This document shows positions 1 through 64,000 of a DNA stretch of 64,000 nt, in pieces. The DNA is from an uncultured Bacteroidales bacterium. Its GTDB lineage: Bacteria > Bacteroidota > Bacteroidia > Bacteroidales > DTU049. How positions within the stretch are numbered: position 1 is the stretch's first letter; each line of letters opens with the position of its first letter. Below the pieces are notes generated by a model that saw only the letters and a program-made list of their open reading frames with translations, did no database searches and was not told the origin of the DNA. The stretch spans positions 62,864-126,863 of the forward strand of contig CAZGIW010000001.1 in the NCBI GenBank assembly GCA_964526285.1, given 5' to 3'. The position numbers were made by a program, and so were the translations under genes.

Positions 1-103
1 CCTTTTTTCATTTACACAAAAGGGCTAGTTTATAAAATTTGTTTCAATTTGTAAATATATAACCAAACTATAGGTAAAAACAAATTTTTTTAATGATTTT
101 TAA

Positions 104-1615
104 TTAATCGTTGATTTCTGGCTGTATTACCACATTATCATATCTTCTTTCAATTCCGCCTTTATAGTTGATTTTCAAGTATATACGCCCTTCTTCGTCA
201 AAATGAACCCATTCTCCTTCTCTCTGACCCATAACATAGTGACCCTCAACTCGTTTTTGACCATTTGGCCAATAATAAGTATGTTTCCCATTTGGATATC
301 CATCCAGGTATTTTCCTTCAAATATTGTTTTTTCTGTATCAACATCTGTTGTTTTCCATACACCACTATATTGTCCGTCAATAAAATTTCCTTCTTCTCT
401 TGTATCACCAATTTCCCAAAACCATTGTCCTGTTTCAACTCCATCAAAAAATTCTCCTTTCACTATTATTTTTCCTGAAATATCATACTCAATATAATTT
501 CCTTCCAATAATCCATTTTCATAAAACTCGGTTTTCCAAACATTTCCATTTGAATAATACCAGTTCCATTCTCCCACATGTCTTCCTCTGCTGTCAAACC
601 TTCCCTCCTGCTCCATTGTTCCGTCTGCATAATAATATTTCCATTCTCCAATTGGCTTGGAATCCTTGTATTCTCCTTGTGATTTCAATGCACCGTTTTC
701 AAAATATTCCTTAAACTGTCCTTGTTTTAATCCTTTTTCATCAATGATCCCTTCTTCTGTTAAAACACCATCTCTGAAAATATATCCCTTCACAATTTTT
801 CCGTTTTCGTCAAATTCTCTTCTTACACCATCTGGTAAATCATTTCTATAACTTCCTACTATCTTTACTTTCCCACCAGGATAATAATCATATCTTATTT
901 CATATTGTTTCAGCTCTTCTGCTTCAGGTACAATTTCTCCGTTGGCAAATTTTTGAATACTTTTCAAATTACCTGATTCATCAAATTCCTTTACAAAACC
1001 ATTCAAAATGCCATTTCTCCATTCTGCTGTTTTTTTAACAGATCCACTTTCAAAAAAATCCATCCACATTCCATGTTTTTTTCCCAAAGAATTGTTTCGG
1101 TTAATTATTTCTCTGCTCATTATAAACCCTTTTCTGTATTGATAAAGGGTGATAATAATCCCATTTTCATCATATTCCTTCATATATCCCTCTTCCAAAC
1201 CATCAACAAAAAAAATCTGTTTTTTTATTTGTCCAGATGGATAGTAATGATTTGTATTTCCTTGTTTAACATCTCTTTCATAATTCTCTTCTATTGTTTC
1301 TTCTTCAAGAAATACTATTCTTTTTCCATGCTTCAAATTGTTTTCATAATTTATCTTAAGTATGATTTTCCCTTCTGAATTATAGAATATCCAGGTACTA
1401 TCTAATAAAAAATTATTTCTGTTTCCTTCTGATTTCAAATTTCCGTTTTCCCAATAGGTTTTCCAATAACCATCTGGTTTGTTTTCTCTCATAAATCCTT
1501 CACTTGAAATGTTGCCATCAGCGAAAAAAAACTGTACAAATTGCATTGTGTCTTTTTGGGAATATACCAAAGAAAACATAAAACAAAAATGTACTAATAC
1601 TATTATTTTTTTCAT
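104..1615 (-). CDS. Secreted MORN-variant / YwqK-like repeat protein
   Basis: 503-aa ORF with hydrophobic N-terminus (MKKIIVLVHFCFMFSLVYSQ). Many iterations of G-x-W-x-x-[YF]-[YF]-x-N-G-x-[LIV]-x-x-E-G repeats typical of MORN_2/YwqK-family proteins. Its ATG overlaps the nadA stop (ATGA). Confidence 0.6.
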   Translation of the reverse strand: MKKIIVLVHFCFMFSLVYSQKDTMQFVQFFFADGNISSEGFMRENKPDGYWKTYWENGNLKSEGNRNNFLLDSTWIFYNSEGKIILKINYENNLKHGKRIVFLEEETIEENYERDVKQGNTNHYYPSGQIKKQIFFVDGLEEGYMKEYDENGIIITLYQYRKGFIMSREIINRNNSLGKKHGMWMDFFESGSVKKTAEWRNGILNGFVKEFDESGNLKSIQKFANGEIVPEAEELKQYEIRYDYYPGGKVKIVGSYRNDLPDGVRREFDENGKIVKGYIFRDGVLTEEGIIDEKGLKQGQFKEYFENGALKSQGEYKDSKPIGEWKYYYADGTMEQEGRFDSRGRHVGEWNWYYSNGNVWKTEFYENGLLEGNYIEYDISGKIIVKGEFFDGVETGQWFWEIGDTREEGNFIDGQYSGVWKTTDVDTEKTIFEGKYLDGYPNGKHTYYWPNGQKRVEGHYVMGQREGEWVHFDEEGRIYLKINYKGGIERRYDNVVIQPEIND

Positions 1616-2553
1616 TTTACTATTTCTATCATTCTTTCAATTGAAATCAATGCTTTATCTCTTGTTTTTTCATCTACTTTTATTTCAAAAAAGTCATTTT
1701 CCAAAGAAAAAAGAATTTTTTCAAGATTTATCATTTTCATAAAATTACAATCATTACAATTACATGATTCATCAGCAGGAACAATATAAAACGTTTTTTC
1801 AGGTGATTTCTTTTGCATTTCATGTAAAATACCTGTTTCTGTTGCTACTATTAGTTCTTTCGATTTTGTTTTTTCTGAAAACTCAATAATTTGAGTAGTT
1901 GATCCAACAAAATCAGCAATTTCTAATATTGGTCCCTGACATTCAGGATGTGCAACTAATAAAGCACTTTTATGCTTATTTTTCATTTTTATCACTTTAT
2001 CAACATGCAACTGATTATGTACATGACAAGCACCGTCCCACAAAACCATATCTCTTCCTGTTTGCTTTATAATATAATTTCCCAAATTTTTATCAGGAGC
2101 AAAAATAATTTTCTGTTCTTTTGGCAATGATTCAACTATTTTTACTGCATTACTTGATGTACAAACTATATCTGTTAATGTTTTTACTTCAATGGAAGAA
2201 TTGATATACGAAATAACAATATGATCAGGATATTGTTTAACAAATTTTTCAAATTCTTCAGCAGGACATGAATCAGCTAATGAACAGCCTGCTTCTGGCT
2301 CAGGTAATAACACTTTTGTTTCATAATTTAATATTTTTGCTGTTTCTGCCATAAACTTCACTCCGGCAAAAACAATAACATCTGCTTTTGTTGCTTTCGC
2401 TTTTTTTGATAAACCATAACTATCACCAACATAATCAGCTATTTCCTGTATTTCTGGCAACTGATAATAATGTGCTAGAACGATAGCATTTTTTTTCTTT
2501 TTAACAATTTCAATACTATTTATAATTTCTTTATAATTTTTTAAAAAATACAT
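1612..2553 (-). CDS. nadA: Quinolinate synthase
   Basis: 313 aa. Shows AHYYQ...IQ..AD.VGDS near the N-terminus, conserved Cys residues (GCS, CTSSNA, HPEC) and NadA-typical length. Confidence 0.9.
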   Translation of the reverse strand: MYFLKNYKEIINSIEIVKKKKNAIVLAHYYQLPEIQEIADYVGDSYGLSKKAKATKADVIVFAGVKFMAETAKILNYETKVLLPEPEAGCSLADSCPAEEFEKFVKQYPDHIVISYINSSIEVKTLTDIVCTSSNAVKIVESLPKEQKIIFAPDKNLGNYIIKQTGRDMVLWDGACHVHNQLHVDKVIKMKNKHKSALLVAHPECQGPILEIADFVGSTTQIIEFSEKTKSKELIVATETGILHEMQKKSPEKTFYIVPADESCNCNDCNFMKMINLEKILFSLENDFFEIKVDEKTRDKALISIERMIEIVK

Positions 2554-2961
2554 ATGTGCTATTTATAATGGTGTTAATTGTGTTGATAATTTTTTTTCTA
2601 AAACTTACAAACTCTATTTGTTAATAAATCAATTGCAAAAATACTTTATTTTTATGTTATTACATACTTATTAACATGCTGTGAATTGTTAGTCGAAGAA
2701 TTATAATTTTATTATTTTTATTTTTTTTGGTTGATAACTTTCTAACAGAAGCTTATAAAAGTGATTGTTTTTTTCATGGTTTTATCAGTTTGATAGTGTA
2801 TAAAAACTTATTGTTTTTTATTCACAAAAAGAATGGTACTTATGAACAAAAATATTAACACAAAAGTTGTTTGTTTTTTACAAAGGTAAAAAAACAAAAC
2901 AACAAAGGAAATTTGAATAAATAACAATATCTTTGCAATAGTGAAATAAAAAAGAAAAACC

Positions 2962-3402
2962 ATGCAAAAAATATCAATTGCCTGTGATCATGCAGGTTTT
3001 CACCTAAAACAGATAATTATTTCCTTTTTGAAAGAAAAAAGCATTGAAGTTATTGATTTTGGTACTGATTCTGAAGAAAGCATGGATTATCCAGATATTG
3101 CTCATCCTTTTGCTGGAAGTATTGAAAAAAAAATTTGTGAAAAAGGAATTATTATTTGCGGAAGCGGCAATGGAGTAAGTATGGTAGTTAATAAATATGG
3201 TGCTATTCGATGTGCTCTTTGCTGGACAGAAGAAATTGCTTCTTTGGCCAGACAACATAATGATGCTAATGTAGTTGCTCTTCCTGCTAGATTTGTTTCA
3301 AACGAAGATGCATTAAAAATTATCAATGTTTTTTTGAATACTGAATTTGAAGGAGGAAGACATCAGAACAGAGTGGAAAAAATTAACAAGATTGTACAAT
3401 AA
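2962..3402 (+). CDS. rpiB: Ribose-5-phosphate isomerase B
   Basis: 146 aa. Motifs IACDHAGF...GIIICGSGNGVSMVVNK...RCALCW match RpiB/LacAB. Confidence 0.9.
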   Translation: MQKISIACDHAGFHLKQIIISFLKEKSIEVIDFGTDSEESMDYPDIAHPFAGSIEKKICEKGIIICGSGNGVSMVVNKYGAIRCALCWTEEIASLARQHNDANVVALPARFVSNEDALKIINVFLNTEFEGGRHQNRVEKINKIVQ

Positions 3403-4793
3403 TGGCATCAGAAACGGAAAAATTATTTATTTCAGAATCTGCAAAAAGATGCAGGGATATTGAAAAAAAAGCAATTCTTGAGAAAAATCTGAATCATTTT
3501 TATAAAAAATGGGAAAATAGCAAAAGTGGTTTTTCTAATTTAGCATATGCGCGCAAAAAGCTACATTATGCAAAATTCAGAAGTATTGAAAACCTGGAAA
3601 AAAATCTTATTGAATTTGAAGCAAAATTTTGTTCCCGGGGTGGAAAAATGTTTTTTGCAGCAGGAAAAGATGAGGCGCTAAAGTATATACTTGATATTGT
3701 TCAACAATCAGAAAATAAAAAGATTGTTAAATCCAAATCTATGGTATGTGAAGAAATTCAACTTGAGAAATTTCTCAATCTACACAATATTCATTTACTG
3801 GAAACAGACCTCGGGGAATTTCTGGTGCAGCTTGCCAATGAATCACCATCACATATTACAGCTCCCGCTCTTCATAAGTCGAAAAAGGAAATATATGAAC
3901 TACTGAATGAAAAATATGATCAGGTATTTGATGAATCAACACCTGTTGAAGCTGTTGTTCAATTTGTGAGAAATTTATTGAGAGAAGATTTTTCATCTGC
4001 AGGTATAGGTATTACAGGTTGCAATTTTATGATTGCAGATCCCGGGGTGGTTGCTATTTGTGAAAATGAAGCCAATGCCATACTCTCTGCTTCTTTTCCA
4101 AAAACTCATATTATTGTTACCTCAATTGAGAAAATAATTCATTCATTTGATCAGCTTGAATTGTTTCAAACCATGCTGTCATCTCATGCTACTGGTCAAA
4201 ACATGACAGTTTATAATCATCTGGTGTTTGGACCAGCAGCAGCTAGCGATAAAAACGGACCAGAAAAAGTATATCTTGTTGTCATTAACAACAACAGAAC
4301 AGAAATAATGAAAAGTGTGCAAATGAGACAAGCCATGTATTGTATTAAATGCGGTGCATGTCACAATTTTTGCCCTGTTTATTCACAAATAGGCGGACAC
4401 GCTTATCAAACTGTTTATAATGGCCCCATAGGATCGGTGATTTCTCCTTATATTTTTGGAGAATATGAATTTGCTTATTTGCCCTTTGCCTCAACTCTTT
4501 GTGGCAAATGCAATACTGTTTGTCCAGTTGATATGAATATTACTTCATTGCTTATTCATAAAAGAAAACATATTGTTGACAATAAATATAATAGTAGCTC
4601 TGAAAGAAGATTGTTTAATAAACTTCAAAGAAAATTGTTAAAACGCAAGCGCATGGATGGTTCTGTGTTTCTGAAAAACACAGTATTAAGAACTTTTCTG
4701 AAAAAATCATGGGGAAAAGAAAGAGAAATTCCTGTGATTGCAAAACAAAGTTTTTGTGAACTTAAAAAAAAGGAGAAAAAAAAGAAAACCTGA
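3402..4793 (+). CDS. LutB/LldF-like iron-sulfur protein (LUD domain plus 2x4Fe-4S)
   Basis: 463 aa. Ferredoxin-type cluster motifs CIKCGACHNFCP and CGKCNTVCP follow a LUD-like domain. The start overlaps the rpiB stop (TAATG). Confidence 0.7.
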   Translation: MASETEKLFISESAKRCRDIEKKAILEKNLNHFYKKWENSKSGFSNLAYARKKLHYAKFRSIENLEKNLIEFEAKFCSRGGKMFFAAGKDEALKYILDIVQQSENKKIVKSKSMVCEEIQLEKFLNLHNIHLLETDLGEFLVQLANESPSHITAPALHKSKKEIYELLNEKYDQVFDESTPVEAVVQFVRNLLREDFSSAGIGITGCNFMIADPGVVAICENEANAILSASFPKTHIIVTSIEKIIHSFDQLELFQTMLSSHATGQNMTVYNHLVFGPAAASDKNGPEKVYLVVINNNRTEIMKSVQMRQAMYCIKCGACHNFCPVYSQIGGHAYQTVYNGPIGSVISPYIFGEYEFAYLPFASTLCGKCNTVCPVDMNITSLLIHKRKHIVDNKYNSSSERRLFNKLQRKLLKRKRMDGSVFLKNTVLRTFLKKSWGKEREIPVIAKQSFCELKKKEKKKKT

Positions 4794-4834
4794 TTTGTTT
4801 TGCCAAACAAGGCTTTTGCAGAAAAAAGTTAAAT

Positions 4835-6622
4835 CTAATCCATTTTTAAAACAGCAAGAAATGCAGACTGTGGAACTTCAACATTGCCTACTTGTCTCAT
4901 GCGTTTTTTCCCCTTTTTCTGTTTTTCCAGCAATTTTCTTTTTCTTGAAATATCACCCCCATAACATTTGGCCGTCACATCTTTTCTAAATGCCCTGATG
5001 CTTTCTCTGGCTATAACTTTTGCACCAATGGCAGCCTGAATGGCGATATCAAATTGCTGGCGAGGAATAAGTTCTTTGAGTTTTTCACAAATTTTTCTGC
5101 CAAACTGATAGGCATTATCCTGATGAATCAGACATGACAAGGCATCAACGTTTTCTCCATTGAGCAAAATATCTAATCTAACAAGCTTGGCCATTTTATA
5201 GTCACTGTGATAATAATCAAAAGAGGCATAACCTTTTGAAATGCTTTTTAGTTTATCGTAAAAATCAAACACAATTTCCGAAAGAGGCATTTCCACATTC
5301 AACTCTACCCTATCGGTACTTAAATAAACCTGATTTTTCAACACTCCTCTTTTTTCAATGCAAAGGGTCATGATTTGTCCGATATATTCAGACTTTGTAA
5401 TAATACTGGCTGTTATATATGGCTCTTCAATATACTCTACCTTTGTGGAATCAGGAAGACCAAGCGGATTGTGAATTTCGTATTTTTCGCCCTTTTTTGT
5501 GTGAACAATATATGATACGTTGGGAACAGTTGTAATCACATCCACATCAAATTCTCTGTCAAGCCTTTCCTGAATTATTTCCATATGAAGCAGGCCAAGA
5601 AAACCGCATCTGAAGCCAAATCCAAGGGCAACCGAAGATTCGGGCTCAAAAGAAAGAGAAGCATCATTCAGCTGAAGTTTTTCCATTGCACCTCTCAGTT
5701 CTTCATAATCATCAGCATCAACAGGATACAGGCCGGAAAAAACCATAGGTTTTACTTCCTGAAAGCCTTCAATGGCTTTTTCGCAAGGTTTTTCAACATG
5801 TGTAATTGTATCTCCCACTCTCACTTCTTTTGCCAGCTTAATACCGCTGATGATATATCCCACATCACCGGCACCCAATGTTTTGTGGGGAACAAATTTT
5901 AACTGTAGTATACCAATTTCATCAGCATGATATTCTTTTTTGGTTGAAAGAAACTTTACAAAATCACCAGTTTTAATTGTTCCGTTAAATATGCGGAAAT
6001 AGGCAATAATTCCCCTGTATGAATTAAAAATGGAATCAAATATCAGGGCCTGAAGTGGTGCATTGAGGTCACCCGTTGGGGCAGGAATTCGCTCAATAAT
6101 TGCATCAAGCACTTTATCAACACCATACCCTGTTTTGGCGCTGACCTCAATAATGTCATCAATTGAACAACCAAGCAAATCAACAATCTGGTCTTTAACC
6201 TCATCGGGCATGGCAGAGGGCATATCCATTTTGTTGAGAATGGGAATAACCTCCAGGTCGTGTTCAAGAGCCTGATATAAATTAGAAATGGTTTGAGCCT
6301 GAATACCCTGGGTTGCATCAACAACAAGCAAAGCTCCTTCGCAGGCAGCAATAGAACGTGAAACCTCATAGGAAAAATCCACATGTCCGGGAGTATCAAT
6401 CAGATTCAAAATATATTCTTCTTTTTCGTCCTTATGAACCATTTGAATGGCATGGCTTTTAATGGTAATACCCTTTTCTCTCTCAAGGTCCATGCTGTCC
6501 AGCACCTGTTCCTGCGTTTCTCTTTCGGTGAGGGTGTCAGTAAATTGCAGCAAACGGTCGGCAAGAGTACTTTTACCGTGATCGATGTGAGCAATAATGC
6601 AAAAATTTCGAATGTTTTTCAT
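4835..6622 (-). CDS. lepA: Translation elongation factor 4
   Basis: 595 aa. [21 protein letters not shown]1 motif, [12 protein letters not shown], and the LepA-specific C-terminal region. Confidence 0.95.
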
Positions 6623-6782
6623 AGCGGCTGCAAAGATAATACGAAATACGGTTTTATGAATAAAAAACTTGAGTTATTATGATGCGGTGTCTTCTTCCAC
6701 AAAAATATGATTTTCTTAGCACAATGTGTTATTTAAAGATTTGAAAGAAATAGTATATTTGCAACGAAGAGTTTATGAGATT

Positions 6783-8264
6783 ATGAAATCCGGAAAACGC
6801 AATCCTTCATTGCTGGCAGCGCTTATTCCTGTGATATTTCTTACAGTAGCAATATCACTGAATGTATTTATTTTTCAGGAACAATCATTGTCAGGTTCTA
6901 ATCAGATTGTTCTTTTGTTTTCTGCCGCAGTGGCAGTGTTGGTGTGTATGATTTACGGCAAAACATGGAAAGATTTGCTTCAGGGCATTGTCAACAGCAT
7001 CGGCTCTGCAATTCCGGCAATATTAATACTTCTTATGATTGGGGCACTTGCGGGTACATGGCTCATCAGCGGCATTGTTCCTGCAATGATTTATTATGGA
7101 CTGCAAATTATGCACCCCACATTTTTTCTTGTTACGGCAGCAATAATCAGCTCAATAGTTTCTCTTTCAACTGGCAGCAGCTGGTCAACAGTGGCAACTA
7201 TAGGAATTGCATTGCTAGGAATTGGTCGCGCACTTGGAATTCCCGACGGAATGATAGGGGGTGCAATTATATCCGGGGCATATTTTGGAGACAAAATTTC
7301 TCCACTTTCAGACACCACTAATCTTGCCGCAGCAATTTCTGAAACAGAGCTGTTTACTCATATCAAATATATGATGATTACCACTATTCCATCCTATTTG
7401 ATTACTCTTGTAATTTTTGTATTTCTTGGATTCAGAGACACTTCTGCCATCAGCAGAACCGATATTGCCCAGGTTCAGTCTTCTCTTGATAGTATTTTCA
7501 ATATTACCCCATGGCTTTTTTTAGTACCCGTGGTTGTGATTTTGCTGATTATGAAAAAAGTACCCGCACTTCCTGCTATATTTATTGGTACAGTGGCAGG
7601 TGCTGTTTTTGCCCTGATTTTTCAACCCCATTTAATAGGGCTACTAAGCGAACAAAGCGGTAGTTTTTTAAAGCAATCATATGTAGTGATTGTTCAGTCA
7701 ATGTACACAAACACTGATATTCCTGCAGAAAATGAACTGGTGAATGGCCTTTTATCAACCGGAGGAATGAAGGGAATGCTAAATACAGTATGGTTGATTA
7801 TCAGTGCTATGGTGTTCGGCGGAGTGATGGATGCCGGCGGTTTGCTTAAAAAAATCACATCTTCGATTATTAAAGTTGCCAGAAATACAACCTCTCTCAT
7901 TGCCTCAACTGCTGCAACCTGTTTGTTTCTCAATGTAACAGCAAGTGATCAGTATTTGAGTATATTAATCCCGGGAAAAATGTTTGCTGAAATCTATAAA
8001 AGAAGAAAACTCAAATCTCAAAACTTAAGCAGAACACTTGAAGATAGCGGAACAGTGACATCGGTTCTTGTTCCATGGAACACTTGCGGGGCCACACAAT
8101 CAACAGTACTTGGCATCAGCACCATTGTTTTTTTGCCCTATTGTTTTTTCAATATTATAAGTCCCTTTATGACAATTTTAGTTGCAATGCTGAAAATCAA
8201 GATTGCAAGAAAAGATGAAGAAAAGAAAGAACCCCCCTCGCCAAATAATACTGATGGGAAATGA
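6783..8264 (+). CDS. nhaC: Na+/H+ antiporter, NhaC family
   Basis: Polytopic membrane protein of about 490 aa with an NhaC-like pattern (SGSSWSTVATIGIAL, PWNTCG). I chose the internal ATG at 6783 (MKSGKRNP) over the GTG at 6726 in the ORF track. Confidence 0.75.
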   Translation: MKSGKRNPSLLAALIPVIFLTVAISLNVFIFQEQSLSGSNQIVLLFSAAVAVLVCMIYGKTWKDLLQGIVNSIGSAIPAILILLMIGALAGTWLISGIVPAMIYYGLQIMHPTFFLVTAAIISSIVSLSTGSSWSTVATIGIALLGIGRALGIPDGMIGGAIISGAYFGDKISPLSDTTNLAAAISETELFTHIKYMMITTIPSYLITLVIFVFLGFRDTSAISRTDIAQVQSSLDSIFNITPWLFLVPVVVILLIMKKVPALPAIFIGTVAGAVFALIFQPHLIGLLSEQSGSFLKQSYVVIVQSMYTNTDIPAENELVNGLLSTGGMKGMLNTVWLIISAMVFGGVMDAGGLLKKITSSIIKVARNTTSLIASTAATCLFLNVTASDQYLSILIPGKMFAEIYKRRKLKSQNLSRTLEDSGTVTSVLVPWNTCGATQSTVLGISTIVFLPYCFFNIISPFMTILVAMLKIKIARKDEEKKEPPSPNNTDGK

Positions 8265-8315
8265 TATAAAACACTTTTTGTGATTTCGCTTTAAGCTTTT
8301 TTCTACTTTTGCGTT

Positions 8316-9107
8316 ATGTCAGAATTTGTAGTTATTGCTTTGATAATTTCAGGCTTGCTGGTGGGTTTCATCAATACTTTGGCAGGAGGAGGCACAATTA
8401 TTTCTCTTTCTCTTTTGCTTTTTTTGGGCCTCCCCGCCCCTGTTGCCAATGGCACAAACAGGGTTGCAGTGCTATTTCAGAATATGGTAGCAGTGAGAAA
8501 TTTTAAAAAAAGCGGGATGCTCACCTCGGCAAAAGGATTATGGTTGGGCATTCCCACCGTGATTGGCTCTTTGCTTGGGGCAAAAATTGCTGTGAATTTG
8601 CAACAGGATCTCATTGAAAAGGCAATAGCAATAGTTATGATTATCATGCTTGTGTTTATCATTGCAAAACCTCAAAAATGGCTCAGAGGAAATGAGCTTT
8701 TATTTAATAAGCCAATTAACTGGAAGACATACATTTTGTTTTTTCTGGTGGGATTGTATGGAGGATTTATACATGTTGGTGTTGGATATTTTTTGCTTGC
8801 TGCTTTGGTGTTGAATTGTGGCTATGATCTTGTAAAAGCCAATGCAGTAAAAAACCTGTTGGTATTGCTCTATGTGCCTTTTACTCTTGTTGTGTTTGTT
8901 TGGCAGGATCAGGTAATATGGAAATACGGCCTTATACACGCTATTGGCAATGTGATTGGTGCCTGGATTGCCTCAAAGTATGCCGTAAAATGGGGAACCG
9001 GATTCGTGAGATGGATTATTGTGGTTGTGATTATTATAAGTGTTGCCGACTTATTGAATGTGATTAACATAAAAAATGTGATACAATATTTGATGACAAA
9101 TGGTTGA
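8316..9107 (+). CDS. TauE/SafE family sulfite/anion exporter
   Basis: 263 aa, about 8 TM segments, with GGGTIISL and GxGG motifs characteristic of TauE/SafE. Confidence 0.7.
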   Translation: MSEFVVIALIISGLLVGFINTLAGGGTIISLSLLLFLGLPAPVANGTNRVAVLFQNMVAVRNFKKSGMLTSAKGLWLGIPTVIGSLLGAKIAVNLQQDLIEKAIAIVMIIMLVFIIAKPQKWLRGNELLFNKPINWKTYILFFLVGLYGGFIHVGVGYFLLAALVLNCGYDLVKANAVKNLLVLLYVPFTLVVFVWQDQVIWKYGLIHAIGNVIGAWIASKYAVKWGTGFVRWIIVVVIIISVADLLNVINIKNVIQYLMTNG

Positions 9108-9142
9108 TTTGTCTGCTCAGTGATTATATTTATATTTGCAAA

Positions 9143-9757
9143 ATGAATATCAATCAATCACATCATCTGCCTGTTGTAGAACTTTTCAACAGCATACAAG
9201 GCGAAGGCTTACACACAGGCAAGCCGGCATTTTTTATACGATTGGCCGGTTGTGATGTTTGCTGCACCTGGTGTGATGAAAAAATTGCATGGGATGAATC
9301 GGTTTTTCCTGTAACAGACATTCAGCATATTGTTGAAGAAGTTATTACAAGCGGTGCAAATACAGTTGTTATTACCGGAGGAGAGCCTTTCAGGCATAAC
9401 CTGACAGAATTAACAAAAGCGTTAGTTTCAAATAATATCAGATGCATGGCTGAAACATCGGGCACAGCAGAAATTAGTGGAAACTGGCATTGGATTACAC
9501 TTTCTCCCAAGCAACACCAGTCTCCCATTGAAAAAAATTATTTTCGCGCAGATGAACTCAAAGTTGTTATACAAAAAGAAGAAGATTTAGGATGGGCAGA
9601 AATTAACGCCTCTAAGGTACAATCTCATGTTGTGCTATATCTTCAGCCGGAGTGGGGGTGTTTTGATGAAATTTTGCCCCTTATTGTGCGTTATATAAAG
9701 GAAAATCCAAAATGGAGGTTATCTGTTCAGGTTCATAAGTTTATAAATATTCCGTGA
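9143..9757 (+). CDS. queE: 7-carboxy-7-deazaguanine synthase (radical SAM)
   Basis: FNSIQGEG...FIRLAGCDVCCTWCD radical-SAM cluster motif and QueE-typical length. ATG at 9143 chosen (MNINQSH). Confidence 0.8.
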   Translation: MNINQSHHLPVVELFNSIQGEGLHTGKPAFFIRLAGCDVCCTWCDEKIAWDESVFPVTDIQHIVEEVITSGANTVVITGGEPFRHNLTELTKALVSNNIRCMAETSGTAEISGNWHWITLSPKQHQSPIEKNYFRADELKVVIQKEEDLGWAEINASKVQSHVVLYLQPEWGCFDEILPLIVRYIKENPKWRLSVQVHKFINIP

Positions 9758-9782
9758 TTCATATTTTTATACAAAACAAATC

Positions 9783-11726
9783 ATGAAAAAATTTTATACA
9801 TCATTTCTGATTTTAATACTGATAACTGTTATTTCAGGGATGCCCGCATGTGCGCAGAAGCAAAAACTGACCACTAAAAACAAAAAGGCCATTTCAGCAT
9901 ATAATAATGGCTTACAGTATTTTGATAGTCGTAAACTGTTTCAGGCTGAAGAAGAATTCAAAAAGGCCATCAGCATAGATCCTTCTTTTCTTGAAGCAAG
10001 GCAATTGCTGGCAACATTGTATGAAGAAACAAAAAAAAATGAGCTTGCAATTGAACAGTATTCAAAAATTCAGGAAATAAATCCGGATTTTTTCCCCAAT
10101 AATTATTATTTACTTGGGAATTTATTAATGAAAGAGGGCCGGTATGAAGAAGCATTGAAAAACTATGAGTCTTTTGTGGCATTGAATAATGTAAGTGAAA
10201 TAATAAAAAAATCCGCAGAAGAGCAAATTCCACCGGCACAATTTGCAATTGAAATGAAAAAAAATCCGGTGCCATTTCAACCGGAGAATTTAGGCTCTGC
10301 TATTAATACGCCAAACGGAGAGTACTCTCCCACCCTTACTGCAGACGAGGAAATATTATACTTTACCAAACTCAGGCCAAGAGACGAATATACCATGTGT
10401 GCCACCTGCAAATACGAAGAAGATTTTTTTGTAAGTCAAAAAGTTAACGGGCAATGGACTCAGGCCAGGCCATTGGGGCATCCCATTAATACTCATGGTA
10501 ATGAAGGAGCAGCCACAATTTCGCCCGATGGGATGTATTTTATTTATACAGCCTGCAACAGATCTGACGGACACGGTAGTTGTGATCTGTATATTTCCGA
10601 AAGAGAAGGAGGGAAGTGGACAAGACCTGAAAACATGGGGCCTGTTGTAAACAGCAGCAAATGGGACAGCCAGCCCAGCATTGCGCCTGATGGTAAAACG
10701 CTGTATTTTGCCAGTGCCAGAGAAGGAAATATGGATATTTATGTTTCAGTGATGGATGATAACGGACAGTGGCAAACTCCAGTAAATCTCGGTAAACCCA
10801 TAAATACAGACAAGCAGGAAATGTCTCCCTTTATTCATCCTGATGGCAGAACTTTGTATTTTATTTCTGACGGTCATCCGGGCATGGGCGGAAATGATAT
10901 TTTTTTCACCCAAAAACAACCCAACGGAACATGGTCTGAACCGGTCAATCTGGGCTATCCAATCAACACACACAAGGATGAAGGGTTTTTTATTGTAAGT
11001 GCTTCGGGTACTACCGCCTATTTTGCTTCAGATCAATTGGGAGGATATGGACACTATGATCTCTACAGTTTTGAACTGCCCGAAGAAGTACGACCAGACC
11101 CGGTGTATTATCTGAAAGGAATTATTACAAACAGGGTAACAAACGAACCCATCAGGGCAGAATTTGAATTGTTTGATATTAATTCAGGAACATTGGTGGT
11201 GAAATCATTTTCCGATGAAAAGGACGGATCTTTTCTTGTTTGTTTACCCGTAAATACAGATTATGCGCTTAATGTGAGCAAACAGGGATTTTTGTTCTGG
11301 TCAGAGCATTTTGGATTTGGTCAAACATCGGATATTGCAGAACCTTTTGTAAAAAACATAAAACTGCAACCAATTCAAACAGGGGAAATAGTGGTGATGA
11401 GAAATATTTTCTTTGATTTTGACAGTGATCAGCTGAAACCGGAATCTGTTATTGAATTGAAAAAGCTTATTGAGTTGCTCAATGATAATGCCGGAATGCA
11501 CATTGAAATACGGGGTCACACAGATAATGTAGGAACAGCACACTACAACAAAGGCTTATCAGAAAGAAGAGCCATGTCAGTTTATAATTATCTCATTCAG
11601 CAAGGAATAAAAAAAGAAAGATTGTCATATAAAGGTTATGGAGACTCAATGCCAATAGCAACAAATGAAACGGATGAAGGCAGGGCATTGAACAGAAGAA
11701 CTGAATTTAGGGTGACTAAAATTTAG
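9783..11726 (+). CDS. OmpA-family outer-membrane protein with TPR and TolB-like (PD40) beta-propeller repeats
   Basis: Signal peptide, then TPR-like N-terminal region, then repeated EYSPTLTADE / SPDG..L.F motifs (PD40). C-terminal OmpA domain (GHTDNVGT..YN..LSERRA..V..YL, NRRTEF). Confidence 0.8.
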   Translation: MKKFYTSFLILILITVISGMPACAQKQKLTTKNKKAISAYNNGLQYFDSRKLFQAEEEFKKAISIDPSFLEARQLLATLYEETKKNELAIEQYSKIQEINPDFFPNNYYLLGNLLMKEGRYEEALKNYESFVALNNVSEIIKKSAEEQIPPAQFAIEMKKNPVPFQPENLGSAINTPNGEYSPTLTADEEILYFTKLRPRDEYTMCATCKYEEDFFVSQKVNGQWTQARPLGHPINTHGNEGAATISPDGMYFIYTACNRSDGHGSCDLYISEREGGKWTRPENMGPVVNSSKWDSQPSIAPDGKTLYFASAREGNMDIYVSVMDDNGQWQTPVNLGKPINTDKQEMSPFIHPDGRTLYFISDGHPGMGGNDIFFTQKQPNGTWSEPVNLGYPINTHKDEGFFIVSASGTTAYFASDQLGGYGHYDLYSFELPEEVRPDPVYYLKGIITNRVTNEPIRAEFELFDINSGTLVVKSFSDEKDGSFLVCLPVNTDYALNVSKQGFLFWSEHFGFGQTSDIAEPFVKNIKLQPIQTGEIVVMRNIFFDFDSDQLKPESVIELKKLIELLNDNAGMHIEIRGHTDNVGTAHYNKGLSERRAMSVYNYLIQQGIKKERLSYKGYGDSMPIATNETDEGRALNRRTEFRVTKI

Positions 11727-11754
11727 TAATTTTGCAGAAAACAGAATTGTGTTA

Positions 11755-12459
11755 ATGAATACAGAACAAATTGAGCAACTTGAAAAGAAATATCGCGGTG
11801 CAAAAGCTGAAGAAATAATACAGCTTGCAATAGAGATTTTTGAAAATAAATTGAGTTTTGCCACCAGCCTGTCTGTTGAAGATCAGGTGGTTACGTATAT
11901 GCTTTCTATGGTTTCCTCCAGGATTGATATTTTCACTTTGGACACAGGTCGCTTATTTCAGGAAACATACGACACCATTGAAAAAACAAATAAATTTTTC
12001 AACATCAACATACGTATTATTTTTCCAGAAAAGGAGCAGGTTGAAAACATGGTGAATGAAAAAGGGATTAATTGTTTTTATGAAAATGCAGAAAACAGGA
12101 AGGAATGCTGTACCATAAGAAAAACCAAACCTTTGCTTAAAACACTGCAGGATTATGAGGCCTGGATGACCGGATTAAGAAGAGAACAGTCGGTGACCAG
12201 GTTTGGTATGAAGAAAATTGAAAAAGATACACTGTCAGGGCTGGTAAAATTTAATCCTCTTGCCGACTGGACTGAACAGGAAACCTATGATTTTATTGAA
12301 AAACATGGGATTCCATTTAATGAATTACAAAACAAAGGATTTAGAAGTATCGGTTGTTTGCCATGCACACGACCAGTGAACAAAGATGATGATATTAGAG
12401 CGGGACGCTGGTGGTGGGAAAAGCCAGAACAAAAAGAATGCGGACTACATAAAAAATAG
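11755..12459 (+). CDS. cysH: Phosphoadenosine phosphosulfate reductase
   Basis: PAPS-reductase fold motifs and the diagnostic C-terminal KECGLH motif. Confidence 0.85.
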   Translation: MNTEQIEQLEKKYRGAKAEEIIQLAIEIFENKLSFATSLSVEDQVVTYMLSMVSSRIDIFTLDTGRLFQETYDTIEKTNKFFNINIRIIFPEKEQVENMVNEKGINCFYENAENRKECCTIRKTKPLLKTLQDYEAWMTGLRREQSVTRFGMKKIEKDTLSGLVKFNPLADWTEQETYDFIEKHGIPFNELQNKGFRSIGCLPCTRPVNKDDDIRAGRWWWEKPEQKECGLHKK

Positions 12460-12460
12460 T

Positions 12461-12919
12461 ATGAAACATATTTTGCTTGCTTTATGTGTTGTTTCTTTGC
12501 TCTTTTTCTCATGCAGAAATAAAGTAAAAATTGTAGAAATTGAAGATTTTCCATCTGATTCATTAATTGAAAAGTCAAAAATGATTGACATTTTTGTGGA
12601 TGCGTTTCTTATTGAAGCTGCTTTGTACAAAGCCCAATCGGAGGGAAGAAGTGTTCAGGAATATACTGCTTTTTACTATGACTTTTTTTTCAAAAAACAT
12701 CAGGTTTCTAAACACAGAATACATAAATCAACGGAATACTATTCTGCAAACAAAATGATGGAAGATATTATTCTTCAGGTTGTTACGCTTTTGGTTGAGC
12801 TTGATTTAAGTGTTGCCGGAGATCAGAACAGAATGCCGGAAGAAGCTACGCCCCATGATAATGTTGGGCCAGCCTGGTTAAAAAACATACCATTACCCGA
12901 AGATGAACAAACTGAATAG
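12461..12919 (+). CDS. Lipoprotein, DUF4296-like
   Basis: Lipobox MKHILLALCVVSLLFFSC at the internal ATG 12461. The upstream extension in the ORF track overlaps cysH. The family call is from memory and weak. Confidence 0.45.
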   Translation: MKHILLALCVVSLLFFSCRNKVKIVEIEDFPSDSLIEKSKMIDIFVDAFLIEAALYKAQSEGRSVQEYTAFYYDFFFKKHQVSKHRIHKSTEYYSANKMMEDIILQVVTLLVELDLSVAGDQNRMPEEATPHDNVGPAWLKNIPLPEDEQTE

Positions 12920-12925
12920 GACATA

Positions 12926-13696
12926 ATGAAGCAACATCATGTCTCAGTATTTATTAAACACAGCGCTACTATAGTTTTTACTGCTTTGTTGTCTCTTATA
13001 GTAATAAAAGCTGATTTTGAAATTTTCAACATTCAGCTTAAAACAAATGAAAAAAGCACAATAACAGGCTGTCTTCTTCTTTTTTTAATAATTTGTGGTT
13101 GGTATTCAGTCAACGTGAAATTAAAACACATACAGTATAAAAATAGTAGTAAAGACAAAATTACAGAGATTGGAAAATTGGTAAAAATGCTTTTTTACAC
13201 AGGTGTATTTATGAATATTCTGTTGTCTTTGGTTGCCATGAAATCATTGTTTGGTGTTATTCCCGATACCCCCGAAGCTCCTGTTTATGTGAAATTGCTT
13301 TTTATTCTTTTAATAATTGCAACACTGGCGGTTTGGTTTTATGAGTTGTCGATAATTCAAAACAAGGGAAAAAATCAAACTTATAAAAAACCCAGACATC
13401 CAGAAGTTTTGTCTGATATTTTGATGATGTTATATGCTGGTTTTTCATTGGTGTTTGTATGGAAAAACCTTGTGATATCCAATATTTCTCAAATGAATTT
13501 TTCCATGCCCATAAAAGATATTTTGTCAGTTATTTTACTGGGATTTGCATATATAGTGATATGTTTACCAGTACAAAGAGTCTATTATTTGGAAGAATCT
13601 TTGAACAAAGAAAATAATAATACTGGAAAAAGAATTATGTTATTTCATATTGGAGGCGTCGTTGTTGGAGCACTACTCCCTATGATTACATTTTAA
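12926..13696 (+). CDS. Hypothetical integral membrane protein
   Basis: 256 aa with about 6 hydrophobic helices and no recognisable motif. Confidence 0.5.
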   Translation: MKQHHVSVFIKHSATIVFTALLSLIVIKADFEIFNIQLKTNEKSTITGCLLLFLIICGWYSVNVKLKHIQYKNSSKDKITEIGKLVKMLFYTGVFMNILLSLVAMKSLFGVIPDTPEAPVYVKLLFILLIIATLAVWFYELSIIQNKGKNQTYKKPRHPEVLSDILMMLYAGFSLVFVWKNLVISNISQMNFSMPIKDILSVILLGFAYIVICLPVQRVYYLEESLNKENNNTGKRIMLFHIGGVVVGALLPMITF

Positions 13697-13698
13697 TC

Positions 13699-14121
13699 CT
13701 ATTGTTTTGTGTAAGTTGCTGTGATTGTATCTGTGTCAATTCCTGTTTTAACGGTATAGGAAAACGCGATGGATTTTTGATTGGCCTCCATCAGTCCGTT
13801 TCCTTTAACGGTGTAATCTCCGTTACACATTTGTTGCTGGTCAATTGAGACAGAAGAACCCGCAATGACGCCAATGGCCTTTTCTGCCGATCCAAGAGAA
13901 TGAAAGTTATTCAGAAATACATTTGTTTCATTTGCAGGATCTGCTTCAACCACAACAGTATATGTGAGCTGAGAAGCCTCAACACATGTCCACGTTCCGA
14001 TGAATTTTTCACGGGCATTTGCAGGATCGCCATCATCAGGATTATCAGGCTCACAAGAATTAAAAGTAAAAGTAAAAATTCCGGCAATAAAAATGGCAAA
14101 AAGTATTCGAATTGTTCTCAT
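13699..14121 (-). CDS. Hypothetical lipoprotein
   Basis: 140 aa. Signal/lipobox (IFTFTFNSC). Confidence 0.5.
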   Translation of the reverse strand: MRTIRILFAIFIAGIFTFTFNSCEPDNPDDGDPANAREKFIGTWTCVEASQLTYTVVVEADPANETNVFLNNFHSLGSAEKAIGVIAGSSVSIDQQQMCNGDYTVKGNGLMEANQKSIAFSYTVKTGIDTDTITATYTKQ

Positions 14122-14224
14122 AATGTGAAGTATTTATAAAAAGACAATTGTAACAAAAATTAAACCAATATTGAAATACAAAAATAATAAATTTATTTTG
14201 TAATAAGTAAAAATCCCAATCAAA

Positions 14225-14782
14225 TTAAAAACGAAAGGAGTTAAAGTAATCAACAACAATGTTTTGCTGAATATCAACGGCTGTATTATGCACTCCTATT
14301 TGGTATAGTCTGTTGTTAACAAGAACAGATCTGTGCCATGATCTTATCATTGTGCTTGTTGTTTCATAATCAATGGCATGACAATCATTCAACATCAGGG
14401 TTTGATGTTCAATAATATCAGCACCGGTATTGTCGGCCACACCATTCATGGAAGTAAACAGAAGTTCATTTGCATCATACTTATTGATATATTCTTGCGG
14501 ATAATCAGTGTAAGAAAGAATAAACGACATTGATTCAGAAAACTCACAATAGTAAAAATGAGTTTCAAGATTTCCCAAATCTGATTCAACAATTTCAGAA
14601 AAAATTTGAGGTTCAGAAGGAAATGAGATTTCAAACAGACCATCATCTGATTGAATGTGATGGTTTAGTTCAATGTGTGTTTGTTTAGAAACAGATTCCG
14701 GCTGTTCTTCAGATGTTGATGATATATTGCACGATACCATCAAAAGCAGAACAGCCGGGATTAAATATTTTAGATTGTTCAA
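14225..14782 (-). CDS. Hypothetical lipoprotein
   Basis: 185 aa. Lipobox LLLMVSC. Confidence 0.5.
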   Translation of the reverse strand: MNNLKYLIPAVLLLMVSCNISSTSEEQPESVSKQTHIELNHHIQSDDGLFEISFPSEPQIFSEIVESDLGNLETHFYYCEFSESMSFILSYTDYPQEYINKYDANELLFTSMNGVADNTGADIIEHQTLMLNDCHAIDYETTSTMIRSWHRSVLVNNRLYQIGVHNTAVDIQQNIVVDYFNSFRF

Positions 14783-14788
14783 AATAAA

Positions 14789-15673
14789 TTATCTTAAAAT
14801 TTTAATTTTGTAATGATAGGTATTTGAATTTTGTTGAATAACGGCATTATAAATACCATTTGATAAATGCTGAACATTCAGGAAGAAAGAGCTATTTTGC
14901 ATTTGTTCATTAATCACAAGTTTTCCTGTCATGTCATACACATAAACATCAGATTGTCCTTCTCCGGGCAGAGAAAAGAACACCTGATCTGTAGCAGGAT
15001 TGGGATAAACAGAAGTTCCAAGTAGCTGCATGGTTCCAATGCCGTCTGTTGAGGTATATTCCATACTCAGGTTGTCAATAAAAAGAGCAGACCCAATTTG
15101 TGGGTTAAATCCTCCGGATGAAACTAGCAAAATATTCATTGAATCGGGTGTTTCTGTAAGAGTTACATTAAATTGGAAAGGAGTATAGGAAGAAACAACA
15201 GCATTAACTATAGACCCTGTCATTCCGATAGTGTCGCGCTGATTGGTTGTTGGGTTCCACTTGGTAAAAACAGCAGCAATCATTCCGGTATCTCCGTTAA
15301 CACCAAGATATTTAAAATTGCCTAAAATTTTTGTTGGTCTCACATTAACAAGAGGAGCCCCTGCAGATGTAAAAGTAAGACCACCACCCATTAAGTCGAT
15401 CGCCATGTCAGAAAGGGACGCAATGCCTGGAAGAGCCATCAGGCTTGCATCTTTGGTTTCAATCAATGCAGCAAAATTACCTGTATGCGCATCGGTTGTT
15501 TTGGATAAGGTGTAAATTTGATATACAAATAAGTCAACAGTGAGCCCATACCATGATTGAGGGTGGTTATCATCAGTCCAGTTTTCAAAATCAGCATTTG
15601 GAATGGGATTCTGTGAAAAGCTGTGAAATGAAAACACAGCACAGATTAGAAGAATAATAACATTTCTTTTCAT
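14789..15673 (-). CDS. Secreted protein with T9SS C-terminal sorting domain
   Basis: Signal peptide. C-terminus VYPNPATDQVFFSL...GIYNAVIQ...HYKIKILR matches the Por_Secre_tail pattern. Confidence 0.65.
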   Translation of the reverse strand: MKRNVIILLICAVFSFHSFSQNPIPNADFENWTDDNHPQSWYGLTVDLFVYQIYTLSKTTDAHTGNFAALIETKDASLMALPGIASLSDMAIDLMGGGLTFTSAGAPLVNVRPTKILGNFKYLGVNGDTGMIAAVFTKWNPTTNQRDTIGMTGSIVNAVVSSYTPFQFNVTLTETPDSMNILLVSSGGFNPQIGSALFIDNLSMEYTSTDGIGTMQLLGTSVYPNPATDQVFFSLPGEGQSDVYVYDMTGKLVINEQMQNSSFFLNVQHLSNGIYNAVIQQNSNTYHYKIKILR

Positions 15674-15745
15674 TGCTTTTTATTTTTTTGACAAAAATAA
15701 CCTAAAGAAGCAAAATAAAAGAAAAAAAATATTAACAAACAAATG

Positions 15746-17191
15746 TTAAATATTTGATTGATAATTTGTAGGTTTAATAAGGTGTGTAGCAATTATTGCA
15801 GTAATAAGAGACACGACAAAAGTTAAAATAAGACAGCTAATAAATTCTTCCATACCGGTTTGTATCCATACAATTGTAAAAACAATACCTGTAATAATTG
15901 TTAAAAAGGCTGCTTTTGCATGAAATTTTTTCCAGAAAAGGGATAGTATAATGACTACAGAAAAAGTATCACCAATTCCTGCCCACACATATTTCACAAT
16001 ATTATAAATTAGGTTTTCTCTTGCAGCCAGAGCAAATCCAAAAGCAAGCAATGACAGTATGGTTGTTATTATTCTTGACCTTTTCAATTGGTTTTCGTTA
16101 TTTTTATTCTTCCAGCTATCACTGATTTCTGTTGCAGACAGAATCAAAAGAGAATTGGCAGTTGATATCATTGCTGCAAAAGCCCCTGTAATAAGTATTG
16201 CTGCAATTACAGGAGGAAAGATGGTTAGAATGACAGCGGGCATTACAGTTTCTCTGTCGGGAATGGCTTGTGGCCCAAACATAGCCAGTCCAATCCAACC
16301 AAGAAGCAGTGCACCGGTATATGCAAAAACAGTCCAAAAAATCCCGATATTTCTTCCAATGATAGCCTGTTTTCTGTTTTTAATTGCCATAAAGCGTGTT
16401 GCCAACTGAGGCATTCCTCCCAGATATCCAAACATCCAACTGAAGCCGCTGACAATGATAACACCAGCCCCAAATCCTTTGGCTGCGCCGGTAAACGATG
16501 AATATTCAGGTCCTGATTTGTGCAAAGCTTCGGAGATGGATGATGCAAATACGTCCGGATTGTTGGCAAGGTAAATAAAACCCACAATTGGACCAATAAC
16601 GAGTGTTATAAACATCAATACTGCCTGAATCACATCAGTATATACAACACTTTTAAAACCCCCATAAATTGTGTATGGAACAACAAAAAGCACAATAATA
16701 ATAATGCCCAAACGCAAATCAAGCTGAAACATTTCATTAATTGTCTTACCGCCTCCAATAAATTGAGCTCCAATATAAAAGAAAAAGAAAAATGCAATTA
16801 TAAGACTGCCCGTAATTTGCATATATTTACCTACAATACCATGTCTTTTAGAAATATACTCCATAAAGGAATTTGCATTGTATTTTTCAGCTTCATCGCG
16901 TAACCTGACAGCAATAAAAATCCAACCAAGCAAAATACCAAGAACACAGCCAATGGCTGTCCAAATTTCTGTTAATCCCAGGGCATAGGCTGCACCGGGC
17001 AATCCAAGGAGTGCCCATGCAGATTCTCCGGTTGCCCTTTCTGATAATGCAGCAGCCCAACCGGGTAAATTTCTGCCGGCGATGGCATAATCTTCAGAGC
17101 TTTTTACTTTTTTTCCAACGTATAGACCAACCAGTGTAATGAAAAGCATGTAGATAATCATTACAGTTAGCAAAAGTCCCTGTCCTTCCAT
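15746..17191 (-). CDS. Sodium:solute symporter family transporter
   Basis: 481 aa, about 13 TM segments, SSF-like N-terminal pattern (DYAIAGRNLPGW...SA.TF.G). Confidence 0.8.
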   Translation of the reverse strand: MEGQGLLLTVMIIYMLFITLVGLYVGKKVKSSEDYAIAGRNLPGWAAALSERATGESAWALLGLPGAAYALGLTEIWTAIGCVLGILLGWIFIAVRLRDEAEKYNANSFMEYISKRHGIVGKYMQITGSLIIAFFFFFYIGAQFIGGGKTINEMFQLDLRLGIIIIVLFVVPYTIYGGFKSVVYTDVIQAVLMFITLVIGPIVGFIYLANNPDVFASSISEALHKSGPEYSSFTGAAKGFGAGVIIVSGFSWMFGYLGGMPQLATRFMAIKNRKQAIIGRNIGIFWTVFAYTGALLLGWIGLAMFGPQAIPDRETVMPAVILTIFPPVIAAILITGAFAAMISTANSLLILSATEISDSWKNKNNENQLKRSRIITTILSLLAFGFALAARENLIYNIVKYVWAGIGDTFSVVIILSLFWKKFHAKAAFLTIITGIVFTIVWIQTGMEEFISCLILTFVVSLITAIIATHLIKPTNYQSNI

Positions 17192-17274
17192 TTCAGAATT
17201 TTTTTACAATATTAAAAAAAAATGAGTAAAAAGCTTAAATTTGCTGATTGTAAATAATCAATATCGTTATTAGA

Positions 17275-17895
17275 TTGAAGTCTAAACAAAAATTTTATGT
17301 CGTATGGGAGGGTCGAACTCCCGGATTGTTCCATAGCTGGGAAGAATGCAGAAAATCAGTTGAAGGCTTTAAAGATGCAAAATATAAATCATTTGAAACA
17401 GAACAACAGGCCAGCAAAGCCATGACAGAGAGCTATATAAAACATATAGTAAAAACCAAAAAACCAGCGAAGAGAATATTAACAGGGGAGGGGGGGGCCA
17501 TTGAAAGAAGCATTTGTGTTGATGCAGCTTGTTCTGTGCAAAAACAAATCATGGAATACAGAGGTGTTTTTTGTAAAACAGAAAAAATATTATTTCACAA
17601 AGGTCCTTTTCAGGGAGGATCAAATAATATTGGTGAATTTCTGGCAATTGTACATGCACTCTCATATCTGAAAAAAAACAAAATCAATTATCCTGTTTAT
17701 ACAGATTCAGTGACTGCAATGAGCTGGGTTAATAAAAAACAGATAAATACCAAAATTGAAACAGGAGAATCGGTTCAAATTTTAATAGACAAAGCCCTGG
17801 AGTGGTTGCATAAAAACAACATCACTCAATATACAATATTGAAGTGGAATACAGAGCAATGGGGAGAAATCCCAGCTGATTTCGGAAGAAAATAG
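17275..17895 (+). CDS. rnhA: Ribonuclease HI with N-terminal hybrid-binding (viroplasmin-like) domain
   Basis: KFYVVWEGRTPGLFHSWEECRKSVEGFKDAKYKSFETEQQA is an RNase H1 HBD. The downstream RNase H core has D...E...D (VDAAC, NNIGEF, YTDS). TTG start. Confidence 0.8.
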   Translation: MKSKQKFYVVWEGRTPGLFHSWEECRKSVEGFKDAKYKSFETEQQASKAMTESYIKHIVKTKKPAKRILTGEGGAIERSICVDAACSVQKQIMEYRGVFCKTEKILFHKGPFQGGSNNIGEFLAIVHALSYLKKNKINYPVYTDSVTAMSWVNKKQINTKIETGESVQILIDKALEWLHKNNITQYTILKWNTEQWGEIPADFGRK

Positions 17896-17901
17896 AAAAA
17901 T

Positions 17902-18198
17902 CTACTTAGAGCACTTATCCAAACATTCTTTAATAATATTAATGATGTTTGGTCTTAGCATGTAAAAAGTATTTTTTCCAGCTCTTTTTGCTTCAAGAAC
18001 GCCCTTGCTTTTCAAAATATTCAAATGGTGAGAAGCAGCAGCCTGTTCTATCTCAAGACGATTGTAAATCTGAGTAACATTGAGTTGCTTTTCTTTTTCA
18101 AGCATTTGAATAATTGCTATTCTCATTGGATGAGAAATTGCCCTGAATTTACTGGCGGCTTCTTCCAATTTTCTTGGATCCAGAACGTATTTTGCCAT
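17902..18198 (-). CDS. ArsR/SmtB-family transcriptional regulator
   Basis: 98 aa. FRAISHPMRIAIIQML...NVTQI...LEIEQAAASHHLNILK winged-HTH signature. Confidence 0.8.
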   Translation of the reverse strand: MAKYVLDPRKLEEAASKFRAISHPMRIAIIQMLEKEKQLNVTQIYNRLEIEQAAASHHLNILKSKGVLEAKRAGKNTFYMLRPNIINIIKECLDKCSK

Positions 18199-18273
18199 AG
18201 TGTTTATAATTTTAATATCCCATGCAAAGATATTAATAAATGGACAAAAACAATATTTTTTTGAATTTATTTT

Positions 18274-18807
18274 CTAAAATTCAAACATTGAGTGTAGAGG
18301 AGCAAGAGAGGAAAGCTTAGGTGCTGCTTGTAAAAAGCCCAATTGACACAGAAAAGAAAAGTGTACTTCTTTTACGGAAAACATAGAAACAAGATCATAA
18401 CTTGCTGTTGCAGTACCCCCTGTGGCCAAAAGATCATCATGAATTAGTACAATATCGTCATTATTAAAAGCATCTTTATGTACTTCTAGCTTGTCCGTTC
18501 CGTATTCAAGCTCATATTCTACAGAATAGGTGTCAGAAGGAAGTTTTCCTGGTTTGCGAATGGGAACAAAACCAGCATTCAGACGATAAGCAAGCGCTCC
18601 ACCAATAATAAAACCCCGTGATTCAATGCAGGCAACCTTAGTAATTCCTGCATTTTTATAAAGTTCGTAAAAGTAATCTACAATAAAAGCAAAAAGATCT
18701 GGTTGTTTTAATGCAGTTGTGATGTCTTTGAACAGAATTCCCTCTTTAGGAAAATCAGGCACATCGCGTATTGCTGCTTTTACTTGTTCAATTGTTACAG
18801 TTTTCAT
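18274..18807 (-). CDS. apt: Adenine phosphoribosyltransferase
   Basis: IRDVPDFPKEGILFKDIT and the PRPP-binding VLIHDDLLATGGTA motif. ATG at 18807 chosen. Confidence 0.9.
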   Translation of the reverse strand: MKTVTIEQVKAAIRDVPDFPKEGILFKDITTALKQPDLFAFIVDYFYELYKNAGITKVACIESRGFIIGGALAYRLNAGFVPIRKPGKLPSDTYSVEYELEYGTDKLEVHKDAFNNDDIVLIHDDLLATGGTATASYDLVSMFSVKEVHFSFLCQLGFLQAAPKLSSLAPLHSMFEF

Positions 18808-18855
18808 TGTTTTTAATTTCAAAGATATTAATTTTGTCAATATCAAATAAAGAAA

Positions 18856-20016
18856 ATGAAAATCACAGCCGATTATATTTTTTTGTCAGAAGGCAAACTT
18901 GTTTCTGATATTTGTATAGATGTTGGGGATAATGGTATTATCAAAGAAGTAACAACTATTGCCGGTGAAGAAACAGATATTGTTAGATATAAAGGAATAC
19001 TGGTTCCCGGGTTATTCAATTGTCATGCCCATATGGAGCTTGCGGGTCATCATTTTGAAAATACTGAAGGTGTTGAAAACTTTTTGCTACAAATGAAAAA
19101 AGCATACAATTCAGGTTTGTTTTCAAAAAATACAAAGCAAATTAAAACACAGCAGGATGATTTTTATAAACAAGGGATAAATTTTGTTGCAGATATTTGT
19201 AATACCGAAAATTCAATTGAAAGTAAAAAGAATTCAAAAATCACGTTTTATAATTTCATTGAAGTATTCGAAAGTTATTTTGATAAAACAGATGAGAAAT
19301 TTAAGAACCAATTAAAAATTCAACAGATTTTTCAAAACAATGGATTGTTATCGTCTCTTGCACCTCATGCCATGTATTCTTTATCTGAAAAAATGTTAGA
19401 AATATTTAGTAAATATAATACAGATAATAAATGTATTAGCACAATTCACTTTAAGGAATGCTCTAAAGAGAATGATCTTTTGAAGTTGCAACAAAAACTC
19501 TATAATACTCTAACCAGCAATGAAATAACATTTAAGACGAAGTTTTATAGAGAAAAAAATACTGAAGAGGTTTTTAAAGCATTATTTCACATTGATCAAG
19601 CCATATTACTTGTACACTCAATTTATATGAACAAAAATGAGTGTGATTTTATAAGGGAACACTACAAAAATTCAGCTATTTGCATATGTCCGTCTTCCAA
19701 TTTAAAACTTGAGGGAAAAATGGCAAAAAATGAAATTATTGAAAAATATTCAAAAAAAGTTTTTTTGGGAACAGACGGAGAGGTTTCAAATAAAAAAATG
19801 CAAATACTTTATGAAATGTTTTTATTTCAAAATTATTACAATCAAAGCATAGAAGAAATTTTATCAATGGTAACAAATTTTCCAGCTGAATTTTTTCAAC
19901 AGAAAAAAATGGGAAAAATAAAACCCGGATATAAACCGGGTATATGCCTAATTAAAAATTTTAATAAGAGAAAAATGATGTTGACAAAAGAATCAGAATC
20001 TGAAAGAATATTTTAG
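18856..20016 (+). CDS. Amidohydrolase-family metallohydrolase
   Basis: 386 aa. The N-terminal GLFNCHAHMEL (HxH metal motif) is typical of the amidohydrolase superfamily. Specific substrate unknown. Confidence 0.55.
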   Translation: MKITADYIFLSEGKLVSDICIDVGDNGIIKEVTTIAGEETDIVRYKGILVPGLFNCHAHMELAGHHFENTEGVENFLLQMKKAYNSGLFSKNTKQIKTQQDDFYKQGINFVADICNTENSIESKKNSKITFYNFIEVFESYFDKTDEKFKNQLKIQQIFQNNGLLSSLAPHAMYSLSEKMLEIFSKYNTDNKCISTIHFKECSKENDLLKLQQKLYNTLTSNEITFKTKFYREKNTEEVFKALFHIDQAILLVHSIYMNKNECDFIREHYKNSAICICPSSNLKLEGKMAKNEIIEKYSKKVFLGTDGEVSNKKMQILYEMFLFQNYYNQSIEEILSMVTNFPAEFFQQKKMGKIKPGYKPGICLIKNFNKRKMMLTKESESERIF

Positions 20017-20018
20017 GA

Positions 20019-20555
20019 TTACCACACATCCTCTTTCACAACTTTTTCTTTCATCTCAGTTTTTAATCTTTCAATAATGTCTTTTACTGTTTTTTCCACC
20101 TGCACAAGATAGTCTTCATATTTGGGATGGTAGGTGGGATCGGTTTTGTCAAGCCATCTTTCAAGTGGATATTTCGATTGTGCTTTCATTGTAAATTCAG
20201 AAAAGGTATATCTGAACCTGTTTTCTCTGAACTCCAGCCTTAAAACATAATTAACAACGGTGTTGGAAGCAATTTCACTGCCATCTTCCTGTTTGTCAAA
20301 AAGTCTGATTCGATGCTGAATAACAATACGACCCCCTTCAGGATCTCTCACTTTTGTTACTTCCTGTGAGTTTTTATACTCGGTATTAATCCATTCAATA
20401 CACCTGTTATAAAGAACGATGGGTTCTCCATTTTCATTGACAACCTCCTGCCAGGTGATTAATTTTGTATCTTCGTCAACAGGAATATTTGCAATTTGTG
20501 CAAATATAAAACAAGAAGAAAAGATGAAGAGTAGAGAAAAAATTAGTGATTTCAT
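20019..20555 (-). CDS. Secreted DUF4468-like protein
   Basis: 178 aa, signal peptide. The pattern resembles DUF4468 (TBP-like fold) proteins. Family call from memory. Confidence 0.45.
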   Translation of the reverse strand: MKSLIFSLLFIFSSCFIFAQIANIPVDEDTKLITWQEVVNENGEPIVLYNRCIEWINTEYKNSQEVTKVRDPEGGRIVIQHRIRLFDKQEDGSEIASNTVVNYVLRLEFRENRFRYTFSEFTMKAQSKYPLERWLDKTDPTYHPKYEDYLVQVEKTVKDIIERLKTEMKEKVVKEDVW

Positions 20556-20693
20556 AATTTGTAATTTTAAATTACGTTGTTAACAAAACATATGCCATGT
20601 GAATGCAAATATATGAAAATTTTTAAAAAAGGTATCATATAGTGATTGTTTGAAATTTTTTTTGTAATTTCGTTTGTTTATATTTTTGAAAAG

Positions 20694-23600
20694 ATGCAAA
20701 ACATACTCTCACAATTAAATTTGTTTATTAGAAAATATCATTTTTCGTTATTTATAAAAAATGTATTTTTCTTTTTTACATTTATTGGCCTTCTTGTTGC
20801 ATTTTTTGCCTTTGTTGAATATTCACTATGGCTTGACTCTTTATACAGAAGAATAATTTTTGGTCTTTTGGTTTTCTTCGTTTTTTGTTCAGGAATTTGG
20901 TATTTTTTATTACCGTTCCTGCGATTTTCGAGATTTAGAAAAACGATTGATAAATACAAGGCAGCAGATATCATCGGAAATTTTTTCCCGGATATCAGTG
21001 ATAGATTTAGAAATTTATTAGAATTGAATGAATTACAGAATGTTTCACGTGAAAACATTCAACTTTTGAATGCCGCGATAACTCAAAAATCTTCACAACT
21101 TGGTGTTTTTCATTTTCAAAAAGCCCTGAATTTAAACTCTCTGAAACGATCAGTTCTATTCTTTATTCCAATCATTTTAGGAATTCTTTTAATGGCATTT
21201 GTAAATCCAAATCTAATTTCACAGCCACTTGAACGAATTGTAAAATTTAATACTGAATTTGAAAAACCAGCTCCATTTCAATTTGTTTTGATTAATGAGG
21301 AATTAACAGGTGTACAGGGAAATTCCGAGATTTTAATGCTTAAGATTGAGGGAAACATAGTCCCTGCCCAGGCTGAAATTTTTCTAAATGGAAATGAATA
21401 TCCAATGCAAAAGACCAATCATAACACTTTTCAATTTACTATACAACAGCTGCAGGAAGATTTTTCATTTTATTTTAAAGCAAATGATTTTAAGTCCCGT
21501 TCTTATAAATATAATGTAGTTGTTAAGCCTACAGTTCTCAACTTTACAACCGAAATTATCTATCCCTCATACACAGGAATACAAAACGAAATTAAGAAGA
21601 ATTCAACGGATTATCTGGTCCCTCAGGGAAGCAAACTCAAGTTCCAGTTTAAAGGAAAGGATGTGGATTTCATGATTGCCAATATGAATGAAGAAACAAA
21701 GCAAATTCCAATGTTAACCAAAGGAGCAAATGCATTTGTGTTTCTACATGTTTGCCAAAGCAGTAGTAACATCATTTTTACTGCAAATAATAAAAAAGTT
21801 CAATTTTCTGATACTATTCAGATGTTTTTTGATGTGATTCCTGATATGTATCCAGCAATAAATATTCAGGAAGCAAAAGATTCGGCTTTTTTTAATATAA
21901 TTTATTTTCAAGGGGAAATTTCTGATGATTATGGGTTTACAAACCTGAAGTTTCATGTTAAACCAAAGGACCAAAAGGACTTTACAGAGATGAGTATACC
22001 GTTTACCCAACAAATTCAAGAACAAAAGTTCTTCTATATGTTTGATTTTTCTCAATTTGACAATTGGAGAGAATCAGAAATTGAATACTATTTTTCTGTC
22101 ACAGACAACGACGCAGTAAATGGAAGAAAAACAGCAAAATCAGGAACAAGAATTTTTAAAATGCCAGATATTGAACAGTTACAGGACCTTTATAATCAAC
22201 AAAACACAAATGTGTTTTCTGATATGCATACTGCAATTGAAGAAGCCAAAAACTTACAAACTGAAATTGATGCCTTACGAATGGACTTGATAAACAAGAA
22301 GAACTTAAACTGGGAAGACAAGAACAGAGTAGAACAATTGTTTCAAAAGCAACAACAGCTTGAGAATCTAATAGATCAATTAATTAATCAAAATGAAGAT
22401 AAAAATATTCTTGAAGAGTTGATGAAAGACATTCCTGAAGATTTATTGGAAAAACAAAGACAGTTGGAGGAATTATTCAACGAATTGTTTGATGATGAAA
22501 TGAAGGAAATGATGAAGCAATTGCAAGAATTGATGCAGGAACTGAATAAGGACAAAATAATGGAACAACTGCAGGAAATGCAATTGAGAAATGAAGACAT
22601 TGAAAAGTCTCTCGATGCAACCATGGAGTTGTATAAACAACTTGAATTTGAAAAGCAAATGAATGAAATGCTCATTGATTTGGAAGATTTAAGAGAAAAA
22701 TTGCAACAACTCAATGAGGAAACAGAAAATAAATCAAAGCCAAATGACCAGTTGTCAAAAGAGCAGGAGCAAATCAATCAGGAGTTTGAAAAAATTAGAG
22801 AAGAAATTGAAGACCTGCAGCAGATGAATGAAGAGCTTGTAGATCCCATGGATTTTCCCAACATGGAAGAACTTATGGATGAAATTTCAGAAGATCTGCA
22901 GGAAGCCAAAGATAACCTGACAAAGAACAAAAATTCAAATGCTGGAAAAAACCAGAAAAAGGGATCTGAAAATATGCAGAAGATGCAAGAGATGATGGAA
23001 ATGGCAATGGAAGGACAAGCAAATGAAAGTTTGGCAGAAGATATTGAAAATCTCAAACGCATTCTGAAAAACTTGCTTCATGTATCTTTTTCTCAGGAAT
23101 CAACCATGAATATTGGAAAAAAACTAGTTTCTAGAGATCCGATTTTTAACCAATATGTGGTAAATCAAAAAAAACTGATGGGTAGATTTAAGGTAGTAGA
23201 AGATTCTTTGCTGGCATTGGGAAAAAGACAAATCATGGTGCAGCAAATAATTCAAAATGACCTGAAAACAATTAGAGAAAATGCAGCAAAGATAGACACG
23301 TATATTAGCTATGGACATCTTGGCCCCGCAATGATGCACCAGCAATATCTTTTACAATCTGTAAATAATCTTGCACTCCTTTTAATAGAGGTTCTTGAAA
23401 ACATGAACAATATGATGCAGCAACAGGGCGGGGGAGGAGGTTCTTGTAATAATCCAAATAAGCAATGTTCCGGACAAAAGCCTGGAAAACCAAGTGCAAA
23501 AACGATGCGACAATTGCAGGAACAAATAAATCAGCAAATGGAACAGCTTATGCAACAAATGAAAGAAGGAAAGTCAGGCCCTGGAGGCATGGGAACCAGT

Positions 23601-24020
23601 GAGCAGTTTGCCAAACTTGCTGCACAACAGGAAGCATTGAGAAGACAACTTCAGGAATATTCTGAAATGTTAAAATCGCTGGGGGAAATGGATCAGAGTA
23701 CACTTCAGGAAATTATGCGACAAATGGAAGAAACAGAAAGGGATCTTGTAAATAAAAAACTAGATATTAACACTCTTAAACGGCAGAATGACATTTTGGT
23801 AAGACTCATGGAATCTGAGAAAGCTGAGTTGGAACGGGAAAAAGATGAAAATCGTACATCAAGAACTGCAAAAGTTATTAACAAAAGTAACCCTGAGCAA
23901 TTTTTTCAGTATAAAAGAGAGAAAACCACTTCTGAAGAAATTATTAAGTCCATACCCCCTATGTTCAATAGTTTCTACAGACAAAAGGTGAACAACTTTT
24001 ATATTGAATTAAATAACTGA
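20694..24020 (+). CDS. Large membrane-anchored coiled-coil protein (DUF4175-like)
   Basis: About 1108 aa. N-terminal TM helices, a central beta-rich region, then a very long E/Q/K/M-rich coiled-coil low-complexity region. ATG at 20694 chosen over the TTG at 20646. Confidence 0.5.
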   Translation: MQNILSQLNLFIRKYHFSLFIKNVFFFFTFIGLLVAFFAFVEYSLWLDSLYRRIIFGLLVFFVFCSGIWYFLLPFLRFSRFRKTIDKYKAADIIGNFFPDISDRFRNLLELNELQNVSRENIQLLNAAITQKSSQLGVFHFQKALNLNSLKRSVLFFIPIILGILLMAFVNPNLISQPLERIVKFNTEFEKPAPFQFVLINEELTGVQGNSEILMLKIEGNIVPAQAEIFLNGNEYPMQKTNHNTFQFTIQQLQEDFSFYFKANDFKSRSYKYNVVVKPTVLNFTTEIIYPSYTGIQNEIKKNSTDYLVPQGSKLKFQFKGKDVDFMIANMNEETKQIPMLTKGANAFVFLHVCQSSSNIIFTANNKKVQFSDTIQMFFDVIPDMYPAINIQEAKDSAFFNIIYFQGEISDDYGFTNLKFHVKPKDQKDFTEMSIPFTQQIQEQKFFYMFDFSQFDNWRESEIEYYFSVTDNDAVNGRKTAKSGTRIFKMPDIEQLQDLYNQQNTNVFSDMHTAIEEAKNLQTEIDALRMDLINKKNLNWEDKNRVEQLFQKQQQLENLIDQLINQNEDKNILEELMKDIPEDLLEKQRQLEELFNELFDDEMKEMMKQLQELMQELNKDKIMEQLQEMQLRNEDIEKSLDATMELYKQLEFEKQMNEMLIDLEDLREKLQQLNEETENKSKPNDQLSKEQEQINQEFEKIREEIEDLQQMNEELVDPMDFPNMEELMDEISEDLQEAKDNLTKNKNSNAGKNQKKGSENMQKMQEMMEMAMEGQANESLAEDIENLKRILKNLLHVSFSQESTMNIGKKLVSRDPIFNQYVVNQKKLMGRFKVVEDSLLALGKRQIMVQQIIQNDLKTIRENAAKIDTYISYGHLGPAMMHQQYLLQSVNNLALLLIEVLENMNNMMQQQGGGGGSCNNPNKQCSGQKPGKPSAKTMRQLQEQINQQMEQLMQQMKEGKSGPGGMGTSEQFAKLAAQQEALRRQLQEYSEMLKSLGEMDQSTLQEIMRQMEETERDLVNKKLDINTLKRQNDILVRLMESEKAELEREKDENRTSRTAKVINKSNPEQFFQYKREKTTSEEIIKSIPPMFNSFYRQKVNNFYIELNN

Positions 24021-24022
24021 AA

Positions 24023-24511
24023 ATGAGAGAAGAAGCTCAAACTCTTGTTCTTTACAGCCGTTCAAATGAATTTGCAAGGCTTGAAGAATTTATTGAAAAT
24101 ATCAGTGACCAGTTTAATATTGGACACACATATTTTTCAAATATCATTGTGGCCCTTACAGAACTTGTAAAGAATGCCATGCTTCATGGAAATCAGAATG
24201 ATTCTCAGAAAAAGGTGTTTGTTGAATTTAAACAGGAAGAAGGAAATCTTAAATTTTCTGTCACAGATCAGGGAAGTGGTTTTGACTTTCCTATACCCCA
24301 GCCATCAGAGATGCTTACGGATCTCAACATTAAAAATGGATTATCCATTGTTTATGCATTATCTGACGGATTAGAATTTGAAGAGAACGGAAGAAAAATC
24401 ACAGTTATATTTAATATTGCAGCAGCAAATGAACTTTTGAGTAAATCACGCATTTCAGCATTGAAACAGTCAGGACAAACAAAAGAAGATAAAAAGAAAA
24501 TTCATGACTGA
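24023..24511 (+). CDS. HATPase_c-type ATP-binding protein (RsbW-like anti-sigma kinase fold)
   Basis: 162 aa. N-box (ELVKNAMLHGN) and G-box (VTDQGSGF) of GHKL ATPases. Confidence 0.65.
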   Translation: MREEAQTLVLYSRSNEFARLEEFIENISDQFNIGHTYFSNIIVALTELVKNAMLHGNQNDSQKKVFVEFKQEEGNLKFSVTDQGSGFDFPIPQPSEMLTDLNIKNGLSIVYALSDGLEFEENGRKITVIFNIAAANELLSKSRISALKQSGQTKEDKKKIHD

Positions 24512-24959
24512 AGAAAAGATAAGGGAAATTTATTTTTTTGCCCAATCTGCTGAAAATAAGATAGATAAAGAAGAGGTCTGGATTAAATTCTTAAAAAACA
24601 CGTTGTTAAACACTTATAATAAAGACGAATTTCTTTTGAATTTTATTTTTTTAAGCAGAGAAGAAATTGCAGAAATGAATCAAAAGTATTTGAGGCACAA
24701 TTATGCAACAGATGTGATAACGTTTGATTTTTCAGATGATTTTGGGGTTTTTGGAGGTGATGTTTTTATTTGTCCGGATGTAATTGAGCAGAATGCGCAA
24801 TCCTATGGCGTGAGTTATAAAACAGAAATGTTAAGAGTTCTTTGTCATGGAATGTTGCATTTGTTGGGCTTTGATGACAAGACAGAGGAACCTGCTAAAG
24901 AAATACGAATACAGGAAGACAAGTGCATTGAAGCCTTTTTAAAGCAGGAAAATTTGTAA
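24504..24959 (+). CDS. ybeY: rRNA maturation endoribonuclease YbeY
   Basis: HGMLHLLGFDD zinc motif. 8-nt overlap with the upstream gene. Confidence 0.85.
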   Translation: MTEEKIREIYFFAQSAENKIDKEEVWIKFLKNTLLNTYNKDEFLLNFIFLSREEIAEMNQKYLRHNYATDVITFDFSDDFGVFGGDVFICPDVIEQNAQSYGVSYKTEMLRVLCHGMLHLLGFDDKTEEPAKEIRIQEDKCIEAFLKQENL

Positions 24960-24986
24960 CTTTGCAAGACAATTATCAATTGGTTT

Positions 24987-26846
24987 ATGTTTCCGGAATA
25001 TGACATTATTGTTGTGGGTGGAGGTCATGCAGGATGTGAAGCAGCATGGTCTGCAGCATGTATGGGCAGCAAAGTATTGCTTATTACACAACATCTAAAT
25101 AATGTGGGAATAATGTCATGTAATCCTTCTGTTGGGGGTGTTGGAAAGGGACAACTGGTGAGAGAAATTGATGCCTTAGGAGGAATGACTGGTGTTGTCG
25201 CTGATTTATCCATGTTGCAGGTGAGAATGCTCAACAGATCAAAAGGACCTGCAATGTGGAGTCCAAGAACACAAAACGACAGGCGATTGTATAGTTTTCA
25301 CTGGAGACGATTACTTGAATCAAAATCAGAGATAGATTTTTGGCAGGATACTGTCACAGCCATCGTTGAAAAAGGAGGAAAAGCAACTGGAGTAAAAACG
25401 CAGATGAATCTTCAATTTTTCTCAAAAGCGGTAATCATTACAGCCGGAACTTTTTTGGCTGGAAAAATATATATTGGAGAATACACAGCACAAGGGGGAA
25501 GAATAGGAGAGGAGGGTGCTTATGGGCTAACATCATCACTGAATGCATTTGGAATTGAATCAGATAAATTAAAAACAGGCACATCAGTGAGAATTGATGG
25601 GCGCACTATTGATTTTTCAAAAATGACCGAGCAGAAAGGAGATGAACCCATTTTTGGTTTTTCTTATTCAAATGTTCCCTTACCCGATAAACAATTAAGT
25701 TGTCATATCACCCATACCAATGAGCAGGTACATGATATTTTAAAAACCGGATTTTCAAAGAGTCCTTTATTTACAGGACGCATTGAAGGGACAGGACCCA
25801 GATATTGTCCATCGGTAGAAGACAAAGTAGAAAGGTTTTCCGGAAAGAATTCACACCATTTATTTCTTGAGCCTGAAGGATGGGACACAAGTGAGTATTA
25901 TATAAATGGGTTTTCCTCTTCTCTTCCTTTTGATGTCCAGCTTAATGCTTTAAAGCACATCCCGGGTCTTGAATATGCCAAAGTACTGCGCCCGGGTTAT
26001 GCCATAGAGTATGATTTTTTTCCTCCAACACAATTACAATTTTCACTTGAGAGCAGGATTTTGGAAAATTTATATTTTGCAGGTCAGGTAAACGGAACAA
26101 CAGGCTACGAAGAAGCAGGAGCTCAGGGTTTAATTGCTGGAATCAATGCATCATTAAAAATAAACAACAAACAGTCTTTAATTTTAAAAAGAAATCAGGC
26201 ATATATTGGTGTTCTTATTGACGATTTGGTTACAAAGGGAGTTGATGAGCCTTACAGACTTTTCACATCTCGTGCTGAATATCGGTTATTATTGCGACAA
26301 AGCAATGCAGATATAAGACTCACCCCAATAGCTTATGAGCTTGGAATGGTTGACAAGGCAATGGCGGATGCAACAACAAAAAAAGATAGTATGATTGAAG
26401 AACTTATACAAGTTTTCAGAAAGACCAGTGTCTCTCCCCAACAAACCAATGAAGCTTTTGAAAAAATTGAATCAAGCAAACTGACTCAAAAAACACCATT
26501 GTATCAGTTGCTATTACGAACCGAAATTAATGCAGATTTATTTATAAAAAAGGGATTCATTGACATTCCGGATTATTTGAATACAGATGAAATAATTGAA
26601 GAAGCAGAGATAAGAGTGAAGTATAAATCTTATATGGAAAGGGAGCAGGAAGTATCTGAAAGACTGCAAAGACTTGAGAATATCAGACTGCGGCCAGATT
26701 TTGATTATCATTCACTGCAGTCATTATCATGGGAGGCACGAGAAAAGCTAACAAAACACAAACCTCAAAATATTGGACAAGCTTCCAGAATACCGGGAAT
26801 TTCTCCTTCAGACATCAATGTACTTATTGTGTTTCTTAAAAAATGA
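24987..26846 (+). CDS. mnmG: tRNA uridine-5-carboxymethylaminomethyl modification enzyme MnmG
   Basis: 619 aa. YDIIVVGGGHAGCEAA FAD motif, GPRYCPS and QVNGTTGYEEA motifs. Confidence 0.95.
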   Translation: MFPEYDIIVVGGGHAGCEAAWSAACMGSKVLLITQHLNNVGIMSCNPSVGGVGKGQLVREIDALGGMTGVVADLSMLQVRMLNRSKGPAMWSPRTQNDRRLYSFHWRRLLESKSEIDFWQDTVTAIVEKGGKATGVKTQMNLQFFSKAVIITAGTFLAGKIYIGEYTAQGGRIGEEGAYGLTSSLNAFGIESDKLKTGTSVRIDGRTIDFSKMTEQKGDEPIFGFSYSNVPLPDKQLSCHITHTNEQVHDILKTGFSKSPLFTGRIEGTGPRYCPSVEDKVERFSGKNSHHLFLEPEGWDTSEYYINGFSSSLPFDVQLNALKHIPGLEYAKVLRPGYAIEYDFFPPTQLQFSLESRILENLYFAGQVNGTTGYEEAGAQGLIAGINASLKINNKQSLILKRNQAYIGVLIDDLVTKGVDEPYRLFTSRAEYRLLLRQSNADIRLTPIAYELGMVDKAMADATTKKDSMIEELIQVFRKTSVSPQQTNEAFEKIESSKLTQKTPLYQLLLRTEINADLFIKKGFIDIPDYLNTDEIIEEAEIRVKYKSYMEREQEVSERLQRLENIRLRPDFDYHSLQSLSWEAREKLTKHKPQNIGQASRIPGISPSDINVLIVFLKK

Positions 26847-26905
26847 TGTTTCACGTGGAACAGGGGCCTAATGGTCAGATATTCAACCAAATAAAAGCAA
26901 GAGAG

Positions 26906-27244
26906 TTATTTTTTCAGCGCATTATCAATCCGCTCGATGTAATCCAGAGAATCATCAAGATAAAATTGCAATTCAGGGATGTGACGCAGTTGATGCCTTA
27001 CTCTTTTTCCAAGATGATAACGTACTTCAGAAGAATGTGTAGAGAAATTTTGTAATACAGCATCCTTATCTTCTGTGGCAAATATGCTGAGATAAACACG
27101 TGCTATTCCCAAATCGGCTGTCACCCGAACCTTGGTGATGGTTATAAGAGATTTTTCACACAAATGTTTCAAATCCTTTTGAAGTAAATCAGATAAATCA
27201 ATCTGTATCACTTTTCCAACTTTCTGCTGTCTGATGCTTTCCAT
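26906..27244 (-). CDS. rbfA: Ribosome-binding factor A
   Basis: MESIRQQKVGK...ITITKVRVTADLGIARVYLS...R.IPEL.F..D pattern. ATG at 27244 chosen. Confidence 0.8.
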   Translation of the reverse strand: MESIRQQKVGKVIQIDLSDLLQKDLKHLCEKSLITITKVRVTADLGIARVYLSIFATEDKDAVLQNFSTHSSEVRYHLGKRVRHQLRHIPELQFYLDDSLDYIERIDNALKK

Positions 27245-27341
27245 AAGAACAATGTTTGAAATTTTTTGTACGTTTGCTGATTGTTTTGCAAAAATACGCA
27301 GAATAAACATAAGAATAAAAACTTATAAGCGTTATCAACAA

Positions 27342-29177
27342 ATGAAAAAGCTGAAACAACTGCTTTATTATATAAAACCCTTTTGGAAACATGCTGTATT
27401 GAACATTTTTTTCAATATTTTGGCTGTAATTTTTGGCCTTTTTTCACTGACAATGATTGTTCCATTTCTCCAAATTTTATTTATCCCAGATGCAGTTGCA
27501 AATGTACCCCAAACAATGCCCGAGTTTGCAATGAATAAAGATGCATTGCTGGGAATTTTCTATTTTTTGATGTATGAAATGGTTGCCGAAAGCAGTGTAA
27601 ATCAGGCGCTTATGTTTGTTTGCGCCATCGTTGTCGTCCTTTTTCTCTTGAAGAATCTTACAAAATATTTTGCAATGTTTTTTCTTGCTCCTCTCCGCAA
27701 TGGAGTAGTAAGAAATATCAGAAACAGTATGTATGGGAAAATACTTATTCTGCCATTATCATATTTTGCAAAAGAAAGAAAAGGTGATATAATGTCAAGA
27801 ATTTCTTCAGATGTACAAGAGGTAGAATGGAATATTCTCACGTCACTTGAAATTCTTTTCAGAGAACCTTTTGTGTTTGTGTTTTATTTTTTGACACTGT
27901 TTCTTCTTAGTGCAAAATTGACTTTGTTTTCAATTCTTCTACTCCCCCTTGCAATTTGGCTCATTAGTATTATTGGCAAAAGCCTGAGAAGGACTTCTGT
28001 TAAAGCACAATCAAGACTTGGCGTTTTATTTTCAATTGTAGAGGAATCAATTTCGGGACTGAGAATTATCAAAGGGTTCAATGCAATCAGTTTTTCTAAT
28101 CAAAAATTTGAAGAAGTAAATCAAAATTTTTACCGACTCAGTAATCGTCTTTACAGGAAAAAATATCTGGCATCACCATTGAGTGAATTTTTGGGAGCCC
28201 TGATACTCGTTGTTCTTATTTGGTATGGTGGCCGTTTGGTGATTCAACAACCAGATAATTTCAGTGCCGAATTATTTATATTGTTTATACTTGTTTTTTC
28301 TCAGGTGATACCCCCCGCCAAAGCCTTTGCCAATGCCTTTTATCACATTGAAAAAGGGATGGCATCCTATCAAAGAATTAAATATGTGCTTGATGCAGAA
28401 GAAAGAATTCTGCAGGCAGTTAATCCAGTTAGAAAAAAGACCATTGAAAAATCCATTCTTTATGAAAATGTAAGCCTGAAGTATGATAATTCTGATGTGG
28501 ATGCATTGAATCATATTTCGATTGAAATTAAAAAAGGAGAAAAAATTGCTTTGGTTGGAGCTTCGGGAGCAGGAAAATCAACATTTGTGGATTTACTTCC
28601 AAGATTTTATGATGTCACTGAAGGACAAATTCTTATTGATGATATTCCCATAAAAGAAATTCATATCGAAGACCTGAGAGGTTTGTTTGGCATTGTCTCG
28701 CAGGAAACAATTCTGTTTAATGACACGATTAAAAACAATATTGCTTTCGGATTACATGGCGTAAGTGACGAGGATGTGATTGAAGCCGCAAAAATGGCAA
28801 ATGCACATGATTTTATTATAAATACCCCACAACAATATGAAACGTTTATTGGTGACAGGGGTTCAAAATTATCAGGAGGTGAAAAACAAAGAATTAGTAT
28901 CGCTCGTGCAATTCTTCGTAATCCTGCTGTACTGCTGCTTGATGAAGCCACTTCAAATTTGGATACTTTGTCAGAGCACCTGGTGCAGGAAGCCCTGGAT
29001 AAACTTATGAAAGACAGGACCGCTGTTGTGGTGGCACACCGGCTCTCAACAATTATGCATGCCGACAGAATTATTGTTATGCAAAATGGAGAAATTATTG
29101 AAGAAGGAACACATCAACAACTGTTAAATTTGCAGGGAAAATATCATGAGCTTTGCAAGATGCAATCTTTCACCTGA
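27342..29177 (+). CDS. ABC transporter, fused permease/ATPase (MsbA/ABCB type)
   Basis: Six-TM domain, then Walker A GASGAGKST, signature LSGGEKQR, Walker B LLLDEATS. ATG at 27342 chosen. Confidence 0.85.
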   Translation: MKKLKQLLYYIKPFWKHAVLNIFFNILAVIFGLFSLTMIVPFLQILFIPDAVANVPQTMPEFAMNKDALLGIFYFLMYEMVAESSVNQALMFVCAIVVVLFLLKNLTKYFAMFFLAPLRNGVVRNIRNSMYGKILILPLSYFAKERKGDIMSRISSDVQEVEWNILTSLEILFREPFVFVFYFLTLFLLSAKLTLFSILLLPLAIWLISIIGKSLRRTSVKAQSRLGVLFSIVEESISGLRIIKGFNAISFSNQKFEEVNQNFYRLSNRLYRKKYLASPLSEFLGALILVVLIWYGGRLVIQQPDNFSAELFILFILVFSQVIPPAKAFANAFYHIEKGMASYQRIKYVLDAEERILQAVNPVRKKTIEKSILYENVSLKYDNSDVDALNHISIEIKKGEKIALVGASGAGKSTFVDLLPRFYDVTEGQILIDDIPIKEIHIEDLRGLFGIVSQETILFNDTIKNNIAFGLHGVSDEDVIEAAKMANAHDFIINTPQQYETFIGDRGSKLSGGEKQRISIARAILRNPAVLLLDEATSNLDTLSEHLVQEALDKLMKDRTAVVVAHRLSTIMHADRIIVMQNGEIIEEGTHQQLLNLQGKYHELCKMQSFT

Positions 29178-29300
29178 GGCAGATGAACACTCCTATTTTA
29201 AAAAACACCATATGTTAAAAATTGTTAAGCAGTTTTTTAGAACAAAAATTTCTTCCATAATTTTGCCAATTGAAAAACTGTAAATTTAAATTATGCACCA

Positions 29301-31673
29301 ATGATAAAAACCAAGATTACACTACTACTACTATTTTCAGTTTTTTATTTAAATGCACAAGCATTTTCATGGGATGAAGTTGAAATTTATCATTATGACA
29401 TTCACCTTTCAATTACAGACATTTCATCAAAACAAATTTCAGGATATACCCAGGTCACAACTGTTTCAAAAGTTAATGGACTGGATAGTATGTTTCTGTA
29501 TTTGTCAGAATTGCAGATTGACAGTATTCACACAAACGGAAACCTCAATACTTCTTTTGTTTATGACAATGACAGTATTATAAAAATTGAACTGCCAGCG
29601 GCATACAATATTGGAGATACTTTTACTGTAACTGTGTTTTATCAGGGACAACCCATACTTGACCCAAGTGGTTTTGGCGGGTTTTATTTTTCAGGAGACA
29701 ACCTATACGCTTACAACTTAGGGGTTGCTTTTTCAGATGATCCACACAGCTACGGAAGAGTTTGGTTCCCTTGTATTGACAGTTTTACTCACAAATCGCT
29801 TTATGACTTTTACATTACAACAACAACTCCTCAGTTTGCTGTGTGTGGAGGAACAATGATTAGCAAAACAGATGATGTGCCTGGCGGCACTACATTAACT
29901 CACTGGAAAATGAACCAAAAAACACCTCCCTATCTGATTTCTGTTGCTGTTTCTGATTTCGTGGTGGTTACTGATACTTTTGCAAGTGTTATGGGAAATA
30001 TTCCCATTGATATTTATGTAAGACAACCCGATTCATCAAAAGTAGCTGGTTCTTTTGCCAACCTGAATACACTGCTTGTGGGTTTTGAAAATCATTTTGG
30101 ACCTTATGGATGGGACAGAGTTGGCTATGTTGGTGTTCCTTTTAATTATGGCGCAATGGAACATGCCATGAATATTGCGTATCCCCGTTTTGCAATAAAT
30201 GGGTTTAATACTTATGAGTCGTTGTTGGCACATGAACTGGCACACTCCTGGTTTGGTAATCTTGTTACCTGTACCACAGCTCCAGATATGTGGATTAATG
30301 AAGGATGGGCCCGGTTTTCAGAAATCATATACAGAGAAATTATTTATGATAAAGAAACAGGAAGGGAATACTTCAGAAGTAAACACAGAGACGTTCTGCA
30401 TAAAACACATATAACAGATAATGGATATCTTCCTGTAAGCGGTGTAACCCATGACTATACTTACGGAAGTACTGTATATGATAAAGGTGGTGTTGTCACC
30501 AATGCCCTGAGATATTATATCGGAGATAGTTTATTTTTTCAAACTGTGATTGCCTATACAGATTCTTTCAAGTATAAAACTATTTCATCATTAGAACTGA
30601 GAGATTTTTTCTCATGGCAGTCAGGTGTTGATTTGAATCATTTTTTCGATACCTGGGTTTTCAGACCAGGCTTTATTGCAATGATTGTTGATTCTTTTCA
30701 CGTGGAACCAAACGGACCTGATTTTGATGTTACTGTTTGGTTTAATCAAAAACTGAAAGGCACAACAGAATATGCTCTAAGCAATAAATTTGATGTTTTG
30801 TTTGTGGGTGAAAACCATGAAACATATACACATCATGTCTTTTTAGCTAATCCTACAGGCAATCAGACGTTTACAATTCCGTTTACTCCAGTGGCAATGC
30901 TTATTGATCCTCTTGATCAAACTGTTTTTGCCACAACAAAATATGACAGAATTTTTACAAGTGCAGAATCGCCCAACTTTCTTCATTCATTTTGCAAAAT
31001 GACAATTAATAATCCAGGGTCAGATTCAGCCAGATTATTTGTAAGACATCACTGGGTAGCCCCTGATGATGACTTTGACATTAGTCAGAATATCTACAGA
31101 ATTTCCGATTACAGATATTGGGAAATAGATGGTGTTATTCCACAGGATGCCGATATTAGTGCAGAGTTTCACTACAACCGTACTGCAACTTCTAATGGTA
31201 ATCTGGACAACAATTTATTACCCACAACTGCATCAACAGATTCTCTGGTCCTTTTATACAGAGAAAATGCAGCATTTAACTGGACAGTTATCAATTTTAC
31301 ACGCACAGGCAATGCCAATGTGGGATATATGGTAACACCAAAACTTTTGCCAGGACAGTATACCCTGGGAATTGGGGAGCCAGGCCAATCATCCATAAAT
31401 CAGTATGAACCTCAAAAATTAAATACCATGAAAGTGTATCCTAATCCATCAAACGGACATTTTACGATCGAGCTAGAAACTGAAAGTCCGCAAACAAGCA
31501 TCAGGATTTTCAACAGCATGGGAAGACAAATTGAAAACATCAAACCCGTGCAGGGAAAAAATTCCATCATATGGAAACCCAACGGAAATCCTTCAGGAAT
31601 GTATATCATTCAATTGCATGACACCAGAAAAAAAGTTATGCTTGATTCCAGAAGTGTTATCTACGAAAAATAA
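29301..31673 (+). CDS. M1-family zinc aminopeptidase with T9SS C-terminal sorting domain
   Basis: GAMEH, HELAHSWFGN and WINEGWA (gluzincin) motifs. C-terminal VYPNPSNGHFTIEL...GMYIIQL sorting domain. Confidence 0.85.
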   Translation: MIKTKITLLLLFSVFYLNAQAFSWDEVEIYHYDIHLSITDISSKQISGYTQVTTVSKVNGLDSMFLYLSELQIDSIHTNGNLNTSFVYDNDSIIKIELPAAYNIGDTFTVTVFYQGQPILDPSGFGGFYFSGDNLYAYNLGVAFSDDPHSYGRVWFPCIDSFTHKSLYDFYITTTTPQFAVCGGTMISKTDDVPGGTTLTHWKMNQKTPPYLISVAVSDFVVVTDTFASVMGNIPIDIYVRQPDSSKVAGSFANLNTLLVGFENHFGPYGWDRVGYVGVPFNYGAMEHAMNIAYPRFAINGFNTYESLLAHELAHSWFGNLVTCTTAPDMWINEGWARFSEIIYREIIYDKETGREYFRSKHRDVLHKTHITDNGYLPVSGVTHDYTYGSTVYDKGGVVTNALRYYIGDSLFFQTVIAYTDSFKYKTISSLELRDFFSWQSGVDLNHFFDTWVFRPGFIAMIVDSFHVEPNGPDFDVTVWFNQKLKGTTEYALSNKFDVLFVGENHETYTHHVFLANPTGNQTFTIPFTPVAMLIDPLDQTVFATTKYDRIFTSAESPNFLHSFCKMTINNPGSDSARLFVRHHWVAPDDDFDISQNIYRISDYRYWEIDGVIPQDADISAEFHYNRTATSNGNLDNNLLPTTASTDSLVLLYRENAAFNWTVINFTRTGNANVGYMVTPKLLPGQYTLGIGEPGQSSINQYEPQKLNTMKVYPNPSNGHFTIELETESPQTSIRIFNSMGRQIENIKPVQGKNSIIWKPNGNPSGMYIIQLHDTRKKVMLDSRSVIYEK

Positions 31674-32151
31674 ATAAACTTAAACATCGTCGCACCTGGG
31701 TTTAACTTATTTCATTATTCATCATTGAATATTCGTTATTGGATATTCCAATATGTGTTTTTCTATGCCATGCCAAAAGCATCCCGATTGAAGCAAGGGA
31801 ATCACATAGCCCGCCTTGCAATGGCGTTTTTCGGTATACGTTTGCGAGGTGCGTATTATCATCCGAAGTTAACGAAGTTAACGAAGGATGGTAACGTTTT
31901 ACGTTTATCGTATAACGGCCGATCACCGAACAACGTAACCGATACGCGCAGGAGTTCACCATGCATAGCATGGCAACCCAACACCGTATAACGCAAAAAA
32001 CAGATTATTGCTGGCAGCAACGATTTTTTTTTTAAAATTGTTATGTAAACTTTTCATACATGCAGCAAAACCACCAACTTTCCCCCAGATTTTTTACATG
32101 TCCCATTTAAACACTGATTTTGAGACAACCTCGTGATGAACTTACAAACTT

Positions 32152-32925
32152 CTACTGGTTTTTTTCTCCCACAAATGTGGCCCAGTAAAATTCACGGTTC
32201 ATTTTTGCAATATGTGTTTTGTGAATGTTTTTTGGACATTCTGCTTCACAAGAATAAACATTGCTGCAGCTTCCAAAACCAAGTTCTTCCATTTTGCCCA
32301 CCATGTTTTTTACGCGGGTAATGGCTTCCGATTTTCCCTGTGGCAGATATGCCAGGTGTGATACCTTGGCACCAACAAAAAGCATGGCCGCTCCGTTTGG
32401 ACAAGCTGCCACACATGCTCCGCATCCAATGCATGTGGCTGTTTCAAAAGCCAGATCCCCGTAGTATTTGGGTACCAAAATCGCATTGGCATCCTGTGCA
32501 CTACCTGTATTTACAGAAATAAATCCTCCCGACTGAATAATCTCATCAAAAGCGGTGCGGTCAACAACAAGGTCTTTTATCACAGGAAAAGGACGTGCAC
32601 GCCATGGTTCAACAACGATTGTCTGTCCGTCTTTAAAACTGCGCATGTGTAACTCACAGGTGGTAGTTCCCTTTTCAGGACCATGAGGGCGTCCGTTGAT
32701 GTATAAACCACACATGCCACAGATACCTTCGCGGCAATCATTGTCATATGAAACGGGACAACCGCTGTAGGCCACTTCATCTCCCTCTGTTAGAAGCTTT
32801 TCATTGAGAATGTCAAGCATCTCCAGAAAAGAACAAGCAGGTGAAATATCATCCAACTGATAGGTTTGGAATTTACCCTTTGATTGGGCATCTTTTTGTC
32901 TCCATATTTTGAGTGTGAATTTCAT
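32152..32925 (-). CDS. sdhB: Succinate dehydrogenase/fumarate reductase iron-sulfur subunit
   Basis: 257 aa. 2Fe-2S ([10 protein letters not shown]), 4Fe-4S ([12 protein letters not shown]) and 3Fe-4S ([12 protein letters not shown]) motifs. Confidence 0.9.
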
Positions 32926-32955
32926 ATTGGTCTTGTTTTAATGTTCAACAAAAAA

Positions 32956-34872
32956 TTATTTATAACTGCGTTGTTTCAATTCAACACTTTCAAATTTCAG
33001 TGATTCTTTGTGCAGTTGAGGTGCTTGTGCTTCTCCTTTGTATTCCCAAACACCAACATATGTGTAGTTTTCATCATCCCGCATAGCTTCTCCTTCTTCT
33101 GTTTGGCTTTCTTCTCTGAAGTGTGCTCCGCACGATTCTTTTCGATTTAGTGCATCTGTCACAATGAGTTTCCCTAGCTCAATAAAATCAGCCACGCGGC
33201 ATGCTTTTTCCAGGTCAGGATTCATTCCGTTAACATCACCGGGCACTTTTACATCACGCCAAAACTCTTCTTTCAACTCATCCAGCAACCCCAAAGCTTT
33301 TGTTAAGCCTTCTTCGTTACGAACCAAACCCGAATAGTCCCACATGATTTTTCCAAGACGTTTGTGAAAATTTTTAGCAGATTGTTTGCCCTTTACTGAC
33401 ATTAACTTGTCAATTTTCTCTTTCACTTCCTTTTCAGCAGCTTCAAATTCAGGAGTATCAGTGGTGAATTTGGAAACCTTTATCTGATCTGACAAATAAT
33501 TGGTCATGGTGACAGGCAAAATAAAATAACCATCACCAGAGCATTGCATTAATGAGCTGGCACCTAGTCTGTTAGCCCCATGGTCGGAAAAATTGGCTTC
33601 TCCTGCAGCAAACAATCCGGGAATAGTTGTCATAAGCTCATAATCAACCCACAAACCACCCATGGTATAGTGTCCGGCAGGATAAATTTTCATAGGGGCT
33701 TTGTAGGGATTTTCTCCGGTAATTTTTTCATACATTTCAAACAGATTGCCATATTTTCCTTCAATTACTTTTTCTCCCTGTTTTGCAATGGCATCTTTAA
33801 AATCAAGATAAACGGCCAGGCCTGTTTCTCCTACACCATAACCAGCATCACAGCGTTCTTTAGCAGCACGTGAGGCAATGTCACGTGGAACAAGATTGCC
33901 AAAAGCAGGATAACGACGTTCCAGATAATAGTCTCGTTCTTCTTCGGGAATTTGTCCCGGAGGACGGTTATCACCCTTTTCTTTGGGTACCCAAACACGT
34001 CCATCATTTCTCAGTGATTCAGACATGAGGGTGAGTTTTGACTGATATGGATTCAATACCGGAATTGAGGTGGGGTGAATCTGAATAAAACTGGGATTTG
34101 CAAAAGCAGCTCCTTTTTTATATGCCTGCCATGCAGCTGAAGCATGTGAATTGACAGCAAGAGTTGACAAATAATAAATTGTTCCATAACCACCTGTTGC
34201 AAGCACAACAGCATGAGCAGAGTGTCTTTCAATTTCGCCGGTAATAAGATTACGCGCAATAATTCCCCTTGCTCTTCCATCAATGATTACAAGATTCATC
34301 ATTTCACGACGATTGTACATTTTTACATTACCAAGAGAAATTTGTCTGGACAAGGAAGAATATGTGCCCAATAAACATTGCTGTCCGGTTGCTCCTTTTG
34401 CATAAAAGGTTCTTGACACCTGTACTCCTCCAAAAGAACGATTATCAATTGTGCCACCATAATCACGTGCAAAGGGAACTCCCAACGCTGTAAAATGATC
34501 AATCACCTGATTGCTTACTTCTGCAGCTCTGTAAACATTGGCTTCGCGTGCACGGAAATCTCCACCCTTTATCATATCATGAAACAAACGAAAGACACTG
34601 TCACCATCATTTTGATAGTTTTTGGCAGCATTAATGCCTCCCTGTGCTGCAACCGAGTGAGCACGGCGGGGCGTATCCTGATAACAGAACACTTTCACAT
34701 TGTATCCAAGCTCTCCAAGTGCAGATGCAGCTCCTGCACCTGCCAAACCGGTTCCAACAACAATTATTTCCAGTTTCTTTTTATTGGCAGGATTCACAAG
34801 TTTTGAATTATTCTTATATTGAGTCCATTTTTCGGCCAGAGGGCCTTCCGGAATTTTTGAATTCAGTTCCAT
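32956..34872 (-). CDS. sdhA: Succinate dehydrogenase/fumarate reductase flavoprotein subunit
   Basis: 638 aa. [16 protein letters not shown] motif, [15 protein letters not shown], and the [10 protein letters not shown]-terminal region. Confidence 0.9.
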
Positions 34873-34892
34873 ATTGAAATAATTTTAATTGA

Positions 34893-35561
34893 TTATTTAA
34901 AAAACATAAAACAAACAGGGATTATAATAAAACCTATTGATATACCAATGGAGTATATTGCTCCGATACCTTTAATCCATCCAAAATACTTACTGTGCTG
35001 AAAGCCAAGTGTTTGAAAAAATGACTGAAAGGCATGATACAGGTGAAATCCCAAAACAACAAAGAGAACGATGTATAACCACGAATAAAGGGGAGTTGAA
35101 AATAAGGCCACGGCCATGGGATAAAAATCATGAGTATCTGCAGCTATTTCAGGCTTGGCAACAATACCAAGTTTAACAAAGTAGAAGTGCATAAAGTGGA
35201 TAATCAGAAATGTGAGAATTAATAGCCCAGTCCAGATCATGTAACGTGAAAAGAAAGATGAATCCGATTTGGGAGCTACTTTGTAACGGACAGGCCTGAC
35301 TCTCCAGTTACGCAACTGCAAAATCACTCCGATTAACATGTGAATAATAAATGCAGCAAACAAAACATACTCAAACAATTTGATAAACAAACTGCTTGAC
35401 ATAAAATGCACAGCTTTGGAGAAAGCTGCACCACTGTCTCCTTTCAGCATCAAAAGATTAATGCCGAGGTGTACCACCAGAAAAGACATAAGGAACAATC
35501 CTGCGATGCCCATTGTAATCTTTTTGATGATGGTTGCCGATTTCAGAATAGAAGTTGCCAT
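34893..35561 (-). CDS. sdhC: Succinate dehydrogenase/fumarate reductase cytochrome b subunit (b558 type)
   Basis: Five-TM haem-b protein with conserved His residues, directly upstream of sdhA. ATG at 35561 (MATSILKS) chosen. The ORF-track extension to 35693 overlaps the divergent pepP-like gene. Confidence 0.75.
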   Translation of the reverse strand: MATSILKSATIIKKITMGIAGLFLMSFLVVHLGINLLMLKGDSGAAFSKAVHFMSSSLFIKLFEYVLFAAFIIHMLIGVILQLRNWRVRPVRYKVAPKSDSSFFSRYMIWTGLLILTFLIIHFMHFYFVKLGIVAKPEIAADTHDFYPMAVALFSTPLYSWLYIVLFVVLGFHLYHAFQSFFQTLGFQHSKYFGWIKGIGAIYSIGISIGFIIIPVCFMFFK

Positions 35562-35680
35562 ACTAGTAATATTTATATATTTGTAAAATAAAAAATCAGG
35601 AGATATTTGATGGACAAAAGTATAATTATTTTTACAAAAAACAATAACCTGACTAAAATTAACATAAATTAATATAATAT

Positions 35681-36970
35681 ATGAAAGAAACATGTTTTAA
35701 CAATTCGTTTTTTCTATCAAACAGACAGAGACTTACAGCTCTTTTGCCAGAAAATAGTCTGGCAATTATTTCTGCAAATAATTTTATGCCCAAAAGTGCT
35801 GACCAGACTTTTCCATTATATCAAAATCAGGATTATTATTATCTCACAGGGCTGAAACAGGAAAAATCCATTTTATGTATTTGTAAGTCACATCCCGATC
35901 CTGCCATGCGACAGGTGTTGTTTTTGCTCAATGCATCGCCCGAAATGGAAATATGGACGGGGTATCGCTATACAAAAGACGATGTGAAAAGAATCAGTGG
36001 AATTGAAACGGTATTGTCTCTCAGTGATTTTCCTGTATTGATAAAAGATTTTATGACAATCAGTGCAGAAGTGTTGATGCTGACAAACGAAGCGCCAAAG
36101 TTTATTTCGGACTACCCAACCGCCAATGACCTGTTAATCACAGCCATACAACAACAATATCCTCTGCACCGCTATGGAAGACTTTCTCCAGTGATGATGC
36201 AACTGAGGCTGATTAAACAGAAAGAAGAGTTGGGAATGATTAAAAAGGCTATCTCAATTACAGAAAAAGCATTGCACAAAGTGATGAAACAATTGAAACC
36301 AGGATTGATGGAATATCAGGTGGCAGCCGAAATAACAAGAGAGATATTGTGGAACGGGGGCAATGGACATGCTTTTGAGCCAATTGTGGCCGGTGGTAAA
36401 AATGCATGTGTGCTGCATTATACAACGCCAAATGCAAAGCTGAACAAAGAGGATTTGATGTTGATTGATTTTGGAGCAGAATATGAGTATTATGCCTCTG
36501 ATTGTTCACGAACCATTCCCGTGGGCGGAAAATTTACAGCAAGACAGAAACAATGTTATCAGGCTGTGCTAAGAGTGTTTAAAAAAGCACAAAAACTCTA
36601 TGTTCCAGGAAATACGATAAACAAAATCAATGCACAGGTAAACCAATGGATGGAAAAAGAAATGATTGAACTGGGTTTGTTTACCAAAGAGGAAGTAAAA
36701 AATCAAAACCCTGAAAATCCATTGTTTAAAAAGTATTTTATGCATGGAACTGCCCATTTTGTTGGCCTTGATGTACATGATGTTGGCTTAAAACATATTC
36801 CTCTTGAAAAAGGTATGGTATTAACCTGTGAACCTGGGATTTATATTCAAGAAGAGAGTATTGGAATAAGAATAGAAAATATGATTCTGGTGGACAAAAC
36901 TCCGGTTGATTTGATGAAGCATTTTCCGGTTGAGATAGAGGAAATTGAAAAAAACTCCGATAAAGTGTAA
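35681..36970 (+). CDS. Xaa-Pro aminopeptidase (M24B)
   Basis: 429 aa. Creatinase-like N-domain, then a pita-bread domain with DFGAEY..Y.SD.SRT, HG..H.VGLDVHD and EPG.Y motifs. Confidence 0.8.
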   Translation: MKETCFNNSFFLSNRQRLTALLPENSLAIISANNFMPKSADQTFPLYQNQDYYYLTGLKQEKSILCICKSHPDPAMRQVLFLLNASPEMEIWTGYRYTKDDVKRISGIETVLSLSDFPVLIKDFMTISAEVLMLTNEAPKFISDYPTANDLLITAIQQQYPLHRYGRLSPVMMQLRLIKQKEELGMIKKAISITEKALHKVMKQLKPGLMEYQVAAEITREILWNGGNGHAFEPIVAGGKNACVLHYTTPNAKLNKEDLMLIDFGAEYEYYASDCSRTIPVGGKFTARQKQCYQAVLRVFKKAQKLYVPGNTINKINAQVNQWMEKEMIELGLFTKEEVKNQNPENPLFKKYFMHGTAHFVGLDVHDVGLKHIPLEKGMVLTCEPGIYIQEESIGIRIENMILVDKTPVDLMKHFPVEIEEIEKNSDKV

Positions 36971-37049
36971 TTTTAATGTTTAAATTAAACTTTTTAGTTA
37001 ATTTTACACTCTTAACCCAGCGAAAGTAACAACAATTAAAATATATTTT

Positions 37050-38852
37050 ATGAAGAACATGTATTCCCCCAGTGCAAAAGTATTATTTGCACTGATGTTT
37101 TTTGTTGCCGTGATGAATTCGGCATACAGCCAGTGTGGTCCGGTTGATCATGCCGGAGCTGACTTGATTATAAGCACAAACACCACTTTGGGTGGAGAGC
37201 ATACCAATATTGGAAAATTTCAGGTTTCCAGTGGTGTAACTCTTAGTGTTGATCCTGTTTGTAAATATTTAATTATTGAGGCAGACACCATCATTGTAGC
37301 AGGAATTATCAATGGTAATTATGCTGGTGATGCAGGAGGTAGTGGAGGAGTTGGAGGAGGCATGGCCAATGGCAGTGGCAATCCGGGTCAGGGTGGTTTT
37401 GGTGGTCTGGCCGGAACAGGCCCCGGTGGTGGCAATGCAGGTTTAGCAGGTCTTGCAGGTGGTACAATTACTCAAATTTGTGGAGGTTTGTTTTGCTCAG
37501 GAAATCGTGATGGATTGAATGGTGGAGGCGGCGGCGGCGGCGGAGCTAGTGGTGGAGCCTATGGAGGTATTGGTGCTGCAGGAGGTTGGGGAGCTTATGG
37601 CTCAGGATTTACCGGAGCAACAGGAGGAGATTATGGACAACCCGGAAACCCAAAATCTCCATTTGGGTCTGAAGATGGTGTTGATATTGCCTGGGGATCA
37701 GGTGGCGGAGGTGCCGGTGCCGGCGGCGGCGGATGGAGTAATGGTGATAACGGAGGTCGCGGAGGAAACGGAGGTGCTATGGTAAGACTCACTTCAGCAG
37801 GACCATTGACTCTCTCAGGATCAATTACATGCAGTGGAGAGCAGGGATATGCCGGAGGAAATGGTGGCGGAGAAAGTACAGATGATAGTTATACCTGCAG
37901 TTCCAGTGGTTATAGTTCATGTGGAATATGTTCTGAATCAGTATTTGATGCTGCCGGCGGTGCAGGCGGCGGCGGTGGCGGTGGTTCCGGTGGTGGCATT
38001 ATGCTTCAGGCACAGGGACCAATGGTTGTTACAGGAATTCTTCATGCAAAAGGAGGAGACGGAGGACCCGCAGGACTTCCAAGAAGCACAATAGATGCAT
38101 GTTTTGACGATGCACGTGGTGGTGGAAGCGGAAGCGGCGGAAGAATTAAAATATTTTCAAATCCATGCTATAATAATAATATTTCCCCAACTACCTCAGT
38201 GAATGCTGGTCTGGGTGGTGAAGGCGTTACATCGGGAATTGTAGGAAATCCCGGAACGTACAGAAATGATTTGATTAATCCAGACTATGTTGCACTTGCT
38301 GGTGGTGCAATTGCTCTTACAGATCCTGAATTTTGCTTCTACGGAGATGTTCCACCAATTACATCATCTACTGCAGCAACAGGAGGTGTGCCAGGAATAC
38401 TAAACTATCAATGGCAATATAGTATAACAAACGCAACATCAGGGTTCTCTAATATTCCCGGACAAATTAATGTTACTTATGATCCTGGAATGATTACTCA
38501 AACCACATGGTATAGAAGAAAAGCAACCTCAGGAATTTGTGAAGAATTTAGTAATGTTGTGGTAGCAACGGTGCTGGATTGCTCTTCAATTGAAGAACAG
38601 GAGAACATCAATATTAACGTATATCCAAATCCTGCAAACGACGAATTCTTTATTGAAATCCCCCAACTGTCAGAAAGTTCATTTACTTTACACATGTTTA
38701 CTGTTCACGGATTGAAAGTCATTGATAAACAATTTAATGATTTTATTCCCGGAACGCCGGTTTCTGTTACAGTTGACTTGCCTTCAGGAGTGTATCTGCT
38801 ACAAATTATTGCAAATGATTTCACTGCAACAACAAAAATCAGTATAGAATAG
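37050..38852 (+). CDS. Glycine-rich secreted protein with Ig-like repeat and T9SS C-terminal sorting domain
   Basis: Signal peptide. About 280 aa of G-rich tracts (GGSGGVGGG, GGGGGGGASGG, GGGGAGAGGGG). YQWQYS...YRRKATSGIC Ig-like module. C-terminal VYPNPANDEFFIEI...GVYLLQI. Confidence 0.6.
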   Translation: MKNMYSPSAKVLFALMFFVAVMNSAYSQCGPVDHAGADLIISTNTTLGGEHTNIGKFQVSSGVTLSVDPVCKYLIIEADTIIVAGIINGNYAGDAGGSGGVGGGMANGSGNPGQGGFGGLAGTGPGGGNAGLAGLAGGTITQICGGLFCSGNRDGLNGGGGGGGGASGGAYGGIGAAGGWGAYGSGFTGATGGDYGQPGNPKSPFGSEDGVDIAWGSGGGGAGAGGGGWSNGDNGGRGGNGGAMVRLTSAGPLTLSGSITCSGEQGYAGGNGGGESTDDSYTCSSSGYSSCGICSESVFDAAGGAGGGGGGGSGGGIMLQAQGPMVVTGILHAKGGDGGPAGLPRSTIDACFDDARGGGSGSGGRIKIFSNPCYNNNISPTTSVNAGLGGEGVTSGIVGNPGTYRNDLINPDYVALAGGAIALTDPEFCFYGDVPPITSSTAATGGVPGILNYQWQYSITNATSGFSNIPGQINVTYDPGMITQTTWYRRKATSGICEEFSNVVVATVLDCSSIEEQENININVYPNPANDEFFIEIPQLSESSFTLHMFTVHGLKVIDKQFNDFIPGTPVSVTVDLPSGVYLLQIIANDFTATTKISIE

Positions 38853-38872
38853 AAACTGAACATATTATACAG

Positions 38873-38918
38873 AGGTGCATTTCTGAGTGGAAAAAATCTG
38901 CAGGGGGTGCACCTTTTT
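38873..38918 (+). terminator. Putative rho-independent terminator of the glycine-rich gene
   Basis: AGGTGCA (38873-79) pairs with TGCACCT (38908-14), followed by TTTTT. The loop is long (28 nt), so confidence is moderate. Confidence 0.4.
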
Positions 38919-38927
38919 AATAGAAGG

Positions 38928-40100
38928 ATGAAAAAAACAATACACAATAATACACTTGTTCCAATAATCATGTGGTTGGATGAGGTTGAACCTTCAGCCA
39001 TGCAGCAGGCTGAAAATCTGGCCAATCTGCCTTTTGTGTTTAAACATATTGCATTGATGCCCGATTGCCATTCTGGATATGGGATGCCCATTGGTGGTGT
39101 GATTGCTGCCCGCAATGTTATTGTTCCCAATGCAGTGGGTGTGGATATCGGCTGCGGAATGTGTGCTGTTCAATTGTCTTTGCATGAGATTAAAAAGGAA
39201 TCTTTAAAGAAGATAATGAATGAAATCCGCCAACAAGTACCACTGGGCTTTAAACATCATAAGGAAAAACAAAACGAAAACCTTATGCCAGACACAAAAA
39301 ATTTGCCTGAGAAGGGAATAGTTAAACGAGAGTATGATTCAGCTCTTTATCAAATCGGAACGTTGGGCGGAGGAAATCATTTTATTGAAATTCAGAAAGG
39401 AAATGACGGGCACATTTGGCTGATGATTCATTCAGGAAGCAGAAATTTGGGATTGAAAGTGGCTGAATATTATCATAAAACAGCCAAAAGTTTTATTATG
39501 AAAAACAAGCCGGATTATAATGTGCCGTCAGATTTGGCGTTTTTGCCATTTGAAACGGAAGAAGCGCAGGCCTATTGGCAGGAAATGAACTATTGTGTTG
39601 AATTTGCGCTGGCCAACAGAAAACATATGATGGACACAGTTACACAGGCTGTTCAGAAACATGTGAAAAAAAAGATTGAAACACTTCAATTCATTAACAT
39701 TGCACACAATTATGCTCAGCATGAAACTCATTTTGGAGAAAATGTCATTGTTCATCGCAAGGGAGCAACAAGTGCACGAAATGGAGAATTGGGAATAATT
39801 CCGGGCTCTCAGGGAACAAAGAGCTATATTGTAAGAGGAAAGGGCAATCCAATGAGTTTTCAAAGCTGCTCACACGGAGCTGGTCGCATTATGGGCAGAA
39901 AACAGGCTCAGAGAGAACTTAGTCTGGAGGATGAGATATCAAAACTTGAAAGCAAAGGAATTATCCACTCAGTGAGAACTGTAAAAGACCTTGATGAAGC
40001 TCCGGGGGCATATAAGCTCATTGATGAAGTCATGCAAAATCAGAATGATTTAGTTGAGATTGTGACGGAACTTGTGCCTCTGGCTGTGATAAAGGGATAG
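38928..40100 (+). CDS. rtcB: RNA-splicing ligase RtcB
   Basis: PDCHSGYGMPIGGV, GGGNHFIE, HSGSRNLG, HNY, HRKGAT, GSQG and SCSHGAGR motifs. ATG at 38928 chosen. Confidence 0.9.
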   Translation: MKKTIHNNTLVPIIMWLDEVEPSAMQQAENLANLPFVFKHIALMPDCHSGYGMPIGGVIAARNVIVPNAVGVDIGCGMCAVQLSLHEIKKESLKKIMNEIRQQVPLGFKHHKEKQNENLMPDTKNLPEKGIVKREYDSALYQIGTLGGGNHFIEIQKGNDGHIWLMIHSGSRNLGLKVAEYYHKTAKSFIMKNKPDYNVPSDLAFLPFETEEAQAYWQEMNYCVEFALANRKHMMDTVTQAVQKHVKKKIETLQFINIAHNYAQHETHFGENVIVHRKGATSARNGELGIIPGSQGTKSYIVRGKGNPMSFQSCSHGAGRIMGRKQAQRELSLEDEISKLESKGIIHSVRTVKDLDEAPGAYKLIDEVMQNQNDLVEIVTELVPLAVIKG

Positions 40101-40113
40101 CCACAAAATAGGA

Positions 40114-41127
40114 TTATTTGAAACTCAATTTCTCCACAATCACATTTCCAAGCTGTTGAGGATATATTTCACGCATGCATTGACAATCTCCGGTTTTTCT
40201 GCAATCAGAACATTCTTTATTGTGCATAAACACATGCACATTTTTTCCCAGCGGAGCCCATCTTCCGGGATGCATGGGACGGATGGGAGGATATATGCCA
40301 AAGGCATGAATGCCAGCAGCAGCAGCAATATGCAGTGGTCCGGTACTGGAAGCCACCAGTCCCTGACATCCTGTAATGAGTGAAATGTATTGCTGAAGAC
40401 TTAACTTCCCGCCAACATCAGTGATTTGTCTTTTTATTTCAGGAAAAACATTCCGGTAGATTATGGCTTCGGATTCTGTTCCAGCAAAAATCACATTATA
40501 TTCATCTTCGGGCAGCAGATTTGACAATTCAACATAATATTCAAGAGGCCACTCCCGTGCGCTTCCTCTTGAGTGAGGATGAAAAATTATGTTTTTTCTG
40601 TTTTTGTCAATGAATAGAGAAACGGCATTATCAATAGCTGGAAGTCTGTCAAACAGACATATGGCAGATAAATCTTCAAGAGAAAAAACATTGTTGGTAA
40701 AAAGAGGCTTTAAAAGCTTCAGGTTTAACTGTGTTTCATGTAGTTTTGAGTTTTTGCGACCGAAATTAACAAGACCATTGCAATATAACAGGTGGAATAA
40801 TCTGTGAGAAGTACCAATACGGAGGGGGATGCCAGCGCTGAAAGCAGTTTTAGCAATTTTTTTCTGAGGAAATACATGCAAAATTGCATGTGCTTCTAAA
40901 TCCTTCAATTGTTGAATTATTTCTTTTTCAGGTTTTTTTTCCATCTCATCCCATTCCACAATTTTGTCTATGTATGAAGCACACTCAAGCACAGGCTTTG
41001 TGTATGAATTACCCAAAAAGATTATTTCGGATTCAGGAAATTGTTTTTTCAATATCACCGCCAGCGGCAGAGTGAGTATCACATCTCCGATTTTATCTGT
41101 GCGACTGATGATAAAATTTTTCATCAT
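40114..41127 (-). CDS. Glycosyltransferase family 9 (heptosyltransferase-like)
   Basis: 337 aa. N-terminal ISRTDKIGDVILTLP and C-terminal GLVASSTGPLHIAAA are typical of GT9. Confidence 0.8.
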   Translation of the reverse strand: MMKNFIISRTDKIGDVILTLPLAVILKKQFPESEIIFLGNSYTKPVLECASYIDKIVEWDEMEKKPEKEIIQQLKDLEAHAILHVFPQKKIAKTAFSAGIPLRIGTSHRLFHLLYCNGLVNFGRKNSKLHETQLNLKLLKPLFTNNVFSLEDLSAICLFDRLPAIDNAVSLFIDKNRKNIIFHPHSRGSAREWPLEYYVELSNLLPEDEYNVIFAGTESEAIIYRNVFPEIKRQITDVGGKLSLQQYISLITGCQGLVASSTGPLHIAAAAGIHAFGIYPPIRPMHPGRWAPLGKNVHVFMHNKECSDCRKTGDCQCMREIYPQQLGNVIVEKLSFK

Positions 41128-41215
41128 GAAACAAAGTTACAATGAAAAATTTAGAAATAAGAGGAAACGTTTAGTTATGGATAATTCTCTATCTTTGTAA
41201 AAGAGAAGAATAACA

Positions 41216-43060
41216 ATGAGAATGAGAACACTTTTTTGTTTGTTTTTGTTTAGTTTAACAGCGGTTTTGACACATAAAGCTTATGGGCAAGCACCACAGA
41301 AAACAGTAAATCCTTCATGGGATTCAGCCAGACAGGTTGACTCTCTTTGTGCCTGGTCCTGGCAATTACGGACATATGACAGCAAACAGTCAATTGATTA
41401 TGCAAAACAGGCCTTACAAATTGCAAACGCATCCGGAAATAAACAAGCACAATGTAAAGCAAACTTTTATTTCGGCTCCGGTTTGTTCAATAGAGGAAAG
41501 CCACAATCTGCCCTTAAGTTTTTATTTAAAGCAGAAGAACTGATTGACAAAACAACAACAGTTTTATTAAAAGCAAGAATTTATAATGCAATTGGACTTT
41601 CCAGTGTGGATCTGGGAAATTACGAACAGGCATTGATATACTACGAAAAAGCACTCCAGGTGTATGAAGAAGATGGAGATAATGAAGGAAAAGCACTGCA
41701 ATTACAAAATATTGGAGTTGTATATTATTTGGTTGGCAGGTCAGAAGATGCTCTGAGAAACTATTTGCAATCAGCTTCTATACTTGAAACCATGCCCGAT
41801 GCATCGCCAGGAATTTTGGCCAATAATTATCTGAATACGGCCATTGTTTTTATGGAAATTAATGAATTAATAAAAGCAGACGAGTATTATAGAAAATCAG
41901 AACAAATATACAAATCAACAGATGATATTGCAGGTTTGGCACATTTATATACCAACATGGGAGTGATGTTTTTTGATATTAATCTTGACAGTTCTTTATA
42001 TTATCATTCCACAGCCCTTGATTTTTACAAATCAGTTGAAAAATCTATTAATGTTGGTGTTTCTCAAAGTTTTGTAGCTGATATTTTTCGGGAAAAAGGA
42101 GATTTTGATACAGCCTTAAATTATTATTCAGAAGCAATAAAAATTCTTCAAACAGAATCTTATATTTATGGGGAAGCTGTTGCACAAACAGGTCTTGGAA
42201 TACTATACAGATTAATGCAGAATTATCAGCAATCCATTCAGGCTCTGAAAAAGGCTTTCGATCTTGCAACTTCAATTGATGCATTAAATCTGCAGATGAA
42301 CTCATCACGGGAGCTCTACGAAACATATGCAGAAATGAAGCTGTTTAAGGAAGCATTTGCTTATTCAGTTCTTTACAAGGAGCTGAGTGACAGCGTGTTG
42401 AATATGGAAAAACTGAACATTATTAAAAGCCTTGAATTCTCGTTTGAGTCTGAAAAAAAACAAAGACATATTGAACATCTCACAGCTGAAGCAAAACTAT
42501 TCCAATTAAAAATGATGCTTTTTTCTGCAACGGCTTTTATAATACTCTTTTCCCTGCTTGTTTTTATTAACAGGCAAAGAATTATCAGAAAGAATGAAAA
42601 ACGAATATCAGAAGAAAAACTGAAAGCAACAGAACTGGAACTAGAATTAAGAAAAAAAATATTACTTAATTATGCACTTCGGGTTACAGAAAAAAACAAC
42701 TTGCTGTCAGAAATTAGTGTTCAACTGAAAGAAATGGGATTATCAGGAAAAAAAGAAATGTCACAAATTTTTTCAAGTATCCGGCTTAATCTTTTGTTGC
42801 CAGGAGAACGTGAAGAGCTTGATTCTCTTATCGATCAGACTGGGGCTGCTTTTTTTGCAAAGATTGAGCATGTTTCTTCCAATCTCACAGAGGCTGAAAA
42901 AAGAGTGTGTGTGTTTTTGTCTTTTGGTTTTTCTTCTAAGGATATTTCAGGAATAATGAACATTTCACCCAAAACAGTTGACAACTACAGATCTTCTATC
43001 AGGAAAAAACTGAGCATTTCTGATGATTTAAGCCTAAGCAATTATTTCGCTTCTTTGTGA
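41216..43060 (+). CDS. One-component regulator: periplasmic TPR sensor, TM helix, cytoplasmic LuxR-type HTH
   Basis: Signal peptide, about 8 TPR-like repeats, TM segment (MMLFSATAFIILFSLLVFI), coiled coil, then C-terminal LTEAEKRVCVFLSFGFSSKDISGIMNISPKTVDNYRSSIRKKL (GerE/LuxR HTH). Confidence 0.7.
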   Translation: MRMRTLFCLFLFSLTAVLTHKAYGQAPQKTVNPSWDSARQVDSLCAWSWQLRTYDSKQSIDYAKQALQIANASGNKQAQCKANFYFGSGLFNRGKPQSALKFLFKAEELIDKTTTVLLKARIYNAIGLSSVDLGNYEQALIYYEKALQVYEEDGDNEGKALQLQNIGVVYYLVGRSEDALRNYLQSASILETMPDASPGILANNYLNTAIVFMEINELIKADEYYRKSEQIYKSTDDIAGLAHLYTNMGVMFFDINLDSSLYYHSTALDFYKSVEKSINVGVSQSFVADIFREKGDFDTALNYYSEAIKILQTESYIYGEAVAQTGLGILYRLMQNYQQSIQALKKAFDLATSIDALNLQMNSSRELYETYAEMKLFKEAFAYSVLYKELSDSVLNMEKLNIIKSLEFSFESEKKQRHIEHLTAEAKLFQLKMMLFSATAFIILFSLLVFINRQRIIRKNEKRISEEKLKATELELELRKKILLNYALRVTEKNNLLSEISVQLKEMGLSGKKEMSQIFSSIRLNLLLPGEREELDSLIDQTGAAFFAKIEHVSSNLTEAEKRVCVFLSFGFSSKDISGIMNISPKTVDNYRSSIRKKLSISDDLSLSNYFASL

Positions 43061-43129
43061 GATAAAAGGCTCTTAATAACAGACACTTACAGTTTCATCC
43101 ATGAGAAAAAAACATAGATAAAATCTATG

Positions 43130-43150
43130 TATGTGAGATTTATGTGAGAT
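43130..43150 (+). promoter_or_regulatory. Tandem direct repeat TATGTGAGAT(T) x2, candidate operator
   Basis: TATGTGAGAT at 43130-43139 and 43141-43150 (11-bp period), preceded by hairpin CATAGAT-AAA-ATCTATG (43113-43129). It lies between the LuxR-type regulator and the giant adhesin gene. Confidence 0.35.
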
Positions 43151-43222
43151 AACAAATTTGGTCAAAAGCTTCTTTTGGTTGTTATTTTGCTTCAAAATGC
43201 AAACGCAAAAAAACTTAAAACG

Positions 43223-46200
43223 ATGAAAGTAAAAAACTATCTATTCACATTTTTAGCAATCACAATGCTAATATCATGTTTCGTCAAAGTTACTCAAGCC
43301 CAGATAAATCTTGATAACGGACTTATGTTATACTACCCTTTTAGTGGAAACTTTCTTGATGAAAGCGGAAACAATAATCACGGCTCTGTATCTTCAACAG
43401 GGTGTTATCTGATCAGGGATAAAACAGGTAATCCAAATTCAGCAGTTTTTTTCAATGGAGCTCTTGAACAGGGAATGATTGAAATGCCCGATACTTTGAT
43501 TAACGGCAGATCAGAGTTCAGTATGAGCTATTGGTTTAATCCGGCTTCACTCACAAACGGGATGAGCCTTGTGGGTCAGGACAATATCCTTGAAACTGGT
43601 TTTTATACATCTTCAACTCGTGTGGTAGTTTGGCATCCAACTTCAGGTGCTGTGAATGTGACACTTTCTCAGGGAGTTGATGTTTGGCAGCATCTTGCAG
43701 TCACCTGTTCGTCAACACAAATGAAAATCTATCTCAATGGTACTCTTGTAAATACACTCAACGGCAATTATTCGCTTGGCAGTAACTCCTTTATCCCAGG
43801 AATTGGAGGAAATGTTGTCAATCAAAACAATAACACATGGTTCAGAGGAAAAATTGATGAAGTTAGATTCTACAACAGGGTATTAAATCAGGAAGAAGTT
43901 AATTTGTTGTCATCTTCAATTTCTCTTACATACAGTATTCAGAATATTTCACAAACTACAATTTGTGCAGGCTCTCAGATCAATGTTGACTATACGGTTA
44001 TAGGCACAGGTATTCCTGCAGATAATGTTTTTTCTCTTCAGCTCAGTGACGAAAACAGTAGTTTTTCTAGTCCTTTAATTCTTGCAAATCAAACAGGCAA
44101 CAGCAGTGGTTCGTTTGTTAATGTTACTGTTCCTCACTATCTTAACAATGGAAGCAACTATAAATTAAGAGTTGTGAGCAGCAAACCAATGCATGAGGGT
44201 GCTGAGTCGGGTCAGACTCTTATTGTTAACAACCCTTCTCTGGGACTTTCCACTTTGGAAAGAGATCGCATTTTGTATTATATGTTTGATATGAATACAG
44301 CTGACAGCAGCGGTTATGGAAGAGACGGGGTTGCCTATGGAGGCACAAGCTGGATTGATGACAGACATGGAAATGCCTTTTCTGCCGTTCAACTCAACGG
44401 TACAAACGGATATATAGATGTTCCTCAGGATGTGTGGTTTGACGGAAGCAATTTCACAATTGCTGCCTGGGTTAATCCTGCTTCATATAATAACTGGAGC
44501 AGAATAATGGATTTTGGAATTGGTGCCGGAAACGAAAATATAATTTTCACCTTATCAAACGGAACCACAGGCAATCTCTTTGCCAGTGTCAGAAGAGGCT
44601 CAACAACTGTTGGGTCATTGACAGGAGGACAACTACCGCTAAACAAATGGTCTCATGCTCTTCTTCGATTTGATGGGAGTAACTTAGAAATCTATATTAA
44701 CGGAAACCTCAGTGCAACTACCACTTGCGATGCACCCAGACTTGTATCAAGAACAACTTGTTATATTGGCAGAAGTACTACAGCTTCTAACGAATATGCA
44801 AATGCTGCATTTGATGATTTTATGATGTGGAACCGAGCCTTAACTCATGACGAAATTAAGGTACTGGCAAATGATGGACTGATTTTTTCAAATAGCCCTG
44901 TTTGCGAAGGAAATATCCTTCATTTGGATGCTGTCAGTATTAACAATGCCTCATATGCCTGGTCGGGCCCTCAGGGTTTTTCTTCCACTACAAAAATGAA
45001 CGAACTTTCTCCCGCTGTTGATTTGATGTCTGGAACATATCATCTTACAGTGTCAATTGATGCATGTGTATTTAATAATGCTGAAAAAGAAATATCTGTT
45101 ATTACAGCTGCATCTCAAACAACACCTTCGTTTACCGGACTACCAGGATATACTTACACAGGAGCAGCAACAAATTCTCTAACCCCCACGCCATCAGGTG
45201 GTTTTTTCAATGGACCCGGAATTACAGGAAATGTTTTTAATCCTACTGTAGCAGGAGTGGGAAATCACAATATTATTTATAGCTATATGAATACTGCTGG
45301 GTGCGTTTCAACAGCCGACAGTATTGTTGTTGTGGGACAAGGATATCTTATGGACAACAACATCATCACTGATTGCTGGGGTGGCTTTTTTGATTCAGGC
45401 GGAAGAACAGCAAATTATCAAAACAATGAAGATTATACTTTAACATTTTGTTCAGATAATGGAGAACGCATGCAATTCAACATCAAATCCATAAGTATCG
45501 GGACTGGTGATACCCTTTGGGCTTTTGACGGACCCGATACAAATTCTGAACTTATTGCCATGTATATTGCAAATTCAAACCGCGATTTTGTTTGGACGTC
45601 AGGTACTTGTATGACGTTCAGGTTTAAAAGTGATGCATCAGCAACTACATCAGGGTGGGAAGCAGAGTTTAGGTGTATGACCGACCCTTCAGTTCCAAAT
45701 GAGATAACTGATATGAGTACTGGATTCAGAACAGTTTGCAGTGGCACTTTCAGAGATCCCGGTGGTAGTGGCAATTACTCAGTTGGCACCCATCGCACGC
45801 AAACTTTCCGCTCGGTTGACGGACAGAGGCTAAAGCTTCATTTCACCATGCTGAATATCAACGGTAACAATGGCGGACACTGGCTCAGGGTGTATGATGG
45901 CCCCACCACAGCCTATCCACACATTGGAAGCTATAATGAATGGGCATGGCCTCCTGGAAGTGTTGTAGAATCCACAGGAGAATATCTTACCTTTGTGTTT
46001 GATGCAACCAATTCATCAGCAGGAAGCCGTCCCGGTTGGGAAGCCACATGGGAATGTACCACACCTGTCATGCATGTAATAAGCATTCAGGATAACGATA
46101 CAACTATCTGTGAAGCAGTGTTTTGCGATAATGGCGGCCTTAATGCAAACTATGATCACAACTCAAAAGACACAATAACACTGAGTGCAATGCCCGGAAA

Positions 46201-49200
46201 AATTCTCAGCTTGACATTCAATCACAACAACACGCAGTTTGGAGCAGGAGATACTTTGTGGGTGTATGATGGATCGGATGCAACAGCCAATCTGAAAGCA
46301 ATGTATATTACCACTTCACGAATGGATCCCATTTATTCTTCGGGTACAGATTTTACTTTTGTTTTTCATTCAGACGGGACAGGAAATGGTCGTGGATGGC
46401 AGGGTTATTTGTCATGCATTGATGCTCCAGCTCCTTTGGTTACCTATGATATGAGCACCGGTGTCAGGGTTGTATGTGACGGATTTTTCAGAGATCCCGG
46501 TGGTGGTGGCAATTACTCAGTTGGCACCCATCGCACGCAAACTTTCCGTTCGGTTGACGGACAGAGGCTAAAGCTTCATTTTACAATGCTGAACATCAAT
46601 GGCAACAATGGTGGTCACTGGCTTAGGGTTTATGACGGCCCCACCACAGCTTATCCACACATTGGAAGCTACAACGAATGGGCATGGCCTCCCAACAGCA
46701 GAGTTGAAAGCACAGGCGAATATCTTACCTTTGTGTTTGATGCAACAGAAACATCAGCAGGTTCACGTCCCGGTTGGGAAGCCACATGGGAATGTACCAC
46801 ACCTGTCATGCATGTAATAAGCATTCAGGATAACGATACAACTATCTGTGAAGCAGTGTTTTGCGACAACGGAGGCCTTAGTGCAAACTATGCCCACAAC
46901 TCAAGAGACACAATAACATTGAGTGCAATGCCCGGGAAAATACTCTGTCTGACCTTCAATCACAACAACACGCAGTTTGGCGCAGGAGATACTTTGTGGG
47001 TTTATGATGGATCGGATGCAACAGCCAATCTGAAAGCAATGTATATTACCAATTCACGTATGGATCCCATATATTCTTCCGGAACAGATTTTACTTTTGT
47101 TTTTCATTCAGATGGCACAGGAAATAGTCGTGGATGGCAGGGTTATTTGTCATGCATTGATGCTCCTGCTCCTTTGGTTACCTATGATATGAGCACCGGT
47201 GTCAGGGTTGTATGTGACGGATTTTTCAGAGATCCTGGAGGTGGTGGCAATTATTCCGTTAATACCCATCGCACGCAAACATTCCGTTCGGTTGACGGAC
47301 AGAGGCTGAAGCTTCATTTCACCATGCTGAATATCAACGGCAACAATGGCGGACACTGGCTAAGGGTGTATGATGGCCCCACCACAGCTTATCCACACAT
47401 TGGAAGCTATAATGAATGGGCATGGCCTCCCAACAGCAGAGTTGAGTCCACAGGAGAATATCTTACGTTTGTGTTTGATGCAACCAATACATCAGCAGGA
47501 AGTCGTCCCGGCTGGGAAGCCACCTGGGAATGTACCACTCCTTCATTACCACATATTTATGTTGGAGACAGTGCAAGCCCCATATGTGATGCTGTTATTT
47601 ATGATCACGCCGGCCCTGCTGTAAACTACGGAACAAACAGAAAAGACACAACAGTTGTATGTTCAGACAACAGTCAGCTATTACAGGTTATTTTCAACCA
47701 TAACGAAACAGGATTTGCCGCCGGAGACACATTGTGGATTTTCGACGGCAGCAGCACACTTTCGCCTCCGCTTGGAATGTACATAACAGGGTCGCGAATT
47801 GATCAGATCGTTTCTTCGGGCACATGTCTTACTTTTGTATTCTCTTCAGACAATGCAAACCAACATCGTGGATGGCAGGGTGTAGTATCCTGCATAACCG
47901 TTCCTCCTGCTCAGATAAGCTATAACATGAGTACAGGTGTGCGTTATGTGTGTAGCGGAAAATTTCTTGACCCGGGCGGAACAGGCAACTATCCAAGAGG
48001 AACCTGGGTTCAAACCTATACTTCATACAACGGAGAAAGGTTGAGGTTTACCCGTAACTCATTCAATGTGAACGGAAACAATGGCGGTCATCCATTTTCA
48101 GTGTATGACGGACCTTCAACGGCATCGCCACTCATTGGTACTTATACAAATTTTGCATTTCCTCCTGCTGTATTTCAGTCCACAGGTTCAAGCTTAACAT
48201 TTGCTTTCAACAGCACCAACATGTCGGCGGGCACTACAGCCGGATGGGATTTCGGTATTAATTGTTTCTCAGGTAATCCAATTGATGTTTTGTGGTTAAC
48301 AAGTCCTGTTTGTGCAGGTGATACTCTTTTGATTCACTATGAACTCAACGATACTGTTGGAGCAGGAAACGTGTTCACTGCACAATTGAGTGACATGAAC
48401 GGAAGCTTTGGCTCACCTGTAAATATTGGCACATTTGCTTCAGAGACATCAGGAACAATGGAGGTGGTTATACCAGCGGGCACACCTGCAGGAAGCGGAT
48501 ACAGAATCAGGCTTATGTCATCAGTGCCTGTTCAGATTGGAAACCCCTCTCCAAATCCAATGATTGTTTATGCAGCTCCTTCTGTTCCTGTGGTTTCTCC
48601 TTCCGGGCCGGTTCAGATTTGCAGTGGTTCACAAGAGGTTTTGCTTTCAGTTGCTCCCCAGTCAGGGGTTAATTACAAATGGTATCGTGACGGATTATAT
48701 CCTGTTGGAAGCAATTTGCCATATTATACTGCTCAAACAAGTGGTCAGTATTCTGTTGAACTGGAAAATTCATGTGCAACAGTTTCTTCAAATATTGTTA
48801 CTGTTGATGCTGTTTTGCTTCCTATTCCCCCGGTTATTTATGCACCTGTTGACACTGGAATTTGTGATGGGCAACAGGTGTTGTTAGTTACAGATTCTCT
48901 GGGTGGAGTTTCATATCAATGGAAAAACAATGGCATTGATACAGGAGCAAATCAGCATTTTCTCTTAACAGGAACTCCGGGAGTATATCATGTGGAAATT
49001 ACAAATGCATGTGGAACAGTAGCTTCTGTAAATAGCAGTGAGATTATCATAACAGGAGCTGTTCCTTCAGCCCCATTAATAGTGGCATCAGGTCAACCCG
49101 ATATTTGTGACGGAGACGAAATTGAATTAAGCGTTCCTCTTATGGCAAACCATAATTACGAGTGGAGAAGAAACGGGCTGACCATTGGAACAGACACAAA

Positions 49201-50035
49201 TTTTCTAATTGTCAATCAGGCAGGCCAATACACCTTGTTAATTTCAAATCATTGCGGAAGTGCACAAAGCTCTAATATGATTGAAGTAACAGTAACGACA
49301 GTTCCCCCCGTGGTCAGCATCAATGCAAACGGACCACTGGAATTTTGCCAGGGAAATGATGTTCAGCTTAGTGTATCAAATATTCCAGCAACAGATTATC
49401 AATGGTTTCATAATGGCGTCCCCACGGGCAGCAATCAACCCTCCTTTGTTGCCCTGGCCGGAGGCCAATATACTGTTTCGCTTGAAAATTTCTGCGGAGT
49501 TTCACCTGCTTCTGATACAGCCAATGTGATTGTTAATGATTTACCTGTGGTAACTTATACACAAACACCTGCATTAATTTGTGAAGGATGGGGAGATGTG
49601 CTGCTTGAGGGTGGCTTGCCTGCCGGCGGAACATATTCAGGTCCTGGCGTTTCTGGAAACTACATAAATGCTTCAGTTGCAGGAATTGGTACACATATTC
49701 TAACTTACACTTATACAGATATTAATAATTGTCAAAATGTTGATACTTCTCTTGTAATTATTGATGCATGCACAGATATGATTATAAGTTTCAGGGAAAA
49801 AACATCTGTTTATCCAAACCCGGCTCAGGACGTAATATATCTGTTAAGTTCAAAATATGAATCAATCAGTTCAGTCGCAGTGTATAATATGAATGGAAAA
49901 AAAGTTATCCCTGAAGAAAAGACATATTCAACAAATCATTCTATCAATATTGCCCATCTTACACAAGGCGTTTATTTGATAAAAGTTAACTATATAGATG
50001 ATAGTTTTGTCATGCTGAAGTTAATAAAACAGTAA
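43223..50035 (+). CDS. Giant T9SS-secreted adhesin-like protein (2x LamG, about 8 CUB-like, 5 Ig-like modules, T9SS sorting domain)
   Basis: Signal peptide at ATG 43223. Two Laminin_G_3-type domains (LDESGNNNHG...FRGKIDEVRFYNRVL). Alternating CUB-like modules (F.DPGG.GNY...; DTLW.YDG). Y[KQE]W...G repeated Ig-like modules. C-terminal VYPNPAQDVIYL...GVYLIKV. Confidence 0.75.
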   Translation: MKVKNYLFTFLAITMLISCFVKVTQAQINLDNGLMLYYPFSGNFLDESGNNNHGSVSSTGCYLIRDKTGNPNSAVFFNGALEQGMIEMPDTLINGRSEFSMSYWFNPASLTNGMSLVGQDNILETGFYTSSTRVVVWHPTSGAVNVTLSQGVDVWQHLAVTCSSTQMKIYLNGTLVNTLNGNYSLGSNSFIPGIGGNVVNQNNNTWFRGKIDEVRFYNRVLNQEEVNLLSSSISLTYSIQNISQTTICAGSQINVDYTVIGTGIPADNVFSLQLSDENSSFSSPLILANQTGNSSGSFVNVTVPHYLNNGSNYKLRVVSSKPMHEGAESGQTLIVNNPSLGLSTLERDRILYYMFDMNTADSSGYGRDGVAYGGTSWIDDRHGNAFSAVQLNGTNGYIDVPQDVWFDGSNFTIAAWVNPASYNNWSRIMDFGIGAGNENIIFTLSNGTTGNLFASVRRGSTTVGSLTGGQLPLNKWSHALLRFDGSNLEIYINGNLSATTTCDAPRLVSRTTCYIGRSTTASNEYANAAFDDFMMWNRALTHDEIKVLANDGLIFSNSPVCEGNILHLDAVSINNASYAWSGPQGFSSTTKMNELSPAVDLMSGTYHLTVSIDACVFNNAEKEISVITAASQTTPSFTGLPGYTYTGAATNSLTPTPSGGFFNGPGITGNVFNPTVAGVGNHNIIYSYMNTAGCVSTADSIVVVGQGYLMDNNIITDCWGGFFDSGGRTANYQNNEDYTLTFCSDNGERMQFNIKSISIGTGDTLWAFDGPDTNSELIAMYIANSNRDFVWTSGTCMTFRFKSDASATTSGWEAEFRCMTDPSVPNEITDMSTGFRTVCSGTFRDPGGSGNYSVGTHRTQTFRSVDGQRLKLHFTMLNINGNNGGHWLRVYDGPTTAYPHIGSYNEWAWPPGSVVESTGEYLTFVFDATNSSAGSRPGWEATWECTTPVMHVISIQDNDTTICEAVFCDNGGLNANYDHNSKDTITLSAMPGKILSLTFNHNNTQFGAGDTLWVYDGSDATANLKAMYITTSRMDPIYSSGTDFTFVFHSDGTGNGRGWQGYLSCIDAPAPLVTYDMSTGVRVVCDGFFRDPGGGGNYSVGTHRTQTFRSVDGQRLKLHFTMLNINGNNGGHWLRVYDGPTTAYPHIGSYNEWAWPPNSRVESTGEYLTFVFDATETSAGSRPGWEATWECTTPVMHVISIQDNDTTICEAVFCDNGGLSANYAHNSRDTITLSAMPGKILCLTFNHNNTQFGAGDTLWVYDGSDATANLKAMYITNSRMDPIYSSGTDFTFVFHSDGTGNSRGWQGYLSCIDAPAPLVTYDMSTGVRVVCDGFFRDPGGGGNYSVNTHRTQTFRSVDGQRLKLHFTMLNINGNNGGHWLRVYDGPTTAYPHIGSYNEWAWPPNSRVESTGEYLTFVFDATNTSAGSRPGWEATWECTTPSLPHIYVGDSASPICDAVIYDHAGPAVNYGTNRKDTTVVCSDNSQLLQVIFNHNETGFAAGDTLWIFDGSSTLSPPLGMYITGSRIDQIVSSGTCLTFVFSSDNANQHRGWQGVVSCITVPPAQISYNMSTGVRYVCSGKFLDPGGTGNYPRGTWVQTYTSYNGERLRFTRNSFNVNGNNGGHPFSVYDGPSTASPLIGTYTNFAFPPAVFQSTGSSLTFAFNSTNMSAGTTAGWDFGINCFSGNPIDVLWLTSPVCAGDTLLIHYELNDTVGAGNVFTAQLSDMNGSFGSPVNIGTFASETSGTMEVVIPAGTPAGSGYRIRLMSSVPVQIGNPSPNPMIVYAAPSVPVVSPSGPVQICSGSQEVLLSVAPQSGVNYKWYRDGLYPVGSNLPYYTAQTSGQYSVELENSCATVSSNIVTVDAVLLPIPPVIYAPVDTGICDGQQVLLVTDSLGGVSYQWKNNGIDTGANQHFLLTGTPGVYHVEITNACGTVASVNSSEIIITGAVPSAPLIVASGQPDICDGDEIELSVPLMANHNYEWRRNGLTIGTDTNFLIVNQAGQYTLLISNHCGSAQSSNMIEVTVTTVPPVVSINANGPLEFCQGNDVQLSVSNIPATDYQWFHNGVPTGSNQPSFVALAGGQYTVSLENFCGVSPASDTANVIVNDLPVVTYTQTPALICEGWGDVLLEGGLPAGGTYSGPGVSGNYINASVAGIGTHILTYTYTDINNCQNVDTSLVIIDACTDMIISFREKTSVYPNPAQDVIYLLSSKYESISSVAVYNMNGKKVIPEEKTYSTNHSINIAHLTQGVYLIKVNYIDDSFVMLKLIKQ
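45713..47926 (+). repeat. Three tandem 738-bp (246-codon) repeat units inside the adhesin gene, plus a diverged partial fourth unit to about 48270
   Basis: Unit starts (ATGAG[TC]AC) fall at 45713, 46451, 47189 and 47927, exactly 738 bp apart. Units 1-3 are roughly 90% identical by eye, and the differences are distributed mosaically. Confidence 0.9.
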
Positions 50036-50054
50036 CATTCCTCATGTAAACATC

Positions 50055-50097
50055 AAAATCTTCTGCAGTAATTTTTTAGTGCAGAAGATTTTTTTTA
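50055..50097 (+). terminator. Rho-independent terminator
   Basis: AAAATCTTCTGCA / TGCAGAAGATTTT stem followed by a T-run, 20 nt after the adhesin stop codon. Confidence 0.8.
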
Positions 50098-50176
50098 TAA
50101 TTTTTTTTCGATAAAAAGCCATTTTGTTTGGAAATAATCCCTTACATTTGTATCACTAACCAAAAAAATAATCAGT

Positions 50177-51985
50177 ATGAAAAGAATTCTATTTTGTTTG
50201 ATCTCCTTGTGTATGTTTTTCATCGCAACACATGGACAGACAGTGCTAATTGATGAAGATTTTGAAAGTTACACAGATGGTGGTTTTCTAGTTCAACAGG
50301 CAGGTAATCCATGGACAACATGGAGCAATCAACCCGGAGGAGCTGAGGATGCAGTGATTTCAACAGTACAGGCAAACAGTCCTACAAAATCTGTTCATAT
50401 CCAGAATGCTTCGGATGACATTATCCTTAAACTGGGTAACAAAACAAGCGGAAAATACTCCGTTGAATTCTATTATTTTATCCCCACAGGCTATGGTGCT
50501 TATTTTAATATTCAGCACTTTGAAGCTCCCGGAACAGAATGGGCTATGGAAACATATTTTGGCAATAACGGTACAGGAAACACTGTTGTGAATAGTGTGG
50601 AAGAAAACTTTTCACATGCCATGGACACATGGTTGCAAATTGAACTGGTTGTTGATCTTGATCTTGATTCCGCCTGGTTCTATTTAAATGGTTCTTTAAT
50701 AAGAGGATGGATTTTTAGTATGCAGGCATCAGCGCCAACAGGAACAAAACAACTTGGAGGAATTAACTTCTACGGAGGGGCCATTACAGGACAAACACCA
50801 CAGTATTTTTTTGACGATGTAACATTTACACAAGTTGTTGCTGGTTCAAATCCTCCCGAGATTCAACTAAGCACAACGAATATTGCCACTGATGGTTCGG
50901 CAAATGAAGTGTTTACAATTTCCAATCTTGGAGATCAGCAAATGACTTTTATTGCTTATCCTACTTATCCTCAGGGTGGAACCAAAGCGTTGTCCAATGA
51001 AACAAGTACATTGGTATCAATTGGCTATAATAATGCAGAGGGCTTTGACAAAACAGATAAAGCAAATGAATTATCATATGTTGTGGGATTGCTTACCGGT
51101 GGAGTTGGATTTGCCTCCACTATAAACGGAGTTCGCTCTGCAGTTGTTTTTGATTATAATTTTATCAATCAATACATAGGAAGAGAATTGGTGTCAATTA
51201 CCATTGGAGTAAATGATCTTCCCTCTGGAACAACCAAAGTTCAGGTTTGGGGAAGAGGCTCTTATACAACTCCTGGCGCCGGAACCCTTATTGATGAGAA
51301 AAACTTTACTGCCACAACAATTGGCGAAGAAATTACAGTAACACTTGATAGCCCCATTTATCTTGACGGTAATGAAATATGGCTTGGATGGGTTGGAGAT
51401 GCACTTGCCTCAACTTACCCAATTGGAATAGACGAAGGTCCGAGATTTCCTGGAGTAAACTGGCTGGCCGTTGGACCAGGTTGGTCTGAAATGAGCCCCA
51501 CAATTGATAATAATCTCTATATAATGGGAACATTGCAGGGATCATCTTTGTATCAATGGTTGAGTGTAAGTCCACAAAGCGGAACCATTAATGGGGGTGG
51601 AAATCAGTCAATTACAGCCAGTTTTAATACTACAGGAATGACCAATGGAAACTATTATGCTGAAATTGTTATTGGATGTAACGATCAAACTCAGGAGTAT
51701 TCAGAAGTTGAAGTATATCTTACAATTGGAGCATCTGTCAATGAATATGGCGAAAATGTTGCTGTCATGACATTCCCAAATCCTGTTTCTGAAATGTTTA
51801 ATATTAACGCCAATACCTCTCTTTTGAAAGTTGAGGTGTATTCTATTACAGGTCAAATTGTGAAAGCATTTGCCCCGGCAACGGATAATTTTTCATTTTC
51901 AGTTAACGACCTTTCTGCTGGTATTTATACTGTAATTATTTCAACGGAAAAAGAAAAAGTTGAAAGAAAAATTGTTGTAGAATAA
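50177..51985 (+). CDS. Secreted protein with T9SS C-terminal sorting domain
   Basis: 602 aa, signal peptide. C-terminal FPNPVSEMFNINA...GIYTVIIS...RKIVVE. Confidence 0.6.
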   Translation: MKRILFCLISLCMFFIATHGQTVLIDEDFESYTDGGFLVQQAGNPWTTWSNQPGGAEDAVISTVQANSPTKSVHIQNASDDIILKLGNKTSGKYSVEFYYFIPTGYGAYFNIQHFEAPGTEWAMETYFGNNGTGNTVVNSVEENFSHAMDTWLQIELVVDLDLDSAWFYLNGSLIRGWIFSMQASAPTGTKQLGGINFYGGAITGQTPQYFFDDVTFTQVVAGSNPPEIQLSTTNIATDGSANEVFTISNLGDQQMTFIAYPTYPQGGTKALSNETSTLVSIGYNNAEGFDKTDKANELSYVVGLLTGGVGFASTINGVRSAVVFDYNFINQYIGRELVSITIGVNDLPSGTTKVQVWGRGSYTTPGAGTLIDEKNFTATTIGEEITVTLDSPIYLDGNEIWLGWVGDALASTYPIGIDEGPRFPGVNWLAVGPGWSEMSPTIDNNLYIMGTLQGSSLYQWLSVSPQSGTINGGGNQSITASFNTTGMTNGNYYAEIVIGCNDQTQEYSEVEVYLTIGASVNEYGENVAVMTFPNPVSEMFNINANTSLLKVEVYSITGQIVKAFAPATDNFSFSVNDLSAGIYTVIISTEKEKVERKIVVE

Positions 51986-52008
51986 AAAAATTGGGTTACC
52001 ATATTTTA

Positions 52009-52063
52009 CTTGTCTCCATAACGTACTTTTTTCATTGTACTCATATGGAGACAAGTTTTTTTA
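52009..52063 (+). terminator. Rho-independent terminator
   Basis: ACTTGTCTCCAT (52009-20) pairs with ATGGAGACAAGT (52046-57), followed by TTTTTTT. Confidence 0.7.
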
Positions 52064-52076
52064 ATTTAAGAAAAAC

Positions 52077-53975
52077 ATGAAGAAAAAAAACTCACTTAGA
52101 AATAAATTGCACTATCGTTTTGATAACCTCATGAGCAAAGGAGCAGGTGCAATGATGATTCTGCTTGGAATTATGTCTTTGCTAATCGTGTTTGTTGCCG
52201 GCTTTTCTCTTTGGTCATTAAGAATATCTCCCGATGGAACACAATCTATCAATTTTATAGAATGGCTTTGGATTAGTGTAATGTATGCAATAGACACAGG
52301 GAATGTTGCTGCTAGCGAAGGATGGGAATTCAGAATTATCGGGTTTTTTATTACATTGGGTGGAATTTTCATTATTTCAATGTTAATCGGGGTCATTTCT
52401 ACCGGGATACAGACAAAACTTGAAAACCTCAGAAAAGGACGAAGTTTTGTTATTGAAAGCAATCATACAATTATTCTAGGATGGTCATCAAAGATTTTTT
52501 CAATTATTTCACAACTGATTATTGCCAACGAAAACCAAAGAAGACCCAGAATTGTTGTTCTTGCCAACAAGGATAAGGTGGAAATGGAAGATGAACTGAA
52601 AGATATGATTGCTGATTTTAAAAACACAAAAGTCATCTGCAGAAATGGCAATCCAAACAATATGAAAGATGTGGACATAGTAAATGCAGCTGGCAGCAAA
52701 TCAATTATTGTCCTTTCCGAAGACAGTGAAAATACAGACCCTCAAACAATAAAAACATTGCTGGCAGTTATCAACAATCCTGAAAGAAGAAAAAAACCGT
52801 ATCATATTGTCGCAGAAATAATGTTTCAAAAAAACATTGAAGTTGGCAAAATGGTTGGAAAAAACGAAGTAAAACTTATTCTAAGTGATGATATTATTGC
52901 AAGAATCATGGCACAGACCTGCAGACAAAGCGGACTCAGTGTTGTGTACACTGAACTTATGGGTTTTGCTGGTGATGAAATTTATTTTCATGAAGAACCA
53001 CAACTATTTGGTAAATCATTTGGAGAATGTTTGTTTGCCTATGAAGATTCTTGTGTCATTGGTATTGTAACCAACAATGGACGGTGTGTGCTAAATCCTC
53101 CCGCAGATTATGTTGTGCAAAAGGGGGAGCAATTGATTTTTATTTCAGAAGACGATGATACCATGGTAGTTTCTGACGAAAAAGGTGAAATTGATAAAAC
53201 AAAAATCATCGATAGCCCCGATAATCATCAATCTGCCGAACGTATTCTGGTTTTAGGATGGAACGACAGAGCAAAAACAATTATTCGTGAAATGGATAAA
53301 TATTTAATGAAAGGTTCTTATATGAAAGTTGTTTCTGCTCTTGAAGAATGTAAAGAAACCATAGCTGACATATCAAAATCTTTGAAAAATATTGAACTTC
53401 ATTCATACATTGCCGACACAACATCAAGAGGGGTGCTTGACAGCATTGATATAACAGCCTTTGATTCAGTCATTGTGTTGTGTTATGCCGGACATATGGA
53501 TGCAGATCAGGCTGATTCACAAACACTGATTACACTGCTTCACCTAAGGCGCATTTGTGATGAAACAGGAAAGCAAGTAAAAATTGTCAGCGAAATGCTG
53601 AATGTTGAAAACAGAGACCTGGCAGTAGTGACCAAGGCAGATGATTTTATTGTGAGTGACAAACTGATTAGTTTGCTGATGGCACAGATTTCGGAGAATC
53701 AAAAACTTTCAGAAGTATTTAATGACCTGTTTGATGAAGAAGGCTGTGAGATTTATCTTAAACCAGTGACAGATTTTATTGAAATAAATGATAAAGTGAA
53801 TTTTTATACCCTTTTGGAAAGCGCAAAACAAAAAAACCAGATTGCCATAGGATATTTAATCCATTCACAATTTCATATGCCGAAAAAAGGCTATGGGGTG
53901 GTTCTGAACCCTGCTAAATCAGATCAAATTTTGTTTACAGAACAGGATAAATTGATTGTGATTGCAGAGGATTAG
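52077..53975 (+). CDS. CASTOR/POLLUX-like cation channel with tandem RCK (TrkA-N-like) domains
   Basis: 632 aa. N-terminal TM helices and a pore-like segment (MYAIDTGNVAAS), then two Rossmann-like regions (HTIILGWS..., RILVLGWNDRA...). Confidence 0.55.
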   Translation: MKKKNSLRNKLHYRFDNLMSKGAGAMMILLGIMSLLIVFVAGFSLWSLRISPDGTQSINFIEWLWISVMYAIDTGNVAASEGWEFRIIGFFITLGGIFIISMLIGVISTGIQTKLENLRKGRSFVIESNHTIILGWSSKIFSIISQLIIANENQRRPRIVVLANKDKVEMEDELKDMIADFKNTKVICRNGNPNNMKDVDIVNAAGSKSIIVLSEDSENTDPQTIKTLLAVINNPERRKKPYHIVAEIMFQKNIEVGKMVGKNEVKLILSDDIIARIMAQTCRQSGLSVVYTELMGFAGDEIYFHEEPQLFGKSFGECLFAYEDSCVIGIVTNNGRCVLNPPADYVVQKGEQLIFISEDDDTMVVSDEKGEIDKTKIIDSPDNHQSAERILVLGWNDRAKTIIREMDKYLMKGSYMKVVSALEECKETIADISKSLKNIELHSYIADTTSRGVLDSIDITAFDSVIVLCYAGHMDADQADSQTLITLLHLRRICDETGKQVKIVSEMLNVENRDLAVVTKADDFIVSDKLISLLMAQISENQKLSEVFNDLFDEEGCEIYLKPVTDFIEINDKVNFYTLLESAKQKNQIAIGYLIHSQFHMPKKGYGVVLNPAKSDQILFTEQDKLIVIAED

Positions 53976-54040
53976 GGTTTTTTGTAACTGTTCTGTAAAT
54001 ATAATTTTTGTTACAGCTCACCAATTTATCACTATTTGAG

Positions 54041-54178
54041 GCTGTCTCAAAACGCTCATTTTTTGATTTTCATCGACTTATTTGCCCCTTCCCTTAAGGG
54101 AGTAAGTCGCTGAAAATCAGCGTACACCCTAAAGTTGGGGCAATAATAATTTCCGGTAGATGTTGGTTTTGAGACAGC
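54041..54178. other. 138-bp structured element bounded by a perfect 13-bp inverted repeat (MITE-like or ncRNA)
   Basis: GCTGTCTCAAAAC (54041-53) and GTTTTGAGACAGC (54166-78). Internal stems: CGACTTA/TAAGTCG, palindrome TCCCTTAAGGGA, CGCTGA-AAA-TCAGCG, TTGCCCC/GGGGCAA. Confidence 0.5.
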
Positions 54179-54401
54179 TGCAACAGAAAACAAGTTTTCT
54201 TTACTGCTGATTCAAAACAAACATAGCCTTTTGTATTGCTGAAAATTTGTACAAACACAAATAATAGTACTGAACAGGTACTAATTTTTCATTACTGACC
54301 GAAAAACAAGTAAAATTTTGGGAACTGAAATCAATTCATGTATTTATGATAATCAGCCTTTCAGTAGGGTGTTTTTATTGAAATCTGTTGCAGGGAGGGA
54401 G

Positions 54402-54445
54402 GCATGGTCTTATATGTCAGCCGTTTGCTTGATTGGTGGCTGGCT
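54402..54445 (-). repeat. Junction module copy F (3-prime half only; array terminus)
   Basis: Directly after the stop of ORF 54446: AGCCAGCCACCAATCAAGCAAACGGCTGACATATAAGACCATGCC. It aligns with the post-stop halves of copies A and B (GCCAGCTAATCAAG..ACGGCTGA) but lacks the ACTCAAC box and the promoter. Confidence 0.6.
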
Positions 54446-55024
54446 TTATTCTTCTTTTAATGTTGTTCCTAATATTTTTATCGTTTTAGAAAGTTCAATA
54501 AATGAAGGAAAAAGTTCTTTAAATTCAACTTTATCCTCTGTTGATAATACTGCTGTAACAATTGTATTCTTGCATTCAATAATTAGTATTACTTCATTTC
54601 TTCCATTCGGATATTCATAAGTAATCGTCATATAATTTCCAGTCAAATAGTCATCACTTTTGATGTTGTCAAATTTTTGATTTAAAGTATCTATTTTTAC
54701 TTCCCTAAATTTGTCTGATATGTAATCGTTATTTCCTTTTATCCAAGCATTTAATTCAGGTGTGCTATTATAGTCAATACCATAAACATACATATAAGTT
54801 TCAGAACTTGCTTCTCTATCAGGCTTTATAAAAAAAGGCAATTGGTCATTTTGAGCTTGTAGCCAATCTTTAGGAATATCAACAAAAATTGTGTGATTAT
54901 GTCCAACTACCATTTTAGATTGTCCGAAGTTCTGTCCGATAAATAGAATTGTCAAGATTAATATTGATGTGAGTTTCTTCATCGTGACTATGTTTTTTGG
55001 GTTATGTCTTGTGCTTCTGTTCAT
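54446..55024 (-). CDS. Hypothetical secreted protein (second gene of a two-gene cassette)
   Basis: 192 aa. Hydrophobic signal segment (MKKLTSILILTILFIGQNFGQ). The ATG at 55024 overlaps the upstream stop (ATGA). An alternative ATG lies at 54982. Confidence 0.45.
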   Translation of the reverse strand: MNRSTRHNPKNIVTMKKLTSILILTILFIGQNFGQSKMVVGHNHTIFVDIPKDWLQAQNDQLPFFIKPDREASSETYMYVYGIDYNSTPELNAWIKGNNDYISDKFREVKIDTLNQKFDNIKSDDYLTGNYMTITYEYPNGRNEVILIIECKNTIVTAVLSTEDKVEFKELFPSFIELSKTIKILGTTLKEE

Positions 55025-56283
55025 AGTTTAATTCTTGCTAATTTTTTAAGCCCTTCTTTGTATTCATCAAATGTTGCATTAATTCCGTTTATCAAAAGCT
55101 TATAGAGGCCTTCTACATCTTTTTTCCCTAAATCGACTAATTTGTAGCTTTCACTGGTCCATACACATGTCCAGTTCCACCAATGCTTATTAGTGCCAAA
55201 GCTTTCAGGCAGCTTAAACATGCTAAGTGTTTTATTTCTATGTGCTTGCTTATCATATGTGTTATATCTCTTATCATAAAAACCAACCATAAGTCTTAAA
55301 GAAAAGAAATCATCAATATCTGGTTTTGTTTGTTCAGAATGGAGCATGTATAAACCATGAAAACCATTCTTGTTGCCAATATTGTACAACTCAGGAATGT
55401 AAATTTTAAATTCCTTTGGGGTATTACTTTTTTCAGGATGGTATTTAAAAAAGATATTATTTAAACTAAAAGGCAAATTATTTGATGCCATAATTCGAGT
55501 TTCAATTTCATCAAAAACGTTTTTAACATTTGGGGTGTATTGGTTTATAAGCTTTATTGCTAGTCTGTTCTCTTTATCAAAATAAAGTTCTTTAACTAAT
55601 TCAGAGATTTCTTTTTCCATTTTTTGATTGTTGGTTAATTTATCAATGTGGTTTTTAAGTATTTCTAAAAACAATTCTCCTTGACCTTTCGAATTCAATA
55701 ATAATTGTTCGCAAACATTTGAAAGCACTCTGTATGAAACAGAAACACAAGGGCATTTTTTGTTTTCATCGCTTGTTTGAGCCAATATCCCTTCAGGCGT
55801 AAGATAAATTAGCAATTTAGAAATATTCTGAAACGAAAAACATAAAGAATTTTGATAATCTCTTATTTGGTCATTCTGTTCGCCACTATCAACTTTGTTT
55901 TCAATTCCTACAACAGCTTTGATTTTTCCTTTTTGGTCCGTGATTTTTAAAAGAATATCCAGCCTTCTTGAACTCTCTGTACTCCATTCTGTAATACAAG
56001 TTATTCTAGTTCCTTCTTCTTTTGGCAAGGATTTAGAAAAACTCATTAATTCTGGTAGTTGTTGCATCAATACCCTGAAAGCAGATTGACCAAGACCATG
56101 GTTTTGATTGGAGTCAAGCAAATAAGCAAAAAGCTTTGACCAAGCCATTTCGTCAATTAATTCGTTGAAAACTGTTAATAAATCGAATTTTCTTTGACTT
56201 TCATGAATTAGCATGCCAACTTCCTGAAGGTTTTTAAATTCAGACGTTTCAGTTAATTTATTTATAAGTGTTGTATCATTCAT
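55021..56283 (-). CDS. PD-(D/E)XK nuclease-family protein
   Basis: 420 aa. Core RRLDILLK...VVGIENKVDSGEQNDQIRDY gives a D...E-x-K restriction-endonuclease-like motif followed by a Q..R.Y helix. The C-terminal region is unrecognised. Confidence 0.55.
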   Translation of the reverse strand: MNDTTLINKLTETSEFKNLQEVGMLIHESQRKFDLLTVFNELIDEMAWSKLFAYLLDSNQNHGLGQSAFRVLMQQLPELMSFSKSLPKEEGTRITCITEWSTESSRRLDILLKITDQKGKIKAVVGIENKVDSGEQNDQIRDYQNSLCFSFQNISKLLIYLTPEGILAQTSDENKKCPCVSVSYRVLSNVCEQLLLNSKGQGELFLEILKNHIDKLTNNQKMEKEISELVKELYFDKENRLAIKLINQYTPNVKNVFDEIETRIMASNNLPFSLNNIFFKYHPEKSNTPKEFKIYIPELYNIGNKNGFHGLYMLHSEQTKPDIDDFFSLRLMVGFYDKRYNTYDKQAHRNKTLSMFKLPESFGTNKHWWNWTCVWTSESYKLVDLGKKDVEGLYKLLINGINATFDEYKEGLKKLARIKL

Positions 56284-56487
56284 TCCTGATGTTGTCTTTT
56301 ATCATAAGGGATAACCATCCAGTGCTTCATTCAACATTTCCCTCACAAAAATAAACAAATTCCCTAAACCCCATCATAAAAATTATTCAACTGGCGGAAA
56401 GTGATAATGATGAGTGTGCATGGTTGAGTGCTTGCGGTTGTTTGACTGTCAGCTGTATGCCCGATTAGCGGTTCGTGCTTTATTCTT
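56284..56487 (-). repeat. Junction module copy A (full)
   Basis: Contains GCTAATC, CAGCTGACAGTCAAAC, the ACTCAAC box (plus strand GTTGAGT 56423-29), a hairpin with loop TTTCCGCCAGTTGA, a -7 box, the GTTGAAT box (plus strand ATTCAAC 56329-35), and ATGAAGCAC. Confidence 0.75.
56346..56353 (-). promoter_or_regulatory. Bacteroidetes -7 promoter box TATTTTTG (module A)
   Basis: Matches TAnnTTTG. It lies 15 nt upstream of the conserved ATG at 56330. Confidence 0.5.
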
Positions 56488-56868
56488 CTATTCATTGTAA
56501 ATACTCGCAAACTCTTTCCAAAGAATTAATGAATCGTTTACTAAATCATATTCATAAATTTCTTTGGTTAAACTGTCAACGAAAATCAATTTGTCTGTCA
56601 CATATCTGCATTCAAAACTATGTCCAATTTTGACCATTGCATAATTTCTTTCATTTCGTTTTGTTATCTCTTTTATGTAAGTTACAGGGTGTCCGTCAAC
56701 TTGCGTCAAACGTTCTTTGTTGCTTTCCAAATATTTAATTATGTATTCGTCTGCCCATAGTGCCACTTCTGGAATAGTGTCTACTTGTGGATTGTCTAAC
56801 TTTTTTCCTGTCGTGTTTGAGCAAGATGTCAAAAAAAATACTGACAATATGTAAAGTAAATGTTTCAT
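56488..56868 (-). CDS. Hypothetical lipoprotein (cassette)
   Basis: Lipobox MKHLLYILSVFFLTSCS at ATG 56868. The in-frame upstream ATG at 56913 lies in the conserved module. Confidence 0.5.
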   Translation of the reverse strand: MKHLLYILSVFFLTSCSNTTGKKLDNPQVDTIPEVALWADEYIIKYLESNKERLTQVDGHPVTYIKEITKRNERNYAMVKIGHSFECRYVTDKLIFVDSLTKEIYEYDLVNDSLILWKEFASIYNE

Positions 56869-57058
56869 CGTTTCTGTCGTTCTAAAATGACCGCTAACTT
56901 CCAAGTGCTTCATTCAACGTTTTCACAACAAAAATAAACAAACTTTTCAAATTCAAATTAAAAACTCCTCAATTGGCAGAAAAGGATTGAGAAGTTTGCA
57001 TCGTTGAGTGCTTGTTGATGTTTGACCATCAGCCGTCTACTTGATTAGCTGGCGTATT
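56869..57058 (-). repeat. Junction module copy B (full)
   Basis: Best-conserved copy. Plus-strand ATTCAAC at 56912-18 and GTTGAGT at 57003-09. Inner pair CAAACTTTTCAA / TTGAGAAGTTTG. Loop CTCAATTGGCAGAAAAGGATTGAG. Confidence 0.75.
56929..56936 (-). promoter_or_regulatory. Bacteroidetes -7 promoter box TATTTTTG (module B)
   Basis: TAnnTTTG match with TTTG motifs upstream, 15 nt upstream of the conserved ATG at 56913. Confidence 0.5.
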
Positions 57059-58900
57059 TTATTCATCATCAAAGCGGTCTCCTTTTATTAATTCACCTTC
57101 TTTATAATTTGCCTTTTTTACAATATCGCCATTATCATTCCACTCTATCCATTTTCCAATTCGTTTACCTGCAGTATAATTGCCTTCTCTAAATTTTTTA
57201 CCATTCTCAAACCATATTGTCATCAAACCGTCTTCAATATCATTTTTATAGTTTATTTCAGCCATCTTTTGGATTGGAATATCCTCATCTGACTGAGCTG
57301 TCAATGACCAGCCAGCTAAATCACCACTAGTAAAATCTAATGGAACATTTTGTTTTCCACTTGGATACCATAATATCCATTTCCCATTTTTTGTATTCTG
57401 ATAATATTCGCCTTCACTTTCAATTGCACCATTATCATAGAATGTTTTCCATAATCCATGATATGCTCCATTAATCATTTGTCCAGTTTCCATTACAACG
57501 CCATTCTCATAATAAAAAGAAAAAACACCGTTAAAAATTCCATCTTTTAGTTCTCCTTCAGTTCTATAATTTCCATTTATCCAAAACTCATAAAATTTCC
57601 CAGTATATGGTTCATTTTTATAATATATCAATTCTTTTTTCCACGTTAAAGACAGTCCATTCATTAATTGTATGCGGCTATAAAATAGTTGAGATTTAAC
57701 TCTATTAATAAAATAGTCCTTGTTTTTAACTTTATTTTCGGAACCTGTAATGATTCTATAATTCTCATCAGTTGTAAAATCTTGTTCGTTTTTACCTACT
57801 TTGATTTCATACTTTTGACCTAAAAAGGAAAATACAGATGTAACAAATTCATCATCTTCTGTGATTATCATATTTTGCAAAGAACTATCAAGTTTGGTAA
57901 TAAAAACGTTATTATCATAATGTGAAGCTACTAAATTTACAAGCCTTTGATTTGCTTTCATATACTGTTGTTCTCTAACTCCACTGCCAAAGTAGGTTAT
58001 TATAAAAGTTAAGTTTTCTTTTACTGCTTTATCGAATTGTTCCATTTTTTCATACAGAAAAACATACCATTCTAAGATATGGATGTCATGTTTAAGTCTA
58101 TGAGCATTTGAGTAAGTATAAAAGGGATAGGTTTTTTCTTTATTTAACCATTCAAGTGATTTTTCCCAATCTCCTCTATACTCAAACACATATGCCATAC
58201 CCTGGCATGCTTTGTTTTTGAAGTTGGCAAGTGGATATGCAAAATTACCTGTTTCCATACTGTCAACTAGGTCTGAATTTAAAATTCTGAGATACCAATT
58301 TTCAGCATTTTCATAATCTTTTGACCAGAGATAACTGTCAGCAATAATCAAAGATAATTGCCCGTATCTTAGTCCAGTAGTGTCTTTTACAATAGACAAC
58401 CCCCGTTTAGCATAATCAATTGCTTTTTTATAATTTTTCTGATGATAATTATTGATTGCATTATTATATGCTTCATCTATCTTAATAAGTGCTTCATTAA
58501 TTAAAACATTTTCAATTTTCACACAAGAATTATCGCAACCTTCAATAATATCAATGTAATCATTAATATTATTTATAGGTTGAAAATGCAAACTAAATTT
58601 TATAGAATCATGGTCAAATTTATAAGAATCAGGACAGATTTTCATTCCTTCTGTTTTTAAAAGCTTGTATGTTTTACTGTCAGATTTTCCAATAATATAG
58701 TAAGAAGTATCAACACAAAACCATCCTTCATCTGCATAAATTGAAAAATATATGACAGTTTCAGTTGTTGACATAACAACTCTTTCAATTTTTAAATCTT
58801 TATGTGTTGTTTTATCAAATGGGGGGTCTACAATAATAGTTTGACAAATTACTGTTCCTACAATAAGAGAGGTAATTAAAAATAAAATAGTTCTTTTCAT
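57059..58900 (-). CDS. Secreted TPR plus MORN-variant/YwqK-like repeat protein (cassette)
   Basis: 613 aa, signal peptide, central TPR-like helices. The C-terminal 200 aa carry G.W..[FW]Y.NG....EG repeats of the same type as ORF 104..1615. Confidence 0.55.
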   Translation of the reverse strand: MKRTILFLITSLIVGTVICQTIIVDPPFDKTTHKDLKIERVVMSTTETVIYFSIYADEGWFCVDTSYYIIGKSDSKTYKLLKTEGMKICPDSYKFDHDSIKFSLHFQPINNINDYIDIIEGCDNSCVKIENVLINEALIKIDEAYNNAINNYHQKNYKKAIDYAKRGLSIVKDTTGLRYGQLSLIIADSYLWSKDYENAENWYLRILNSDLVDSMETGNFAYPLANFKNKACQGMAYVFEYRGDWEKSLEWLNKEKTYPFYTYSNAHRLKHDIHILEWYVFLYEKMEQFDKAVKENLTFIITYFGSGVREQQYMKANQRLVNLVASHYDNNVFITKLDSSLQNMIITEDDEFVTSVFSFLGQKYEIKVGKNEQDFTTDENYRIITGSENKVKNKDYFINRVKSQLFYSRIQLMNGLSLTWKKELIYYKNEPYTGKFYEFWINGNYRTEGELKDGIFNGVFSFYYENGVVMETGQMINGAYHGLWKTFYDNGAIESEGEYYQNTKNGKWILWYPSGKQNVPLDFTSGDLAGWSLTAQSDEDIPIQKMAEINYKNDIEDGLMTIWFENGKKFREGNYTAGKRIGKWIEWNDNGDIVKKANYKEGELIKGDRFDDE

Positions 58901-59073
58901 TCCTTTATGTTGTTTTTGGTGTTAAATATGCCAGCCAAGGGTTGCGGCTCTGGTTTTGGGCGGGATTTTTCCCCCACTAATCTTTCATACTGCCACGCAA
59001 ATATACAAATAATTCTAATCTGACAAGAAAAGATGAACCCCGCCTAAAACCAAGCTGCGGTTATGCACATGGC
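58901..59073 (-). repeat. Junction module copy E (sequence variant, same architecture)
   Basis: A 24-nt bulged inverted repeat, GTTGCGGCTCTGGTTTTGGGCGGG (58941-64) and CCCCGCCTAAAACCAAGCTGCGGTT (59038-62), flanks a -7 box. Confidence 0.65.
58998..59005 (-). promoter_or_regulatory. Bacteroidetes -7 promoter box TATATTTG (module E)
   Basis: TAnnTTTG match centred between the two arms of the inverted repeat. Confidence 0.45.
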
Positions 59074-59565
59074 CTATTTAATTTTCTTATATCTTGTCAC
59101 TGGTTTTATACCGTATATCTTGTCAAAAACTTGCGCCGATTTGTCTATTTTTACTTTTGTTTTTGAAAAACTTTTTTTCCAAAGATATTTGAGTTTATCC
59201 TTATTAATTATAAACGTGTCTGTCCATTCAGAACCGACGACTTCTCTAGTTGAATAAAAATAAATTCTATTTTTTTTCTTAATCCAAAACCCTGTCTTTG
59301 TCAAAGGTATTGAGCTATCAAATGACCTTGTGTCACTATAATAGTCCTTTTGTTCATATGTCGAGTCTGGGTTGAGTTTAATAAATGATTTAGAATATTT
59401 TATTTCTGTCATGTTCTTAAGTTTGCCGTTCTTAACAGTGGATTTCTTTTGTTTTGTTGTTTCTTCTCCAACATATTTTATTGTGTCAGGTCGGTTGTTG
59501 AGTTGACCATACCCACTTGCTTGTCCAAGAAATAAAACAGTCAATATGAGCAAAATGTTTTTCAT
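59074..59565 (-). CDS. Hypothetical secreted basic protein (cassette)
   Basis: 163 aa, signal peptide MKNILLILTVLFLGQASGYGQ, lysine-rich. Confidence 0.45.
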   Translation of the reverse strand: MKNILLILTVLFLGQASGYGQLNNRPDTIKYVGEETTKQKKSTVKNGKLKNMTEIKYSKSFIKLNPDSTYEQKDYYSDTRSFDSSIPLTKTGFWIKKKNRIYFYSTREVVGSEWTDTFIINKDKLKYLWKKSFSKTKVKIDKSAQVFDKIYGIKPVTRYKKIK

Positions 59566-59787
59566 TCGGTTTTGTTTTTAATTATTGTGCACAACTCATT
59601 TACAAACGAAACACGCTCTCAACAAACCATTCTTTTTTTATTGGTGATAAAGATGCTTGTTTCACCCTCACAAAAATAAACAAAATCTTTAATTGGCAGA
59701 AAGAAATTTGAGATGAGTGCATCGTTGAGAGCTGCTGGATTATTGGGTGTTGGTAGTCTAATCGATTATGCGGTCCGTGCTACGCGG
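59566..59787 (-). repeat. Junction module copy C (full, with insertion)
   Basis: Perfect 9-bp inverted repeat GCTCTCAAC (59615-23) / GTTGAGAGC (59724-32). Conserved AATTGGCAGAAAG loop and CACAAAAATAAACAAA promoter block. Confidence 0.7.
59671..59678 (-). promoter_or_regulatory. Bacteroidetes -7 promoter box TATTTTTG (module C)
   Basis: TAnnTTTG match inside the inverted repeat. Confidence 0.45.
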
Positions 59788-60156
59788 TCAATGGTTAAGT
59801 AAGTCTGGGTGTCTTACAATAGCTCTATGTAATACTTTGTCCAAACATTGCTTATGAGAAAATATTGTCTGAGATTCGCCAGTGTCTTTGTCTACTATTA
59901 TTGTAAGCTGTACGGTTTTTTCAAAGGGCAAACTATCTCCACAGAAACAACACATAGCGGAATAGTCCACCGTCCAAGAATTTAAAGGAACACTAAACTC
60001 TTCGAAAGCAAACTCTTTAGCCATTTGCTCAGTTTCCTGAACGTAGTCTCTTATACATATATTTTGTTTGTCATAAATGTAAAGATAAAAACCAACTTCG
60101 GGTTTGTCCTCAACTATCGCAAATGTCAAATTATTATATTCTGCAAGTAATCTCAT
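59788..60156 (-). CDS. Hypothetical cytoplasmic protein (first cassette)
   Basis: 122 aa from ATG 60156 (MRLLAEYNNLTF...). In-frame upstream ATGs at 60186 and 60204 lie in or next to the conserved module. Contains a CCFCG...HKQC possible zinc-binding pair. Confidence 0.4.
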   Translation of the reverse strand: MRLLAEYNNLTFAIVEDKPEVGFYLYIYDKQNICIRDYVQETEQMAKEFAFEEFSVPLNSWTVDYSAMCCFCGDSLPFEKTVQLTIIVDKDTGESQTIFSHKQCLDKVLHRAIVRHPDLLNH

Positions 60157-60186
60157 GTCGCTTGTCCTTGTTTTACCATGACACAT

Positions 60187-60300
60187 AACTTTCAAGTGTT
60201 TCACTCATTCTTTCAAAAGCAAAAATAAACAAACTTTTGAATTTCAACTGAAAAATTCTTCAATTGGGAGAAAAATTATATTGAGATCAGTAATAACAGA
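60187..60300 (-). repeat. Junction module copy D (5-prime half only; tRNA-proximal array start)
   Basis: Shares with copy B the hairpin loop (TTTTCTCCCAATTGAAG), the promoter block and ATGAAACACTTG. It lacks both RYYYAAC/GTTRRRY boxes and the post-stop half. Confidence 0.6.
60220..60227 (-). promoter_or_regulatory. Bacteroidetes -7 promoter box TATTTTTG (module D)
   Basis: TAnnTTTG match 15 nt upstream of the ATG at 60204. Confidence 0.45.
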
Positions 60301-60324
60301 ATGAGAATCAGAAACAGAATGAGG

Positions 60325-60362
60325 GGAAAACAAAGAGAGAAACACATGTGTTTCTCTCTCTG
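60325..60362 (-). terminator. Rho-independent terminator downstream of tRNA-fMet
   Basis: Perfect palindrome GAGAGAAACACATGTGTTTCTCTC, followed on the minus strand by TTTGTTTT. Confidence 0.7.
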
Positions 60363-60368
60363 TTTTAG

Positions 60369-60440
<72 letters not shown>

Positions 60441-60504
60441 TTGTATTTTTTTGTACTTTTGCGTTTGCAAAGATACATATTTTTTAAACACAAACAAAAA
60501 AAAG

Positions 60505-61374
60505 ATGCATAAAGCTGGATTTGTCAGTATTATCGGGTTCCCAAATGCGGGCAAATCAACTCTGCTCAATGCTATCCTTGGAGAAAAATTGGTCATTGTC
60601 ACCCCAAAAGCTCAGACAACAAGAAAAAGAACGTTCGGAATATACAATGATGATGAATACCAAATTGTTTTTTGTGATACTCCCGGTTTTATTCCCGACC
60701 CCAGATATGAACTTCATAAAACCATGAACAATATGGTGGAAGATACATTTGGTGACGCTGATGTGATGATATATATCACAGATCCCGTTATAAAAGAAAC
60801 AGGCGAACTTGGAGAGAAACTTCGTAAAATATCATACCCCCTGCTCATTCTTATCAACAAGGCAGATACAACCAGCGCAGATGAATTGAACAACGTGGCT
60901 GCTTTTCTTGAAAAGGAATTTCCCAGCGCAACGGTGAAAACAATTTCTGCTCTTCACGGATTCAATGTGGACAGAATTGTTCCCTTCCTTAAGCAATACA
61001 TGAAAGAACATCCACCCTACTATCCCAAAGATGATTTGTCAGACAGGGATGTAAGGTTTTTTGTGTCTGAAATTATCAGAGAAAAGTTGCTCAACCTATA
61101 TTTCAGAGAAATTCCATATGCCGCCGAGGTGGTGATTGATGATTACAAAGACGACGAAAATATCAGCCGCATCAGAGCAATAATTTATGTGGAAAGAGAA
61201 ACACAGAAAATGATTGTTCTTGGAAAAGGAGGCCATGCAATAAAAAAATTGGGAATCCAGTCCAGACAAGACATTGAACGTTTTATTGGAAAAAAAGTTT
61301 TTCTTGAAATTACTGTAAAAGTATTGAAAAACTGGAGAAGTGATCCTGAAGTATTAAAAAAGCTTGGGTTTTAA
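60505..61374 (+). CDS. era: GTPase Era
   Basis: GFVSIIGFPNAGKSTLLNA G1 motif, DTPG, NKAD and a C-terminal KH domain. ATG at 60505 chosen because the ORF-track extension runs across the tRNA gene. Confidence 0.9.
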   Translation: MHKAGFVSIIGFPNAGKSTLLNAILGEKLVIVTPKAQTTRKRTFGIYNDDEYQIVFCDTPGFIPDPRYELHKTMNNMVEDTFGDADVMIYITDPVIKETGELGEKLRKISYPLLILINKADTTSADELNNVAAFLEKEFPSATVKTISALHGFNVDRIVPFLKQYMKEHPPYYPKDDLSDRDVRFFVSEIIREKLLNLYFREIPYAAEVVIDDYKDDENISRIRAIIYVERETQKMIVLGKGGHAIKKLGIQSRQDIERFIGKKVFLEITVKVLKNWRSDPEVLKKLGF

Positions 61375-61429
61375 ATTAACCCCATCTTTTGACAATGCGT
61401 AATTACAAATATTGAATTAAAGAAAAATC

Positions 61430-62734
61430 ATGAATAAAATAGTTGCAATAGTAGGCCGCCCAAATGTGGGAAAATCAACGTTTTTCAACAGAATGGTGGG
61501 ACAGAGGATTTCCATTGAGGACAGTACGTCTGGTGTAACCCGCGACCGGATTTATGGCAAGACCGATTGGAACGGTATTGAGTTTTCAATTATTGATACC
61601 GGAGGTTATGTGAGCGACTCGGAAGATTTTTTTGACAAAGCAATCCGCTCTCAGGTAGAATTTGCTCTGGAAGAAGCCGATGTAATTATCTTTATGCTTG
61701 ATGTAATTGAAGGGATAACACCATATGACCAGGATGTTGCTTCCATTTTAAGACTTTCTGAAAAACCTGTGTTTGTTGTTGCAAATAAAGCTGACAATAC
61801 ACAACGATATCACGAAGCTGCTGAGTTTTATTCTTTGGGGTTTGACAAAGTGTATCCTGTGTCGGCAACCAATGGTTCAGGAACAGGTGATTTGCTGGAT
61901 GATGTGGTGAAACATTTTTCTGCTGATGAAGAAGAAACAGAGGTTGAACTGCCACGGTTTTGCATTGTTGGCAGACCAAATGCCGGCAAATCATCTCTGC
62001 TAAATGCATTGCTGGGGCAGGAAAGAAGCATAGTTACTCCCATTGCCGGAACCACCCGCGATTCAATTCATTCCCACTACAATATGTTCGGGTTTGATTT
62101 TATGCTTGTGGACACAGCTGGTATGCGAAAACGAAGCAATGTGCATGAAGATCTTGAGTTTTATTCATATGTGAGAGCAATCAGAGCCATTGAAAACTCA
62201 GATGTATGCCTGCTGCTGATTGATGCTGAAAGAGGTGTTGAATCTCAGGATTTGAGTATTTTCAGAATTATCATGGAAAACAACAAGGGGGTTGTGGTGC
62301 TCATTAATAAATGGGACTTGATGGAAAAGGAAACCAACACAGCAAAACAATTTGAAGCAGGTGTGCGCGAACGGCTGGCTCCTTTCAAAGATGTTCCTGT
62401 TGTTTTTGTTTCTGCTTTAACAAAGCAACGTATTTTCAAAGCACTTGAAATTGCTTTTGAAGTATATAAAAATCGCACGCAGAAGATTTCCACAAGCAAA
62501 CTCAATGAAATACTGCTGCCAATAGTTCATGAAACGCCTCCGCCAATGCACAAGGGAAAAAGGGTGAAGGTGAAATATATCACACAGCTTCCAACACACT
62601 ATCCTTCATTTGTGTTTTTCTGTAATCTTCCACAATATGTGAAAGACCCCTATAAACGCTTTGTTGAAAACAAAATGCGCACAATTTTTAATTTTAAAGG
62701 CGTTTCAATAAAAATCTATTTCAGAGAAAAATAA
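61430..62734 (+). CDS. der: Ribosome-associated GTPase Der (EngA)
   Basis: Two tandem GTPase domains (GRPNVGKST ... DTGG ... NKAD; GRPNAGKSS ... DTAG ... NKWD) and a KH-like C-terminus. Confidence 0.95.
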   Translation: MNKIVAIVGRPNVGKSTFFNRMVGQRISIEDSTSGVTRDRIYGKTDWNGIEFSIIDTGGYVSDSEDFFDKAIRSQVEFALEEADVIIFMLDVIEGITPYDQDVASILRLSEKPVFVVANKADNTQRYHEAAEFYSLGFDKVYPVSATNGSGTGDLLDDVVKHFSADEEETEVELPRFCIVGRPNAGKSSLLNALLGQERSIVTPIAGTTRDSIHSHYNMFGFDFMLVDTAGMRKRSNVHEDLEFYSYVRAIRAIENSDVCLLLIDAERGVESQDLSIFRIIMENNKGVVVLINKWDLMEKETNTAKQFEAGVRERLAPFKDVPVVFVSALTKQRIFKALEIAFEVYKNRTQKISTSKLNEILLPIVHETPPPMHKGKRVKVKYITQLPTHYPSFVFFCNLPQYVKDPYKRFVENKMRTIFNFKGVSIKIYFREK

Positions 62735-63105
62735 TGAAAGTAAGGGTTGACCGGTTTTTGCATGCAGTAAGGATTTTCAAAACCAGATCTGTGTCGTCTG
62801 ATGAATGCCGGCTTGGAAAAGTGAGTGTGAACGGGTCAGAGGCCAAAGCATCACGCGAAGTACAGGCCGGTGATGAAATTACAATCCGTTTTCATGGTTT
62901 CAGCAGAACCATAAAAGTGTTGCAAATACTTGAAAAAAGGGTAGGAGCAGCGTTGGTTGAAAAATATTATGAAGACATAACCCCTGAGGATGAATTGTTG
63001 AAAAAAGACATGCTTAAACTGAACCGAAATGAGTTCAGACAAAGAGGAGCAGGTCGTCCCACCAAAAGAGAAAGAAGAGACATTGATCGCCTAAAGGGAG
63101 CCTAG
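62734..63105 (+). CDS. S4-domain RNA-binding protein (Hsp15/HslR-like)
   Basis: 123 aa. N-terminal VRVDRFLHAVRIFKTRS...V.VNG S4 motif and a basic C-terminus. Confidence 0.7.
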   Translation: MKVRVDRFLHAVRIFKTRSVSSDECRLGKVSVNGSEAKASREVQAGDEITIRFHGFSRTIKVLQILEKRVGAALVEKYYEDITPEDELLKKDMLKLNRNEFRQRGAGRPTKRERRDIDRLKGA

Positions 63106-64000
63106 CGTATCACAATCTTCTCCGTAAACAATGTTTCGTTATTGTTGTTTCTTACCACAAACAAATACATGCCTGCCGGATAGGTTGAAACATCAACAGT
63201 AAAGATATCTTTCGCCAAAACATCAACATTGGTTTTCAGAATAAACTCGGTTCCCGATGATGAAATCAGAACAAATGTTGCATTTTCAACAGCTGTGCTA
63301 ATATCAATATTGAGAATATCACTCACCGGATTGGGAGAAACATGCACCATGAATGTTTCATTGAAACCTGGGTTAACACTGATTGATTGTGAATAATGGA
63401 AGTCACCGTCAAAATCAACCTGCTTCAGTCTGTAGTAGGCAATACCATCAGGCGCATTGTTGTCTGTGAAATCATACTGAATAATTTCATTTGAGTTGCC
63501 TTGTCCGACCACTTCACCGATGTATGCAAACTCTCCGTTATCATTCAGGCGTTCAACATCAAAACGTTCATTATTTTCCTCAGAAGCTGTTTTCCATGTG
63601 AGTTCATTCACTCCCATACGTATGTGTTTTCCGGAGAAAGCAAACAACTCAACAGGAAGAGCAATACATTCTGTGCAGTTGCAATCAAATCTCCATGCCT
63701 GATTTGTTGCTGTCCATTGGGTTGGATAGTTATATCCTGCAGGAACTCGGGCTAAAGTACCGTTGTAACTGTGAAGACCAAGAATTGCAGCACCATTATT
63801 CCAGGTTGAACAAAGAGTTTTGTTTCCAATATGTACTTCAATATCATTGGTTGTTTCAAAGAGTTTAAGCTGAGATGTATATAATAAAGAGGAACAGCTG
63901 TAATAAGGAATAGCAGAATAGGTTAAAACAAATCTTCGGTTTGGCGCTGTTCCAAGCACCTGATATCTGATGGTACCTCCGGTTGCGGGATTGATGTCTT
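63102..64000 (-). CDS. Secreted protein with T9SS C-terminal sorting domain (5-prime end outside window)
   Basis: C-terminal VSPNPVSDILNIDI...GMYLFVV...EKIVIR. The frame stays open from 63959 to the window edge (no stop in 63960-63998), so the gene is truncated by the window. Confidence 0.6.
   Translation of the reverse strand, partial: DINPATGGTIRYQVLGTAPNRRFVLTYSAIPYYSCSSLLYTSQLKLFETTNDIEVHIGNKTLCSTWNNGAAILGLHSYNGTLARVPAGYNYPTQWTATNQAWRFDCNCTECIALPVELFAFSGKHIRMGVNELTWKTASEENNERFDVERLNDNGEFAYIGEVVGQGNSNEIIQYDFTDNNAPDGIAYYRLKQVDFDGDFHYSQSISVNPGFNETFMVHVSPNPVSDILNIDISTAVENATFVLISSSGTEFILKTNVDVLAKDIFTVDVSTYPAGMYLFVVRNNNNETLFTEKIVIR

Follow-up and report, generated by a model that had tools for sequence, protein, structure and literature searches.

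Positions 54402-60362 of the window, by which we mean the whole 64-kb stretch of DNA that was analysed, probably hold an array of five gene cassettes (i, ii, iii, iv and v+vi) that is rAID/integron-like, lacks a recombinase in the manner of a CALIN and is partly decayed. The junctions between the genes are repeats, they delimit cassettes with permuted ends, and they resemble rAID-1 sites. The array belongs to a known kind, and what is special here is its long junctions bearing a promoter motif.

Layout and cargo of the array

The preliminary description had placed six co-oriented minus-strand ORFs at 54446-60156, and all are present at those coordinates (Table 1), with no mutual similarity beyond signal peptides in an all-vs-all BLASTP search. 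The AT-richness it had noticed is likewise real: the GC content is 0.317 across 54402-60362 vs 0.369 in the remaining window, and the array is the 6-kb stretch with the lowest GC anywhere in the 64 kb. The neighbouring tRNA is, as had been proposed, an initiator tRNA-Met(CAT) (ARAGORN; Rfam RF00005, 68 bits), and its sequence shows the C1/A72 mismatch and the anticodon-stem GGG/CCC that mark an initiator. Its suggested role as an integration anchor could not be upheld, since the far end of the array carries no repeat of the tRNA 3' end.

As cargo, the array carries one candidate anti-phage nuclease besides accessory proteins that are secreted or lipoproteins. At 126 aa, ORF iv is shorter than its 207-220-aa homologs, whose C-terminal part it does not have. 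Polyimmunity or orphan-immunity loci of polymorphic toxin systems are, as far as they are cited in 10.1101/471110, the source of immunity-family profiles. The array resembles such loci in being composed of small unrelated genes, often coding for secreted proteins or lipoproteins. A MORN_2-repeat protein is also present in the window (ORF iii), and this repeat presumably occurs in YwqK-type antitoxins. However, such loci are not defined by recombination sites, and no cassette protein matched an immunity family in Pfam, NCBIfam or fold searches.

Table 1. Features of the cassette array and its tRNA neighbour, by position in the window
Feature	Position	Strand	Details
Cassette i	59595..60188	-	left end (G)TTATGTGTC 60180-60189; 3' site = junction C
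Cassette ii	58939..59594	-	left end GTTGTGCACA 59586-59595; 3' site = junction E
Cassette iii	56898..58938	-	left end CTTGGCTGGC 58930-58939; 3' site = junction B
Cassette iv	56315..56897	-	left end GTTAGCGGTC 56889-56898; 3' site = junction A
Cassette v+vi	54402..56314	-	fused, two genes; left end GTTATCCCTT 56306-56315
ORF i	59788-60156	-	122 aa; no family match
ORF ii	59074-59565	-	163 aa; signal peptide
ORF iii	57059-58900	-	613 aa; signal peptide, TPR, MORN_2 (Pfam)
ORF iv	56488-56868	-	126-aa lipoprotein, C terminus shortened
ORF v	55021-56283	-	PDDEXK_4 (Pfam); PADLOC candidate PDC-S26
ORF vi	54446-55024	-	start likely 54982
Junction A	56316-56487	-	R'' AACCGCTAAT 56464-56473; -7 box 56346-56353
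Junction B	56899-57058	-	R'' GCCAGCTAAT 57044-57053; -7 box 56929-56936
Junction C	59596-59787	-	R'' ACCGCATAAT 59765-59774; -7 box 59671-59678
Junction D	60190-60290	-	5'-truncated; promoter half and L' side; -7 box TATTTTTG 60220-60227
Junction E	58940-59073	-	hairpin-type; R'' TGTGCATAAC 59060-59069
Junction E stem	around 58998-59005		14-20 bp around TATATTTG
v/vi boundary	55001-55010	-	R'' box AAGACATAAC, sole remnant of the site of cassette v
Junction F	54402-54445	-	3'-truncated site; R''-like GCCACCAAT 54432-54440
tRNA-fMet (CAT)	60368..60440	-	upstream neighbour of array; ARAGORN, Rfam RF00005
tRNA-fMet promoter-like site	60468-60501		motif match
tRNA-fMet terminator palindrome	60327-60366		palindrome search

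Junction modules and permuted cassette ends

Junctions A, B and C are, as previously described, copies of one module, with common blocks of 60-105 nt at 61-100% identity. The partial copies were also correctly recognized: junction D is the promoter half without the post-stop (R'') half, 78% identical to module B over 105 nt, junction F is the post-stop half only, having ~30 nt after the stop codon in common with the module, and junction E is an architectural variant, namely a separate, hairpin-type element. Contrary to what had been thought, the module stops short of the start codon: its limit is a core site that reads GTTA.. or, in junction E, CTTG.. and precedes each ATG by 30-38 nt; the last 30-38 nt before each ATG belong to the downstream cassette. 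The v/vi boundary, reported to be free of a module, has indeed lost the site body but has kept the post-stop box. The diagnostic blocks AAGCACTCAACGATGCA (three matches vs 0.23 expected) and TGAATGAAGCACTTGGAAGTTA (two matches vs 0 expected) are confined to the array, and no copy of the shared module lies outside it in the 64 kb. Some features tell against a cassette system: R'' ends in AAT, not AAC, in four of the six sites, and the R' of junction E begins with C. In the lowest-energy fold of both strands the ends of junction B pair as AGCTAAT-CAAGT / ACTTG-GAA-GTTAGC, and a closing helix forms in junctions B and E only; in modules A and C, again at odds with a cassette site, L'' and L' do not pair, and the fold is no better than that of shuffled sequence (z +1.5 and -1.1).

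The best-conserved block of the module is the promoter region (TTTCYSCCARTT ... TTTGTTTATTTTTG). Motif matching agrees with the earlier proposal that every cassette has its own promoter: all five junctions that precede a cassette contain TAnnTTTG, and in copy A, where the distance was measured, it lies ~30 nt upstream of R'. Judged from this motif, the junctions may be active as promoters. An outward-facing Bacteroidota promoter motif (TTTG / TAnnTTTG) lies inside the site body, so that each cassette would supply the promoter for its downstream neighbour and junction D that of the first cassette; the site body would have grown to 170-190 nt in this lineage.

Taken as its reverse complement, the left end of each cassette matches that cassette's own downstream R'' box at 4, 6, 6, 6 and 5 of 7 variable positions, whereas pairs from the same junction match at only 3, 0, 5 and 4 positions. 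The observed own-pair total was reached in 2 of 120 permutations. An unbiased scan selects the same pairs: the mean is 5.4 in the array, 4.2 in a control set of 42 other ORFs (p 0.009) and 3.45 among cross pairs (p 0.001); for a single cassette the complementarity overlaps the background, 17 of the 42 control ORFs scoring at least 5. Such complementarity would be the mark of a once-circular cassette. The array is probably of an integron-like type whose cassettes are moved in Bacteroidota by a Xer-like tyrosine recombinase, with rAID-1 as the gut representative. A cassette would open with the TT of a core site (R', GTTA...), which precedes the ATG by about 30 nt, and would take in the ORF, the post-stop box (R'', ...TAAY) and the remaining junction as far as the next core site, whose first base would be its last. 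With these limits, each junction would serve the preceding cassette as its attC-like site, and in the circular form the left end of a cassette would pair with its own R''.

Related arrays and their recombinases

Homologs of cassettes iv and v are found in other Bacteroidota arrays. Those of cassette iv sit in co-oriented arrays of accessory genes at the loci L013, with MNT/HepT and HigB/HTH pairs, L025, with DndB and a methyltransferase, and L026. Between cassette iv and L013, DNA identity switches from ~95% to none exactly at GTTAGCGG, and the homology of cassette v with locus L028 begins at GTTATSCCTTATG (GTTATSCC) and stops at ..AAGRCATAAC just after the stop codon; in both cassettes it sets in at the GTTA core, which precedes the ATG by 30-32 nt. 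These cross-genome breakpoints, exactly at the core sites of two cassettes, bear out the integron-like or rAID-like logic first proposed, as do the circularly permuted inverted-repeat ends and the same geometry in the rAID-1 array L035. The iv homolog in L026 is flanked by 115-130-nt hairpins (CGCTAAC-AGGGTATAA...TTATACCCC-ACC-GTTAGCG). The site body downstream of cassette iv is unrelated among the window, L013 and L026, which a strict model of sites travelling with their cassettes would not predict.

L035 is a textbook rAID-1 array of Parabacteroides distasonis, in which Tdi1 and SMI1/KNR4 genes come after the integrase. The junctions of L035 share the geometry of those in the window (GGTAAC-AAAGCG...CGCTTA-ACC-ATTACC), and the permuted-end signature is even cleaner, with 6-7 of 7 own-pair matches in 6/6 cassettes, a result reached by 1 of 720 permutations. 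Locus L036, on a plasmid of Chryseobacterium, has a co-oriented recombinase and, after it, cassettes whose permuted ends are perfect (GTTATACGAT / ATCGTATAAC). This recombinase is 48% identical to that of L035 over 275 aligned residues, and the L036 site TATAACAGCGATTTGGCA...CGCCAAGCCGCAGAACGTTA is of the same type as the site upstream of the iv homolog in L013. Recombinases beside window-type sites are 38-48% identical to a rAID-1 recombinase, and in L028 a co-oriented recombinase remnant lies directly upstream of the v homolog. By this indirect route of comparison with relatives, the window array may itself once have been linked to a recombinase and mobile.

It is unlikely that the array is instead the remnant of a canonical integron, a CALIN in the strict sense, whose attC sites would serve an insertion-bearing IntI and would recombine with the bottom strand folded. 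Of the features of attC, just the AAC and GTT at its ends are conserved universally (PMC2727003), and both are present or nearly so in the junctions. The permuted cassette ends agree with this reading, the bottom strand of junction E gives the better fold, and integrons and CALINs have been reported from Bacteroidota (PMC9024848; PMC8618304). The best NCBIfam match of the L028 remnant is TIGR02249 (integron integrase, 1.1e-15), but XerD scores equally well (1.4e-15). The intact related recombinase L034 stays below the IntI cut-off (216 vs 265 bits) and above that of XerA, and has 23 residues opposite the 66-residue stretch of VchIntIA that includes the IntI insertion; the one recombinase of this kind that was checked, from Persicobacter, is Xer-like and lacks the IntI-specific insertion. 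Moreover, the recombinases of L034, L035 and L036 and the L028 remnant are co-oriented with their arrays, as in rAID-1. Canonical attC sites have unpaired spacers on both sides and extrahelical bases, whereas in the window junctions R'' and L'' are contiguous and a 3-nt bulge is found on the R' side only.

Known systems, distribution and mobility

Arrays of acquired interbacterial defence associated with a recombinase (rAID-1) are known from gut Bacteroidales (Ross et al. 2019, 10.1101/471110; PMC12247911), and the preliminary description had characterized them in agreement with the published definition (10.1101/471110). The window shares with them, in a Bacteroidota genome, short low-GC genes that are unrelated to each other and arrayed in one orientation, a repetitive element at the junction of each gene pair, the junction order of contiguous R''-L'', then L', a 3-nt bulge and R', and the permuted-end signature. 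In contrast to rAID-1, there is no recombinase in or near the window, the host is an environmental, deep-branching Bacteroidota rather than a Bacteroidales, the junctions measure about 170-220 nt and contain a promoter motif vs 60-90 nt in L035, R' is GTTA at 30-38 nt from the ATG rather than ATTA at 18-24 nt, and the cargo includes a candidate anti-phage nuclease but no match to a T6SS immunity family.

Integrase-less cassette arrays (CALINs) and sedentary chromosomal integrons (Cury et al. 2016, PMC4889954; 10.1101/2024.07.02.601686) are similar in their unrelated ORFs of one orientation, each with an imperfect-palindrome site behind it that terminates in ..AAC/..GTT-like boxes, in a crossover that would lie at G|TT, in cassette left ends complementary to their own sites, in site similarity that is higher within than between arrays, in the absence of a nearby integrase, and in the toxin-antitoxin and defence genes carried by related arrays. 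They differ in that recombinases in the related loci are without the IntI-specific insertion and point the same way as the array, the window sites are longer than usual, with A and C not folding, and no extrahelical-base features were identified in them. Each window junction also has its own promoter motif, whereas promoters are rare in integron cassettes (PMC4889954).

A scan with a pattern common to the four promoter halves found the module at this locus only: the 185,579 species-representative reference genomes gave one match, by chance, and the JGI metagenomes this locus, two chance matches and nothing further. The locus recurs in at least eight metagenome assemblies, and all its copies there agree in sequence or gene order, so that the cassette gain, loss or reordering for which the preliminary description had suggested a comparison is not seen, and there is no evidence of current mobility. 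No tyrosine recombinase was found within 54 kb on one side (ORF list; part of the ORFs Pfam-scanned), in line with the earlier statement, or within 11 kb on the other.

Local duplication, in tandem or by gene conversion, of a promoter or leader before unrelated, co-regulated accessory genes, with coincidental end boxes, would fit a promoter region that is the best-conserved block, a locus-specific module and the lack of mobility between samples. Yet it is improbable, as it leaves unexplained the exact GTTA homology breaks in two independent cassettes, the complementarity of left ends to their own and not the adjacent post-stop box, the conservation of the post-stop half and the geometry common to the L026, L035 and L036 sites. 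Very improbable is the repeated insertion of a small MITE-like non-autonomous element among genes already in place: the terminal inverted repeats of module B (GCTAAT...GTTAGC) measure 6 + 5 bp, and at their 5' ends modules provide a stop codon or adjoin one (GAWGAATAA in B, F and A), but copies outside the array are absent from the 64 kb, the reference genomes and three JGI metagenomes containing the organism, no target-site duplications are apparent on reading the junctions by eye, the inverted-repeat sequence changes with the flanking cassette instead of being constant, and genes, not modules, recur in other genomes.

As a cassette array, the region is most likely a sedentary, CALIN-like remnant, and movement of its cassettes would need a matching recombinase encoded elsewhere in the genome or gained by transfer. 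Fused cassettes and truncated ends are typical of sedentary arrays. Here, the signs of decay are truncated sites at both ends, the lost v/vi site, the shortened ORF iv and the degenerate stems of A and C.

Array layout and locus specificity

The six ORFs between tRNA-fMet and the channel gene all lie on the minus strand and are mutually unrelated, with only signal-peptide-level matches among them, and three of the junctions (A, B and C, 170–220 nt in length) have long blocks in common, which bears out the preliminary description of co-oriented, unrelated genes separated by a recurring junction module. Junction D has the promoter half in common with A, B and C, F has only about 30 nt after the stop codon and E is a different element, so the description of E as an architectural variant, and of D and F as a promoter half and a post-stop half, also stands. 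The diagnostic blocks of the module are confined to the array within the window, far above chance. As had been proposed, the array is AT-richer than its flanks (GC 0.317 versus 0.369 in the rest of the window) and forms the lowest-GC 6-kb stretch there, a modest skew, the host itself being AT-rich. Its upstream neighbour is a tRNA-Met(CAT) with the initiator features of a C1/A72 mismatch and GGG/CCC in the anticodon stem, as read from the sequence. The proposed role of this tRNA as an anchor was not upheld: no direct repeat of the tRNA 3' end that would mark an island boundary was found at the array. The interval from the stop of the channel gene to the end of the array contains a nested palindrome (outer arms of 18 nt with 89% complementarity, inner arms of 17 nt with 94%), which may serve as a terminator in both directions, be one more hairpin site or form some small structured element.

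Coordinates of the array, its neighbouring features and the compared loci, with cassette left ends and post-stop boxes (positions given for cassettes i to v are those of their ORFs)
Feature	Sequence	Position	Left end	Own post-stop box
Array	window, minus strand	54402-60362		
Cassette i	window, minus strand	59788-60156	GTTATGTGTC	ACCGCATAAT
Cassette ii	window, minus strand	59074-59565	GTTGTGCACA	TGTGCATAAC
Cassette iii	window, minus strand	57059-58900	CTTGGCTGGC	GCCAGCTAAT
Cassette iv	window, minus strand	56488-56868	GTTAGCGGTC	AACCGCTAAT
Cassette v	window, minus strand	55021-56283	GTTATCCCTT	AAGACATAAC
ORF vi	window, minus strand	54446-55024		
Junction A	window	56284-56487		
Junction B	window	56869-57058		
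Junction C	window	59566-59787		
Leader in A	window	56284-56330		
Leader in B	window	56868-56913		
Leader in D	window	60156-60204		
Nested palindrome	window	54036-54183		
Por_Secre_tail proteins	window	43175-50035; 50177-51985; 63102-63959		
111-nt direct repeats	L012	5789-5899; 6462-6572		
42-nt tandem repeats	L012	5456-5623		
P0151, first context	L032	509-1786		
P0151, second context	L033	3834-5111		
rAID-1 locus L035	NZ_OY725747.1	66889-85911		
Junctions of L035	L035	10495-15600		
Hairpin element, two copies	L036 (NZ_CP041688.1)	9010-9160; 11075-11250		
IS110 transposase; group II intron reverse transcriptase	L036	12128-13129; 14594-15910		
tpnF recombinase	FJ012881.1 (Acinetobacter plasmid)	39546-40259		

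Genome collections and JGI metagenomes were scanned with the promoter half of the module. A pattern fitting all four promoter halves gave one chance match, in an archaeon, among 185,579 species-representative genomes, and in the metagenomes this locus in three samples plus two chance matches. Since the pattern is thus found only at this locus and in chance matches, the module is neither a dispersed repeat nor a generic promoter. Its interpretation as a MITE was rejected, among other reasons because it is the genes and not the modules that recur in other genomes, and so was that as a plain promoter duplication, which accounts neither for the homology breakpoints at GTTA nor for left ends that match their own post-stop boxes. 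Searches for identical proteins retrieved the locus from several assemblies in ENA and JGI, with identical gene order and, where aligned, identical sequence; no gain, loss or reordering was visible among these copies, and current mobility of the cassettes finds no support in them. Contigs carrying the locus often break within the array, and metagenome contigs L002-L005 and L016-L019 of this organism end in it at junction modules; the junction repeats fragment short-read assemblies, and MAGs therefore probably contain fewer such arrays than exist. The CASTOR/POLLUX-type channel beside the array has its nearest homologs at 62% identity; hence the organism has no close sequenced relative, and the channel-to-era interval is therefore not comparable across relatives. 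Given this identity, the host belongs to a Bacteroidota lineage of which few members have been sampled. Several large proteins with a Por_Secre_tail domain, predicted T9SS cargo, are encoded elsewhere in the window, one of them of 2286 aa with Laminin_G_3 and CUB domains.

Cassette boundaries

Cassette iv has 18 homologs, several of which lie in other co-oriented arrays of accessory genes, such as L013, with MNT/HepT, HigB/HTH and an AAA ATPase, and L025, with DndB, a methyltransferase and a ParA-like protein; L025 has repeated junction modules of its own, in which no R boxes are readable. The iv protein is 89% identical to its L013 homolog, and the DNA of the two loci cannot be aligned ahead of GTTAGCGGTC but is about 95% identical from exactly this point, which lies 30 nt upstream of the iv ATG; the breakpoint of this comparison falls at GTTAGCGG. 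For cassette v, homology with L028, the locus of a v homolog, starts at GTTATSCCTTATG, 32 nt upstream of the v ATG, a breakpoint written GTTATSCC, and stops at ...GAACAGAAGCACAAGRCATAAC just after the v stop. The post-stop box is followed in L028 by a 150-nt element homologous to an L013 junction and in the window directly by ORF vi, so v and vi are read as a fused cassette from which the intervening site has been lost. ORF iv, with 126 aa, lacks the C-terminal domain of about 90 residues of its homologs (207–220 aa) yet keeps their R''-proximal post-stop tail, ACGAACCGCTAA, and is hence an internal-deletion derivative. Its AlphaFold model (pLDDT 76) has one helix and a five-stranded sheet, and a fold search with this model gave no PDB match at E < 0.1.

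In every cassette of the array, the left-end 10-mer is complementary to the box after the cassette's own stop codon (Table); GTTAGCG, for instance, reads CGCTAAC when reverse-complemented. Own pairs have 4, 6, 6, 6 and 5 matches at the seven variable positions (27/35), compared with 3, 0, 5 and 4 (12/28) for pairs within the same junction, and the observed own-pair total is reached by 2 of 120 permutations. A box-unbiased scan recovers the identical pairs and gives higher scores to own pairs than to mismatched pairs (p 0.001) and to the array than to 42 further ORFs in the window (p 0.009). By analogy with integron cassettes, such permuted ends would be the look of a once-circular cassette opened at G|TT within its site; in attC sites, base conservation is confined to AAC in the R'' box and GTT in the R' box (PMC2727003). 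Here R'' is the box after the stop codon and R' the core site upstream of the ATG, with L'' and L' as the inner pairing boxes. The circle of cassette iv is predicted to have module A joined at ...CACTGGATG|TTAGCGGTC, and the model predicts arrays that lack exactly one cassette and are joined at G|TT. Downstream of orthologous iv cassettes, the site body is wholly different between the window, L013 and L026 and resembles the other junctions of its own array; site bodies therefore look array-specific, which is not explained by a single crossover at G|TT. L011 (an iv homolog) and L027 (a v homolog) are single insertions without repeated junctions and hence uninformative. In L012, a further co-oriented array of accessory genes, from a Chitinophagaceae MAG, the iv homolog lies between 111-nt direct repeats of 94% identity, with 42-nt tandem repeats upstream and an IS110 transposase 3 kb downstream.

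Putative junction promoters and probable decay of the array

Bacteroidota sigma-A promoters have a TTTG at -33 and a TAnnTTTG at -7. Junctions A, B and C hold TTTCYSCCARTT, then TTTG, then TATTTTTG with the TAnnTTTG -7 box, located about 30 nt upstream of R' in A, and a TAnnTTTG box with an upstream TTTG is matched in every junction upstream of a cassette, E and D included. This motif match agrees with the earlier proposal that each cassette has its own promoter; there would be one promoter per junction, which would sit in the upstream cassette's site and drive the downstream cassette. A scan of the region for sigma-70 promoters and terminators was uninformative, the host belonging to the Bacteroidota. 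Junctions A, B and D also carry a conserved ATG/GTG leader, MKHL(E/K)V, which shares the reading frame of ORFs iv and i and in A forms a separate 16-codon upstream ORF whose end overlaps the v start as ATGA; the upstream leader starts are used by public gene calls (141-aa protein P0001).

All five complete junctions have AAY/GTT ends, and by hand R/L pairing was seen in only two, B and E. The L boxes of A and C do not pair, and neither of these junctions outperforms shuffled sequence in folding; in whole-module folding only B, and E on the bottom strand, stand out, the score of D coming from the tRNA terminator. Folding of the post-stop halves alone gave no conserved hairpin, and Rfam families, searched with E values up to 1, matched the tRNA only. 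The site loops (40–150 nt) and sequences are heterogeneous and unfit for reliable alignment. The R' of E starts with C, D is without the R'' half and F without the R' half. As had been noted, no recombinase lies nearby: none was found among ORFs of at least 120 aa over 54 kb on one side, some of which were scanned against Pfam, or in 11 kb beyond era on a longer ENA contig. The unpaired A and C, the core variant of E, the truncated D and F, the shortened ORF iv and the missing recombinase point to a sedentary, partly decayed array. The published rAID search, anchored as it is on the recombinase, would overlook recombinase-less arrays of this kind, and we suspect that integron finders also miss them because their sites are long and fold poorly.

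Related recombinases, classification and cargo

In L026 the iv homolog lies between hairpin sites of the form CGCTAAC-AGGGTATAA ... TTATACCCC-ACC-GTTAGCG. The textbook rAID-1 array of Parabacteroides distasonis (L035), in which Tdi1 and SMI1/KNR4 immunity genes come after an integrase, has junctions that are 60–70-nt hairpins, GGTAAC-AAAGCG ... CGCTTA-ACC-ATTACC, and in junction B of the window AGCTAAT-CAAGT ... ACTTG-GAA-GTTAGCG pairs in the minimum-energy folds of the two strands alike. Common to L035, L026 and B is that R'' is directly followed by L'' and that a 3-nt bulge separates L' from R'. In all six cassettes of L035, the left ends are complementary to the own post-stop boxes at 6–7 of 7 positions, a total reached by 1 of 720 permutations; counted over the full 10-mers (ATTA...... 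and ......TAAC), they are reverse complements at 8–9 of 10 positions. Cassette boundaries thereby become exact and testable, with recombination placed at (A/G)|TT and each left end complementing the post-stop box of its own cassette, a rule that a textbook rAID-1 array also obeys. Human gut microbiomes are rich in rAID arrays. The mechanism by which rAID genes are acquired has been stated to be unknown (PMC12247911), no prior statement of exact rAID-1 cassette boundaries was found in the literature searched, and none of the top-ranked search results linked rAID with attC-type cassette boundaries.

Directly upstream of the v homolog in L028 lies a co-oriented C-terminal remnant of a tyrosine recombinase, for which IntI and XerD tie in NCBIfam and whose best plasmid match is a 363-aa Persicobacter recombinase (L034). 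The latter is followed by a co-oriented two-ORF unit with the ends GTTGTACAC / GTGTACAAT, passes the XerA cut-off and fails that of the integron-integrase family TIGR02249 (216 bits versus a cut-off of 265). It has 23 residues in place of VchIntIA residues 180–245 and hence lacks the IntI insertion, which is essential for integron function (PMC8138268). Among the relatives of the L034 recombinase is the integrase of L035. For related loci the L035 recombinase served as a stand-in reference in place of BF9343_RS08045, and the recombinase of a Chryseobacterium plasmid (L036) is 48% identical to it over 275 aligned residues. The cassette ends of L036 are perfect (GTTATACGAT / ATCGTATAAC), and its site TATAACAGCGATTTGGCA ... 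CGCCAAGCCGCAGAACGTTA is of the same type as that upstream of the L013 iv homolog, so that a chain of evidence leads from cassette iv of the window via the L013 array and the L036 site type to a rAID-family recombinase. Also present on L036 are a hairpin element of 190 nt that has no ORF and occurs twice, an IS110 transposase and a reverse transcriptase of a group II intron; group II introns target attC sites in integrons.

Published rAID-1 arrays are recognized by a 5'-located XerD-like tyrosine recombinase that shares 44% identity or more with BF9343_RS08045, an array gene GC of at most 41%, skewed relative to the host, conserved repetitive intergenic motifs and a cargo of orphan immunity genes of interbacterial toxins (10.1101/471110). 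The present array resembles them in the co-orientation of its six minus-strand ORFs, in its GC of 0.317 and in the repeated module of A, B, C and D, and the R''-L''...L'-3 nt-R' geometry of L035 recurs in B and E; the sequence itself is not alignable to the rAID-1 motif. Its cassette proteins matched no immunity family in Pfam and NCBIfam searches, and the cargo includes MORN_2 repeats in iii and a PDC-S26 candidate in v. Because no recombinase was found in the 54 kb and 11 kb searched, the array is not a member of rAID-1 as published. Integrons and CALINs are recognized by an IntI with the insertion, at least two sites that fit the attC covariance model, with R and L boxes, an unpaired central spacer and a variable terminal structure, a G|TT cassette structure and promoterless cassettes served by a Pc promoter (PMC4889954, PMC2727003, PMC8138268). 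An IntI with the insertion is absent from the window, as the insertion is from the L034 recombinase, and the array is not a member of the IntI integrons; a CALIN is by definition without a nearby IntI, and L034 shows only which recombinase family accompanies such sites. The array does have the integron cassette structure, with G|TT and a left end complementary to the own R'', whereas integron cassettes are mostly promoterless with a common Pc and here the TAnnTTTG motif stands in every junction upstream of a cassette. Judged by its sequence, the array appears to work like, and to be related to, rAID-1 and integron CALINs, and the sharp homology boundaries, permuted ends and rAID-1 site geometry support the integron-like or rAID-like reading of the preliminary description.

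We regard the chances as evenly balanced that Bacteroidota have their own integron analogue, with a Xer-like co-oriented recombinase without the IntI insertion and hairpin sites R''-L''...L'-3 nt-R' cut at (A/G)|TT, of which rAID-1 is one branch and Flavobacteriales, Cytophagales, Chitinophagaceae and this deep-branching lineage hold others, the site being a promoter-bearing module in some, this lineage included. An incoming cassette would then bring a promoter for its downstream neighbour. If true, promoter-bearing sites would solve the expression of foreign genes in a phylum with unusual promoters and would be a new way for a cassette platform to express captured genes. The compared loci suggest that the system extends to environmental Bacteroidota, with a cargo there of toxin-antitoxin pairs and phage-defence candidates, beyond T6SS immunity genes.

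Within the array, ORF iii encodes a secreted protein with TPR and MORN_2 repeats, which also gave the only NCBIfam match among the six cassette proteins, a sub-threshold one to an adhesin family, and ORFs ii, iv and vi have signal or lipoprotein signals, as read directly from their sequences. ORF v is a PDDEXK_4 protein and the only one of the six with a PADLOC match, to candidate PDC-S26, which makes it a candidate phage-defence nuclease. Its homologs occur in many genomic contexts, and tblastn against plasmids gave distant PD-(D/E)XK matches only. An identical v homolog, P0151, adjoins HerA/NurA-like genes and a methyltransferase in one locus and lies between ksgA and a response regulator in another, unrelated one, consistent with recent mobility of the v cassette family. 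Many Acinetobacter plasmids encode tyrosine recombinases that are 51% identical to residues 119–361 of the Persicobacter rAID-like recombinase, one annotated as TnpF and others as tyrosine recombinase/integrase; xerD-like genes of this kind presumably occur in the surroundings of tet(X), and this would point to an origin of this plasmid recombinase module in a Bacteroidota cassette platform.

Follow-up and report, generated by a model that had tools for sequence, protein, structure and literature searches.

A candidate integrase-less cassette array in an uncultured Bacteroidales bacterium, with junctions that may merge degenerate attC-type sites with a conserved promoter block

The stretch of DNA analysed here (the window, 64,000 nucleotides from an uncultured Bacteroidales bacterium) contains a low-GC array of six co-oriented genes on its minus strand, arranged in five transcription units and adjoining a tRNA-Met gene, with a module repeated between the genes. 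Our favoured explanation, to which we give slightly better than even odds (about 55%), is that these modules are the junctions of an integrase-less cassette array, at which degenerate attC-type sites have merged with a conserved promoter block. The label "integron-type" would describe the anatomy of the sites only, no integrase being linked to these arrays. Each junction would have three parts. Right after the stop codon stands what looks like the left end, in degenerate form, of the attC-type site that belongs to the upstream cassette (a CYAAT box and ACGGCTGA). The second part would be a block of ~100 bp, common to modules A, B, C and D and containing TTTCTGCCAATTGA and a -7 box, which starts at a G/C-AT position apparently equivalent to the GTT at the left end of the array and ends in AA(C/T)|GTTGAAT in A and B, C and D differing there. 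Some 13 nt later comes another GTT box (GTTAGCGG, GTTATCC or GTTATGT), at which the next cassette would start. We infer that the array was assembled through integron-like G|TT recombination catalysed in trans, that its junctions are by now recombined poorly or not at all, and that they currently serve to supply every cassette with a promoter, the array having neither attI nor a Pc platform. With only three full copies to compare, the history of the module may have involved insertion of the promoter block, internal deletion or duplication of a site.

The array starts ~70 nt downstream of the tRNA-Met gene (60368..60440, minus strand; predicted by ARAGORN and scoring 68 bits as an Rfam tRNA), and its flanks hold tRNA-Met, era and der. 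Its left boundary, GTTATTACTG (60288..60297, minus strand), was placed from the sequence and by blastn against an array-less relative, L019, homology to which stops at 60295, within the GTT of GTTATTACTG. The array is missing from L019 and from two further relatives, L020 and L022, and relatives compared through era (91%, 76% and 72% identity) have neither array nor module. The GC content of the array is 31.6%, compared with 36-39% in the flanks, and that of its six individual genes is 29-35%. Judged by its left end at a GTT, its absence from relatives and a GC content below that of the flanks, we take the array to be an insertion; its right end is undefined because the right flank is not conserved in the relatives. 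Contigs of six other assemblies hold the array in the same arrangement, with no rearrangement seen. No recombinase domain was detected among the 44 window ORFs scanned against Pfam, which took in all but three of the ORFs of at least 150 aa. A complete integron (intI, attI and Pc) is not present beside the array, and the modules have no match in Rfam.

All six cassette genes are on the minus strand. Cassette 1 (59788..60159) encodes 123 aa without a family match, cassette 2 (59074..59565) encodes 163 aa, and cassette 3 (57059..58900) encodes a 613-aa protein with TPR and MORN_2 repeats in Pfam. Cassette 4 (56488..56868) encodes a 126-aa lipoprotein that corresponds to the N-terminal domain alone of its counterparts in other arrays, which are 217-240 aa long. 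The product of cassette 5 (55021..56283; 420 aa) belongs to the PD-(D/E)XK family PDDEXK_4 (Pfam E = 3e-18) and matches the PADLOC candidate defence family PDC-S26 (E = 3e-26). Cassette 6 (54446..55024; 192 aa) overlaps cassette 5 by 4 nt and lacks a promoter box of its own. The N-termini of the products of cassettes 2, 3 and 6 are, read by eye, signal-peptide-like. Cassettes 1 and 5 have no relatives in viral contigs, and a search of the compared arrays for the window cassettes other than cassette 4 gave one distant MORN match and nothing else.

The module occurs as three full copies (A, B and C), one right half (D) and one left half (E), all on the minus strand, with 62-78% identity between copies across 100-200 nt. 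Copy A (56284..56487) contains the R''-type box CCGCTAAT (56464-56471), TTTCCGCCAGTTGA (56387-56400), TATTTTTG (56346-56353) and GTTATCC (56309-56315). The corresponding elements of copy B (56869..57058) are the R''-type box CAGCTAAT (57044-57051), TTTCTGCCAATTGA (56969-56982) and TATTTTTG (56929-56936), and those of copy C (59566..59787) are CGCATAAT (59765-59772), TTTCTGCCAATTAA (59689-59702) and TATTTTTG (59671-59678). Half-module D (60182..60297) consists of the promoter block only and shares 78% identity with B's right half across 105 nt; it carries TTTCTCCCAATTGA (60260-60273), TATTTTTG (60220-60227), AAACACT (60195-60201) and GTTATGTG (60182-60189), lacks the left box and has GAATGAGT at the GTTGAAT position. 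Half-module E (54401..54445) is the left part only, with CCACCAAT (54432-54439), ACGGCTGA (54417-54424) and CCATGCC (54401-54407). There is also a second, outer set of boxes, CYAAT...GTTAGCG/GTTATCC, whose homologs in related arrays are the boxes CGCTAAC...GTTAGCG; measured from box to box, A, B and C span ~160 nt and have two GTT boxes 13 nt apart. No terminators were found in the modules. A small hairpin, CTTCTCAAT-loop-ATTGAGGAG, was rejected as a conserved structure, as it forms well in B, only weakly in C and D, and not at all in A.

Module motifs are over-represented in the window and confined to its 54.4-60.3 kb region (7 matches to one motif versus 0.85 expected, and two other motifs alike). 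The sequence-only reading had looked to a larger, genome-wide set of copies, which did not materialize: pattern scans across 185,579 genomes (596 Gbp), JGI metagenomes and viral contigs returned none outside the array. The pattern TTTCYNCCARTT-N(4-34)-TTGTTTATTTTTG gave 16 single matches in genome contigs, which we rejected as module copies, the two inspected being chance matches and the remainder mostly from Firmicutes. In metagenome contigs the same pattern returned solely the array's own locus, and two other module patterns had no match in viral contigs.

Cassette 4 indicates where a cassette begins and ends, as it is found in five further arrays (L032, L088, L089, L090 and L091). Its alignment with L088, at 94% nucleotide identity over 409 nt, begins exactly at GTTAGCGG (56891..56898, minus strand), and homology with L032 (78%) and with L089 begins at the same base, while the upstream contexts are unrelated among these three arrays and the window. 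L089 lies at a contig end and comprises the cassette 4 homolog and its upstream junction only. At the 3' end, the cassette closes with a CGCTAA(C/T) box right behind the stop codon, not with ACTCAAC, and the 3' flank has ACGAACCGCTAA in common with the L088 site. Homology in these alignments thus shows cassette boundaries of the kind expected for attC, at the G|TT of R', and places this position at GTTAGCGG and not at the GTTGAAT box 13 nt upstream. Arrays L032, L088, L090 and L091 consist of co-oriented, unrelated small genes together with toxin-antitoxin pairs and a MORN protein, and contain no recombinase within 10 kb.

In most cassette-4 arrays, the cassettes are separated by covarying hairpin sites of 135-139 nt with TAAC...GTT ends. 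For 12 of these sites the share of paired cells is 79.7%, compared with 26-45% when the partners are slid, and the covariation score of 0.267 (0.158 in shuffles) was exceeded in 0 of 500 shuffles. A model of this family, R1, recovered more than 80 further sites elsewhere, beyond its training set, and scores 29-72 bits at more than 90 sites. In IMG/VR contigs the family forms arrays of up to 11 sites, often beside DNA methyltransferase or Mom genes; the ORFs beside these phage-contig arrays include DNA methylases, Mom and RNA ligase, and no integrases. A motif screen of 47 loci (L088-L134) did return tyrosine recombinases in L092 and L118, which were set aside, both loci being without a model match.

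The window array has one decayed member of this attC-like family, the 138-nt junction F (58929..59066, minus strand). It carries GCATAAC (59060-59066), a stem formed by GGTTTTAGGCGGGG and CCCGCCCAAAACC, and TATATTTG in the loop (58998-59005), with CTTGGCTGGCA in the place expected for R'. The z-score of its arm duplex is -3.75, the family nhmmer profile detects it with E = 0.002 (for the array region), and it can be aligned to L032 J2. The modules behave differently from the hairpin sites: their arm-duplex z-scores are -0.4 to -1.3, versus -3.8 to -4.4 for the L032 sites, and R1 does not match A-C, its best hit in the array scoring 9.3 bits (E = 0.68) within a coding region. Folding both strands, a check proposed for the integron reading, did not support it, A, B and C being no more stable than shuffles as whole-module DNA folds (z for the top and the bottom strand, respectively: A, +2.0 and +2.3; B, +0.4 and +0.1; C, -0.1 and -0.8). 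When the fold was restricted to the sub-region highlighted by that reading, B gave z = -1.7/-2.3, and A gave +1.7. The modules have therefore lost hairpin potential.

These observations bear on the model put forward in the sequence-only reading, in which each module is a working, if unusual, attC site with ACTCAAC as R'', GTTGAAT as R', the promoter of the next cassette in its centre, and movement at G|TTGAAT. We consider this model unlikely, although its description of the sequence is accurate. All quoted sequences, boxes and spacings are present, copy B exactly as quoted and with the genes on the minus strand. The outer boxes fit RYYYAAC/GTTRRRY, as ACTCAAC/GTTGAAT in A (56423-56429 and 56329-56335) and B (57003-57009 and 56912-56918) and as TCTCAAC/GTTGAGA in C, and span 101, 98 and 118 nt in A, B and C, respectively. 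The perfect outer 9-mer of C, GCTCTCAAC (59724-59732) and GTTGAGAGC (59615-59623), is also real and significant (0 of 5000 shuffles), and it differs from A and B by one change that is compensatory (A-T to T-A) and by two repairing ones. Conservation of the outer inverted repeat in all three copies, together with the changes in C, hints at selection on the pair. In A and B, the chance of finding a 7-mer partner with at most one mismatch is P ~0.27-0.29, and pairing there is not above chance. Also in line with the model, its R' box (AAAAC|GTTGAAT in B) fits RAAAC|GTTR, the right-end consensus of the hairpin family; the promoter core of L088 J2 ends in AAAACGTT directly at the next gene; and hairpin sites are compatible with a promoter-type box, TATATTTG, in the loop, as seen in junction F and in L091 site 7078.

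Several observations nevertheless argue against a working site at these boxes. Three independent arrays place the boundary of homology for cassette 4 another 13 nt downstream, the aligned conservation of A, B and D extends through the GTTGAAT box and past it, and D has neither box. The inner pairs exist, as AAACTTCTCAA / TTGAAAAGTTT in B, with spacers of 5 and 21 nt, and as CATCAT / ATGATG in A, but they are non-homologous, and the covariation claimed for them disappears on alignment: the right arm of B aligns to TTAGGGAATTT of A, which is unable to pair, and the ATGATG of A lies ~13 columns from that position. The pair in A is at chance, a perfect 6-bp inverted repeat arising in an 87-nt interior with P = 0.49 in shuffles, while the 12-nt repeat of B, which has one mismatch (P = 0.02), is found in B alone, and no inner pair is present in C and D. 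The modules thus have no L''/L' pair with the short, roughly symmetric spacers and the extrahelical bases of attC. The lack of fold stability in A, the absence of R1 scores from the modules and the unrearranged contigs of the six other assemblies point the same way. What remains of the integron reading is the recognition of integron-type cassette-array junctions; its boundary boxes, L-box pair and inner-stem covariation are either mistaken or unsupported, and the modules show no fold stability.

Each junction carries a predicted Bacteroidota-type -7 box oriented to the next gene, the Bacteroidota sigma-A consensus being, reportedly, TTTG at -33 and TAnnTTTG at -7, with the TTTG ~19-21 nt upstream of the -7 box. 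A, B, C and D all contain TATTTTTG, and the -7 box region is the strongest conserved block of the module. TAnnTTTG is found 68-113 nt upstream of all five transcription units and also upstream of 14 of the 38 other window genes, with ~0.1 hits expected per upstream region, and in only 7 of 34 junctions of other arrays. Promoter boxes are therefore both present and enriched in this array. The promoter had been described as complete, which holds for the perfect -7 box but not for the -33 element, found as TTTG only in B (17 nt), as GTTG in D and not at all in A; promoter activity is a prediction, and the -33 element is weak or absent. L088 J2 has the promoter core as well, as do the repeats on either side of the L031 gene.

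The promoter-type boxes in the loops of junction F and L091 site 7078 lend themselves to a further interpretation, which we regard as rather improbable. Together with the modules, these hairpins would be live sites of an undescribed cassette system of Bacteroidota chromosomes and phages, served by a trans-encoded recombinase other than classical IntI. The attachment site would then donate the promoter, and each captured gene would therefore be expressed by itself.

Low odds also attach to a rAID-like or otherwise non-integron system, in which circular promoter-gene units would integrate in tandem through an XerD-type or phage-type tyrosine recombinase encoded elsewhere, with a crossover between the two halves of the module, near CAAC|SATGCA. 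The isolated right half in D and left half in E are what such a system predicts for array ends, and the CCATGCC of E resembles the C|CATGCA of A. A low-GC, co-oriented array with repeated intergenic motifs, exported small proteins and MORN_2 resembles rAID-1, and the array adjoins a tRNA gene, a type of gene that tyrosine integrases often target. However, D and E have no core sequence in common, the tRNA 3' end has no second copy at the far end of the array, no recombinase was found beside the array or among the window ORFs scanned against Pfam, and cassette 4 is bounded by GTT/TAAC boxes in hairpin-site arrays.

We likewise see little chance that the modules are a regulatory repeat, that is, a promoter and leader segment copied by duplication or gene conversion, with incidental inverted repeats and no site-specific recombination. 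The confinement of copies at 62-78% identity to the array, the peak of conservation at the -7 box, and the lack of terminators and of stable structure are all consistent with this explanation. It leaves unaccounted for the coincidence of module ends with TAAY/GTT boxes that have homologs in the hairpin sites of other arrays, the presence of half copies at either end of the array, and the promoter core beside AAYGTT in unrelated arrays (L088 J2, L031). Finally, the alternative offered in the earlier reading, a promoter-carrying MITE inserted in the spacers, with CAAC...GTTG as its terminal inverted repeats and the 7-bp AAGCACT as its target-site duplication, is very improbable: AAGCACT does lie directly beside the boxes in A (56427-56433 and 56321-56327) and B (57007-57013 and 56904-56910), and B minus the segment between these repeats forms a ~62-nt attC-shaped hairpin (only z = -1.2), but AAGCACT is identical in A and B and therefore part of the repeat unit, the "empty site" of A does not fold, alignment of the termini does not yield proper terminal inverted repeats, and no dispersed copies occur in the window, 596 Gbp of genomes, JGI metagenomes containing the organism, or viral contigs.

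The same cassette is thus present in several arrays of Bacteroidota, each time bounded by TAAC/GTT boxes; a covarying ~137-nt hairpin site, well conserved, occurs in MAGs and many phage-like contigs; and one array appears to have given up its hairpins in exchange for a promoter at each junction. Classical cassettes have no promoter and rely on a single platform promoter. Should the promoter boxes prove active, an orphaned cassette array could remain expressed without attI or Pc, and recombination sites would be seen decaying into regulatory DNA. The array has candidate defence or immunity genes (PDC-S26, MORN_2), and it therefore bears on the stockpiling of such genes outside gut Bacteroidales.

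Several known systems resemble this array in part. PeSL (promoter-early stem-loop) elements are reportedly mobile regulatory cassettes of T4-type phages, in which repeated intergenic units of promoter and inverted repeat flank small accessory genes in hyperplastic regions. They reportedly shuffle genes by homologous recombination, however, and are not known to have TAAC/GTT boxes, and the resemblance is functional only. The setting of the Polaribacter phage CALIN (Qi et al. 2023, PMC9892861) is similar to that of the hairpin-family arrays in phage contigs, but the window array is chromosomal, and R1 finds no site in Polaribacter phage P12002L, the attC sites of which were validated with IntI1.

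The rAID-1 elements are defined by a XerD-like tyrosine recombinase that sits 5' and is >44% identical to BF9343_RS08045 (Ross et al. 2019, bioRxiv 10.1101/471110; PMC12247911), followed downstream by two or more co-oriented genes whose GC content is no higher than 41%, with repetitive intergenic motifs (Ross et al. 2019, bioRxiv 10.1101/471110). The window array shares with them a Bacteroidota host, a low-GC co-oriented array of short exported or immunity-like genes (six genes at 29-35% GC) and repeated modules; the conserved repetitive intergenic sequences of rAID-1, which its authors found reminiscent of integrons, are likened to these modules by description only. Unlike rAID-1, the array comes from an environmental organism and not from gut Bacteroidales, and it has no 5' XerD-like recombinase, none being found at the array head or among the window ORFs scanned against Pfam.

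The array also resembles CALINs, which are arrays of integron gene cassettes without an integrase, and the attC sites found in them (Cury et al. 2016, PMC4889954; Neron et al. 2022, PMC9024848). As in CALINs, its genes are co-oriented and unrelated, most of them small; each cassette has one junction, which begins directly behind the stop codon; the terminal boxes are TAAY...GTT; and the boundary, seen for the same cassette in four arrays, falls at the GTT of the right-hand box. Related arrays have covarying imperfect hairpins, and no intI is nearby, as in most CALINs. The position of the array at a GTT also agrees with IntI1 inserting at genomic GWT sites (bioRxiv 2022.09.11.507474). It differs from CALINs in modules A-C, which are ~160 nt long with two GTT boxes and without L-box pairing or hairpin stability. 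Almost no integrons are found in complete genomes of Bacteroidota (PMC9024848), and cassettes seldom contain promoters (PMC4889954), whereas the window array has a promoter box in every junction.

The array comprises six co-oriented ORFs downstream of a tRNA-Met gene (60368-60440) at its head side, counted from the tRNA as cassettes 1 to 6 (59788-60159, 59074-59565, 57059-58900, 56488-56868, 55021-56283 and 54446-55024), and the minus strand carries every gene of the region. On the same strand, full junction modules A (56284-56487), B (56869-57058) and C (59566-59787) occupy intergenic spacers; D (about 60182-60297), in the spacer adjoining the tRNA, is a right half only, E (54401-54445), after the last gene, a left half only, and junction F (spacer 58901-59073) is unlike A-C. 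The housekeeping genes era and der are located on the opposite side of tRNA-Met from the array, a convergent K+ channel gene lies past the far end, and GC content is 31.6% in the array vs 36-39% in the flanks. Comparison with relatives indicates that the array is an insertion beside tRNA-Met. In the nearest Era relatives (91%, 76% and 72% identity), tRNA-Met is followed by different sequence or by nothing; homology to the 91% relative stops at 60295, within GTTATTACTG, and D starts to resemble the other modules a few bases past this point. The position equivalent to the GTT of GTTATTACTG is GAT in B and C and CAT in A. Genomic insertion sites of IntI1 have the consensus GTT/GWT (Loot et al., bioRxiv 2022.09.11.507474), which the GTT at the left end of the array would, by analogy, resemble. 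After tRNA-Met there is also a 22-nt terminator-like palindrome followed by CATTCTG-rich repeats (60327-60366); in the array-less relative L019, these repeats form several hairpin copies between small genes (9212-9278, 9366-9396 and 9768-9860). L019 also encodes a 2310-aa protein comparable to the 2286-aa product of window ORF 43175-50035, inside which a 738-nt repeat occurs three times in tandem, with traces of a fourth copy (45709-47484; 86% identity across the reported copies of 300 nt).

Cassette 4 encodes a 126-aa lipoprotein, the single-domain version of a two-domain protein, with homologs in several Bacteroidota assemblies, and it reveals where the recurring unit begins and ends. Alignment of its DNA to locus L088 (94% identity, 409 nt) begins precisely at GTTAGCGG (56898) and extends to the stop region of the window gene, while in L032 (78% identity) and in L089, a contig end that shows the homolog and its upstream junction alone, homology begins at the same G. 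The bases directly upstream of this boundary differ in all four contexts (CTTGGAA, GCGAAAC, GCAAAAC and TAAACAA), and at the 3' end ACGAACCGCTAA, right after the stop codon, is common to the window and the L088 site. The recurring unit thus has a TAA(C/T) box and a GTT box as its limits, each placed at an outermost edge of the modules. The sequence-only reading had proposed integron-like junctions, which is correct in kind, but it misplaced the boundary, the right one being 13 nt downstream of its R' box, GTTGAAT. In a Chitinophagaceae MAG (L031), the cassette-4 homolog stands alone between 111-nt direct repeats (5789-5899 and 6462-6572, 94% identical) that bear the promoter core TGTATTTTTGGAGGGAGAATGTTG as in the window modules, with an IS110-family transposase gene nearby.

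At each of the loci L032, L088, L090 and L091, small unrelated genes form an array with a single orientation, the contents including toxin-antitoxin pairs, Mrr, a MORN_2 protein and a 514-aa reverse transcriptase (RVT_1), the cassette for which (L032:575-2119) has hairpin sites on both ends. Sites in L032, L088 and L091 are very uniform in length (135-139 nt or 166-167 nt) and have the form nTAAC-A-stem...stem-RAAAC-GTTRnnG; those in L090 are short (about 60 nt), and L089 also has a short hairpin site. When 12 long sites were aligned, 79.7% of cells were paired vs 26-45% in slid controls, and the covariation score was 0.267 vs 0.158 in shuffles, 0 of 500 of which reached it. Outer pairs past TAAC/GTTA are frequently broken; this would be anticipated were the distal portion of the right-hand box part of the following cassette. 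With R1, a covariance model for the 135-139-nt sites, sites beyond the training set were recovered in L088 and L091, as were 80 matches in 42 loci of IMG/VR, on predicted phage contigs, where these attC-like hairpins, about 137 nt long, stand in arrays of up to 11 (e.g. L114 at 5322-12901, L121, L130 and about 25 further loci). These arrays often adjoin DNA methyltransferase, Mom or RNA ligase genes, a setting similar to that of phage CALINs, or integrase-less cassette arrays (Qi et al., PMC9892861). Polaribacter phage P12002L had no match to R1, and the related arrays contained no recombinase within the DNA examined.

Within the window array R1 finds no site, its top score (9.3 bits) falling in a coding region; a sequence profile of the family detects junction F (E = 0.002 for the 6.5-kb array region, 0.018 for the whole window). 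F extends over 138 nt from GCATAAC to CTTGGCTGGCA, which stands in place of GTTGGTGGCA, has TATATTTG in its loop and retains a significant stem (arm duplex z = -3.75). Modules A, B and C appear to have diverged further than F from the family: their left ends (CYAAT, ACGGCTGA) match the left end of L032 J0 and, by eye, that after the last L090 cassette, their right ends are GTTAGCGG-type boxes, and pairing between their arms has been lost (z = -0.4 to -1.3). Between these ends sits a promoter-box block common to the modules, whose core (TTTAGGGAA-TTTGTTTATTTTTGT...AAYGTT) recurs in L088 J2, immediately before the next gene, and in the L031 repeats. About 220 nt past the last cassette, a 138-nt element (54041-54178), of the same length as the hairpin sites, has 13-bp termini that are perfect inverted repeats of each other (GCTGTCTCAAAAC...GTTTTGAGACAGC), and each of its strands gives a very strong fold (-31 kcal/mol, z = -6.7); Rfam, R1 and viral contigs gave no match to it.

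The TAnnTTTG boxes in these blocks are predicted promoters. Such boxes occur 68-113 nt upstream in 5 of 5 transcription units (gene six overlaps gene five) and, among the 38 other window genes, upstream of 14, vs about 10% expected; the -33 element is weak in the modules, and the modules contain no intrinsic terminator-like sites. Only 7 of 34 junctions in the other arrays have the box, so a predicted promoter in every junction is particular to the window array. Elsewhere in the window, ATTTTGCCAATTGAAAA (29260-29276), upstream of an M1 peptidase gene with a T9SS sorting domain, is similar to the module motif TTTCTGCCAATTGA; it overlaps the TAATTTTG box of that gene, and hence the module motif may be promoter-related. 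The most likely account, with a probability of roughly 0.55, is an integrase-less array whose attC-type junctions would have degenerated and become fused to a promoter block, such that each cassette would be expressed on its own.

The sequence-only reading had described outer inverted boxes enclosing a covarying inner stem. Its description was accurate, with copy B quoted letter for letter and the box positions, spans (98, 101 and 118 nt), 5- and 21-nt spacers, AAGCACT repeats and TATTTTTG boxes all as found, and its structural claims were mostly at chance level. The outer boxes are present, but exceed chance in C alone: a 7-mer partner with at most one mismatch turns up in 27-29% of shuffles of A and B, and the perfect 9-mer of C in 0 of 5000. 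The covarying stem fails, as the A and B pairs fall in different alignment columns; the right arm of B, TTGAAAAGTTT, is opposite TTAGGGAATTT in A, which is unable to pair with the left arm of A, and the ATGATG of A is about 13 columns away. The interior of A holds a perfect 6-bp inverted repeat (P = 0.49), and that of B a 12-nt repeat with one mismatch (P = 0.02) which is not conserved in A, C or D and faces a competing nearer partner, TTGAGGAGTTT. Single-stranded DNA folds of A, B and C on both strands were no more stable than shuffles (z +2.3 to -0.8); for the sub-region originally delimited, B was mildly stable (z = -1.7/-2.3) and A less stable than shuffles (z = +1.7). The left box may instead derive from the right end of the upstream site, in degenerate form, given that CAAGCACTCAAC|GATGCA is similar to CAAGCGCAAAAAC|GTTGTA of L088, in which case the inverted repeat would be a by-product of the palindromic AAC|GTT consensus. 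This leaves the 9-mer of C unexplained; perfect and compensated, it is the chief support for the possible alternative that the modules are an active, promoter-carrying recombination site.

Module motifs are absent from the remainder of the 64-kb window, and scans covering 185,579 species, each represented by one genome, yielded single matches only, the two examined being chance. JGI metagenomes matched only in contigs identical to the window locus, though the organism occurs in those samples, and viral contigs had no match to the module patterns, so the module is known from this array alone. Contigs of six other assemblies (ENA, JGI) have unchanged gene order at 100% identity, with no rearrangement seen, and these contigs frequently end within a module.

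The cargo of the proposed integrase-less array includes a PD-(D/E)XK protein in cassette 5 (PADLOC candidate defence family PDC-S26, E = 3e-26; Pfam PDDEXK_4) and a TPR/MORN_2 protein in cassette 3. The translations of cassettes 2, 3, 4 and 6 have signal- or lipoprotein-signal-like N-termini. A 192-aa ORF follows cassette 5 with a 4-nt overlap. The window has two MORN_2-repeat proteins, the chromosomal 104-1615 (E = 2.5e-41) and cassette 3, and L091 has a MORN_2 cassette too. By analogy, this cargo would resemble the defence and immunity genes carried by sedentary integrons and by rAID-1 arrays.
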